Below are positions 1 to 64,000 of a stretch of DNA of 64,000 nucleotides, in pieces (the stretch's first letter is position 1; every line of letters starts with the position of its first letter). The translations under genes and the position numbers were made by a program. The notes below the pieces were generated by a model. The model ran no database searches, was not told the origin of the DNA, and saw nothing but the letters and a program-made list of their open reading frames with translations. This stretch comes from Nemertoderma westbladi (Eukaryota > Animalia > Xenacoelomorpha), in the NCBI GenBank assembly GCA_032718475.1, contig JAUCBJ010002907.1, positions 31,356 to 95,355 of the forward strand, read 5' to 3'.

Positions 1-924
1 ATTGGTTGCACAATAGGGTCGTTCTACTATGGAATCTTTGTATACGCCGACGACATCCTTATTTTATGTCCATCTATTTCCAGTCTGCAGTACATGGTTG
101 ACATCTGTCAGAGATTTGCGTCCGACAATAAGTTATTAAAATTCAACACTAGTCCCATTCCGACAAAATCGAAATCGAAATGCGTTCCGTTTGTTTCAGA
201 TTGGTCTGAACTGGCAGCCAAAATATCCCTCAATGGATCGCCATTACCATGGGTAAAAGAGGCGCTCCATTTGGGAAACCTATTAGATTACAAATGCAAT
301 TTGGTGTCAGATACAATTAGGAACCGGGGACCATTTATTGGTAAAATTAACAGTTTACGTCAGGAATTTTATTTTGAGGACCCTTATGATATATGTGAAA
401 TTCAACGCATTTATTCGACTGCGTTTTACAGAAGTAGTATATGGGATTTATTTTCGGATATGTGCAATATAATTTTTACAGCTTGGAACATCAATGTTAG
501 GCTTATTTTTGGGTTACCCTTTAATTCACATCGTTATTTAGTTGATAAAATTTAGGCATCCTATGATAATGTTACTATCTCGTTATTTTCAGCTTATTAG
601 TAACTTGTTTAAATCCTGTAAACCTAGTTTACTTTCCTTAACGGAGTTATGTTATTCAGACTGTGAAACACGTTACACAAAGTTCTTGTGTGAAACACAA
701 GTTCTAATTTAAGGAACATAGCTAATTCTTGTGGTATCTCGTGCTTAAATAATCTTTCACTCAGCATAATAAACGCTCAAAGTTACGCACCGTTATTACC
801 TGGTAATAAATGGAAACTCGATTTTTGTAGGGAACTTATAAATATTCGAATTGGTAAATTGGAAGTTGATTATTTAGATACGGATGAGCTGTCAGACATT
901 TTGAAATATATATCTACCAGTTAA
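1..924 (+). mobile_element. Degraded non-LTR retrotransposon (LINE) RT C-terminal fragment
   Basis: Frame 1 from base 1 reads IGCTIGSFYYGIFVYADDILILCPSISSLQYMVDICQRFA...KSKC...HLGN (RT YADD motif plus thumb). Stops and frameshifts follow 555. Confidence 0.85.
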
Positions 925-1084
925 AAGTGCTATAAAATTAATATCTATATAATTTCATATTTACTTAGTACTTTCCTGTTATATACTGTTTACGGTTAAT
1001 TAATAATTTACCGGTCGTAGCTTATATCTTATCCTCCTTACCTTACCTTTATTACTTGTGCTTATTCTATCTATAATTTGTCCT

Positions 1085-1450
1085 TGACTGTACTTGTACT
1101 TGTACTGTGCTGTACTGTACTTGTACTGTACTGTGCTGTACTGTACTTGTACTTGTACTTGTACTTGTACTTGTACTTGTACTGTACTGTACTGTGCTGT
1201 ACTTGTACTTGTACTGTACTGTGCTGTACTGTACTTGTACTTGTACTGTACTGTGCTGTACTGTACTTGTACTTGTACTGTACTGTACTGTGCTGTACTT
1301 GTACTTGTACTGTACTGTGCTGTACTGTACTTGTACTGTACTGTACTGTACTGTACTGTACTTGTACTGTACTGTACTGTGCTGTACTTGTACTTGTACT
1401 GTACTGTGCTGTACTGTACTTGTACTGTACTGTACTGTGCTGTACTTGTG
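1085..1450. repeat. Compound microsatellite (CTGTA / CTTGTA / CTGTG units)
   Basis: Directly visible low-complexity array; it accounts for the three spurious ORFs at 1078-1487. Confidence 0.95.
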
Positions 1451-2014
1451 TCTTCTGATAATGTATGATAATAATAATAATAATTGATAGATCCCAGACA
1501 GATTATCAGTGGGAAGGTTTAAAAACTTTAATGGCCATTATCTCAGAATGACAATTTTCATCTTTATTTTTTTTTATTATGTATTAATATCATGAATAAT
1601 AATTTATCTTTAAAGTACTACTCTTCTGCCATTTGTCAACCAAATCTCATGATTCAAAGGGTTTTGGCAGTTATTTAACATTTATCTTATAGAATTTTTA
1701 AAAAATGTGTAATCAACTTTTTTTAATCAAAATTATTACATTAATATTAGCTAATTAAAAATTCTATAAGATAAATATTGTAGATTTAATTGTGCTTAAT
1801 CTAAAAAAGTTGATTTCGAGAAATTTGGACCAAGATTGATGGACTAGTAGTGTTTTTAGTGAAAAAATAAATTCCACTAGGGGGAGGCTAAAATTTTCAA
1901 ATATACAATTTTGATGTCTTAATGCCACTGTAACCTGTATTATTGACTTTTTTTTGTTATGGTTAGAGACTGGGATGCCTTAATTCCATTGTAACCTGTA
2001 TTATTGACAACAGG

Positions 2015-3020
2015 ATGACTTCTGTTGTCATCTTTATTGACTTCTTAAAGGCCTTCAATTCTGTCTATCGGTCACTTATGTTCAGCATACTTTCATTATA
2101 TGGGATTCCTGATGAAAGTATTACAGCAATCAGATCAGTATACGATGGTTCGACAACATTTGTGTCTACTGTTGACGGTGACGCAGAACCATTTGCAGTG
2201 TTATGGGGCGTCCTTCAGGGAGACACACTTGCACCATTATTGTTCATAATTGTGGTTGTCTATGTTCTAAGCATGTCCTTAGATCATCATAATGATGATG
2301 GGGTGATGATAACTCCACCTACTGGCTCCAGAAGTCGAGGAAATCCAGCCAAGTACCTAACTAACTGATCTTGACTTTGCTGATGACTTAGGAGTACTCT
2401 CAGAATCATTAGAGGGAGCCCAACGGCTCCTCAGCTCATTAGAACAGGCTGCTTCTAGTGTTGGTCTTTTTGTTAACTCCAAGAAGACCAAAGTTGAATG
2501 AATCATTCAAAAATGAATCATTGAATGATTCGGGTTTCCAAGATGTTGAAGTCACACAGAATACATAGGAAACTTGTCCATTTATTTAGAGCAGCAGTAG
2601 TTCCAGTACTCCTCTACGGGAGTCCATGCAGGGCTCTAACTGCTGAGGACACCAAATCTCTGGATGGCACATTCACAAGAATGCTACGCCGGGTTCATTG
2701 TGTCAAGTACAATGCACACATATCCAACCAGACACTATATAACATTGGAGGTGTCTCATTGGTTCCTCCAAGCTTGACACTATAACAAAGCCGCCTCCCC
2801 TTTGCAGGACATTGCTTTCACCGTGAAGACCAGCCTGCGCACAATCTTGTGCTTTGGGAGCCCCATGGAGAAAATATGCATGGTGGACAGACCATGACTT
2901 TTGTGAGACACCCCTTAAAGGACCCTGGCCTTGAAGATGCGGATAATGTCGCCAAAGTCATGGGGTATAGGGGGTTGTGGTGGTGTAACTTTGTTGATAA
3001 GCCGGCATAGCATTCTTAAT
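2015..3020 (+). mobile_element. RTE-like LINE RT, degraded, 5'-truncated
   Basis: Motifs FIDFLKAFNSV, GVLQGDTLAPLLF, DLDFADD, LFRAAVVPVLLYGS, FAGHCF; several stops and frameshifts. Confidence 0.85.
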
Positions 3021-3884
3021 GGATGCTGCATTGAGCTAATCAATTGTGGATTGCATGGTGGTGGAAAAATATTTTCGTTTAAGCCAGCATAGAATCACAA
3101 CGTGCAGCTTCAATCCAGCAGACCAATTTGTAGTAGTATTATAGTATACAGCAATGCCACTGTGACCTGTTTTTTTCCTCAAATAGATGATTGGCATTGC
3201 TGATATGTCCAAATTGGATTTGCATCAATATGATATATTATTATATTATTATGTGTTGGTACATTCGAGGTGTTGGTAAAGTCGAAGTTTTGGTAGATGG
3301 TTGAATAGTTGAAAGGCATTGGCAGTATTGTCACAATAACATGGTACAGGTGGTGGTATCATGGTTTATATGACATGCCGAATCTATTACGGATTCTAAT
3401 ATAAAGGCAAAACACCGGTTTCTGATTTATTTCAGCACAAAGATACTGCTTGTAATACGAAACCTGTTTTTGATGTTTGTGTTGCAACAAAATAATGGCA
3501 TGACATTCGTATTTTATTGATTTCATTAAATTTGTTAGAAATGAAACATACCTTTGCATTGCCAGTCCCAGAATTATATTATTTGCAATAAATTACCTTA
3601 AACCATTTTCCATCAACTGTAAGAGTTAGAATCAGTTCAGCGACACTGATTGATTTATGTTTATGGTATTGAGGTCACTTACCATTCATTATACACTTTA
3701 TGTAATAACGAACCTGTCTTTATACTGGGTAGTTTTTTTCTACAGCTGAGGCCGGCAAAAACAGTATGGATGGATGTATGTTTGTATGTATGTATATATG
3801 TTTGTTTGTATGTATGTTTTCTTTGTATCAAACCAACAAATTGCTTCAAACCACTTGTATGTATTGACTACCTGACACTGACTA

Positions 3885-5360
3885 CCATTAGCTGATCCTG
3901 TTTACATTCCTACTGATGGACTCTGAAACCAGCTGACTATTGTTAGCTGATCCTGTTTACATTCCTACTGATGGACTCTGAAACCAGCTGACTATTGATA
4001 GCTGATCCTGTTTACATTCCTACTGATGGCCTCCGAAACCAGCTGACTACCGACTTGCTGATCCTGTTTACATTCTAGCTGATGGACTCTGAAACCAGCT
4101 GACTATTGTTAGCTGATCCTAATTACATTCCTAGTGATGGACTCTGAAACCAGCTGACTACCGTTAGCTGATCCTGTTTATATTCCTACTGATGGCCTCC
4201 GAAACCAGTTGACTAACGACTTGCTGATCCTGTTTACATTCCTACTGATGGCCTACGAAACCAGTTGGCTACCATTAGCTGATCCTGTTTACATACCTAC
4301 TGATAGACTCTGAAACCAGCTGACTACCGTTAGCTGATCCTGTTTACATTCCTACTGATGGACTCTGAAACCAGCTGACTACCGACTTGCTGATCCTGTT
4401 TACATTCCTACTGATGGACTCTGAAACCATCTGACTATTGTTAGCTGATCCTGTTTACATTCCTACTGATGGACTCTGAAACCAGCTGACTACCGACTTG
4501 CTGATCCTGTTTACATTCCTACTGATGGCCTCCGAAACCAGCTGACTACCGACTTGCTGATCCTGTTTACATTCCTACTGATGGACTCTGAAACCAGCTG
4601 ACTACTGTTAGCTGATCCTGTTTACATTCCTACTGATGGACTCTGAAACCAGCTGACTACCGAATGCTGATCCTGTTTACATTCCTACTGATGGACTCTG
4701 AAACCAGCTGACTATTGTTAGCTGATCCTGTTCACATTCCTACTGAAGGACTCTGAAACCAGCTGACTACCGACTTGCTGATCCTGTTTACATACCTACT
4801 GATGGCCTACGAAACCAGCTGACTACCGTTAGCTGATCCTGTTTACATTCCTACTGATGGACTCTGAAACCAGCTGACTATTGTTAGCTGATCCTGTTTA
4901 CATTCCTACTGATGGACTCTGAAACCTGCTGACTATTGTTAGCTGATCCTGTTTACATACCTACTGATGGCCTACGAAACCAGCTGACTACCGTTAGCTG
5001 ATCCTGTTTACATTCCTACTGATGGACTCTGAAACCAGCTGACTATTGTTAGCTGATCCTGTTTACATTCCTACTGATGGACTCTGAAACCAGCTGACTA
5101 CCGACTTGCTGATCCTGTTTACATTCCTACTGATGGCCTCCGAAACCAGCTGACTACCGACTTGCTGATCCTGTTTACATTCCTACTGATGGCCTCCGAA
5201 ACCAGCTGACTACCGACTTGCTGATCCTGTTTACATTCCTACTGATGGACTCTGAAACCAGCTGACTACCGACTTGCTGATCCTGTTTACATTCCTACTG
5301 ATGGACTCTGAAACCAGCGGACTATTGTTAGCTGATCCTGTTTACATTCCTACTGATGGC
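3885..5360. repeat. Tandem minisatellite, 55/56-bp unit, about 26-27 copies
   Basis: Unit GCTGATCCTGTTTACATTCCTACTGATGG(ACTCT/CCTCC/CCTAC)GAAACCAGCTGACTA(TTGTTA/CCGACTT/CCGTTA); unit starts at 3891, 3946, 4001, 4057 and onward. Confidence 0.95.
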
Positions 5361-5578
5361 CTTTTTACAAGCTATTTTTTCCCGGTTTATTTATTATTAT
5401 TAATGTCCTTACCATTCCACGTTCCAAATTTTATGGCTAACTTACCTTATACAGTAATAATAAATTTTATAATTTCAATTATTTATTGACCCATGTTTTA
5501 ATTTAATTATGTCATGTTTTACTGTACATCATGCCTTACCTGGCTTAATAAATAAAATATTATTATATATTATTATTA

Positions 5579-7300
5579 ATGTTACAGAACATCACCAAGC
5601 CTTATAATAATATAAAAGAAAACATACAGAACTCATACAGAAGTCCCTCACAACTGTTCGTAGATAATGAGACCATGTTGTCAGAAGAAGGATCAACACA
5701 GGGTGACCCACTGGCACTGGCGATGTATGGTGTTGGAACCCTTCCACTAATAAAGCTAGTTGGTAAAGTGGCACACGATTTCGATCAGGAAAAATTTGGA
5801 GAAGACAAATTGTTGGAAAAATGGTTTGCAGATGACGGAAATGCAGCTGGCCGACTACAAACACTTCTAACATACTGGGATGCCATATGCTCCTATGGAT
5901 CTGGATATGGTTATTCCCCGAACGCAATAAAAACATTTCTTATCGTGAAGGAAGGATTCATGAGTGAAGCTAAAACCATTTTTTGCTAACACTGGCGTAC
6001 AACTAACCGAAGGTCATCGTGTACTAGGCTCAGTTATTGGGTCCCAATCATGCTGCTGCGATTATGTAAATGACAAAGTCCATTCACTGTTCGATCAGCT
6101 GGTTAAGCTTTGAGAATTCGCTGTAACAGCTCCTCAGCCATCCTATAGTTGTCTCGTGTATGGCATGCAACCTAAGTTCAACTTCTTATCAAGAACAACC
6201 GCAATGGACCAAATTGATGACTTGATTACAGATCGGGTCATCCCAACAATAACAGGTAATCCCCCTCCAGGTAAAATACAGCGCGATCTCCTCGCTCTGC
6301 CTGTCAGGGAGGGAGGTCTAGCAATATGAAGATCAACCGACCTTCATCAGGGTATCCAGGCGTCCCGAAGATTATGTGCACCACTCTTTAGTGTTGACAC
6401 CTGCTTAGAACCATCAGAAGCTCGTACAAAACAACAAACAATCCGCCGAGAAATAAAGAAAGATAGAATGGAAGGTGCGAAGGAAAGCGCCGAGGGCATC
6501 CACAGTAAGCTTAGCAACAGCGACCAATATCTCGGCCTACTATCTAAGGAAAAGGGAGCCTCTTCCTGGCTGACTGCACTACCCCTGACCAAATACGGTT
6601 ACTCCCTACAAAAAGAAGCCTTCAGGGATGCACTGTGCTTGCGATGTGGGTGGCAGCCACCAAAGCTTCCTTGACTATGTTCATGTGGGGCCGAACACTC
6701 CATATCGCATGTCTTACACTGTCCAACTGGTGGATACCCCAGCCTTCGCCCTAATGAGGTAAGGGACTACTTGGTGGAGTTATTAGCCTAGGTTTCTCAT
6801 GACGTGCAGATAGAACCGCACCTTCAACCAGTGGGTGGTGAGCAGTTTAAACTGAGTAGTACCTCAACAGACCTGGATGCTCGACAGGATATGGCAGCTT
6901 CTGGCATATGGGGTGGATGCTTCCAGAAGCTCTTCATAGATGTGAAGGTTTTTAATCCACTTTGCGCATCCAACCCCAAGTCGATCAATGCAGCTTATAC
7001 AAAGCATGAAAAGGATAAGCGCCGCAAATATGAAGAACGGATAACTCTCATTGAACACGCATCCTTTACTCCATTTGTAATGTCAACTACAGGGGGAGCT
7101 GGCAGGGGTGCTCAGGCACTATTAAACAGAGTAGCACTCCTTCTATCAGCAAAGCGGGGTGCTCCTTACTCCAAGACAGTGTCATTAATCCGTACACGTT
7201 TAAGCTTTGCGCTATTGCGCTCTTCAATAATGTGTTTGCGAGGCGCACGAGAACCACGATTAAAAGGGTCCCGATTACTCTGCAGGAAACCGGAATACAG
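5579..7300 (+). mobile_element. CRE-like non-LTR retrotransposon (RT + CCHC + restriction-like endonuclease), pseudogenised
   Basis: SEEGSTQGDPLALAMYG, WFADDG, GASSWLTALP, FRDALCLR, CSCG..HVLHC..GG..LRPNEVRD, EPHLQP, FIDVKVFNP, EKDKRRKY, FTPFVMSTTGG. Multiple in-frame stops; A-rich tail near 7460-7485. Confidence 0.85.
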
Positions 7301-7960
7301 GCACCTACATCTGATGCCTGTATTAAAGTTTAAACAAGTCATCACACTCACTCCACAACTCGAATTCCCTTCACCATTCAACTTTTACTGTAGCTACTGT
7401 AGACATACATATTATTTGTGTTAGTATATTAAAGTTCTAGTTGGAGTTGCTGAGGTAAAACAATTAAAAAGAAAATAAAAAAAAATTTAGATTTTAAAAT
7501 CGGAAGTATATTTAAAATAATATACAATATAAATTATGTTAAAACAAATATTATACATTTAAATTGATAAAAAAGAAAACTGAAAATAATATTTTAAAAT
7601 AATATTTTTACATGAAAAATTGACACTAGTTCACCAGGAACTGGTGTGTTATAGGTACAGCCCCTTCAAAATTTTTAATATAGCTACAGTAGTTTATGCT
7701 ATTTTTTTTAGAACATATAAGCGGTACTAGTAGCATATATGTCTCAAATTTTTAATAATTTTTTTATCACCAATTTTCATTTTATTTATATATCGTCGAT
7801 TGTATAAATTTTTGTTATCTCGTGTTTTTTTATGGAAGCTAGTAAAAATGTAAAAGCAATACATAATTATCCCCCCCATAATTGCAATGCAATGTTATGC
7901 AATTTGAACGTGTGTACTAACATACCTTACCTATGCCGCAAATCAAATATTCCGTAATTT

Positions 7961-7989
7961 CTAATTCGTAACTTTATTATTTAATGCAG
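7961..7989 (+). promoter_or_regulatory. 3' splice acceptor (branch point CTAAT, T-rich tract, CAG) of the neuropeptide exon
   Basis: CTAAT at 7961-7965, then ...ACTTTATTATTTAATGCAG|GT. The in-frame stop at 7962 closes the frame upstream and there is no ATG after it, so splicing is required. Confidence 0.65.
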
Positions 7990-8462
7990 GTGGTTCACTC
8001 AGCAGTTCTCGAGAAATAACTAATGACAGGGATCGCGATGTTTCAACAATTTTAGCACGAAGATTAGTAGCGGATTTTCTACCCCGCCTCTACTTTATTC
8101 GAGATGGTGAGAGTGGCGATGGATACCCAGGAAACCAGCCAATTCACAGTGATTCTTTAGTTGAACACTCGCAAATCTTTTTCAGAAACGTCCCAGGATT
8201 TGGCAAACGAAACGTCCCAGGATTTGGCAAACGAAACGTCCCAGGTTTTGGCAAACGAAACGTCCCAGGTTTTGGCAAACGAAACGTCCCAGGTTTTGGC
8301 AAACGAAACGTCCCAGGTTTTGGCAAACGAAACGTCCCAGGTTTTGGCAAACGAAACGTCCCAGGTTTTGGCAAACGAAACGTACCAGGGTTTGGCAAAC
8401 GAAACGTCCCGGGGTTTGGCAAACGAAACGTCCCGGGGTTTGGTAAAAGAACAACATTCTGA
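7990..8462 (+). CDS. Terminal coding exon of a multicopy amidated neuropeptide precursor: 11 x NVPGF-G-KR (predicted NVPGFamide)
   Basis: Frame 3: GSLSSSREITNDRDRDVSTILARRLVADFLPRLYFIRDGESGDGYPGNQPIHSDSLVEHSQIFFR-(NVPGFGKR)x11-TTF*. Units start at 8187 and recur every 24 nt to 8427; TGA at 8460-8462. All unit differences are synonymous in this frame. G-KR is the amidation donor plus dibasic convertase site. Confidence 0.88.
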
Positions 8463-8765
8463 GAATGACAAATCAAACCTACTTGGAACAGGTTAATAGG
8501 TAACTTGGGGTGCATCCAATGGTATTCTCACATTGATTTACTTTTCATTCGTCGACCCAACAAATTAAACTAAATTCGAGTTATTCAAAGAAACTGCAAC
8601 ATTATTTGGTTTCAATATTATATATTTTGCTGTTGTCATTTCGTGGTTTTGTGATAGTGGAAATTTGGAATGATATTATTATTAATATTATGATTAATTA
8701 ACCTACAGCTGATTCAGCTTACGCTGTATCAGTAATAATTTATGGTTGATTTGTTTACATCCAAT

Positions 8766-8771
8766 AATAAA
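8766..8771 (+). promoter_or_regulatory. Candidate polyadenylation signal AATAAA for the neuropeptide transcript
   Basis: AATAAA about 300 nt after the stop, followed by GT/T-rich sequence (TTTGTTTATTGTTATTTT). Confidence 0.35.
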
Positions 8772-10391
8772 TTTGTTTATTGTTATTTTCGTACAAATTG
8801 TTAAATCACTGACAAAAAATAATATCCACAGAAATTACTAGTGTTTGTTGTCTGAATTGCATGATCAGGTAGATGTATATAACTTATCAGTTGATTCTGA
8901 GTCAGAGTCATTATCGTGTATTAAGATTCATTAACATATGATTTGGCAAGCAATTAAGCATTATATAAACGACGTACAAATTCGACAGGTTCAAACATAT
9001 AACTTACGGATCCATAATGATCCAGGTTCCAGGTCCAAAGAATCCCGTTATCTCACTACATGTAACTCTAGCTGTGGCGGTTAATTCAAAGTGTTGTGTT
9101 ACTCTACTCTCACTACCAATAATTTCATACATGACCACAGAACCAACAAGGCTTAGGATGACATTTGCATAGCACCTCATATTTCGGTGCTGTAGCATAT
9201 GCTCATAATTAATTGTGTAAATGCGACAAGTATCCCCACTGTCTTTAATTATGTTAAAAAAGCTTAATAAAAAAACAACGAAATTTATAAAACGTATCTT
9301 TATTCAATATATGTTTTGCATAACTATAATTCTGTAATTGAATAGCTCCAAAACAGCTCGGCCGGATGGTATTAATGTAGAACAAGTTTAACAATGAATC
9401 CTGCCGTTATTTCCAACACAACTTTTTAATTTATTATAATTTCGGTCGCCTTCAGGGCTCTTTATCAAAATTACCAGCAAATATTACCCACAAAATTACC
9501 AGAACCTACTGCACTAAAATATAAAATCAAATCTACAAACAGAATTACTGAATTATCAGAATACAGTAATTATAACTTATAGCATCAATAATGCTAGTTG
9601 TTCTAATATAGGTACGACAATGTAGTAATTAAGGAAGGTCTGTGTATGTGTATTCTACTGACATATCATGATATGCATAACAACAATATGACTTTAATGG
9701 AAGCAATAACAGCTGAAGCCTATACGCCATACAAATGACAGACTGCAACTGGCTTAGACAACAGGTAACAGTGTAAGTAATGTGAGCATATCACAGTATT
9801 ATATTAATGTTACAGGCACCCGAATAGATAGTGGTTGAAGATTCAAATTTATATCACACGGCCTGACTGCAACTGAGGACTGTATAATTAACCCTTACAA
9901 CTGTAACCTATGAACAACAACTTCTATATGCCCATCACTGCCGCATTTTAATTGTGATAAAAACGCAAACGGGTTAGGATGAGTATGAGGAGGTTGAACT
10001 GTTGAGAATATCGCAGGCAAACTTGGTCAGTAAATCTAAGATCTAAACCACCGGCCATCTTTTAACGGGTATGAAGGACGTAAGTTTTCTTAATACTATG
10101 TTTTCTTGGAGTTTTTCTGCTGATAAAAAGCATCGACTTTCTTTGGCTTAGAATGGTAAAAAGCATCGACTTTCAAAATCTTCCTTTGGCTTAGAAGTAA
10201 AAATTCAAGTAAAGTAAATTTTCTTCGGCCATTAGACAAGGGATTACTGAAAACTTATTTCCAGTGTGGTACCCCCAGCAATATATACTCCCCAGAGGAA
10301 ACTCCAATACTCATTTAGCACCATTTAAGAATGCAAGGCAGATATGCCCTGGCTAGTCCCTAAGGCATTCATGCTGAAAGAAACTACTCTG

Positions 10392-10425
10392 GACCCCATG
10401 CAGGGATCGAACCCACGACCTATGG
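10392..10425 (-). mobile_element. tRNA-derived SINE head fragment (B box)
   Basis: Minus strand reads CCATAGGTCGTGGGTTCGATCCCTGCATGGGG (T-arm/B-box GGTTCGATCC). Confidence 0.4.
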
Positions 10426-12105
10426 AGAGATATGGAGATGTGTGAATTCAATGCAACCCCCCCTACAGGTGGAACTAGTTTTAGGCTTTGAAATGTAGAT
10501 ATTGAAAAAATTGAGAAATGCCGAAATATTGATGGAAATGTTAATTAATAAATTTTATTAATTGTTTCTCAGTGGGTCACTTGTAAAAAGACCTTTCTTC
10601 TCTATCCTATCCACTCTGGATAACTACAAACCAGTATTAGGCCTTGGTGGGATAAATATTTCTCCATTTGACGCAACACCGCCGCGGCCGCTATGAGGGA
10701 GGTGAATACCGCGGCCGCTCCTAAAGCCGCAGGCCATCGCTAACTATATAGGTTAACTTGGGATTCTGGGGGACTTTTCGATGAAGGAACTGACCAAATT
10801 TTTTTATTTTCTCACCAGGGGAGCGGCTCGGAATTCTAAGATATTAGCAACTCTAACATTATTAAATCTAACCCTTCGACGGACACGGCGGACAAAAAAC
10901 CGTCATTTTTTCGACAATTTTAAAATTTTTTTGAAAGGCGCTCTACAGTGGCTCGAAAAAACCCTAGGTTATTGCTTAGCCGACGCCGGGATACGATAGA
11001 AGGGATTAATTAGTGAATTCGTTTTTTTCTTCAAAAAAGATTACCACGCCTTTTTTCCGAAAATGTCCGTCAAAGTTGAAAAAACGGACAAAATGACTTT
11101 GCGGGATTAGCTATAACTCTGCTAATATTAATCGTACGGGGACGAAAGTAACGCGTTTATAAAGGGGAAGAGTGGTACTACCTTCGTATCGAATGGGGGT
11201 AAGATATTTATTAAAATTTCGGGTGGAAAAAGGGGCTGTAAATTTGTACGTTTTTGTCCGTCTTTTTTGGAAAACTTATTTCCGAAATGTTTAATTCGAC
11301 GACGCGGGTAGGAATCCACTAATTCTTTTATGAAACTCGTAGAAGACCATTGGGGCTACGTTCCTATCGAATGGGGGTACAAAAAATATGTCGGCAATAG
11401 GGGCCAAAAAGGGCCAGAATTTGTAAAGTAGTTTTTATCGAATAATTTTTTATTTTTAACTTTAGTTGGTTAAGGTACATTCTATACAGTCAATATCCAT
11501 ACGGGGAATTCAAATATGCTATCGGTTTTGCTCCAAGGATGATATTAAAAAAATGAGGGCCAAAATTATAATTTCGCGCTTCAAACTTGCTTCGCGGGAA
11601 ATCGTCTAGCTCAAAAACTACTTAACTTACGGGAGATTTGTTTACACAGACTTATAGTGCGTTAAATTATCTATCTAACAGCGTTAATCACAGCGCCGGA
11701 GGTATTATAAAACTGGAGCGGCAGGCGATCGTGTGAAATATAATATTTATAAAAAGGGACGAAAAATTTTTTTTTTTTAACAAATCGCTATTCCATTATA
11801 ATTTAGCGTATTGCGCCAAAAGTACCTGTAAAAAGTATCAAATTAACTCCGCTATCTTTTATCTTAACATATATAATTAAAATTACGAATTTTAAGGGTC
11901 GAAAAATATCGCGTTATTTTGGCCCTTTTTTTAAATTTTTTTGGGGCCAAAAATAACCCCTTCTCAAAAGATTAAGAAAAAAATTACGGCAAAGAATATA
12001 CCAATTTTATTGAATTTGGACCACCAGAACCGAAGTTAGAGCGATTTTAGTGAAAAAATAAAAATAATTTTTTTTGCAAAAAAATTAAGAATGGTCAGGT
12101 CAATA

Positions 12106-12170
12106 TTGGATTTCGAACCCGCGAACTTAGGTTTCATTAACGTGATTGATAACCACTAGACTATGTGACC
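12106..12170 (-). other. tRNA-like Pol III A/B-box sequence embedded in an unclassified repeat (about 10660-12830)
   Basis: Minus strand CACATAGTCTAGTGGTTATC...GCGGGTTCGAAATCC; no proper anticodon or acceptor stems. Confidence 0.4.
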
Positions 12171-14284
12171 AAGAGAATTTGAAATTTTCGAGTGACTATT
12201 TTTAAACATAAATAACTTCGGTTCTACAGGGCCGTTTAATCTGAAACTTTTTTCATTGAATAGAGGATAGATTGTAGTGTGTGAAATAGGATACAACTTG
12301 GGAAAAGACTTATGTGCACTTAGTGCAAAATGCACTTAAATAGTGAACATTTTTTCGATATTTCAAACACTATTATTTCCAGTTCTATTCATCGTAGAAT
12401 GTTATTTTTTGGATTAAAATGTAGTTTGGAATGATTTCTAACTATAATCGTAACATTTGTTTAACTTTTTATGTCTATAAAGTGACTTAAAATGTCCATG
12501 AATATGGTCCAAAATCGCAAATCTAGATTTATTAAATTGGATTTTTGACACTTTTAGCGACTGACACTTGATCATACACCATCGTAGATCGGTAGAGGAT
12601 AAACATAAGTTTGTTAAATAAGAGCCACCATTACGATCTGCTAAAGTGCATTTGTACAAATAAGTGTGCAAAAGTGCAAATTTTTTAATAAGGTCAAATT
12701 ATATAGTATTGGGTTATTTTCTTTGCAGATACTTTATTTTCATATTAATATGTTGTTTGAACCTTACTGAGCGCATTAGGGGATATGCGTACAAATAACC
12801 GGCCCTTATGAGGCTTCGATTGGGTAAATTAATAAAACATAAGGTTGTATAGTATAATATTCTAAAAACCAGTGTGATATTAAATGCACTTTAAATAATA
12901 AATAGAAATCAAATAACAATTGGACCACACAATTAAAAACTCGCACAATTTTGTACTTATTATATCGCTTCAAATTAATTTAACAGTGGATATTTGGGGG
13001 AAGGGGGAAGTTACAGTGTGCATTCGGGGGAAGTTTGGTGAACTGCATTTATGCAGTGAATCCAAACTTCCCCCTTTGATATATCATATACTTAAGACAT
13101 GCTAGGGTAACGGGGAAATATTTGTTACTGTCACACTTTGCTTCCATTTATCCTATCCTTTATTATTACCCCAGTCAGATAAGAGATAATAAATCAGTAA
13201 AAACTAAACTAAAATGTCTTTCATGCAAACAAATTTCTAACTAAAGACGGGTGAATGACCATGACCATGGAAATAATTTTAAATATAATTGTATATCAAC
13301 TATTTGGAGAGGCATCCAAGTTAAACCCGAAAACAATTATTTTGTTACATAGTAAATAACGTTGTATGTTCTTCTTCCTCTCATAATAAAATATAAATGA
13401 AATATCTCAGATCGCTATGCCCTGTAACATTTCACAACCAAAATATTTAAGTGTGAAAAGTGTAGGCCTACCACACTCCGCCCAAACAACCGCAAACGCA
13501 TAGCCAACAAATTTAACAAAAGGTTACATACATGTTGGGTTCATGACGAGATGAGTGAAAATTGATCGCGTAATATAAACTAAAAAATTAAGAGACGGGC
13601 TGGCTCTCCTCCACTTTCTTACCCAATGGATATGTTGTTGTAATAATCTAATATTGGGGCGGCTTTCTCTCGGTATTGAGTTTCAATACTAAGCTTGATA
13701 TGGTTTGTTATGGATAATATTAAGATAACTTTATTGACCGTAAAGAATTTAATTACAAGAAATATGAATTCTATTTCAATTAAATGCAATTTATTTTAAA
13801 TATATTAATTATAAAACCTTAATTAGAAAATCAGGTTCAACTTTGCAGCAAGAAATGTATTCTAAATTTTATTAAACTATTTATGACATACGAAAATAAT
13901 GGTATAAATTTGTCACAATAATCCCAAATTCATACCGGACAAGTGCTGAATGTGGGGTGGGCATTCCAAAAGGTCATTAGACCTTGTCCTGGACTTCAGT
14001 ACCCATGGAGTCCTGCTCCAACATTCCTATCATCCCTATAATTATGAAAGCGAAACGCGGATACGTGCGAATCTAATTTGTAAATAATCAGCTATATAGC
14101 CGGTGCCGACAGAGCTGTATATAGTACCGGAGCCGGTGCCGGAGTTCCACAATCACCAATAACTTTACTTTATTTTACATCGATTGGATGGCAGTTCAAA
14201 ATTCCTTCTCAAATAATTTTCAATGCCTGTGAAAAAGCAAAATGTAATTTAGAATTTTATCGCTGGCTTTACTAATCTTCATTA

Positions 14285-14639
14285 GGATGTTAGGACAATT
14301 GCGACCTGGACAATTGCGACCTGGACAATTGCGACCTGGACAATTGCGACCCGGACAATTGCGACCCGGTCAATTGCGACCCATGGTCTTAGAAAAAATT
14401 GATGGGTCGCAATTGTCCGGGTCGCAATTGTCCGGGTCACAATTATCCGGATCCAGATAAAAAGTAATGTATATCATTGAAAATTGCGAGCCGGACAATT
14501 GCGACCCGGACAATTGCGAGCCGGACGATTGCGACCCATAGTTTTATTTAAAAACATGGGTCGCAATTGACCGGGTCGCAATTGTCCGGGTCGCAATTGT
14601 CTGGGTAGCTATTGTCCGGGTCGCAATTGTCCGGACTCC
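14285..14639. mobile_element. Foldback/Mutator-like MITE built of 15-bp GGACAATTGCGACC(C/T) units in alternating orientation
   Basis: Forward/reverse/forward/reverse arrays; GGA...TCC termini; target duplication CTTCATTA at 14277-14284 and 14640-14647. Confidence 0.8.
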
Positions 14640-15443
14640 CTTCATTAGTTAGATATGGCATCTAAGGAAGATTAGTAAAGCCAGCGATAAAATTTTATTA
14701 CTGCGTACGTTTCGGTTTAATAACACAAACAATTATCGATGCTAAAATAATGCGAGCTAGAACTGTCAGACCGGGACTACAAACAATTTAAAAAAAAAAT
14801 TTACAAAAAGCAGAACATTTAGCGACAACTAAGAAGAAAATCAGTCAGGATTTAAATAGTACCGTAGCTATGAATAGGGATTATATTGAAAAGAGGCCTA
14901 TCAACAAAAACTATCTTTACTACAGGAGTATGAGTGGAATATAAGTAATGAGATCATACTTGACAGAATGATTGAAAACTGCTGAGTCAACGGTTGGACT
15001 AAAACGGCCTGTTGAGTAAGAGATGCCAGTGATGCTTTGCATATTGCAAAATGTCTAAGTCCAATATAGGAGTCAGTACAGACACCACTGGAAAAGTAGT
15101 AATATTCACACGCATGTGTTGGGGCAATTTGTCTTTATAACTAAAATTGAAGAAATATAGCAAGGCGGGTTAAATATAAATACTATACGTAATAATTGAA
15201 TGTGACCAACGTAATTAATTTAGCTTTCACCAATAAACCATGATGGGTAGTTAAAGGGTAGTTCAGAGATAAGATTTCGGCTTTCTGGAGAATTTTCACT
15301 ACAAATGGAATATTCAAGTTCAAATTCACCTCTATATATTGTATACAAATATTTAATTATGTGCAATTTAAAAACAAGCTGTTGCAATGGCAAACTCACA
15401 TCTCTCTAGGGGTCCTACTCTACTGGCCCTTTTCAACTTTTAA

Positions 15444-16883
15444 CCCTATTAGTACCGGGCTATAAAATGTTGTACAAATACCGGGGGGGGGGGGGGGGGG
15501 GGGTCATATTGACCCCCCCCCCATCTAAAATCTACAAATTTTTACGGAAACGTTTGATTTTTTGTTTGTACGTAGGTATCACTAGTCTGGATACGACCGA
15601 AAAAAATTTTTTTCGAAAAAATGTACTGGGGTGGTTATATTGCAGCACCAAAATTACAAGTAGTGCACAATTTTCACAAAATTTGAAAGTTACATTTTTC
15701 GGCTAATTGCTTTTCAATACAGGTTTTCTGGGGCGCAAAATAGATTGGAAAATATTTAAAAATAACATGGTTACTATAAATGGCTGTTTAGTCCTCTCTG
15801 CGTAGGAAAAAAATGAAAAAGACAAGTAACCAGCACTTTTCAGTTGAACACAAAATTTATAAGTCACTTATACGATGCTATAAATTCACATTTTTAGGTT
15901 TTGATTTTTTTCGATTTTTTTCACATTTTTAGATTTTTGGGCGCTGATTCTAATGGAATACATTTCTAATATGCCAGATCATTGCAACTTGTATTTTTCG
16001 GCGTAATTTGGCAAAGTTTGGTGCTAGCACCAAATTTCGTACCAATCACCAAAAAGTACAAGTTTGCGATGTCCAGTGCTGTTTTATTGATTCCATCGGA
16101 TTCAGGACCCTCGCAAACCCGTATAACGCAAGAAACAAGATAATACTATCTTCTGATCAATTTGCTTATTTTCCAAAATTTGGTGCTGGCACAACAATTT
16201 TCACCCACCGGCAAAAAATACAAGTTTGAAAACTCTTATGAAATTTTTACTGATTCCATTGAATTCAGAACCCTCACAAACCCGTATAACGCAAGAAACA
16301 AGGTGACACAATCAATTGATATATTTGATGGTTTTCAAAATTTGGTGCTAGCACCACATTTTGCACCCACTTACGAAAAATACAAGTTTGAAATGTCTAG
16401 TTCAATAAATATATATTCCATTGAATTCAGAACAGCCATAAACCTCTAAAACGCAAGAAATAAATTGTCACAAGCAATTTTATATATTGAATGGATTTTC
16501 AAAATTTGGTGCTGGCACCAAAATTTGGCACCCGTCGAAAAAAACAAGTTTGAAATATCTAAATCAATTTATATGAATTCTATCCAATTGCTAACACCAA
16601 AAAACTGGTGTAAATCAAAAATAGAGATGTTTCAATTCATATTTAATGAAATGTAATTTTCAAAAAACGTCTCAAAAAAAGTGCCAAAAGTAGTGTTAAA
16701 ATATGGTGCTATAACTCGAAAACTACCCAATATTTTTTAAAACGGTTTTCACTACTAGGAAGACAATAGATTTTTAGGAAAAGTCATAAAATTTCAGATA
16801 CTCTACTGCGTTTGTTTCAGAATTAAAATAAAAAAACCACGGGGGGGGGGGGGGTCATATTGACCCCCCCGGGTTTAATAGGG
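15444..16883. mobile_element. Non-autonomous piggyBac-like element (1.44 kb)
   Basis: TTAA|CCCTATTAGTACCGGG ... CCCGGGTTTAATAGGG|TTAA; subterminal GGGGTCATATTGACCCC palindromes at both ends; internal imperfect tandem repeats; no transposase. Confidence 0.85.
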
Positions 16884-17154
16884 TTAATGAATGGGAACTC
16901 AAACGGATTCTGGTAAATGCAACACGAAGGTAATCAGGTATGTAAATGTTTGATTTATATGCACGATGTTGAGTTAATGAGGGTTAATAAGAGTCCTATA
17001 TAAAGTAAACTTACTCGCACTTAGGTTTACTTAAAATTCTACTACTACTACTACTAATATAATCGCCTATATAGCTGTATTGATATGCTACACTGGCTTG
17101 ACATACATATTTATGCCACCACCACCATGCAAATCTTCAATTGACATGCCCCAA

Positions 17155-17270
17155 TGCAGCGTTCATTAAGAATGCTATGCCGGCTTATCAACAAAATTGC
17201 CCCACCAAAACTCCCTATCCCCAATGACTTTCGCGAGATTATCCGCATCTTCAAGCCAGTGTCCTTTAAG
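17155..17270 (-). mobile_element. RTE-like LINE 3' fragment (same family as 2015-3020)
   Basis: Reverse complement matches about 2915-3030 and 18930-19035 (TTAAGAATGCT.TGCCGGCTT...CCAGTGTCCTTTAAG). Confidence 0.7.
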
Positions 17271-17447
17271 TTGCGTCCAAGGACAACTCTACTACAGGAC
17301 TGGCCTAGGCTAAATTCGGACTCAGCTAGCTAAGTCTGGTTTTCATTAAAGGTACCGGTACTCCAGTAGGTACTTTACTATTGCTGCAGTACTGCAGTAA
17401 CCTGGTGGGGTGGTAGTACAAATTAGTACTAGTAGTAATACAGTATT

Positions 17448-17842
17448 TGTAAGGGGATTCAATTCCGTGCATTACCCACCCAAAATGCGACTAGTGGCAC
17501 TTTACCAATATAGTTGGCGATGTGAGATTACCAATAATAATCTCACCTCATAACCAACTGGGGGGGCGATACACGCCGTAAGCCACAGAGAGAGGTGAGA
17601 GGTCAAACCACCTCAGAGGGAGAAACCAGCTAGTGAGGCTAGCACCAAGGGGAAACACCAACAGGTAGTGGCGAAGTGACAATTAGTATATAAGCCAATG
17701 GTGGGCAGGAAAGCACATTGGGGAGGACAAGAGCGCATCCATTGGGTATTAGAGGCCGCCCAGTAGTGTAGGGCTAAAACCAATATGTGTCAATGATATA
17801 ACTCCTGTAATCACTGATTATTAGTTAGTTGATTCCCTTACG
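17448..17842. mobile_element. Possible solo LTR
   Basis: Inverted termini TGTAAGGGGATTCAA ... TTGATTCCCTTACG and an internal TATATAAG; no clear TSD. Confidence 0.3.
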
Positions 17843-18155
17843 GTTGTGAGACTGGAATAGTTTTTGACCGTCGTTACCGTTACTGTTTGTATTGCATATT
17901 ATTATATTCAGACTGTGCTATTATCAACTGCTGTGATTATCAACACTGACAATTTAACTCTCTGTTTTTCAATATGTTGGCCTAACATATCCAGCAGTCA
18001 GCCAGCAGCTTACGAACGCGACGACGCGTACAACCTACACCGGTCGGGAGCTGATACTGTCAACTCCGTCAGCCCCGTCACAGTATTATAGTTTAAGCTA
18101 CTACGGTATTAACAATAATATTAATATTATTATTCCTTTCCTTTTGTGTTTTGAG

Positions 18156-18413
18156 ATGCCTAATCACTCTATTGTGTACGGTTGCAATAGCAATTATAAA
18201 TCGACCGGTGTCAAGGTTGGAACTGTTAAATTTCCGGCGAAGGATCCTGAGTGTCAGGTGTGGATAAATGCGTTTCCTCCCCGGAAAGATCACAATAACC
18301 GGCCATTCATATACGGAACAAATTCCTTTGTCTGTGTGAAACATTCACCAGGTTTCTCTTATGATGAGGCTGCTGTTCCTAAATACAAAGTACCTGGTTT
18401 TGTGCAGCCCTAG
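18156..18413 (+). pseudogene. THAP zinc-finger fragment (P-element/THAP transposase remnant)
   Basis: MPNHSIVYGCNSNY...KFP...WINAFP...SFVCVKHS fits THAP C2CH spacing (MP-x-C-x-V-x-GC, FP, W, VC-x-x-HF), with the first Cys replaced by Ser. Confidence 0.6.
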
Positions 18414-18747
18414 GATGTGTGAATTTGTGCATGATTTTAAATTTATAAAAAAATTACATGTACATACCATGCTGCATTATCCTTGAGGTTTAATATAAAA
18501 TTACTAGACTGTTTGAGCATGATAATTAGAGCGCACAACTTAAATCAATCAGTAATAATTAATTCTGAAAGGTGTCAGAATATTGGTATTAGATCAATAG
18601 ATCAAGAAGTGTTTAAGATAAATTTAAATAACATTATCCCCCCAAACCTACAAGTATAAACTATAACAATCTGACCAATAGACAATGAGTTAGTGCGTTT
18701 AGAAGGACCTTTTTCTAAGTGACCAAAAATATAATTTGAAATGAAAT

Positions 18748-18789
18748 AACCGAGTATATTTCGGGCAACAGCCCTTTATCAACTCAATT
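18748..18789 (-). ncRNA. Minimal type I hammerhead ribozyme-like motif (U3-A8 core variant), Penelope-type
   Basis: Minus strand AATTGAG-TTGATAA-A-GGGC-TGTT-GCCC-GAAA-TATA-CTCGGTT: stem I, perfect 4-bp stem II, GAAA, and a palindromic minimal stem III. Confidence 0.55.
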
Positions 18790-18929
18790 CAGTTAAACTG
18801 CATGCAGGTGTAAAGTACAGAAGTACATACAGAACTAAACTACTGTAGGACTAAACTACTACAGGACAGCCTGTGATTCCTTACCGGTAAGTACTACTAG
18901 TATCGGCATGCTGCATTGCAGCTGCATTT

Positions 18930-19452
18930 TTAAGAATGCTGTGCCGGCTTGTCGACAAAATTGCGCCGCCACAACTCCCTATCACCCATGACATTTGCTA
19001 GATCATCCGCATCTTTAAGGCCAGTGTCCTTTAAGATGCGTCTCAAGAAAGTCATGGGCTGTCCACCATGCTTATTCACTCCATGAGGCTGCCAAAGTAC
19101 AAGATTATGCACTGGCTGGTCCTCATGGCGAAAGCAATGTCCTGCAAAGCGGAGGCGATTTTGTTCTAGTGTCAAGCTTGGGGGAACCAATGAGACACCT
19201 CCAATGTTATATAGTGTCTGGTTGGAGATGTGTGCATTTTACTTGACACAATGAACCCGGCGTAGCATTCTTGTGAATGTGCCATCCAGAGATTTGGTGT
19301 CCTCAGCAGTTAGAGCCCAGCATGGACTCCCGTAGAGGAGTACTGGAACTACTGCTGCTCTAAATAATCGGACCTTAAGTTCCCGATTAATTCTCGGTGA
19401 CTTCCAAATCCTGGAAAGCCTATTCAAGGCTGCCCATGCCTTTCCCTTACGA
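18930..19452 (-). mobile_element. RTE-like LINE 3' portion
   Basis: RLSRIWKS...KVRLFRAAVVPVLLYGSPCW and RLRFAGHCFRH...LVLWQP; paralogous to 2525-3020. Confidence 0.85.
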
Positions 19453-19459
19453 AATCATA

Positions 19460-19850
19460 GCTAGCAATGTTATTGGCATGGTGCTACATCCAGACAAGTC
19501 GCGGTTGATTACATCTTCTACACTTATTGAAGACCAGCAGCAAGACAACCTTGATAGTGTTGTGGTGAAGTTCTAAAGTGTGATCCACACACGTTTCTGG
19601 GAAGTCAGATTTCTCTGGACCCTATCCTGAAACAGATCGAAAATATATTAACAGTCGAGCATCAACCTGCTACCAATACTCTACATTTCTAACCAAAAAC
19701 TGCGATGCTCCAGTCAGTGTGACAAGCTGCTCTAAACTCGTCACTCCTATACGGCTGCGAGACCTGGTGGTCCAAAGACTTAAAACAGATTACTCAGTTT
19801 TTCAATAAAATAACCAAACATCTACTGGGCGTTCGACAGACCACCCCCAA
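19460..19850 (+). mobile_element. Highly degraded RTE-type RT fragment (different subfamily)
   Basis: CTCCTATACGGCTGCGAGACCTGG encodes LLYGCETW near 19744-19767. Confidence 0.45.
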
Positions 19851-22468
19851 TATGTTAGCATACATCGAGCTCGCTCGCTCGCACAGTGGGCCAGGGGTGG
19901 CCAAAATACCCTAAAATGAAGTTTGTTTTAGTGGTTTGAAACATATCCTATCTTGTAGACCACAACAAGTACATCAATGTACTTACTAATTACTACTTAC
20001 TAATTATATATATGTACTGTATATGTATATTACATCTTTATCGTTGAGTCGGACATTGTCACGCTCTCGGTAAAGTTGTACATGTACATAGTGTAATTAC
20101 GTTTTATATTGGTATTAGGTTAGCGTAGTGTAATATTGTATTTGTAACCAAGTAACATAAAGGACCCCCTTGGAAATAAGCTGCAAAGCTTTAGGGGTAA
20201 TCCTATATGTTATGTTGGACAATACCTTTATACCGGTACATTGTTTGGTGTATTTGTTATTGTTTTTACATAATGTATAAATAAATCTATCTATCTATAA
20301 TGGGATTCTACTTCAGCTTAGTTGTTATTTGTGATCAGTGATGGGCTGAAAATTTAATCAGCTCTCTAAGCTGGAATATAAAACAAATGGCCATAGAAAC
20401 CAGGTTAGTTGCCTCAATGTAAAACTCTGTTGCTTACCATGATTGGCTGATATTATCATGAAAGCAAAAACCCTTGGCCCTTAGTATAAATCAACACCCT
20501 TGCAGTATGATTCATCATTCATTAGGAGCAACAATTATTCAATGTAATATGAATAAGTTATTTTATGATAAAAATCTCAAATACATTCTGCAAAATACTG
20601 TGAGACTTATTCACTCACAAAGTTTGGTAAACAAATTGCTCATAATATTTTGTGCCATGCTAAACACATGTGCCACATGCTAAAAGTGGCACCTATGTGC
20701 CACTAGAGAATTCTAAACCGTTTGTAATAGAATCAGCACCTTTGAAAACGGTTATATTGAAAAATATCGACACATGAAAAATATCGAGAGTAAAAATAAC
20801 GCGAGTAAAAATAACGAGTGTTGAAAAATAACGATAATATCGAGAGTTCAAAAAATATCGAGAGTAAAAATATCGAGTGTAAAAATATAGAGAGTAAAAA
20901 TAACGAGTGTTGAAAAATATCGAGAGTAAAAATATCGAGTGTTGAAAAATATCGAGAGTAAAAATATCGAGAGTAAAAACATCGAGTGTTGAAAAATATC
21001 GAGAGTAAAAATATCGAGTGTTGAAAAATATCGAGAGTAAAATATTGAGTGTTGAAAAATATCGAGAGTAAAAATATTGAGTGTTGAAAAATATCGAGAG
21101 TAAAAATATCGAGTGTTGAAAAATATCGAGAGTAAAAATATCGAGTGTTGAAAAATATCGAGAGTAAAAATATCGAGTGTTGAAAAATATCGAGTGATGA
21201 ATAATATCGAGAGTAAAAATATCGAGTGTTGAAAAATATCGAGAGTAAAAATATCGAGTGTTGAAAAATATCGAGTGTTGAAAAATATCGAGAGTAAAAA
21301 TATCGAGTGTTGAAAAATATCGAGAGTAAAAATATCGAGAGTAAAAACATCGAGTGTTGAAAAATATCGAGAGTAAAAATATCGAGTGTTGAAAAATATC
21401 GAGAGTAAAAATATCGAGTGTTGAAAAATATCGAGAGTAAAAATATTGAGTGTTGAAAAATATCGAGAGTAAAAATAATGAGTGTTGAAAAATATCGAGA
21501 GTAAAAATATCGAGTGTTGAAAAATATCGAGAGTAAAAATATTGAGTGTTGAAAAATATCGAGAGTAAAAATAACGAGTGTTGAAAAATATCGAGTGTGT
21601 AAAAATATCGAGTGTTGAAAAATATCGAGTGTTGAAAAATATCGAGAGTAAAAATAAAGAGTGTTGAAAAATATCGAGTGTTGAAAAATATCGAGAGTAA
21701 AAATATCGAGTGTTGAAAAATATCAAGTGTTGAAAAATATTGAGAGTAAAATTATCGAGTGTTGAAAAATATCGAGAGTAAAAATAACAAGGGTTGAAAA
21801 ATATCGAGTGTTGAAACATATCGAGAGTAAAAATATCGAGAGTAAAAATATCGAGTGTTGAAAAATATCGAGAGTAAAAATATTGAGAGTTGAAAAATAT
21901 CGAGAGAAAAAATATTGGTGATGAAAAATATCGAGAGTAAAAATATCGAGTGTTGAAAAATATCGAGAGTAATAATAACGAGTGCTGAAAAATATCGAGA
22001 GTAAAAATATCGAGAGTAAAAATATTGAGTGTTGAAAAATATCGAGAGTAAGAATCATTCGTGATAAAAATAGGAGGGGATTACCAGGTGTTCCATTTTA
22101 ATATTTAACAACAATTATTATAAGATTTAGTGTGTAAAATATGCAAATGGTAATTGTATAATGAAAGCTACATATTATTATATTAAATACAAACGGTCCC
22201 AAATTAAATTGATCAAACTAAAGTTATTGAAAATATGAATGAATGCAAATTTATTATATTAAATACATACGGTTAAAAAATTAAATTGAACAAACTAAAG
22301 TAATGGAAAATATGAATGAATGCAAAGTAACTTATTAAATAAATCTCAGTTTAAAGAGTTTAGTGTATATCTTGTATTTTTTTTAATTGAAACAATATTG
22401 AGTAATTTTGTATACAGTAGTTTAGGCCTAGAGTTGTGTACAGAGTGTATCTTAGTAAAGAAACTATC

Positions 22469-23899
22469 TTAGAGTTTAAGATTTCTAGCCACGCCGTACA
22501 AATAATCTTCTATACAAATTTCACCACAGTCAAATTTGAGGCAGAGAGAGTATAGATTTCTTTCCTTTTCTATTTGTTTCTTTGATTTGACCTTCCCATG
22601 TGCCCTACATTCCAGATTCAATCGAATGTCGTGTTCCATCTTACAGTGCTCCCCTAGCAGCTGTTCAATCAATTCCCAAATTCCGGGATGGTGCTTTCCA
22701 GCAACAACATTCAGTCGATGATGATATCCTTCCTGAGCATTGTTAGTGCGGTCTATCTCTTCCGAAATGTTTCGATAAACATTCCATTCCGATGGTGTAT
22801 ACCGAGGTGTAGAAAATATTTCGCGCTTACGAACTACTTTCTTAAACTTTCCATGGCCGTACGTGGAATCAAAGTAATTGAACAGATCCTTTTAAGCGTC
22901 ACTTTGGAATAAAGGCTTGAATGCTTCAAGCTGCAGCAAAACAACTTCTTCTGGTAGAAATGCGAGTGCTATAAGTTTTCGAACACGCACAGAAAACTCT
23001 TCATTCTCCGTGTACAGCACTGACAGTCCGAGCTCCTGTACCTTGCGAAATACCGATTGACCTAAATGGAAAAGGCATCGCTGAACCTTTCCATTTTCGA
23101 AATAGGTGAGAAACGCGTTTGCACTTCCTTTTTCGAAATCCAAGTGGATTGTTATGTCATTCTTGAAGACTACATCGTTCTCTGCAGCTAAATCGAACAA
23201 AATCTGGAATACAGATTCGTAACTCTCCTGATCGTGACGTTGCATTAGCACATAAATCTGCGGGTACCAGGCATGGTATTTCTTACCAAGGATTGTACAA
23301 AGCTGTCTATTTGATCCAAATAACTTCGGAACAATTTTAAAAGTTCCATCAGCCATCCATTCATCCGTGCGACTCAGTTTGACGATATTATTATTTGTGC
23401 CAAACATTATTTTCCGGTTCCCTTCGCGGTTTTCGTTGTCATGTAAAAGGAATTTCTCACCGTCTAGGGTTTCCAGTGAAATATCATTTAATGCAAGTTC
23501 ATCTAATGAAGCAGGCTCTTTTGGTTATAGCTTGCGTTTCATGTAATTGATTTTCTGTCGGATTACAGTATCACTTGGTAGTTGTCGTTCAATAAGTGAC
23601 TCGGAATGAATCTTGTTGATTATTTGCTGGGGTTTAGCAAAGCGATTGAATTTCATCATTTCATCCAATCGGTAGTCAACAGATTTGATGCCCTGGGGGT
23701 CAGCGATGTGGGAATGCACAATATTCCTTTCATTCTTTCAAGTGTCTTGTTCAGTTGTAATTAGGCGAGCATTACACGTATTATATTGAGAGCACCTCCA
23801 GCATGTGGTTTTTGAACTTGGGTTGTAACGATCTTTTATAAATTTATAGCCATCCAAAATTAAGCATCTCTTGCCTTTGTTAGAAATGGTAAACTCCAT
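22469..23899 (-). pseudogene. FLYWCH + MULE DDE transposase, disrupted by stops and frameshifts
   Basis: LILDGYKF...WRCSQYNTCNARL...HSH (FLYWCH); WMADGTFKIVP, IHLDFEKG, CLFHLGQSVFRKVQELGL, RTNNAQEGYH. Confidence 0.88.
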
Positions 23900-24110
23900 G
23901 ACAAATATAGCTATAAATACCAACTACCAACGAAACACTAGCTACAGTACAGTAGTACCATAGAATCTAAAATAAATATAGTTTAAAAAAATATAATTTT
24001 CATAGATTCATTTTTTTGTAAAAGCGCAAGCTAGCAACATAATACAGTAGCGAGTACGATAAAAAAAAATAAAATAAACAATGTCTTTTAATAAAAATAC
24101 ATTTAAAAAA

Positions 24111-24673
24111 TGGCATTAGTGTGGCCTGGGTGCCCACTTTTTTTCCAATTTTTTCATGTGAAAGTGACTATTATCGTGAGAAGTTTTTTGTTGTAGAACA
24201 AAAAATTTACCTGACGATAAGATGAGATTTTTTTGTATGGTAGCTAGTGTTTTTTATGGAGCTAGTATTTTTAGAAGTGTGTTTTTTCCATAGGATTTAA
24301 TTGATACTAACTCACTTTCTTATTTCAAATTCATGATATTATTATCCATAGAGAACGTATAGATTAAATCAACAAATAAATATTTAAAAAAACACTAGCT
24401 AGTAAAAATTACTAGCTAGGTAGCGGTACCACATGACTCAGTAAATATTCTACGGATATTACTACTGTATAAGTTTAAATATGTTTAAAAAAAATTCCAA
24501 TTTTTTTTTACTAGCTAGTTAATAGTACTAGCTAGTAAAAAAATGAAAAAATAATAGCTACCGGTACCATCTTACTGTCAGAAGGTCAAATTTTTGTTCT
24601 AAATCAATAAACCTCTTGTTAATAGTCATTTTCAAATGGGTCAAAAAGTGGGCACCAAGGCCACACTATGCCA
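24111..24673. mobile_element. Hairpin/MITE-like element with long imperfect inverted arms
   Basis: TGGCATTAGTGTGGCCTGGGTGCCCACTTTT ... AAAAGTGGGCACCAAGGCCACACTATGCCA; inverted similarity continues inward for more than 100 bp. Confidence 0.65.
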
Positions 24674-24920
24674 AAAAAAAAAATAAAAGAAATGAATTCT
24701 GTATAGCTACCGGTATAATTTTTGTAAAACACTAGCTTCAAATGAAAAAATAGTAGCAACCACCGAAACCAATACCTACCATGAATCATTTAATATAAAA
24801 TAAATAAGTTGACAATATGTAAATAATGGTGACACTGATTTAACATACCGGTAATAAAAATAGATAAAATAGTTTTCGAAAAGTTATATTCTAGCGACCA
24901 AATACAATATACACTATTAA

Positions 24921-25573
24921 AGGATGGTTTACACGTGGCAACATTTTGTGCAACATTTTTTTATACTAGCTAGTTTTTTACTTTTTTTTTAAATGTTCTG
25001 AACATATTATCTAATCATTTAATATAAACATTTTGTTCAAGAACCATTATCATTACCACAATCTTTTAATATAAAAATTTTGTTCAAGAACAAATACTTT
25101 TTGATCTAGAACAAAAAAAAACTATCTAATTTGTTAATTTTTTTTTGTACCGACGTATGTTATCTTTGTATCACATAGGCCTATTTAATAAAATGTTCTA
25201 GTTAAAATGTTCTAGAACAAATAATATTGGTTCTAGAACATTACTTTTTACAAAAATGAATAGACGACATGTCCTTGAACATTTAAAAAAAGTAAGAAAA
25301 ACTGGCTTTGATAACAACAAAAAAACCTAATTAATTAATTATGTTCTAGAACAACAATAATTTGTTCAGAACAAAATATATAAAATAAAATGAATAGACA
25401 ATACAGTATGTTCTAGAACATTTAAAAAATGTAACAAAAACTAGCTAGTATAAACAATTTGGGATGGGAGGGGGGGGTGTGCCCACAACACAGTGCGCGG
25501 TACGTGCAAAGCACATGCACGGTACGTGCATGTGCAACTTGGTCAGAAACATGCCACATGTGTAAACCGGCCT
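24921..25573. mobile_element. PIF/Harbinger-like MITE
   Basis: TAA|AGGATGGTTTACACGTGGCA ... TGCCACATGTGTAAACCGGCCT|TAA (3-bp TAA TSD). Confidence 0.65.
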
Positions 25574-25787
25574 TAAACTTGCTTATACTTTATAAACAAA
25601 CTAAATGATCTGGAAAGAGTACGGTATTATTTCCCAGGAAACAGGTTAAACTTAAATTTATACACTATACAATACGGATGGCATTAATACACTTTCGGTA
25701 CCCTTAGTTTGAATGACCAATTTTTTTCACATGAAAAAGGCTTTTATCATTAGGTTTTTTCTCTTGTACAAATATTTGATCGTCTGA

Positions 25788-25977
25788 GGCCGCGTTCACA
25801 CTACCGAGTCAAAGTCAAAATAAAATAAATATAGTTAGCTAGCAATAATAAATAATAATACATTATGTAGGCCTAATATAATACATAAGGGCGTTCTAGA
25901 AAACAATAAATTTCTTCTGATTTGTTTTATATTTTGTCTTTTGACTTTGACTTTGACTCGGTAGTGTGAACGCGGCC
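25788..25977. mobile_element. PIF/Harbinger-like MITE, 190 bp
   Basis: Perfect TIR of more than 30 bp, GGCCGCGTTCACACTACCGAGTCAAAGTCAAA; flanks TGA/TAA. Confidence 0.8.
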
Positions 25978-27600
25978 TAACAGTAGGATGGTAGCTAGTA
26001 ATTTTCATTTTTTTTAGCTAGTGAAATAAATTAAATTTGAAAATTTTATTACAATTCCTTTTTGTGAAAGTGGTTATCATCATGAGTTTTATGCTAGAAC
26101 AAATATTTGACTTTCTTTTATTAAGATGGTAGCTAGTAAATTTGATTTTTCTTTTTATAAGATATTAAACAAACAAAACCTCTTTATAACTATTTTTACT
26201 CTCGATATTTTTACTCTCGATATTATTCATCAGTCGATATTTTTCAACACTCGATATTTTTACTCTCGATATTTTTCAACACTCGATATTTTTACTCTCG
26301 ATATTTTTCAACACTCGATATTTTTACTCTCGATATTTTTCAACACTCGATATTTTTACTCTCGATATTTTTCAACACTCGATATTTTTACTCTCGATAT
26401 TTTTACTCTCGATATTTTTCAACACTCGATATTTTTCAACACTCGATATTTTTTCTCTCGATATTTTTCAACACTCGATATTTTTCAACACTCGATATTT
26501 TTCAACACTCGATATTTTTCAACACTCGATATTTTTCAACACTCGATATTTTTCAACACTCGATATTTTTACTCTCGATATTTTTCAACACTCGATATTT
26601 TTCAACACTCGATATTTTTACTCTCGATATTTTTCAACACTCGATATTTTTTCTCTCGATATTTTTCAACACTCGATATTTTTCAACACTCGATATTTTT
26701 CAACACTCGATATTTTTCAACACTCGATATTTTTACTCTCGATATTTTCAAGCACTCGATATTTTTACTCTCGATATTTTTCAACACTCGATAATTTTAC
26801 TCTCGATGTTTTTCAACACTCGATATTTTTACTCTTGATATTTTTCAACACTCGATATTTTTACTCTCGATATTTTTCAACACTCGATATTTTTACTCTC
26901 GATATTTTTCAACACTCGATATTTTTCAACACTCGATATTTTTTCTCTCGATATTTTTCAACACTCGATATTTTTCAACACTCGATATTTTTCAACACTC
27001 GATATTTTTCAACACTCGATATTTTTCAACACTCGATATTTTTACTCTCGATATTTTTCAACACTCGATATTTTTCAACACTCGATATTTTTACTCTCGA
27101 TATTTTTCAACACTCGATATTTTTTCTCTCGATATTTTTCAACACTCGATATTTTTCAACACTCGATATTTTTCAACACTCGATATTTTTCAACACTCGA
27201 TATTTTTCAACACTCGATATTTTTCAACACTCGATATTTTTCAACACTCAATATTTTTCAACACTCGATATTTTTCAACACTCGATATTTTTACTCTCGA
27301 TATTTTCAAGCACTCGATATTTTTACTCTAGATATTTTTCAACACTCGATAATTTTACTCTCGATATTTTTCAACACTCGATATTTTTACTCTCGATATT
27401 TTTCAACACTCGATATTTTTCAACACTCGATATTTTTCAACACTCGATATTTTCGATATTTTTCATCTCGCGTTATTTTTACTCTCGATATTTTTTAATC
27501 ACGTTAATTTTAAACACTCGTTATTTATCCTCTCGATATTTTTACTCTCGATGTTTTTACTCTCGATATTTTTCAAGTCTCGTTATTTTTCACCATTACC

Positions 27601-28075
27601 TTGAAAACCTATAAATACCGAAAATGGAAATTTTCTATGAAGCTTTAGATATTTTGACATTTAGTGCCATCTAAACACATGTGCCAAATGCTAAAAAGTG
27701 GCACCTATGTGCCACTAGAGAATTCGAAACCGTTTGTAATCGAATCAGCACCTTTGAAAACCTATAAATACCGAAAATGGAAATTTTCTATGAAGCTTTA
27801 GAGATTTTGATATTTTGTGCCATGCTAAACACATGTGCCAAATGCTAAAAAGTGGCACCTATGTGCCACTAGAGAATTCGAAACCGTTTGTAATCGAATC
27901 AGCACCTTTGAAAACCTATAAATACCGAAAATTGAACATTTCTATGAAGCTTTAGAGATTTTAATATTTTGTGCCATGCTAAACACATGTGCCATGTGCC
28001 ACAAGCTAAAAAGTGGCACTTCTACGCTACTAGAGAATTTGAAACCATTTGTTAGTGCTTCAGCACCCTGTTAAA
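27601..28075. repeat. Tandem repeat of about 154 bp (about 3 copies; a further partial copy at 20645-20749, split off by the MULE)
   Basis: TTGAAAACCTATAAATACCG recurs at 27601, 27754 and 27908. Confidence 0.85.
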
Positions 28076-28299
28076 CCTTGTGGAACCGAAATCTGCGCCA
28101 TTCTGCCTGTGTCTATTGTGTTTGCCAAATACGCCAATTTTGGCACGTGCCAGAATTGGCACACAGCCACCCTTTGAGAATTTGAGACCCATCTCAGAAG
28201 ATTCGCCGCTTTCCGAAAGCCCGTATAGGTGAAAAATAGTGCCCAAACTATGAATATTTTTCGAAATAGGAAATTTTGGCCACAAAACAGGGTTTCTGG

Positions 28300-28900
28300 C
28301 CCACTGTGGCTCGGTGAGGAACACGTAGAAATTACTATCCATCAACGACAGATGTCCTTTCTTAAAAAACTCAAAAGCAGAGATAACTTTGAAGTTAGCT
28401 ACCATCATTTTGTCTTGAATATTGCCCAATCAGCTAAAAGTCCGATGGGAGAGTACCTCAAAAATTATTTGCGATCATCAATAATATCCAAGTTGGCTAG
28501 TTTTAGGGAACTGACGAAATCTGCAACAGGAACCAGGTTCCTGAATTACATCGAAATAAACCCAAGTCTAGCCCGTCATCCAGTATACTTAGATGCGTTA
28601 GTCCCTGAATTCGAACGTATAAAGTTTACACAATTATGTTTAAGCTCACATTCCCTACCGATGTGAATGGGAAAATGGTTGAGGACACCCTCGGACCAAT
28701 GTCTATGCTTTGCAAGCTCACCCAGAACGATGCCCACGTGTTACACTGCCAAACTCATTAATCGTAAGATCTCTATATCTTCAAAATAATGATATTTCCA
28801 AAGACCTAATACTTTCCAAGATATTATAAACTACCAAACAAGGCAATCACCCAGCTGTGTTTTAAAATATCTAATCTATATTCAACATAAGAGTGTTAAA
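28300..28900 (+). mobile_element. LINE 3' fragment (post-RT domain, RTE-X-like)
   Basis: ERIKFTQLCLSSHSLPM..GKW.R.P parallels FRTSSHSLMIEQGRWNSTP in the 48010-50295 ORF. Confidence 0.55.
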
Positions 28901-29722
28901 ATAAACTCTGTTTTAGTGAAGTGCAACTAAATTTTCAAAAAGTGAAGTAAAGAAATAAATATTATTATTTGGACTACTATTACTTATATATATTATGGAA
29001 TTCTTATAGAATATTCATCCCTATTTGTGTACTGTATGTATATTATGTATCTATATATAATAATATCATCAATAAATAACTAACTAGTCTTTCATAGCAA
29101 CTAGCGACCTAAGCATTCTATGACTATATTATGGTACTGTTTCAACATACCCTGCTGTATCATACATAGTGTGTTTATTGAACTTGTTTCCAGTCACAGT
29201 TACCATGACAACCGTTGCAATATAGATATTCATTGACAGCACATTTGATTTAGGTAATGTTAGCACCGTAAGGTTAATATATTATTATTTTATGTCTAAT
29301 TGTGTTTGCTTTCATTAAGTACAATAATATGTGATATTGTTTCGTTTATGAATGAAACAATCAAATTTTGATGACACCCTAACAATATGCATACAATACC
29401 ACCATAGTATAATATTGTATTATTATACTGTTATATTATAAATATTCCCCGTTAACAAGAGGGGCTAAGGGCAAGATACTGAATACATGACGTTTGACGC
29501 AAGAATATTTGGGACAGGGTGTTTCAGAGATGGGAGTGACTGGCGCAGTTTGGATGTTGAAAAAACAAACCGAACTGGCCGTGTGCACTACGTTGGTATG
29601 AGACCACGCAACCTTCACACAAACAGATTGGTTGCCTGACCTCGGTACTCAAACTTACAGATAATGGGCCTGGAATCGTCAGCAATTGCAGGATCCACCA
29701 GGTCAATGTCCTCTGGGGGAAC

Positions 29723-30855
29723 CAGTGCCGGATTAAGCCTCTGGTGGCCCTAAGGCACATTTGAGTAATTTTTAGCAAATAGCACGAAAATTGATATTTT
29801 TTCCACAAACCCTTTTAAAAGAAAAAGCTGCTAAAACAATAGAAATGTTGAAAATGTTGCGAAAGAAGTATAAAGTATTTTCGTTGGATAAGCTAACATA
29901 ATTAAAACACTGTGAAGTAAGTACTTTGTAAAATTAGTTTTCAGGTCGGTTTTTTCAAAAATTGCATAACTTTTAAGGCATTTATGTAAATTAGCTCATG
30001 TTTAAGGATCTGTAATAGGCCTACCACCTGGGTTGAAGTTCTTGGTTCAAGACTTTGGTAAAATGGACCTAGATATGTAGGTTATCTTCTATGAAAATTT
30101 TACCACAAAATTATTGTTTTTTAAACATTTATGGGGGTTTTAATATGTCCGGGCTATATTTTTGGAATCAAATATTTTGTGATAGTTACTTGACGCAAAA
30201 CCTACGGAGCCCGGGAAGGGACATGAGAAAAATATTTTTCTAACACGAGCCCTCATGATAGCTCCAACGACCATTTACGTTAATATTACAAATATTACAA
30301 ATTACGAATTGGCAGTTAAAATGCCATCGAGTGCAAAATTCAATACACGAGGGCAGAACATCTGAATTTCGGTTAAATTAAATTAGTGACAAGGAGTTAT
30401 TTCTGATACGTTTTTTATCGACTACTATTTTATCTACAACTAATTTATCCTTTATTTTATCTATTAGGGTCTATATTTATAAAACGAGTTTCCCGTAAAA
30501 TTTTTTCATAACTTTTTATGAATCTACAAATTACGTTAATAATAATGATGAAATTGAAATATCTAAATATTGTGCCACTACCGCCTGGTCTCGAACCCAG
30601 TAAATAATAACACAGCACCTGTCGGTCGACTGAGCACGAATTTTGTACTTTTCTATCACAAATTTCGTAATAGAGACTAGAAAGTAAAGTTGCACTATGT
30701 TGCTCTTTTTTCAACAAATTTTAGTGAGAAAAAATGTGGATTTTTCAGATAAAAATATATTTTTCACAGGATTGACTCGCTGAGAATAAATGGCCCGTAT
30801 TTTCGGCTGGCCCTAAGGCACGTGCCTTATATGCCTTAAGGTTAATCCGGCACTG
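29723..30855. mobile_element. hAT-like non-autonomous element
   Basis: 14-bp TIR CAGTGCCGGATTAA / TTAATCCGGCACTG; 8-bp TSD GGGGGAAC at 29715-29722 and 30856-30863; subterminal GGCCCTAAGGCAC at both ends. Confidence 0.85.
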
Positions 30856-31119
30856 GGGGGAACAACCGCTGGTACCACCCCGTCCTCAAGATAACTGCAC
30901 GCACGCCCCCTGGCGGCTCTAACAGCAGTGCGCTCGGGTTGGATCATTGCATCATTATATTGGTTAGAATTGCCAAGAATTAAGAATTACCTTAGCTTCC
31001 CCAATAGCGGTGTGAACTGCAAGCTGAATATATTATTATTTTGTGTATAATTGGGTTTGTTTTTATTAAGTACAATAATATGTGATATTGTTTCATTTAT
31101 GAATGAAACAATTTTATAT

Positions 31120-31585
31120 CAACTGCAACTTCAAGGCCAGTGTCTTTTAAGATGCTTCTGAAGAAAGTCATGGGCTGTCCACCATGCTTATTCACTCCAT
31201 GAGGCTGCCAAAGTTCAAGATTATGCACTGGCTGGTCCTCACGGCGAAAACAATGTTCTGCAAAGCGGGGGCGGTTCTGTTCAAGTGTCAAGCTTGGGTA
31301 GACTAATGGAACACCACTAATGTTGTATAGAGTCTGATTGGAGATGTGTTCATTATACTTCTCACCATGAACCCGGCGCAGTATTCTTGTGAAAGTGCCA
31401 TCCAGAGATTTGGTATTTCTCTGCAGTTAGAGTCCAGCATGGACTACCATATAAGAGTACTGGAACTACTACAGCCATAAATAAGCGAACCTTAAGGTTC
31501 CGTTTTATTCTATGGGACTTCCAAATCCTGGACAGACTATTTAACACTTACCATGCCTTCCCCTTACGTATCCGAAGGTCGTCAC
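31120..31585 (-). mobile_element. RTE-like LINE 3' portion (another copy of the 2015-3020 family)
   Basis: LSRIWKSHRI...VPVLLYGSPCW; FAEHCFRREDQPVHNL. Confidence 0.8.
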
Positions 31586-33155
31586 CCTCATAAAGTATTG
31601 TATTATAACTATGTACTTGGTTGCGATATCTAATCTTTTAATGACTGGTCGGGGCAATACTCACTCAAAAGGATCAGTGACGGTACAGTGGAATATATAT
31701 ATATCTTGATATCATACTGAAGTCTTATAATGCTTAGATCGCAGGTTGATATGGAGATCCTATTGGACTTAGCAACGGTTGTCATGATAACTGTGACACG
31801 AAACCAATTTAAATAACTTTAATATACTGGGGACAGAGTCACAATAGTCATATAATGCTTAAATTGGTGTTACTGTAGTTATGGCGATTACTGCCCCTAA
31901 CAACTAGCAGCTATGGTAACAGTGCTTCGGGACTGGGTTCATTGGATTGGCTATCATGTGTAAATACTCTAGATATTGAGTGGTTATAACAGCGGTTGCT
32001 AGGGTCTCAGTCGATGTTGACATGGAAACACGTTTTATTGAAATTGCTCAAGGATGAGAGAGCGACACCCTCCCTAATATCGATTAGTATGGTATTATTA
32101 GTAGTATTGGTAGTATTTGTTATTTACTATGATATTACTTGTATTTGCTATGAAACTGATGTGACATTTTATGGGTATAAAATTGCATGGTTCATCACTC
32201 TGATGACGGACTATTATGATTTTGTCTTTCGACTAGATATACGGCCGAACTGCCACGGTGAGAACGGCCGTACTTGTAGGTAAGAACATCTGTCACCCTG
32301 GTCAATCACAGCATCTGTTGTTAAGCTTGTATGCAGGCAGTCTAACTGGCATTCCCATAAATTATAGACTTCTCAATTTGACAGATAAACTACTGTAAGG
32401 CACTTGTTGTACTGCCTCAACACCAAATGGAAATGATGTAGGCCCACGTAAGTAATGGAAGAATTCCATAAGCCTATGGGAATTATCGCTAGTAGAGATT
32501 TTATATTTTTCGATTAAAATAAATTATTTGCCTGAGCAAACATATCATTCATGTAGAAAATTATATTTATAATATTGCCATTGCATTTGTGAATTTAGTT
32601 TTGAATCGAGTCGTGAATTTACATAATAACCAGTTTTCGGTTAAATATCGTTAATTTAAATTCTTAGAATTAAGATCACTAGGGAGAGGGGCGAGTGGGC
32701 GAATGGAAATGTTGTTGAGATGTGTTTGTTTCCGTCCAAATAGGGAGGGGCGAGTGGGCAAATGGAAATGTTGTTTGTTTCCGTCTAAAATTGTAACTTT
32801 TAATTAATTCAAGCTTGCTAATTAATCTTATTGTAAAGGTAGTTAGTTACATTATTTCATAGTTATACTTCACCACTAAATGTCATAAACTAAAATTATA
32901 GTTCTATATGCGGTTGGCAGACATGATCTAAATATGTGGGCGGATTTATGGAATCTGCGGTGGAATTCCCTCACAAGCAGAGGAGTTAATGATAGATTCG
33001 ACAGTATAATGTAGTAATGATACCGGTAATAATTACCGGTATTATACAGTATAATGTCAATTAGGTAGATAAAGTAAAGTAAAGTATTCTTTGTTCTAGC
33101 ATGCGCTCTACTATTGGGGATTCAGTTTTATCATATTATTATAGAATTGAACCAA

Positions 33156-34013
33156 TTAAAGTCTTTGAACTACAAAGTTGTTAAAAGGCTTCTGAGAAAT
33201 GTTACAGTATATCCGGTCCTCTACGTTGACTATAACTGTTAAAATATTTATCAATTTATGCTTATAAAAATATGGAAATGGAACAATTGGCTGATATTTA
33301 AAATTGCCATCGAGGATAAGGTGTGGTGAAACCAGCAACCGCATAATATCTGATACTGTAGACAAAATTATCACCATCGGATCCCCTGCCTGCTGCGGGG
33401 AATAACTAATTAGCCTCTCATTCTGCCAACCATCACCGGGATTCGAGAAACGTCCTCTATGAGTGAAGGTCAATGCAGCAGGAATTTCGAGAATGTTGTC
33501 AACCTTCGGTACACTCTTTCGCCTATGTCGTTGATATGATCTCTGAACTGATGAGAATGCAGGCAGCTTATCTTCAATTGCTTGTCGCTGGAATTCCGGT
33601 AGACCACCATAAGCAACTTGAATTTCAGCTAAGGAATCGTTATACGCAGTACGAGGCCGTTTTCCAGTTGTCTGTATAACTTGCCTCGCTTTCCTGTCGA
33701 TTTCTTTAGCGACAGCAATTTCCTTATCAATACCTAAACAGTAATGTGGACGATTGGGATTGACCGGATCAGTGACAATTCGTTCACCTTTAACAACAAG
33801 GCTCGGTGGTGGAGGCAATGTGTTGTCCACATCTCTCGCCTCCTTGCACAGCTTGCATTTATAGTAAATCGCATTCTCACTTTTAGCTCGAAACATAAAC
33901 TCTAGAACCTTGCCGTTTTCGATAGGATAACAGATAAGTGGATTTTTCCCAGTTTTTGTTCTGCGCGTGTAGTCTGAAAAGGAACCGTAGTCTGCTGGTA
34001 CTGCACCCGCCAT
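33156..34013 (-). pseudogene. N-terminal part of a MULE-type transposase (zinc-binding region plus first catalytic Asp), truncated
   Basis: YYKCKLC...PHYC zinc-finger-like motif, RQ...KRPRTAY helix, LILDGNFKYQP (compare DGTF..P); adjacent TTTAGAACTAA(TGAC/AGTCC) array at 34155-34358 resembles a modular TIR. Confidence 0.6.
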
Positions 34014-34154
34014 ACTGCACTACAAAACAAAGTTTAGAAGTTAGGCCAACTCAAGAGTCAGAAAGTGCAGTGCAGATTAAGAGCACAATCAAAGACAATG
34101 CAGTACCGGTATTTTACTGTACTGCTTTGATTTTAAATTCCCCCCTCTACTGGT

Positions 34155-34358
34155 CTTTAGAACAACTGACACCCCTATTAGAACTACTGACGCATGCGTT
34201 TAGAACAACTGACGCTTCAATTAGAATTTAAGTACTTTTGAATTTAGAACTAAAGTCCTTTAGAACTAATGACATCCCCGATTAGAACTAATGACGTTTC
34301 CGGTTTAGAACTAAAGTCCATTAGAACTAAAGTCCTTTAGAACTAATGACGTGATGCC
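34155..34358. repeat. TTAGAACTAATGAC-type subterminal repeat array (probable MULE TIR)
   Basis: About 9 copies of TTAGAAC(T/A)A, directly 5' of the minus-strand transposase ORF. Confidence 0.55.
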
Positions 34359-35249
34359 AGGACTACTTAGTACTTGTAGTAAACAAACAACTAATAAAAT
34401 CACAATGCTGAGAGACATAGTAGAGAGACATGTAATTTTAATTAAAAAAAGTGCATAATTATATGAATGGAGGTTAGAGGTCGGGCAATTCCCATCTCGG
34501 CGAATTAATGCATCGTTTCGATGTTAAATTATTAATAACTAACTTTAACAAATATTAATTTTTGGAAAGGAGAATTTTCTTTTAGGGTCCTTTTTTCCTG
34601 GGAGTGGGCTGAATTTTTATTTGACCATGTAGCTTAGAAATACATGAGTATCGAAAATTATTTCAATGAGAAATGAAATGACTGAATACTTTGTTAAAAT
34701 AATAAAGTAAGGTAAAGTAATCCGTGAACGTGAAATAAGAAACATAAGAGGCAACCTGAAGGCTCTTGTCTCACGGCTGTTACCAGTGCGTCACACTAAC
34801 TCCCAAAGGTGAATGCTCTGTAACTATGCAACCCTTACTTGGTAGGCGAGCACCACTTACTAGGAATTTGTAATCAGGATGGCACGGGTCCGGGTATGTA
34901 CCCAGGAACACCAAGAGCGGACGTTCGAGAATGGCTTCAGTTTTGACCTTCTTGATAAATATTTTTTCAAAATTGTGATATCAATGTAAACAACTTGAGA
35001 ATTCTAAGCATTTTGAGCTAAATAAATGAACTCTAAATATTCACTAGCACCAAATTGCCCACCCACCCTTTGTAACAACGTTCTGGAACAAATAAATCAT
35101 AATCTAAACATGTAGCCCCGGTGGTCTTATAAGCGTTCCTAAAAATAATTGGTAGATTCGAATTCGCATTGTACAATTAAACATTTCGGAAATAAACGTT
35201 TCGGATTATTTACTTAAATAGTTAAATTTATAAACTTTTTAATTATAAA

Positions 35250-35540
35250 TAAATTAGTTATAAATAAAATCAAAATTTTATTCCACCGATGGGATATGCG
35301 GATGATTATCTACAACTTTGAATTTCATTATTTTCCTATAGGACCTATAGTTTTCTTAAATAGCGAAATTTAGTACCTTTTTAATTTTAAATATATTAGT
35401 TATAAATAAAGTCAACATTTTATTCCACCGATGGGCTACGCGGACGATTATCTACAACTTTGAGTTTCATCATTTTCCCATAGGACCTATAGTTTTCTTA
35501 AATAGCGAAATTTATTACCTTTTTAATTATAAATATATTA
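35250..35540. repeat. Tandem duplication of about 142 bp inside an unclassified non-autonomous element
   Basis: TTTTATTCCACCGATGGG...ATTATCTACAACTTTG...TAGGACCTATAGTTTTCTTAAATAGCGAAATT occurs twice. Confidence 0.7.
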
Positions 35541-38237
35541 GTAAATTGATCAATTTACTTGAAATTTGGTACACGTATTTCTGGTAACCCCCTTCATATT
35601 GTGTGCAAATTAAAAAAAAAATCGTATCTGCAGTTCCTGAGATCGAATGATTTTGGACTAGAGTGTACATATATACTGCTTTGCCACTACCATTATAATT
35701 CGCATCATTTACCCACTACTGATTAGCCCCATTCAATAGATTAACTGTAAACATTGTTCATATAATGGATATGTGTATTGCTGGGCAGACTGGCTATAGT
35801 ATAACATCCGTCATTAAACAACCCCAGTAGTCAGACACTGTGGTTATCATTAAATCAAATTGTCTATAAATAGTACACATTAGATGGCCCCATATTACTA
35901 CTGAGATAACGGCATACTAGCAGCTCTACCTACCTACTGTGGTTGCCAAGCCAACTCTGAATTAATTCTACCAGCGAACTGCCTCGGTGCTCTTCCCAAT
36001 CAGATATCGGCAAGATTTATTTAGGAGCCCGCTTGACAGCGGGATACTTACTGTAAGAATCTTCAGGATACATTACATTGACTGACACTGACTGACTGAT
36101 AATTATCTAGGTTAAGGCACTTCCTGCCTGGCGATTTTGATGAAATTTTGCAAGTACATTGCTTTTGAGGTTCATAATCGCGTTACAAAATTTCAGATCG
36201 ATTCTATGTGTGGTATTCGATATATTTAGTTTTTTGACATTGTTTTGTCGCGAAATTAAAAGCAATGGTAAAATAACAGCTGGTGTTCATGATGAAATAT
36301 GGCTTAATATGTTATACACAGTCATAGTAAAACGTATTGGTTGCCAAGTTTTACTAGTAGGCTATAAGGAAAGTCAATGTTTACTCACACATAAGCTGTT
36401 GGTTTCTAATGTATTACCCCATAAGCTGATTGCTCTCCCAGTGCTTCCTAAGGGTATATCTACAATAAGGTTACTCACTCTGCTATGTTAGGGGGTGGAT
36501 CAGGAGAATGAATTTTAGTTACACAAAGCAGTGTGTTGTGTCCTATTGCAGTCGATACTCACTGTGGATTGCAAAATGTTTTATAGTTGACCTACACTAT
36601 AATACAGTAGTTGCATGTATTTAAGGAGCCCGCTCTGGCCTACTGCCTAACTTAGCAGTAATACCTATATTACATATACACATATTAAAAATATTCTTAT
36701 TTTTTTTATTACATACGATTTTTTAGCTGAAACGATTTTTTAGCTGAAGCATTAATAGTGTAAATTAATTTAATTATATTTTAATACCATTACTACATTG
36801 GCATACTGTAAGATAAGTTTTAATATTTCTTACAAATAGTGGTGCGAGCATAAATCAAATCACGCAAATTTAAAAGAACCGGGTGTGTTGTCATAGCAAA
36901 GTTTCAGTTTTTATTATGTGGGACGAGCCACAAAGTACTGCTGAGAAAGACTGAAAGGTTCAAAGACTGTATGTCAACAATGTTATTATTATTATAGTCT
37001 GCGCCACAAACAGAATATGCCAAATAATTAAATTAGCAATATAAATTTCAGAAAAATAGCTATCGGACTTGCCTGAAGAAATCGAATTATAATCCACTTA
37101 GTTTGTTATATTGATGATATTATTACTCTCTGGGAATGTGTTGGAATGGGAGATTGTAAATTATTATTGAACAGTAAATATTACATATCCCATAAAAGTC
37201 GTCATAATTAATTGTGTAGAAACAATTGTTCACCTTCTCGTTTAGATTAATTAGTAAATAAATAAATTAGTTTAGATATTTTCTGTTAGCGAATTTATTT
37301 CGAATAATACTAAAGTGTGTAGGCCGATTGTTTAATTTGCGTTATTATTTTTCGCCGCGACCTAGACTTCTATTAATTGTTAAATCTAATGGTTTTCAAA
37401 AAGAAAGGTAACCGTACCTGTACTGGTAAATCTAACTTGTTATTTATCTGGTTGTGAATCATGGGCATTTTCTTATAAATATTCGGTTGTTAGTGGCAGC
37501 AAAGTTTCATTTTTTATTATGTGGGGCAAGCCACAAAGTCAGCTATGTATCATCACACCATTTAGGCAATTGTTTAGTTTAGTATTGGCTAGGATTCTTC
37601 CCCCCGGGCTCCTTCCAGCCAGCTTGCTGGCTCTCTAGTTCTAATAGTTTTTATTAATTTTTAATAACTTTAAAACATTCTCACTCGGCCCCTAATTTAT
37701 GAATTTATTTGAAATTTGGTGCAGGGTTATATGGAACCGCGGCGCAGGTCGTGTGCAAATTTCAAGAAAATCGTATGGGCAGTTGCTGAGATGTACTGCA
37801 ATGTGCCTAGGTCATGGGTATAGGGTTCTCACAATCTGGGACGGCGCTTTATCTTGGTAGCTACCGCGCCGGTTTTCTTGCAGGGAAAGGGCCCTCTCCA
37901 CCAAGCTAATAAAGCCAAGCAAGTGACTACTCCACCTGCTAGCTGGTAAATAATAATATTATTAAATGGTTCTATTAACATTTAAAATTTAAATTCTATT
38001 TATGCCAGTTAAAATGAAAAGTATAACTATCTCACAATTATTCAAATACTTATTTAAGTTTTGATTTGTTTTAAAATCTGTTTACTACTTTATTAACTTT
38101 ATACAATTTGTTTATTCTATTTTCACATCTTACCAATATTGTGCTGGTCTGTATTATTTTACAGTGTATGTTGCATAAAACGTATGATATTCGATATTAA
38201 ACTTAATTATATCAAAATTCACACTACAATATTCAGT

Positions 38238-38477
38238 TGTTAAGCCAAGGAATGCCTATTCACCACCATGGGTGATCTTCCACAGTAAACCCTTCCACTC
38301 TGTTTCCCAAATTGCCTTGGTTCCCATTTATCGACCACTAAAGGATGAAAGCCGGGGTTGGGCTAAGCTGCAGCATTTAAAGCACTGTGCCCAAACAGTG
38401 CTGGGATCGTAGGGATCGAACCAGGGCTCCCTAATCGGAAGCCCAGTAATGTCACCACTAGACCAAGCTGCTGCTTA
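38238..38477 (-). mobile_element. tRNA-derived SINE, apparently full length
   Basis: Minus strand: A box TGGTCTAGTGG, B box GGTTCGATCCC, central GCTTTCATCCTTT..GGTCGATAAATG domain. A second (split) copy lies at 42402-47060. Confidence 0.8.
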
Positions 38478-41400
38478 TTAAGTCTGTTATTATTTACTCT
38501 ATAGCAGAATTTAATGAGGATTTCAAATCTGAAAACCGCTTAGCGAAACCTCTTTTAGTTCTCGAGTTCTCGCTGTTTTTCTGTATGACGGTCTGTCAGT
38601 CAAAATGTATGACAGACAGACAACCGACAGACAGACAGACTAGATTCCACCCAAACTTAAAACTGACATCAGAAATGAAATGAATAGACCGCGCACCCCC
38701 TTCGCCCTTCGAAATACTCCACTTGCCATGCAGCGCCCGCTTTATGAGGAAGGTAAGACTTTGTTTGACGCCCTTGCCCGATGTAAGACCTATAGATCAG
38801 GGTAAGCGTGACGCCGTCCTGGGACGCCGCAAATTTAAGATCAAATAACTATATTTTGGCAGAACCCCCCCCCCTTGTCAGTAGTACGAACCCCTGGGTT
38901 GCCTGTATACCTCACAGGTGCGAATTATTGCCGTTCGTCAGTACGCGAGTACACATTAGGTACGGACAGCATATGTTCCATAATTTAGTGATTCGTAGTA
39001 CTGACCGTTTGGTACCGGTTCGCTTTGTAGAGCATACATTAGTACCCTACCCCCGCCTGAAGTTAGTTATTTGATCAGGCAAGGAGCATTTCTGCTACCG
39101 GCACACCGCTTGGCCTAGGGAGGTTTTATTAATATCCTACCGCGCCTTGCCACGTACTGATAGGTATTGCTGCTAACTACCGCAGCAACAAAGTTCTAGA
39201 ATCAAATTTGTATACAAGATCAGCTAACGTACGGTAGCGATTAACCCCTATTTCTTATCTTACAACCAGAATCTGGTATTTGTGCCGATCACGGGTGTAG
39301 TTACTAACACCGTGGTTGCCCAGTTGAGTTGTGGATAGGAATGTTCGCGCTTTTAGACCTTTAGCAGTTTAACCTGCCAAATTTAGGTGTCTTCTAGGTT
39401 ATAAATCGACTTTAGCCTATAACAAGTATTTGATACACATAAAGCTACATTAGCCGAAGCCAGCCTATGCGCGATCATTCACCCACGGTTAAGGGAGACT
39501 GGATTCGAATGCTCTGACCTTATTGCGGTGTAGGCCTACGGTACTATTCGATTGATCGTTAATATATAATCTCTGACAAATATTATTCACTTTCGGGAAA
39601 TATTAACAGTTCCTTTAGGAAGTATGTTCAGTTCCATGGTGGTGCAAGTGCATATTAAGTACAACCAGTCTCGCTTGTCCCATGGTAGTGCAAGTGGATA
39701 TTAAGTGAAACCAGTCTCGCTTGTCCCATGCTGGCGCGCAGCCCGGTAAGAAGTATCCTCAATGCGGAAAACAACAGTTTCGCTGTCGCTGTCACTGTAC
39801 ATAGTTGGAGGAACAACAAAATTCAAATGTACGATTTGCTCCATCTGCGTGAGATAGCCCTTTTGCCCTGGAAAATGATTTTAATTAAAAGATAACTTAA
39901 TTTAATTTCATAGTTAATTAGTACAAAAGTATTAATATTTTCATTTTATTCAAATTTTATATTACGTTTTATTTGTATCTGTTCCACTGCGTCTTTAACC
40001 CATTTAATTTGGTTTGTGTAAGCGGATCCATTCCGTTATACACTTCCTACCAATAAATGGGAATGAACTGATTTATCAGTTCATCTAATAATCAATTTAC
40101 TGTAATCACGGTAAACTATCTGAGCCTTTATTAACAACGATAATTAACAACAAACTCTTATTTTAACCAGCCTTCTGCAATCATTATTCCCTAACCTGGC
40201 GATGCGTAGTATTTGCAACACCAGTCGATCGGTTGGGATCCGTTTATCCAACCGGGATCCTGTCACAGTTTGGGAATAGAGCGAATTTTTGCGCTAATAT
40301 TTCACAGTCTACATCATTTTTATACTCAATGTGGGCGGGATTGGGTGACATCCTTCTCAATAAGGCAGTTCTCGAGTTTTATCAGTATTGTTGATTGGTG
40401 AAGCTCTCCTTCATTAACTCAATTAATTATTAAGTCCAGAAACTAAAAATATTTGAACAAAGTTAGGAATGTTAGGTGGTGCGAGTCTTATGCTGGGTTC
40501 AGGCCTATCTGGATCACATCGATCTCTCAGCATCACAAATGGATCACATGTCAAGATCTTCTGACTCCGATTCCATCTCCATCCACAACTCAGTGCAATA
40601 ACTATACATATACAACTACGAATGCTGGATATATACTGGATGTATTCTGTAATGTTAAAAGCTAATGTTAATGTTCAAGTTAGAAATTTTAATGACAAAA
40701 ATAAAAAATGGTCAAAACCTGGCAATTTTTAAATGCCAGATGTGCTCTTGCAGCACTGTAGGTTTGACATGATTCAAATTTCCCACAGCTAGGGAAGGTT
40801 TCTCTATAAGGAATAAACCAATATTCCTTATAGGGAAATACCCTATATTTTTAATAATTTTGATGTTTCATTTTTCAGAAATATTTTGCAGTTTTAACAC
40901 ATTTTTCGAATTCCCCGCTTCCCAGTTGGTCTGAGTGGTTTGATAATTGGCTAGAGATGTATCTGACTGACATACACAAAAATTTTATGAAATTTCATCT
41001 ATGTGTTCAAAAGCTATTGTCATTCAAAGGTGGTCACAATCCATAGTTTTCGTATAAGGAAATATTCAAAATAGGCGAATCCCCTATATATAAAAAAATT
41101 ATTCCTTATGTAGCATATTTTCCAGTGCGAAACTATAAACTATGAAATGTTTTCCATTTGGGAAATATCAGAAAATATTACTGATAGTAAGTAGTAGGGT
41201 AGATACTGAGATAATTACGAAATTATACATTTCCAGCAGTCATGCAGTATTAATAATATAAATTTCATTTTTACTCTCACTAAAAGTAAATAATAGATCT
41301 AGTCATACCCATTATGTATTTTTATAATATTTCTAAGTTATTTAATTCCTACAATATTGAATTGTAAGATTCAATGGTTGGGAGAAAATATGTGCTTTGA

Positions 41401-42508
41401 TTAATTACCAGAGCACTGACTGACTCTTTGATTAGAAGTGACTCTAAACAACTTATTTGGAAAGATAACCAAAGAAAAGAAAATGTCTCATGGAAAGTAC
41501 ATTTGTTGTCAATGCTGCAAGTAACATGCTGTTGTCAATGCTGCAAGTAACATGCCTCAATAACACAAATATCTACCAGTGGTGGTTGGTGGTGTACCAG
41601 TAGTCAGTGTTGCAGATCCAGTACTTGTTCTACTGGTAATCAGAGTGTAGCTGGATCTAATTTATGACCACCGGTATTAGGAATACCACTAACGAGCCCA
41701 TGGGTTCGAATATCAGTTTGATGAGCTAATTAATAAGTGCAATTAATGCAACAACCAATTCTCTAAAACCGAATGAGAGAAGTCTCGAAATTATCATAAA
41801 TAAAATGGTATTATAAATACACCCATTACTAATTATATTTTTATTGCAAGCATCTGGATTTCCTTTGGTTGATTTTTAACTGCCCTCACAGGAAATAACG
41901 TTTTGAAAACAGCAGAACAACTTTGTTATTTGACAAATGCATCATTTATTGGTTCATTTAACTACAACATATCTGGGATGTGCAGGTTCGGATTTGCTAG
42001 TGCTTGGACGTTACGCGAATTAATACAGAAAAATGCAATACAGATTACATATGCCACTAAATGATATAAAATACATTGCTGATAATAATCAACGAAGCAG
42101 AACCTTATCGCCCCTATAAATTGTATTTTTGTTGGGAATTTATTGCCCCCCAGTTCTGAGTTTTGAGGAACTTATCGCCACTGGGTCTTTATCGCCCCCG
42201 AGTCTTTATCGCTCCCGAGTCTTTATCGCCCCTGTCATTATATATACAGGATACTTTCCCCCAACTTTCTCATACTTCCTCTAAGTCACATATTTTACTG
42301 TAGTTATAGTTTACATTTATATTGATACTCAAATAGTTTCAGTTAGAGGAGGCCTACAATTAGAAATTATATTATTCATATTTTCATATTCAATTCATAG
42401 ACTAAGCAGCTGCTTGATTTAGTGTTAACAATCTGGGCTTTCATTCTGGAGGCTCCAGGTTCGATCCCTGGACGATGCATGTTTTTACTGTTTTGGCACG
42501 GGCTTTAA

Positions 42509-45500
42509 CCCTATTAAACCCGGGGGGGGGGGGGTCAATATTTAATTATTTATTTAATTCTTTATACCAGGCCAGTAGGAAAGCCCATAAAAACATACAG
42601 TATAATAAAGTATAGAACAGTAAGCACAATTCGATAAATCATGTTAGATGTAAATATGTAAAAAATAAAGAAAAATATATATATTAGGGCCCCGATCCGA
42701 AAAGCACAATAAATAATAAATTACATGTACAATGAATACGGTGAATAAATTAAATATCATTGTCTACACCAATGATACGACTCGTCTGGAACGTTGCATA
42801 AGTTACGGTTTGGACAAGGCTGTTCTGGGACTCTCTCACACGATGCAATAATGACTCATGGGCACTGTGACGGATATGAATGACTTTGGGGAGATTGAGT
42901 ACTCCACACATGTATGAAACACTGCAATCAAATTTGAAGCCAAAAAGTTTCCTAATGATATTGTTATAAGCTACGCGGAATTTATCAAAGATGGAAAGAG
43001 TGTAATTCCGTCTTGCCCATAATGCGTTGCAGTAAACCTGGGTGCAAAAGGCAAGAAATAACTTTACTTTAATGTTCTTAGAGCAGTGGAAAAACTTCCT
43101 AATTAAGAAATTCCCCCTTCTGTATAGACTAGATAACTGATTGAGGATGTCGAAGCTATCGTCTGTAGTATTGTGGAGTATGTGCCCTAAGTACTAAGTA
43201 AGTGATTTAGGTACTATAGACATAAACTTAGATTTTTTACTATTTACAATAATTGAGTGACTATCTGCGTATTCTGAGTAAGAGGAAATCAATTTCATAA
43301 TACCTGCTATTGAGTTAGATAACATAGCTAAGTCGTCGGCGTACATTAAATGATTACATCTCCTATTGTTTATACTACATCCTAAGTTAGTGCCACTAAG
43401 TGCCTTACTAAGATCATCTATGTAAACTGCGTAGAAGTAACCAGAAAGAACCCCGCCCTGTTTTGTACCATTAGCGACCTGGAAACTATTAGAAGTACAA
43501 CCGCCCCGTCGTACTGATAAACTTTGAAACCTGTACCAGAATCTAATTAATCTAACATAAAACAGTGGAATGTCGCGGTCTACCAACTTTGAGAATAACT
43601 TGTAGTGGTTAACTAGATCAAATGCTTTACTGCTATCTATGAAACATATGTAAATAGTACTGTCATTATCTAAGTAGTTTTGAATGATTTCCTTTAATGT
43701 AAATACACAAAGTTCAGTACCAGATTTACTTTTAAAGCCAAACTGTGAGTCAGTTGTTTGTAGTTTACTACCGAACCTCTCAAGATAAACTAATTCTGCG
43801 AATTTTGCTGGCAATAGATGCTAGGGCTATGCCTCTATAGTTATCGAAACTGGTGATGTCGTCATTCTTATCCTTCACGATGGTGAGGATATTGCATCGT
43901 ATGAGATCGTCAGTAACATAGCCGTGAACATTAAAAGCCGTTAATATACTAGCAAGGTGGAAAAAAAGACGAGGCGTACCATTAGTATAGTGTTCACTAG
44001 TCAGTCCATCAGGGCCGACTTTTCCCGATGATAATCTACCAATAGCAAATGCTACCTCAACACCAGTAACAACCATTTCACCATGGTAATGGAAAGTAAT
44101 ATTATTAAATTGAGTTTCAATATTGTCTTTCTCAGAATCGTTATTTACTTTATTATATAAGTTGACGAATTTTTCCTGAAATAAATTGCAGATATCGTGT
44201 TCACCAACGGCGTTACCGACTTTACTAGACAGTGTAACGTTAGTGTTACAGTGTTTTTTCACATTTTTCCGAAAATCATTTTGATTTTGTGAATATAACG
44301 ATTCTGCAAGTTTATTTGCACGAAGCTCTGTATCCTTACGTTTACATTGCTTCATCGCACATTTAAAATCAAGTTTAGCATGATAATATTCACGAAAAAT
44401 AGGACCGGATCGGGGGCACCCATGTGTGCGCCATATACTGAAAAATAATTTTGATTCATTGTATTTGTCCTTCAGGAACTCGTTCCATCCAGGCACGTTC
44501 TTCGACTTCGCATTGTTGCGAGGACCTTTCATTTTTGGAATTGTACGGTCCGCAGCCAAATGTAATGCACTAGTTATATCATTGTAATATTTGTCTATAG
44601 AAAATTTATGGGAACTGATGCTGCATTGAGCGTCATTACAGTTACAGACATCAGCAGGGACAGTAATATTACCAAGTAAGTTATTCAGAACAGCCTGGTA
44701 CTCAGTAATATTAGCAATGGACGCCCTACTCCAATCGCACTTCTTTACGGTTGGCATGCCGCTATTAAAATTATTATTAGGAACTTCATTTGCATCGATA
44801 TCGTAAATTTCAGCAGCAGCTATATCAAATATACATGTTACCGGTAAATGGTCTGAAACACATAAATCATAATGGATATTTACAGACGAAAGTAGCGTTG
44901 CCATACTACCTGAACAAGCTACGTGATCGAGCCATGATGTAGTATTATGAGCTGCGCTGATGAACGTAAATGAATCAGGTGTTAGAAAAGTGTTATCGCA
45001 TAAAAACATGTTAATATTATTGCACCAACTTTCAGTAAAATTAAAATATCTTGATGGAATATTGGCATTAAAATCACCTACGATGACGCAGTGAGAGCTT
45101 TTCTCACAATCAATTATACCGCTCAGTTTACCTAATGTTTCTAGAAACTCGTCATCATTGTCATTACATTCATAAGGCATATAAATGTTTAAAAATAGCA
45201 CTGATATTTTATTACTAGTTTTTAAACGTAGACCTAATATTCTGGGTTCATTGTAATCAGCTATTTCGATGGACTGTGCGATATTTTTCTTGTATAGGAA
45301 ACCAAAGCCCCCAAAAGGCCTACCTTGCAATAAGGACTGGCTATAATCGACAGGAGAGGTTCCACGGGCAAAGTATCTATCATCTAAAGTTGAAAGTACA
45401 CCTAAATCCTGCTTAGCTAACAAATGTTCTTGCAAGCAGATTATATCGGTAGATAAATCACATAAGTCAGTTACAACCTTCCTAGACACTGCAGTTCTAA

Positions 45501-46924
45501 CAGAATTGCAATTGTAGGAAGCAACGGAGAAATTGCTTATGTTAGTTTGTTGTTTTGCCATTGCGCTAATTACAATCACTAGTATTACGGAGATAATATA
45601 GCTACCCATAATATTACAGTTACTTGCAGTTGGGAATCTGAAATTTTATGACTTTTTTAACCGTTTTCAAAAATATTGGGTAGTTTTTGAGTTATAGCAC
45701 CATTTTTTAACCATACTTTTGAAATATGTCAATTTTGTAAATTGATTGGTTGAAACTTTTTTTTTTTTACGCAATTGGGGTTTTTTGAGGTTCTGGTTTC
45801 GATGGAATATATACGATTTGCGCCTAGCGTATCAAACTTGTATTTTTCGGTGCTGTGTTCAAATTTTGGTGCTAGCACGAAATTTTGAAAATCCATTCAA
45901 TAGATAAAATTGCTTGTGACAATTTATTTCTTGCGTTTTAGAGGTTTATGGCTGTTCTGAATTCAATGGAATATATATTTATTGAACTAGACATTTAAAA
46001 CTTGTATTTTTCGTAATTGGGTGCAAAATGTGGTGCTAGCACCAAATTTTGAAAACCATCAAATATATAAATTGATTGTGTCACCTTGTTTCTTGCGTTA
46101 TACGGGTTTGTGAGGGTTCTGAATTCAATGGAATCAGTAAAAATTTCATAAGAGTTTTCAAACTTGTATTTTTTGCCCGTGGGTGAAAATTGTTGTGCCA
46201 GCACCAAATTTTGGAAAATAAGCAAATTGATCAGTAGATAGTATCATCTTGTTTCTTGCATTATACGGGTTTATGAGGGTCCTGATTCTGATGGAATCAA
46301 TAAAAACAGCACGGGACATCGCAAACTTGTACGTTTTGGTGATGGGTACGAAATTTGGTGCTAGCACGAAAATTTGCCAAATTACGCCGAAAAATACAAG
46401 TAGCAATGATCTGGCATATTTGAAATGTATTCCATTAGAATCAGCGCCCTAGAAAACCTGAAAATGTGAATTTATAGCATCGTATAAGTGAATTAAAAAT
46501 TTTGTGTTCTAACTGAAAAGTGCTGGTTACTTGTTTTTTTCATTTTTTTTCCTACGTAGAGAGGACTAAACAACCATTTGTAGTAATCATATAATTTTTA
46601 AATATTTTCCAATGTATATTGCGCCCCAGAAAACCTGTATTGAAAAACAATTAGCCGAAAAATGTAACTTTCAAATGTTGTGAAAATTGTGCACTACTTG
46701 TAATTTTGGTGCTGCAATATTACCACCCCAGTACATTTTTTCGAAAATGTACTGTCGGATTTTCGGTCGGATCCGGACTAGTGATACCTACACGTACAAA
46801 CAAAAAAATCAGACGTTTTCGTAAAAATTTGTAGATTTTAGGGGGGGGGGGGGGGGGGGGGGGGTGGTCAATATGACCCCCTCCAGGTATTTGTACAACA
46901 TTTTATAGCCCGGTACTAATATGG
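42509..46924 (-). mobile_element. Second, inverted copy of the piggyBac-like element, interrupted by a LINE
   Basis: TTAA|CCCTATTAAACCCGGG at 42509; 45636-46924 is largely the reverse complement of 15444-16800; ends CCCGGTACTAATATGG|TTAA. Confidence 0.88.
42542..45630 (-). mobile_element. LINE ORF2 (APE endonuclease + RT), frameshifted; clade not assigned
   Basis: SYNCNS, IICLQEH, GDFNAN, SWLDHV, SDHLPV (APE); QFGFK, FIDSSKAFDLV, GTKQGGVLS, YADDL (RT). Frameshift near 43790; AT-rich tail at 42542-42560. Confidence 0.9.
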
Positions 46925-48009
46925 TTAAATGCTGCAGACTAGCACTACCAAGGTTTTCATCCTTTGCCGGTCGATAAATGAGAACCAAGGTAACTTGGAA
47001 AACAGAGTGGAAGGTTTTACTGTCGAAGATCACCCATTATGGTGAATAGGCATTCCTTTAGAGTGGACGGGTTTAATGTGGAAGATCACCCTTGACGGCG
47101 TACAGACATTCCCTAGCTTACTGAGCCTAAATGTTACTATTTTAATCAACTCGATTTATTTTAACGGGTTTTTTGCACTAGACCTTTGTACTTATTATTC
47201 CAATTTTACCTATGCCAGTATACATGCAGTTTAATTTAATGATTTTAAAATACTCTATGTTTCGCACTAAAACTGTGTACATACAGTATGTGGCGTTAAA
47301 ATAATACATAGTAATTTATACAGTTCTTATTTCAAATAACATATTATTTTTATTTATAACATTTGTACTTAGGCAACTCAATGTATGTCATGTGTCTCGT
47401 AATTTAACTGCAAAACTACTGTATTATGACACTATAATAAACAACAATACAAATACCAATGCCAACGTTTCTCCCATTTAAAATTCATATCTGTCACAAT
47501 GTCGATAAGTTACCAGGGGCGATAAAGATCCGGGGGCGATAAAGACCTGTGGGCGATATGTTCCCAAGGGGCGATAAGTTCCCAGGGGGCGACAAGGTCC
47601 AGAGGCGATAAAGACGCAAGGGGCGATAAGGCCCTACAATCATAATCAACACATAAAAAAACATACCATATTGTCACAACAAATTTTCTGGAAAGTTTAT
47701 GAAAAAGTCTTTTATTATACAAATTTTCAGAAAAATTAGTTTAAAAAGTTTGATTCAGAGATTGATGACCATACCCCTGTGATTCAGAAGGTCAATCAAT
47801 GTATGCTGCCAAAAAACAATTGCCGTTTGCCTTTAGTACTTCGCCGGTGAAACAAGGAGCGGAATTTACATTCAGAGATAATATCACTGCTGGTACTGCA
47901 AAATGTGAAAAATTGATAATTTATAAAGAATGCTACCTTGAGGGAGAGATAAACTATATTTCAAGTCAAATGTAAGATTATATAACTGCACATAACAAGT
48001 TGCATATAG

Positions 48010-50898
48010 CTAGCTATACACACACTGCTTTGCCAAAAAAATTGCCAGACATTTGATTTTTTCAATAGAGTTTGAGCCTACTAAGTCTTTATATTTATTT
48101 AATGTGGGGTTTCCGTGGTAACGAGCAGACAAATGAATTACTCTGAGATCCTGATAGACTGGGCATTTTAGCAAAAAGTGATATTCATCCTCAATAACCG
48201 CAAACATACAGACAGGGCAATAACGTTCATTACGGGGTGTGCTATTCCATCTACCTTGCTCGATCATTAGGGAGTGAGATGATGTACGGAATCTCGCAAG
48301 CGACCGACAGAGTCTGGGGTACCTGTGTAGAACATTCAGGTAGGATTCCTCCTGGAACAAATACTTAACGTAGAGCAGCGATTTGGGAGAAGAACTCACT
48401 AGTGACCACCACTGTTGGATATAATTATCTTGGAGTCGTGTCCTGAGCTCTGCTAAGAATAGGGTTTGGTGTTCTACGTACTGGTTGTCCCAAATTTCCC
48501 GGAAGCCTAAGGATCCTAGAAGGTCCCGAACATTGGAGGCCCAGTTAACTGAACTGAAAACCAAGCAGTCATGAAGTTGGAGAAGATAGGCCTTCTTAAC
48601 GAGACGGTAGTTAGGGAGATTCAAAATACGAATCCAATACTTAATAATACTAAGTTTTCTGGAAATTGAGAGCGGAAAATAACCAGTTTCACCATACACC
48701 ATAAAATCGGGTGTCGAAGTCTTGACGCCGAGTATAAATTTAAGAAATTTTAGAACGATCCGATTAATAGCATCCGAATTATGAAAACCCCAAACTTCGC
48801 AGGAGTACATTAATATAGGACGGATAAGAGAATTAAACAGATGCAGCTTAAGTTTAAATGATAAATTGGGGTACTGTCTGAGATACTTAAGGAGAGTGAA
48901 ATACGCTTTATTGGCTTTGTCTGCAAGAGATTGCTGGGCAAGAGTGAAGCTACCAGATGGGGTGAATACAATACCAAGGTAAGAGTAGGAAGAAACTACT
49001 TCCAGGGGGCTACACTTATACAACCAGTGTTCGTTTCGACGGAGAGGCCCGCCTTTACGAAAGACCATAACCTTGGATTTACTTAGATTAACTTTCATTC
49101 CCCAGAATGAACTATAGTTACCCAGAATGTCCAGAGCCTTCTGGAGACCAACAGCTGTGTCGCTTAGCAACACGATATCGTCAGCATAAAGAAGAAGAAA
49201 TAATTTAAAAGTCCCAAGATCAATCCCAGGAGCACCTCCGCGGATCAACTCCAGCTCAAGGTCATTGATAAATAAAGAAAAAAGCAATGGGGACAATGAC
49301 TCACCCTGTCTAACACCAACTAGACAAGGGAAACTCTCACTGTAGACTCCACCCCAACGGACACAAGATTTAACTTCGGCATACATACTCTTAATAACTT
49401 GTAGAATTCGACCAGAAAATCCAAGATTGAAAAGTTTATGCCAGAGAGCTGATCGGTTAACTAAATCGAAGGCTTTTTGAAAGTCGACGAATGTGCAGAA
49501 TAATCTGTTATAATTACCGGAATAAAGAAAGTGATTTATTAAAGTGCTAAAAGTAAATATGTGATCAGAAGTGCAAAAGTCTTTCCGAAAACCCCCTTGA
49601 CTGTCCACTAAAATCCCAAAGCAGTCGGCCCACCATTGTATTCTGGAATTAAGTAACCACGTGAATAACTTCCCCACCACACTCAGTAAAGAGATACCAC
49701 GATAGTTACTAGGGTCTAATACAGAGCCCTTCTTCTTGTAAATCGGTACAATGATTGCCGAGCACCACTGCTTAGGGAATATTCCTGAGTACAACACTGA
49801 GTTAAAAACGGCAGTAAGTACAGGTAGTAATGTTGACTGCCCACACTTTACGAATTCTGGTAGAATGTTATCAGGGCCAGCCGACTTGCCAGCTTTCATA
49901 TTACTTATACCTATTCGAACTTCCTCCTCTGAAAAGGCATCACCAAGGATTGTATTAAATATAGTAAAACTAGATTCGAACAGTGGATGTCTATCTGGAA
50001 TGAAGTCATGACCGGAGGGTTGACTACTTTCGACGTCCTCGTCAAGATTATTAAGGGAGCGAAAGTGACGCTCAAAAGACTCGGAAGTTAGTGTGGTTGA
50101 TTCAGTGGGATTGCTGCTATCACTAGATTTTAGTAGTCTCCAAAACTTTTTACAGTCCTTCGCTTTAAAGTCTTGCAGTTTTTTCGAATTGTTAAGTTGA
50201 AATTCATACTTTGCACGTTTAATAACTCGTGAATAATCACTCCTACTTTTTGATAACCTGGCCCGGTTGAAATCTGTTCTATTAGACTTCCACACATTTA
50301 GGGCAACGGAAAATTGCCTTTTGTGGTAATGACACTCCTCGTTGTACCAATTGTTTGCCGAAAATTTGTCACTGGTTGAAACCAGTTTATTTTTGTTGGT
50401 ATTCGGACCACAGAGATCGAGCAGTAGTAAATTTAGTTTGTCTACAGCACTATTGATAATATTCGGGGAATAAATTCCACTTGATAATGAATCTAAAATT
50501 TCGTTTAGGATAGCTTCACTTTCATATTAAATCCATCCATAACACTCACATGAGGATAAACTTTCCCTTATGTAAACTGATACACCGCCACTAAAACGTT
50601 TAGCGAAGCGGTGTTTTCTAGATCTAAACACAGATTTGGGGCACCCAAAACCCGGAATATCTAAGTCAATAGTGTGCGCTGGACCAAGCCAGGTTTCCGT
50701 ACACACAAATACGTCATATCCATTAACCATACTTATGAAGCTACAATCACACAAGCGTGCCGCCAAACCCTCAACATTTAATGTACCGATACGGATAGGA
50801 CTCGACTCGAAATTATACTGGCCCACCAGATGTAGAAGGCCCAGAAACGCGCCCCAGTGGCCCAAGCCCCAACGGTCTAGTTGGTGAATAACATGCAT
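48010..50898 (-). mobile_element. RTE-X-like LINE ORF2: APE N-terminus (50527-50800, rest deleted) + RT + C-terminal CCHC
   Basis: GTLNVEGL, VCTETW, SGGVSVYI; NYRGISLL, FVDFQKAFDLV, GVRQGESLSPLLF, LLYADD, YLGI, CPVC...EDEYHFLLKC. Confidence 0.88.
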
Positions 50899-51008
50899 TT
50901 ACATTAAACTGGTTAGCTACATTTACTTCCGAAAAGGAATCTGTCTGGTTAGAAGTATTGGGGCTACCTAGGTGCCATCCCCATCTGTGGTTCCTTGAAA
51001 ACCCAAAC

Positions 51009-53308
51009 CTACAGTTTCACATGGTTCGACACCCTTTGGATCTGGCACAATGGACTGATAGCAGAGGTTGTTGGAGGTACAGATTGGAGGTTCAGTGGTA
51101 CACAAATGGAGGATTCGGAATGGGGTACAGGGGATACAATCGCAGGAATAGTTGACGATATGCTAGCTACAGGTGTCACCGCAAGGGATACTTCCGGTAC
51201 ACTTAAGGGTTCTATGGATGCAGGGGCTGCAGTCAAAACTGCAGGAGTATCATTAGACGCAGGAATATAATTAGACGCAGTAGTTCTTTCGTCATTTAAG
51301 TTTACAGAGGCTATAGGATCGGGTACCCAAGTGGCAGCATAAGCTATATCACTAGTTACAGTAACAGGGGGATTGGCAGGTAGATCACTCATCAACTGGG
51401 AAGAGCAACACAATATTAAATCAGATCCTGGTGAGTAACAGCCTTGGTTGTCTAAACTATTGGTCCTACGCCTGCGGGGCTTCCTTTTAACACCACGAAG
51501 GTTGCTGTCAGAGATATTGCTATCTGAGCCTGCTGTTCTACTAGGAGATACCCTGGTCGACCGACTAACTGGTTTAGTTAAATGTATGCTACTACTTTCA
51601 CTTAACACAGAATATGTGTTACTTAGTGGCACTACATAATTAGTGCCAGAATTGGTAGTGGAGATTTCTCTGGATGCACCCGAAGTTGCACCCCGGTGAG
51701 TAACTTCCGACCATCCTTCTTCAGATTGCAATGCCGTTACATTGGATTGCAAAGTCTCTTCCACTTCCGTGCCAACAGAGGTTAGATTTATAACAGAAAC
51801 TACAGGCGGGTCTGTACATAGTTGCGGGTTACTTTGACTACCAGTGACAGCCGGCGACACATAAGTATAATTATATGGAACAGTACCATTGGCAGCATCA
51901 TGCGTATTATAGTCAGTAACCCTTGATGCATTATTGGCAACTGATGATGTCATGTATGTGAGATTTGGTATGAACTGGGTTCCCCAGTGGGAAACATTTG
52001 ACTGAGTACTCTTGGTTGACCAATTATCAGAAATGGTTTGCATATTGCTGCCAGTGGAACTGTAACTAACACCATTATTATTATTATAAAAATTACTATT
52101 AACAACTGGTGTAGGCCTACCGGTAGTGTTTGTATATGGTAAATTTGCTGACACTGGGTACAGCAAGTGTGTGCCATGCTGTTGACAATTTTGCGAAAAA
52201 TCCCTAAACCCTAAATCACTGGTAGCCACAAAACCGGCTGGGTGGGTAGCCACCGTACTGTCATTGCTATTTGCTGGTGGAAAGTCATTACTACGTCTAA
52301 GTGCTGAAATAGTGCGGCTAGCTGGGTTAAACATAGGCAGGTTATGTAAGTGTACATTAGGTTTATTAAAAACCTCCCAACCACTAATCTTAAAGTTATC
52401 AATATAAAGCAAATTTACTATAACCCTTAGTGATGAGGAAAACTCACGACCTTCTTTAGCAAGTCGAAATAAAATCTCGCGCTGTTGCCTTATTTCAGCA
52501 ACATAGTCCTTGGCAATGGTTACCCCAGTTCTGGTCAGCTGTGATTTCTTCTTCAGAATGCAGGATTTTTGGTTGAAACTGGCCAGTTCAATGAGGATTG
52601 GGACAGGAGGTTTGTCAGGAAGCCAGCGGCCCAGGCAATAACAGGTCTCAATAGTGAGGTGTTCGTTATACCCGAGGGTATTTCTTACAAAGTCGCGGAC
52701 GACATCCGTAATATTCTCGCGAGTGGATTGTTTCATTCCACAAATGATTAAATTCTTCCGTTTGTTGTATTGATCCTGCTCAATCGAGCGGCGATGTAGG
52801 AATTCGAAGTTTGCAGAGTTACGTTTGACATCACAGGATAATTCGTTAAACTGACCCCTAATTTCGTTTACACCGGATAAGACGGAGGGAATTAGGGAAA
52901 TGCAGTAGTTTGGATCTGGATGGTGCTGAAGTTGGGGGGGGGGGGGGTAGTCAGAAGTACCGGTACCGGCACGTTGCCACAAACACCACCAAGGGAAGAT
53001 GAATGGGAATAGTTAAACCGCACGCTCTTTGGGTCATGTAGTGGAGAAGGTGACATGTCGTAGAGATGGGGAGAAATCGAGTGTACTACACGGGGCCATT
53101 GGTTTACATGGGAGTGTTGGTTGACGACGGAGGCTGGCGAAGGGAAAGGAAAACGCGGATCAGAAGTGGAGATGCTGTGGTGGACCGGTATCGATCTGGT
53201 GTTGGATTGTGAATGGGTTATTGTACCGGTACTATCCACGCCTAAACAGCCCGTACTGCTCTCGCCACTAGAACTAGCTGCTGAAAGCTCTGCCCCTTCC
53301 AGGGCCAT
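51009..53308 (-). CDS. LINE ORF1 (coiled-coil/RRM-like, L1 transposase_22-like) with long S/T/P-rich extension; frameshift at a homopolymer near 52933-52947
   Basis: EQDQYNKRKNLIICGM...PILIEL...GVTIAKDY...IRQQREIL is typical of ORF1; it sits directly upstream of ORF2; ATG at 53308. Confidence 0.7.
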
Positions 53309-54760
53309 ATAGTAGTTCAGTATTCAGTAGTATTCAGTAGTTCAACCATTATAATAGATCATAAAAATAATTTCGACATATTTTTGACCAAAATGGTGTA
53401 CCCCCCCCCCCCCCCCCCCCCCCTTAATATCCAACATTGAGTCTTTTTATCTCACTTTTATCTGCATCCCTAAGAAATTTAACAGTAATTTTATCTCGAT
53501 CAGTTTTTGATTTTCTAAATGTTGATATACTTGTTTTAATTTGTACATCTTCTTTTAACTATTGACATAAATTACACATTGTTCGGTTGTATCTTCTCGA
53601 AAACGAGGATCAATCCCTAAAAATCGCTGCTTTATATAATTAGCAAATCCAACACATTGACGCTGGTATGTAGCCAAGAATCCCCCTGTACCTGTTGGAA
53701 ACAAGTGAGCTCAAGATATTAAACTCCCCAATTTACAAATTTACCGGCAGCTATCTTGGACTCCAGCTCATTCTTAACAATAACATTAGCAATTTGTATT
53801 CAATTTGAACATCATTTATAAATTGACTCTTATCATTGTTCAATTCCACAACATCAAATTTCATAATTTGTTTGAATAAATGATTTGAAAACATTTGAAC
53901 TATTCAACAACTTTATCTGTACTGTCCTCAATGTATAATCCTTTATATTGCTTTATATATCTTTTGATCAACAGGCAATAATTTTGTGATTGTCTCTTCT
54001 ATGTCAGCCTCTTCATTAATTGTCTCTTCAATTTCAGCCTCTACATTAATCAAAGATCGAACCACTTTAAATTCGTTGGGACGAGGTATATGAACAGTAC
54101 GAACAAAAGGTAATACCAATTTCAAAGTATAAAAGCCTCAAACTTATTCAGTTGGCCATATTTTGCTATTAATTATCTTGGTAGTGATTCAACATGGAAC
54201 CTATATGTTTTTTTTAAATAATATAAATAAGGTTTTAATTAATTATTATAAAACAAATAATCTTAATAATTAAATTATTAAGGGTTAATTAAGACACCCC
54301 CAACTGATGTTTACAAGGCGGGAAATTTGAGACTACTACTACTACTACTACAGTAAGAGTAACATGGACTGGCAGACATGAGTAGGTTCTATGTACTACT
54401 ACAGTACTGCGACATCGGTGTAAGTATTTGGAGAGTATGAAGAGAAGTAGGAGAGGCTGATTTTCCTCTGTAGCTGCTGGCTTTTCTATTCCTCAGTTTT
54501 GTTACACCGACCCACCCCCCCCCCCCCCCCCCCCCCCCTCTGTCTACCACCCTCCCTCCCCTACCACACGCACCCCTGCCATGCCCTAATTTTTGTGTAC
54601 TAAAAATGACATACCACCCACATCGGAAAGTAGAAATCCAAGTGCGACACCGGTTTTTGCAAAAATGTGCCATTAAATTCTCAATCAAACTAATTCTCAA
54701 TGTGGGTGTGCTAAGCCACAACTTACAGGGGTGAAATCTTACAGCACAGAAGGTTCGCCA

Positions 54761-55498
54761 TGTCCTGCAATTGTCTGATTGTTACAGTTGAAAAATTGTG
54801 AATACATATAAACTGATATAATTGTATTGAAATTATTGCTTGTACAAAGACAGAAAGATATGTTGAGATAGATATATTGATGTATAGAAACTGGTACATG
54901 AATGTCAGACATCAGAATATCGGAATGTTACAGTTACATAATATATCGGACTTTACAAATACTGTAACAGCATATACAGATATAACTATATAAAGTAACC
55001 AATCTAAACTATAGGACAACTATAACTAAGAACTATAATAAGAAATATAATGAGAACTATGCTACTATACTATACTATATTAAACTATACTACTATACTA
55101 TTGAAAGATCATGGAGCTTCCTACCCCTGATTGACTGCTTCCGGTGTCTGACTGTATGTATGCATGCAGTACGTCAGTACTGCAGTACCAGTATGATGTT
55201 CTGACTGCTGATCAATAATAATGATGCCAGCTAGGCAGAACAGATTCCTGATATTACGGAGGTTGGGATGGATAAGCCAATCAGGGAACAGGACAGTAAT
55301 CCTACCATATAAGGTAATACAAACATAAGGTTGCGCTGTCTCTATTATAAGGAGACAGCTGGTAATAAAATGCACAAATAGAAATATATGTGGGGCGAGT
55401 CATAAACTATGAAAAGCTCTAAGGTAATATAATATTCTTAGTTAAAGATAATAAAGATATTGTAACTCTCTATATAAATGCATAATAGGTAGTTGACA
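54761..55498 (-). mobile_element. Probable 3' LTR of the BEL/Pao element
   Basis: Minus strand purine-rich tract GTGGGTGTGGGGA is followed directly by TGTCAAC at 55498; candidate end ...GGACA at 54761. The 5' LTR is outside the window, so the boundaries are unconfirmed. Confidence 0.4.
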
Positions 55499-56708
55499 TC
55501 CCCACACCCACGACAGTGGCTTAGGGCCGCTGCCGTAACTATAAATTACGACATAATATGTACATATATAATATATAATGCACAATGAAAGGACATATAA
55601 AGTAATAATGTGAAATCAAACTCAAATAAAGTCACATAATATTTATATCTTTACAAATGTCGGTTGGTGCTTTTGACTAGTTTTAAAATCTCACAATTGA
55701 TTAAACAAATTATAAACTAAAACTCAGCTCAAAATGCACAAATAAATGCCATTCTTATATATAGAAACTCTACTAATTTATATAGATTACTTTCAATGAA
55801 AATAATTACCGTAATTCATAGTAATAATGTTTCTTAGTAAGTTAAGACATACTTAATAACAATATAAGTCCATAGATAAGATTAAATTGAGAAACGGTAA
55901 TTCAAATATTCACCAAGGAGTATTAAAGAGAGCAAAAATGAATACGAAAATACGAAAGAAAATACCATGAAATAACTATATATAACATCAATATAGTCAT
56001 CAATCTATTATTACTAATTATAATCGAAGTACATCAATCATCGTAATGTTAGTGATATTGAACTGCTTTGATCGACTTTATTCCCAAACATCGAGTAACA
56101 AGTATAAAACGAGTTGTATATAAACACTAAATCCATTATCGTCAACAAACATAAATTAAATATTCAGGGTAGAGGGATTGGGTTCAGAATGGGGTAAGGG
56201 ACAAGAGAGACCAGGGGGGGGGGGGGGGGGAAATGGAAAGGGAAAAGAGGGACAGGAAGAACGATACGAGAGGAATAGGCTGGACAGTGGACAGGGAAAA
56301 TAAAGATGTCATATCAACAATGGAGCGCGCGCATCCTGGGGGGCCCCCACACCCGTGAAACGTCACGGGAGGATAGATAAGGGAATATCAATTGCATAAT
56401 AATAAAACTGTATTCATTATGTAGATTGCATGCATATCCAATCCATCCAAAAATTCACATCTATATAAATAATAGAATATCGTTATATCATTAAGTCGTA
56501 TCCATATCCATATCGTATCATTATCATTATCAATCAGCATATATAAATATATAAGTATATAAAATAATGAATTTAGTAACGGTAATTATAACATCATCAT
56601 TTGGGTATAATCCATTAGTAATTGTTGACCATATATCATTACAGGGTTGTATATAACTTGAGTATATGTATAATATATATATATATATATAAATTAGAGT
56701 AGATATCT

Positions 56709-59700
56709 TTAATCTGCTTGTTCTAACAAGCAAAGTGTATGAATTGGGCGCTCAAGAAGTGAGCCACCTTTGAGTAAAACTTCAGCTACTCGGACTTGTT
56801 TATCTTCACCCGGGAAGACTTTAGTGACTCGTCCGATTGTCCAAGCTCCCTTGATGGAATCATCATCCATCACAAGTACAACATCATGAACCTTAAGGTT
56901 GTAGCCTGGACGGTACCACTTGGTTCGGGTATGTAAAGTAGGTAGATATTCACGAATCCACCTGCTCCAGAAAAAGTTAGAAAGAACTTGGGCTTGTCTC
57001 CAGGTGGTTTCAACACCTTTATTTGCGGTAATAAACAATCCTGGTGGGAGGTTTGAGACTGGATCTAAACAAAGTGCGTGGTTAGGAGTTAGAACAGTAT
57101 CACCATGAACATCATCAGTGGTGAGGTACAGTGGCCGACTGTTCATAATGGCTGCGGCTTCAGAGAGAACAGTGCGGAGTGTGTCCTCACTGACAAGCTG
57201 CGTTTCCAATGTGATTCGTAATATCTTCTTTGTCATTCCAACAAGACGTTCCCAAACACCAGACATGTGAGGAGCACATGGGGGCTGCCAATGAAATTTG
57301 AGTGTATGATTGGGTACTAATACGTTTGAGAAATCGATATGTTGAAGATCCTCTAGGGCCTCCTTCAGTTGTTTCTCTGCACCAACAAAGTTTGTTCCAT
57401 TGTCAGAATACATGTGCGCAACTCTTCGAGCTCTCGAGTTTATGAAGCGACGGAATGTATTGATGAATGCATTCGTGGATAAGTCCGAAACAAGATCGAT
57501 ATCGACTGCACGAGTTGTTAGACAAGTGTACAACACTACCCAACGCTTAATTGATCCACGACCATATTTAGCCTTGACTGGGCCAAAATAATCGACACCC
57601 GTATGTGTCCATGGAGGAAGATATGGAATAGTACGAAAATGTGGCAAATCTGCCATACGTTGTTTCATTCGCTTACGATTTCGAATCTTACAAATCATGC
57701 AACGACTTAAAAATCTTAATACCTGATTCCTCAACCCAATAATCCAGTAACTACGGCGGATCTCATTTGTCATATGTTCACGACCTGCATGTCTCAAGGA
57801 ACGATGAAGATCATTTATGAGGATAGGAATAATGGCTGAGTTCTTGGGGATAATTATGGGATTTGATTCATCAAAATTCAAGGCAGTGGTTACACACCTT
57901 GAACCCATTCTTATCAATCCATCACTATCAATATGTGGATTAAATCTCTCAATAGGACTTCCTTTACGAACTGGAAGATTGGAACTTAACCTTACAAGAT
58001 CATCTTGAAGCGGAAGTTGAGAATACTTGAGGACTGCGATTTTCGCTGCAAGTATCTCATCTGGACTCAAACGATCTTCAAAGGGAGGTATGAGCTCAGA
58101 ACTGTTATGACATTTATAATATTGCGCTATACAAGCACGACGAATACGTGCTACGCAACGATATAGACGATCTGATTCGCTAAAATGTTCTATAAACTTA
58201 CGAGTATACCCATTGGTATTTGCTGAATTGGTAAAATTTATTGAAATATCCTGCCTCAACTCTGAAAGATCATCAGGATAATCAGTATCCTTAACATGCG
58301 TTTTTGGCCATGATTCCTCTGGGCCACTAAGAAACTGTGGTCCATTAAACCATCTCTTACTATCTACAAGTTGTTCAGGGGTCAGACCCCGAGAAACATC
58401 ATCTGCAGAGTTACACTCTGTAGGAACATAACGCCAATTATCAGTGGAAGTGTTTTTACGAATTTCTGTGACACGATTGTCAACAAAGGTTTTGAGCCGT
58501 AACTCAGTATTCTTAATCCAGGCAAGAACAACTTGCGAGTCAATCCAATAGATGAGTCTTGAGATTGTATAATCTATTTCGCGAGTGACAGCTAGACTTA
58601 AACGGAGAGCCATGATTGCTGCCTGTAACTCTAAACGTGGCATTGTAACTGCACGAAGTGGAGCAGTGCGAGCCTTAGAAGTTACAAAGGATGTGAATGA
58701 ATCCTTACGTCGCAAATAAATGACTACACCATATCCCTCTTTACTAGCATCAGAGAAAATATGAAGCTCAAAAGGCTCAAGAGGATCATGATCTGGAAAA
58801 TACGCACGAGGAATGTGTAAGTCTTGAAGGGTGGGCAACTGAACTTTCCACTCTTCCCAAGAATGGGCCAGACTTGGGGGCAATTGTTCATCCCAAGAAA
58901 GTTTATCTGACCACATCTTACGTAATAATAATTTCCCTAGAAGAGTGACAGGAGAAATGAGACCCAAAGGGTCATATAAGGAAGATAATGAGGAAAGACA
59001 TCCTCTTTTAGTAAGAGGTGATACTTGGACCTGAACACGATAACCAAACTCATCTGAGTCGGTGTTCCATCTAACTCCTAAGGTTCTACTATAGGGAAGA
59101 TGGTCAAGGTCCAAATCAACCTCCTTTGAAAGACGATTAGTAGAAATATTGTCTCCTTGGATTTGAGTAAGGAATTCTCTGCTATTACTTAGAAAGCAAG
59201 TAAGGTTGAAACCTCCTTGCGCTAAGCAAGATATAAGGCCCCGGGCTAAATTTACAGCCTCATCTAATGTACGGAGGGATGGCAATCCATCATCCATATA
59301 AAAATTACGTTGTATTGTATCATTTACAATTGGGGGGTACTGAGACTTATTTTTCTCACCAGTAATTTGCACACCATGTATCGCTATACATGGGGAGTCC
59401 TTTTTCCCAAAACAATGTCTGGTCATTCTATATTCCTCGACCATACCATGGACTTTATCATCCTTCCACCAAAGAAATCGAAGACTATCTTGATCTTTGG
59501 GGGGAACCTTGATCTGGTGGAACATTGCTTCAATATCACACATGAATGCAATATTCTCTTGGCGGAAACGAAGCAATATTCCCCAGATCAGGTTCAAACG
59601 GTTAGGTCCTGACAGCAGCATATCATTTAAACAATGACCACGAAACTTTGCTGCAGCGTCATTCACTATTCTTATTTTTCCTGGTTTTTCAGGATAAGTA

Positions 59701-62700
59701 ATATAGTGATGGGGAATATAATTTGTTTGAGGGGTAACCGTTAAGTCATCACCTGTCAATTTGATGGCATAACCTTTGTCAATATAGTCATGTAATTTGG
59801 ATATATACGTAGGTAAATGCTGCTGAGAGTCTTGATTATTGAGGAAACGTTTCCCCAAAGAATACAAGCGCTTCTCAGCTAAGGGTCGATTGAATACAAT
59901 CTTATTGGGATCACATTTCCATAGCATCCCTACTTCCCATTTTCCCTCTGTTTCATCAAAAACAGTGGTTTCCTTAAGTATTTGTAGTGCACGTTTGTCA
60001 TCATCAGACTCTTTGACAACTGAGTTGTCCTCATCCTCAATCCGATTGTATCCAAAGTTTTCCAATTCCCAAAATTGTGAGAGAAGTTTATGGATATCAA
60101 TAGGAGGATTTGGATGAGAGACTTCTTGATTGTCATATATGCGACTGTGGTTGACAAAGTATGATTTCCTTTTATTTTGTAGGGTGTTATCTAGAGCTAT
60201 AGGACCTGATATATACCAACCAAATGGAGACAAGACTCCATAAGGTTCAGTTTGTGGATTATCGCCAAATCTTTGCTCAATGCGATAATGTGCATATGGC
60301 AAATTTTGACCAATCACAATACTGATGAATGGAATATCAACAGGTTGAGCTTCAAGGGATAGAGAAGATAAATGAGGGAAGTTTGAGAATTTGGAGACTG
60401 GCGGAGGTCCATCACCTATCCGCAACTGATCACAAACAACAATATCTGTTTCCCCAATAATTCTTTTTTCCAATGAACTAAATTGGCATCTTGCAATACC
60501 AATACTAATATTACACTCATCTCGTAAGAGAGTTGATAAATCAATACTGTCTCGTTTTGGGGTTATACCTAAATAACGTGTGACTCCTGCATCAACAAAT
60601 GTTCCTGTTGAACCACCATCCAACAAGGCATATGTTGATACAGACCTCAAGGGATCTATATATACAGAAACCGAAACTACAGGTAAACAAGCTGAAGGAT
60701 CGTCACCCTTCAACTTATTTGACATGTGAGTTATATAATTCTTAGATGGTCCCTTAGGAACAATTTTAGATTTATCCTTAGGTACTACTATAGGAGTCTC
60801 CTCTGGAACTGTCGTTTCCTTTGTAACTACAGTTTTCTGCAGTTGGAGGGGTTTACTGGCAGTGGAGTTAAAACTAAGATATTCATGAACTCCATGCATA
60901 ACAGCACCATGGCTGTCACCACATGTGGGGCATTTAATTCGCCATGGACACTGACCCGATTTATGACCAGGTCGGGTACAATGTGTACAAACAGATGGTT
61001 TATGGTGATTTATAATATTAGCCTTTTCCTCGCAAGATTTACTTGCAAATATAGAACATCGATAGAGGAAATGACTTTTACCTTTACAAAGGGGACAAGA
61101 AGGTGGATTTATTTTTAAAGACTGAGATTTTGAAATATTACTATCTACCATCATTGATGTCTCTCGTAATTTACTATTGCCAGTTGTGGCTCCACTAGCC
61201 AGCGACTTATCGGTAGATTGTCGTTGACCCTTATTGGCAGTATGTAAATTGGAGTAATGTGGATGATCTCCTGCTTCCGCATAAAAATCAACAAAACGCA
61301 GGATATCATACAAAGTAGGATCAGAAGGGCGGCCATTAGCAGAACGCCTACGATTTGATATACGTGTAGCCTCCATTTGCCATTTAATTATTAAATTTTG
61401 TGGAAGCCGTGCTATTAGAGCACGTAAGTTATGATGGTTATTCATCTCTTCAGGGTCATGAAGATGACTAAGTGTATTATAAATGTATCGTATTTGGTCT
61501 GCATAGGCTATTAATTCTTTTGGTGTGTTATTGATTGGGGGCTGATTTATAACCTTATCAAAGGTAGCACGGACAATTTTTGTTACATGACCAAAACGGT
61601 GATCCAACAAAGCCCATGCCAGACGATACCTATGAGGAGAAGTAACTAACGTATTTACAGCTTCTTTTGGAGGACCAGTTAGAAACTGTAAAAGGTAAGA
61701 AAACTTCTCTGCATCAGGTATTTGTTTAATGCCAATGGTAGCATTAAAGTTGACACAAAAGGAAATATAATTTTCTGGATTCCCATCAAATTTATCTGGA
61801 TGTGGTAATGGAGTATGAGAACTGAGACCCACTCTGTCAAGCAAGGCTCTCTCATACCTGTCATCCCTTTGTTGATATAAAGGATATTGGGATCCAGAAT
61901 CACATCTCATGCTTTGAGGAGAGTTATATTCATCATTTGGTGGGGGACCTCGTCCACCTCCACCTCTGCCCCCACTACCACCATTATTATTAGGTGTGTG
62001 GGGCTGCCGAGGTTGATAGCCTCGGTCAGTGGGAGGGGGACCTCGTCCACCATCACCTCTGCCTCCACTACCACCATTATTACTAGGTGTGTAGGGCTGG
62101 CGAGGTTGATTATTATTAGGAACAAGAGGAATATATTTGGATTCATAGTAGCTATTTTCAAAATTACTTGGGTTACGATATTCACACTCAGGTGTGTCTA
62201 TTGGATGTACACCTCTTGGAACATCATTTATGGGTGCATATTTAGGTGTATAATGTATATAGTCAGTGTGTTCAGACAGATGTTTGACATCTTTCGGAAC
62301 AATATGGTTTGTCCCAGTCCATATAGAATGGGCCTGGGGTAAACTACTAGTATGTTTACTAGTGTAATGTGTTGGCTCATGTTTCAATGGGCCACAATAA
62401 TTATCATCTGCTGGAACACAATCATTACCAGATGATTCAAACAACTCAGCAGATGGTATGTAAGGGGTTTCAAAATATATTTCTTCATTGGGTGGTTGAT
62501 GTGGGAGATAAGGCACTCCTGTATCAGACACCCTAACCCCAACTCTATTTGAGGAACCTACAGGATCTGAGAGGTTATACAAATTAGAGTTATTTTGGAC
62601 AACATTTTGAGGTCTATCAATAGGCCTGATATTTGGTACAAATGGTGGATTATTAACTTTGGATTCCAAAGAAAAACCAACTGATTCTTTTGGGGGATCA

Positions 62701-63935
62701 AGAGAAGGGTCTTTGGAACTAATATGTAAAGAATGGGGTGTTATGATATTTGCATTATTTTGATTTATATTGTTTGTCAAATTTTGAGTTTCAGGTGATA
62801 CATTATGCTCTTTACCTTGTTGCAAGCGTTGTATTTCTTTCTGTAGCAACACATGATGGAGTTCTTTTTGCTGTTGATCATTGTATACCATTTGTTGATT
62901 TTCGGCTAAAAGGTCAGACTCATGCTCTGCATCTCGGGAAGCCTGCTCAGCAATACGTGTTGCCTCAGTTAGGGCATGACGTGCCTTTGCTCGTGCATCA
63001 GCCTCCACTTGAGCTGCTTTAGTAAATGCCATTGAAGATGCTAATTCTGCGTCTGCTTGTGCACTGCGGGCTCTTGCTTGGGCATCAGCTATTTTTCGCT
63101 CCTGAGATCGTTTTGCTAGGATGGATTTTCGTTCAATGTTCTGTTCTCCCTGTTTAGTTGCAAGTTTGGAAACTTCAACAGCAACACCAGCAATAGCTTC
63201 TAATTGCGTGATGGAAGTAGACTTACTACCTCCCGAAAGAGCACTTTTGAAACTTTTACTAGCATGACTAGTACGAGTAGATTTTGATTTTTTATTTTGA
63301 TCAGCATTGCTCGCCGATTGAGAGGGATGAATACTGCTTGGAGAACAATCAAAGGTTCTGTTTACTGTACCTTTGTCAGTATTATTAGGAAGGCCTACAT
63401 AATGAGAATTGGAATAAATGGATTGGTTTGGTTCTGGATCATGTATGGATTGTTTTGTTACAGGAACATGTGGATTTTTCATCCACGGCACTTCACATTC
63501 CACTTGATCGTTAACCAAACCAAGCATTTGATTCTCTCGTGGTTTCTCATAAGTGTCATCAGATAGTGGAGTCCACTCGGATTCCTTACTGGAAAATTGT
63601 TCCAACAAATTGATGAAACGTTCAGGCATATCTGCCCCTGTGCGATCATAAGCGCGCTGCAGTACCCTGATCTTTTCAACAACTGTTGAATAAGCTGAAC
63701 AAATTTTCTGAAGAAGTTCCCCAGATATTGGTAAGGATTTACTTTGGAAGTCATTAACTTCCTTTTCAATTTTGGCAACATAGCCCAAATAACCATTTAT
63801 ACTCCTGGTAATATCCTTGGTTGAGTCTACCTTGGGTAAATGTTCTTCAATGGGCTGGTCTGGTCTGTTTAAATGGACAGATTCAGACCCCTTTTGTCTC
63901 ACAGTGGGGTTGTCTCCATAATTTGGAGATGCCAT
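56709..63935 (-). CDS. BEL/Pao LTR retrotransposon gag-pol polyprotein (2408 aa, uninterrupted)
   Basis: DUF1759-like gag (PDKFDGNPENY..F); three Cys/His knuckles (CPLC..H...C, CTHC...H...C, CPTC...H...H); protease ALLDGGST; RT DIEAMFHQI..FYMDD; RNase H HIFSDASKEGYG; integrase GVDYFGP, SDNGTNF, WERLV; DUF5641-like FWSRWIREYL. Domain order PR-RT-RH-IN. Confidence 0.96.
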   Translation of the reverse strand: MASPNYGDNPTVRQKGSESVHLNRPDQPIEEHLPKVDSTKDITRSINGYLGYVAKIEKEVNDFQSKSLPISGELLQKICSAYSTVVEKIRVLQRAYDRTGADMPERFINLLEQFSSKESEWTPLSDDTYEKPRENQMLGLVNDQVECEVPWMKNPHVPVTKQSIHDPEPNQSIYSNSHYVGLPNNTDKGTVNRTFDCSPSSIHPSQSASNADQNKKSKSTRTSHASKSFKSALSGGSKSTSITQLEAIAGVAVEVSKLATKQGEQNIERKSILAKRSQERKIADAQARARSAQADAELASSMAFTKAAQVEADARAKARHALTEATRIAEQASRDAEHESDLLAENQQMVYNDQQQKELHHVLLQKEIQRLQQGKEHNVSPETQNLTNNINQNNANIITPHSLHISSKDPSLDPPKESVGFSLESKVNNPPFVPNIRPIDRPQNVVQNNSNLYNLSDPVGSSNRVGVRVSDTGVPYLPHQPPNEEIYFETPYIPSAELFESSGNDCVPADDNYCGPLKHEPTHYTSKHTSSLPQAHSIWTGTNHIVPKDVKHLSEHTDYIHYTPKYAPINDVPRGVHPIDTPECEYRNPSNFENSYYESKYIPLVPNNNQPRQPYTPSNNGGSGGRGDGGRGPPPTDRGYQPRQPHTPNNNGGSGGRGGGGRGPPPNDEYNSPQSMRCDSGSQYPLYQQRDDRYERALLDRVGLSSHTPLPHPDKFDGNPENYISFCVNFNATIGIKQIPDAEKFSYLLQFLTGPPKEAVNTLVTSPHRYRLAWALLDHRFGHVTKIVRATFDKVINQPPINNTPKELIAYADQIRYIYNTLSHLHDPEEMNNHHNLRALIARLPQNLIIKWQMEATRISNRRRSANGRPSDPTLYDILRFVDFYAEAGDHPHYSNLHTANKGQRQSTDKSLASGATTGNSKLRETSMMVDSNISKSQSLKINPPSCPLCKGKSHFLYRCSIFASKSCEEKANIINHHKPSVCTHCTRPGHKSGQCPWRIKCPTCGDSHGAVMHGVHEYLSFNSTASKPLQLQKTVVTKETTVPEETPIVVPKDKSKIVPKGPSKNYITHMSNKLKGDDPSACLPVVSVSVYIDPLRSVSTYALLDGGSTGTFVDAGVTRYLGITPKRDSIDLSTLLRDECNISIGIARCQFSSLEKRIIGETDIVVCDQLRIGDGPPPVSKFSNFPHLSSLSLEAQPVDIPFISIVIGQNLPYAHYRIEQRFGDNPQTEPYGVLSPFGWYISGPIALDNTLQNKRKSYFVNHSRIYDNQEVSHPNPPIDIHKLLSQFWELENFGYNRIEDEDNSVVKESDDDKRALQILKETTVFDETEGKWEVGMLWKCDPNKIVFNRPLAEKRLYSLGKRFLNNQDSQQHLPTYISKLHDYIDKGYAIKLTGDDLTVTPQTNYIPHHYITYPEKPGKIRIVNDAAAKFRGHCLNDMLLSGPNRLNLIWGILLRFRQENIAFMCDIEAMFHQIKVPPKDQDSLRFLWWKDDKVHGMVEEYRMTRHCFGKKDSPCIAIHGVQITGEKNKSQYPPIVNDTIQRNFYMDDGLPSLRTLDEAVNLARGLISCLAQGGFNLTCFLSNSREFLTQIQGDNISTNRLSKEVDLDLDHLPYSRTLGVRWNTDSDEFGYRVQVQVSPLTKRGCLSSLSSLYDPLGLISPVTLLGKLLLRKMWSDKLSWDEQLPPSLAHSWEEWKVQLPTLQDLHIPRAYFPDHDPLEPFELHIFSDASKEGYGVVIYLRRKDSFTSFVTSKARTAPLRAVTMPRLELQAAIMALRLSLAVTREIDYTISRLIYWIDSQVVLAWIKNTELRLKTFVDNRVTEIRKNTSTDNWRYVPTECNSADDVSRGLTPEQLVDSKRWFNGPQFLSGPEESWPKTHVKDTDYPDDLSELRQDISINFTNSANTNGYTRKFIEHFSESDRLYRCVARIRRACIAQYYKCHNSSELIPPFEDRLSPDEILAAKIAVLKYSQLPLQDDLVRLSSNLPVRKGSPIERFNPHIDSDGLIRMGSRCVTTALNFDESNPIIIPKNSAIIPILINDLHRSLRHAGREHMTNEIRRSYWIIGLRNQVLRFLSRCMICKIRNRKRMKQRMADLPHFRTIPYLPPWTHTGVDYFGPVKAKYGRGSIKRWVVLYTCLTTRAVDIDLVSDLSTNAFINTFRRFINSRARRVAHMYSDNGTNFVGAEKQLKEALEDLQHIDFSNVLVPNHTLKFHWQPPCAPHMSGVWERLVGMTKKILRITLETQLVSEDTLRTVLSEAAAIMNSRPLYLTTDDVHGDTVLTPNHALCLDPVSNLPPGLFITANKGVETTWRQAQVLSNFFWSRWIREYLPTLHTRTKWYRPGYNLKVHDVVLVMDDDSIKGAWTIGRVTKVFPGEDKQVRVAEVLLKGGSLLERPIHTLCLLEQAD

Positions 63936-64000
63936 TTCAATTTTGTATAAGTTTACTGCCTGAGCAGACCTATCAGCCTATGTCCTTATAAATTAAGTAA

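Follow-up and report, generated by a model that had tools for sequence, protein, structure and literature searches.

Molluscan APGWamides and the RGWamides of annelids, nemerteans and brachiopods are cut from precursors in which an acidic pro-region is followed by a spacer-less tandem of short xPG-aromatic-G-KR units. The APGWamide precursors hold ~8-17 copies, and their four-residue peptides end in an amidated aromatic residue, the C-terminus being GW-amide in APGWamide and RGWamide alike. Two C-terminal Cys 20-30 residues apart, with a phase-0 intron between them, complete most of these precursors, as PMC8557429 describes. The GKR that closes each unit is read in parts of PMC6909153 as a convertase site with Gly as the amide donor. 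Lineage-specific multi-copy peptides are common in surveys of new taxa: parts of PMC6188537 report 14 clade-specific peptide types in one such survey, and parts of PMC5996578 report 13 new peptides in another. We describe here an exon, found in a stretch of 64,000 nucleotides (the window), whose nearest known precursors appear to be the molluscan APGWamides and which we do not place in any named family; it is probably an undescribed member of this lineage-specific kind. From its sequence features, the array at 8187-8450 very probably belongs to the terminal coding exon of a secreted multi-copy amidated neuropeptide precursor.

The array, on the forward strand, consists of 11 tandem units of 24 bp, and all 11 translate as NVPGFGKR, that is, the peptide NVPGF, an amide-donor Gly and a dibasic KR. 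Tandem Repeats Finder (TRF) gives it a period of 24, 11.1 copies and 0% indels. The coordinates, frame, copy number, unit variants and missing Met are all as the preliminary description had claimed. The left edge of the array is an Arg codon and the right edge is the last KR, so that 10 copies are flanked by a dibasic site on either side while copy 1 is preceded by a single Arg, not KR. A repeated peptide with a Gly amide donor and dibasic flanks, the general feature of multi-copy amidated precursors, is what the array presents. Six of the 11 units are identical at the DNA level. A motif search of the whole window allowing up to 3 mismatches returns 11 matches, all inside the array; the dispersed 24-mer and the frame-indifferent variation that would have spoken against the gene call are not seen in the window.

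Is the peptide reading constrained, or does it merely happen to be open? Five columns of the unit vary, with six distinct substitutions (2 transitions, 4 transversions), and all six are synonymous in the NVPGFGKR frame against 0, 0, 1, 3 and 0 of 6 in the remaining frames, which bears out the earlier claim of silent-only variation. With this mix of transitions and transversions, all six would be silent in this frame with a probability of 3.1e-4, or of 9e-4 if any of the six frames is allowed, in statistics that are post hoc and based on six substitutions; they point to coding constraint on the peptide frame. By chance, 0.019 of shuffled units and 0.021 of random 24-mers of the window offer a stop-free frame with a G[KR][KR] site. 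None of 14 other tandem repeats of the window, picked out of its 58 TRF rows and with a period that is mostly a multiple of 3, has more than one G[KR][KR] per frame in any frame.

The array sits in a Met-less stop-to-stop frame at 7965-8462. A candidate branch-like CTAAT (7961-7965) and a predicted 3' acceptor ending in TGCAG (..7989, forward strand) would open the exon in phase 1 to the peptide frame, and at this very site GC content steps from 0.30 in 7930-7989 to 0.43 in 7990-8049. The 65 codons that follow (7990..8186, forward strand) form a unique, open pro-region, with GSLSSS at its start, one RR, 10 D/E and the single Arg as its last residue; it occurs only here in the window. A stop-free run of 65 codons at 7992-8186 is reached by 0.018 of shuffles, and each other forward frame has five stops there. 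The small residues GSLSSS may close a signal peptide. A second acceptor candidate, TCTTTTTCAG (8166..8185, forward strand; a pyrimidine run followed by CAG, phase 2), would split the Arg codon ahead of copy 1. Both acceptors are predicted, and we favour 7989 because of the open frame and the GC step. At the other end, the last KR is followed by the tail TTF and a TGA stop at 8460-8462 (together 8451..8462, forward strand), a stretch that contains no GT. A candidate donor, GTAAAA (8443..8448, forward strand), is predicted in phase 1 within the last unit, overlapping the final G-K codons; of five Cys-bearing open stretches after AG sites up to 30 kb downstream of it, none resembles a precursor tail. 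The whole exon contains neither Cys nor Trp. An AT-rich putative 3' UTR extends over 8463..9271 (forward strand) and carries poly(A)-type signals, one ATTAAA (8564) and two AATAAA (8766, 9266), and no second copy of 7490-9400 exists elsewhere in the window. The preliminary description had thus been right about the ~65 open codons before the array, the candidate CAG acceptor at 7989, the stop 3 codons past the last KR and the precursor-type architecture of 11 peptide-G-KR units; the single Arg before copy 1, the acceptor candidate at 8185 and the donor candidate at 8443 are additions to it.

But where is the start of the gene? The signal-peptide exon that had been expected upstream did not emerge: when positions 1-7950 were scanned for phase-1 exons of the ATG-hydrophobic-GT type, no credible candidate came up. 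All that the scan gave derives from a GTAT microsatellite at 3766-3856 and was rejected for that reason, with 2 donors against a control mean of 2.1 per block in 15 blocks. The upstream DNA in the window is mainly retroelement debris and satellites. It includes, in the putative upstream intron, a decayed non-LTR retrotransposon (5552..7490, forward strand) with ORF pieces and an A-rich tail at its end, 0.5 kb ahead of the acceptor at 7989. No Pfam family is matched in this element, which by its motifs is presumably CRE-like. The first exon, with the start codon and the signal peptide, would sit upstream of the window.

A word-indexed protein search returned six weak matches among 3636 candidates (E 0.02-0.6), each through a single GFGKR whose source we take to be an insect NPLP1-like precursor, and none among 4981 longer candidates. 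A phmmer search against 1.84 billion representatives gave 613 matches at E <=0.001, of which the best 150 were examined. Of these, 127 are unrelated repeats lacking the three or more G[KR][KR] sites that the other 23 have, so the phmmer E-values reflect periodicity. Repeated PGFG with GKR is absent from the best 150 of the 613, and 12 of them are APGW/RPGW/KPGW-type precursors. An exact look-up did not find the exon protein in the protein collection, and a Cornifin Pfam match to the exon was discarded as a repeat artefact below the cut-off. In the ESM Atlas, all 10 among the matches listed are peptide-hormone or neuropeptide precursor clusters (0.82-0.87), a lead only, with a low recognition score (1250) and matches spread across many families. 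The protein searches turned up no relative with the same peptide or pro-region, and hence no cross-species conservation that would confirm function.

The phmmer matches also include several unnamed proteins of other design: P0069 carries TVHGV-GKR 7-8 times, P0142 carries SPFL-GKR 9 times and P0018 has IPYF between basic sites. P0126, from Nematostella, joins 11 copies of YVLGR-GKR to an EDRF1-like model, perhaps through an error in the gene model.

At the DNA level, two tandem units at a 24-bp period occur neither in metagenome contigs nor in viral contigs, blanks that are weak evidence because short-read assemblies may collapse such arrays. A scan at a 21-bp period with W/F/Y allowed found five loci, three of them APGW/RPGW precursors that serve as a positive control. 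These three (L001, L003, L005) are animal APGW/RPGW-amide precursor exons in metagenome contigs, with Cys after the array in each. The other two are mimics of two xPG-aromatic-GKR units, such as off-frame bacterial repeats can produce: L004 is a GC-rich two-copy match, and L002, an off-frame repeat in a bacterial-type contig, was rejected as stop-broken and overlapped by a longer ORF in another frame.

How close, then, is the exon to the APGWamides? It has their multiple spacer-less copies behind a pro-region, here 11 copies with Phe as the aromatic residue, and the APGW-type precursors among the best 150 matches (for example P0034 from Plakobranchus, P0058 from Pomacea and P0063 from Physella) are the nearest pattern, as had been proposed. 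The further suggestion that it may be a divergent relative fares less well. All 12 APGW-type matches have PGW at the end of the peptide, against GF-amide here, and the peptide has five residues (NVPGF) instead of four. The two-Cys tail is found in 7 of the 12 and has no counterpart here (0 Cys, tail TTF), and in place of a phase-0 intron between Cys codons the nearest donor candidate is in phase 1, inside the last unit. We keep the exon out of the APGWamide family because the Trp, the two-Cys tail and the phase-0 intron are absent, although the Cys criterion is softened by the 5 of 12 matches that carry fewer than two Cys. One precursor, P0058 (named cerebral peptide 1-like), ends 3 residues past its last repeat, like this exon, while its pro-region has no similarity to ours (E 6.6).

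The softened criterion matters for an alternative that leaves the gene call as it is and makes the exon a diverged APGWamide/RGWamide orthologue, acting on an RGWamide-type GPCR, in which Trp was replaced by Phe, Asn was added and the Cys tail was lost or moved downstream via the donor at 8443. We consider this unlikely. It can draw on the xPG-aromatic-amide core and the spacer-less GKR tandem shared with the nearest real precursors, on a tail that is as short in P0058 as here, on a first residue that is variable in bivalve APGW peptides (A/R/T/K/S, in parts of PMC5996578) and on the X-Pro tetrapeptide that trimming of the Asn would leave. It has to account, however, for a Trp that none of the 12 APGW-type matches lacks, for an array followed by neither Cys nor a phase-0 intron, and for a pro-region unlike that of P0058. 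No PGF variant is found among the precursors in the supplement of PMC8557429, where all 27 PGFGKR places belong to phoronid allatostatin A, and a likeness of three residues between short peptides is easily convergent.

That phoronid peptide deserves a closer look. In the same supplement, some copies of phoronid allatostatin A/buccalin (xDSRFFGPGF-amide) end in PGF-GKR, as here. They are, however, 10-mers with a variable x-G-F end, a D-x-R-F-F/Y core and spacers, whereas the NVPGF unit is an invariant pentapeptide that agrees with allatostatin A/buccalin only in its last three residues; the PGF likeness is likely convergent. Acoel MxGFG(amide) and the achatins (GFGN) resemble the unit in being short, multi-copy, clade-specific GFG peptides, as far as parts of PMC6188537 describe them, but MxGFG begins with Met and retains a second Gly, and the achatins are non-amidated tetrapeptides, while NVPGF-G-KR is neither a GFxx tetrapeptide nor a Met-x-GFG peptide. 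With each of these three (phoronid allatostatin A, acoel MxGFG and achatin) the NVPGF unit has no more than two or three residues in common. The cnidarian (staurozoan) RPRSamide, with 11 copies and GKR, and pQPPGVWamide have the same GKR-ended multi-copy design in the relevant parts of PMC6909153 but are unrelated in sequence, and the main text of that paper contains no PGF peptide.

Has the peptide already been named elsewhere? This, too, would leave the gene call intact, and we think it rather doubtful. Such a name might stand in a figure, in a supplement or in work on another taxon, for instance on echinozoans, ophiuroids, hemichordates, flatworms, cnidarians or nematodes. Against this, none of the main texts searched, among which few subscription journals figure, contains an NVPGF neuropeptide, VPGFamide, PGFamide, VPGFGKR or PGFGKR, and protein collections that do contain APGWamide precursors hold no NVPGFGKR precursor. 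Nor is there such a precursor in the five supplements searched: that of PMC6188537 has no VPGFG and no PGFGK, that of PMC9525235 has no PGFG, that of PMC9793003 has no precursor of this type, and the 2 VPGFG places in that of PMC8557429 are GPCRs. In the supplement of PMC6425005 there are at most 3 PGFGK per file against the 11 expected of an 11-copy precursor, with 12 of 36 places listed. Three chance resemblances were set aside: a PGF-NH2 literature match is YPGF-NH2, an endomorphin variant; a wasp VPGFA match is orcokinin; and GGVPGFVGAR-amide (PMC9525235) is a different peptide. Like the preliminary description, which recognised no described family, we find none in the protein searches, DNA scans, full texts and supplements covered. 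Provided that the exon encodes a precursor, the chances that its sequence defines an undescribed, lineage-restricted family are slightly better than even.

A secreted product need not be a neural one. The array could encode a basic Gly-rich repeat protein of an adhesive or cement, or a gland or venom peptide with neuropeptide-type processing, and a precedent for the former is the polychaete cement protein Pc-1, which has basic Gly-rich repeats with GKK. On the latter, there is a review of neuropeptide mimicry in venoms (PMC13311285). We regard a non-neural product as improbable in view of array bounds that fall exactly on Arg and KR, a G-K-R kept in all units, a unit without Tyr, Cys or Ser, and an acidic pro-region with an RR site. 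A further alternative is a once-functional precursor exon now orphaned and silent, severed from its start by upstream retroelements. The lack of a first exon within 7.9 kb, the retroelement that ends 0.5 kb ahead of the acceptor and the exclusively transposon-type Pfam content of the window would fit it; but the frame is intact, the newest unit variants are also silent, and the window starts only 8 kb upstream of the exon, in a type of genome whose introns are commonly long and full of transposons, so that we give a silenced exon little credence. Finally, a non-coding minisatellite with a peptide reading by chance is largely refuted and hardly believable, for although TRF lists 58 rows in the window and mimics of two units do arise by chance (L002, L004), the L002 mimic is stop-broken, there are 0 indels in 11 units and no second array in the window, and the three tests multiplied, with independence assumed, give 0.02 x 3e-4 x 0.018, about 1e-7.

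The remainder of the window can be described briefly. Pfam searches of 247 ORFs of at least 50 aa outside masked repeats, plus 8 selected longer ORFs, gave transposon-type or sub-threshold matches only (the transposon-type families being RVT_1, MULE, FLYWCH, THAP, Pao and DUF6451), and there are no tRNA or Rfam matches in the window. At 20750-27600 a 6.8-kb Mutator/Foldback-type element lies inside a 154-bp tandem satellite, with an 8-bp target duplication; its inverted arms (20757-22073 and 26190-27576) are 1.3-1.4 kb long, built of 16-17 bp repeats and 87% identical, and broken FLYWCH and MULE frames lie between them at 22469-23923 on the reverse strand. A 287-codon frame at 33156-34019 (reverse strand), with a weak RYYR-CCHC match and FLYWCH/MULE-like Atlas neighbours, is probably the N-terminal part of a second Mutator-type transposase. 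An intact Pao/BEL frame of 2422 codons at 56709-63977 (reverse strand), with DUF1759, Peptidase_A17, an integrase zinc finger and DUF5641, is 39-45% identical to its best 120 matches, of which the named ones come from anthozoans, sea urchins, tunicates and a nemertean; it is likely a recent insertion. These matches suggest that the host is a marine invertebrate with no closely related annotated species. Two near-complete LINE-type elements with few stops and with endonuclease and RT domains occupy 42750-45645 and 48010-53012 (both reverse strand), the latter also with an ORF1-like frame of 667 codons. A single family of non-LTR retrotransposons has left at least four decayed 3' fragments (1967-3064, 17119-17290, 18907-19451 and 31115-31568), which are 80-88% identical and match RVT_1 and DUF6451. 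Inverted copies of a 1.3-kb non-coding element with three 162-bp internal repeats, 85% identical, lie at 15439-16747 and 45659-46929, and a 55/56-bp satellite of ~27 copies at 3878-5362 contains neither a long open frame nor a G[KR][KR] reading.

If the exon is the end of a neuropeptide precursor, how would its product be made? A phase-1 splice would join a signal exon onto 7990, and in secretory granules a convertase of the PC1/PC2 type would cleave after every KR. As in the maturation of amidated peptides in general, which includes carboxypeptidase E and PAM steps, carboxypeptidase E would then strip the basic residues and PAM (PHM+PAL) would convert the Gly to the amide. Each precursor would yield 10 NVPGF-NH2 (calculated MH+ 532.29), while copy 1 would either be released at the single Arg or be N-terminally extended. 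Monobasic cleavage occurs where a second basic residue sits 3-6 positions upstream, according to part of PMC8557429, and copy 1 may remain extended because only a His, no basic partner, is found 3-6 positions upstream of its Arg. N-terminal trimming at Asn is known from cnidarians (PMC6909153); stripped of its first Asn, the peptide would be VPGF-NH2, a tetrapeptide protected by X-Pro and resembling APGW-NH2, and by this analogy the mature form may be VPGF-NH2 instead of NVPGF-NH2. The tandem array would raise the peptide dose per precursor, and the identity of 6 of its 11 units would fit a recent expansion in which all surviving changes were silent. The receptor would most likely be a class A GPCR, through which the peptide would modulate neurons, muscle or cilia. 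Amidated aromatic C-termini are typical of ligands of the protostome RFamide/Wamide receptor group (PMC8557429), a group to which its receptor may belong if the host is a protostome.

What would such a peptide mean? We see an even chance that NVPGF-amide/VPGF-amide is the founder of an undescribed family, with an orphan GPCR to itself, in some marine invertebrate lineage that has been poorly sampled; in its boldest form this reading would make it an F-amide offshoot of the APGW/RGW-amides, a Wamide-to-Famide switch within the protostome RFamide/Wamide receptor expansion. The locus reveals no new kind of mechanism. It does illustrate that whole neuropeptide genes lie concealed behind a minisatellite label once repeats are masked and ORFs are called from an ATG, and that purely silent variation from unit to unit can give them away. 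NVPGF-amide is also a cheap-to-synthesise ligand for receptor deorphanisation and for peptidomics in a seemingly unsampled lineage. Activity on a receptor of the RGWamide type would make it a natural Trp-to-Phe variant within a family that keeps Trp in all members compared, and would offer a test of joint change in ligand and receptor.
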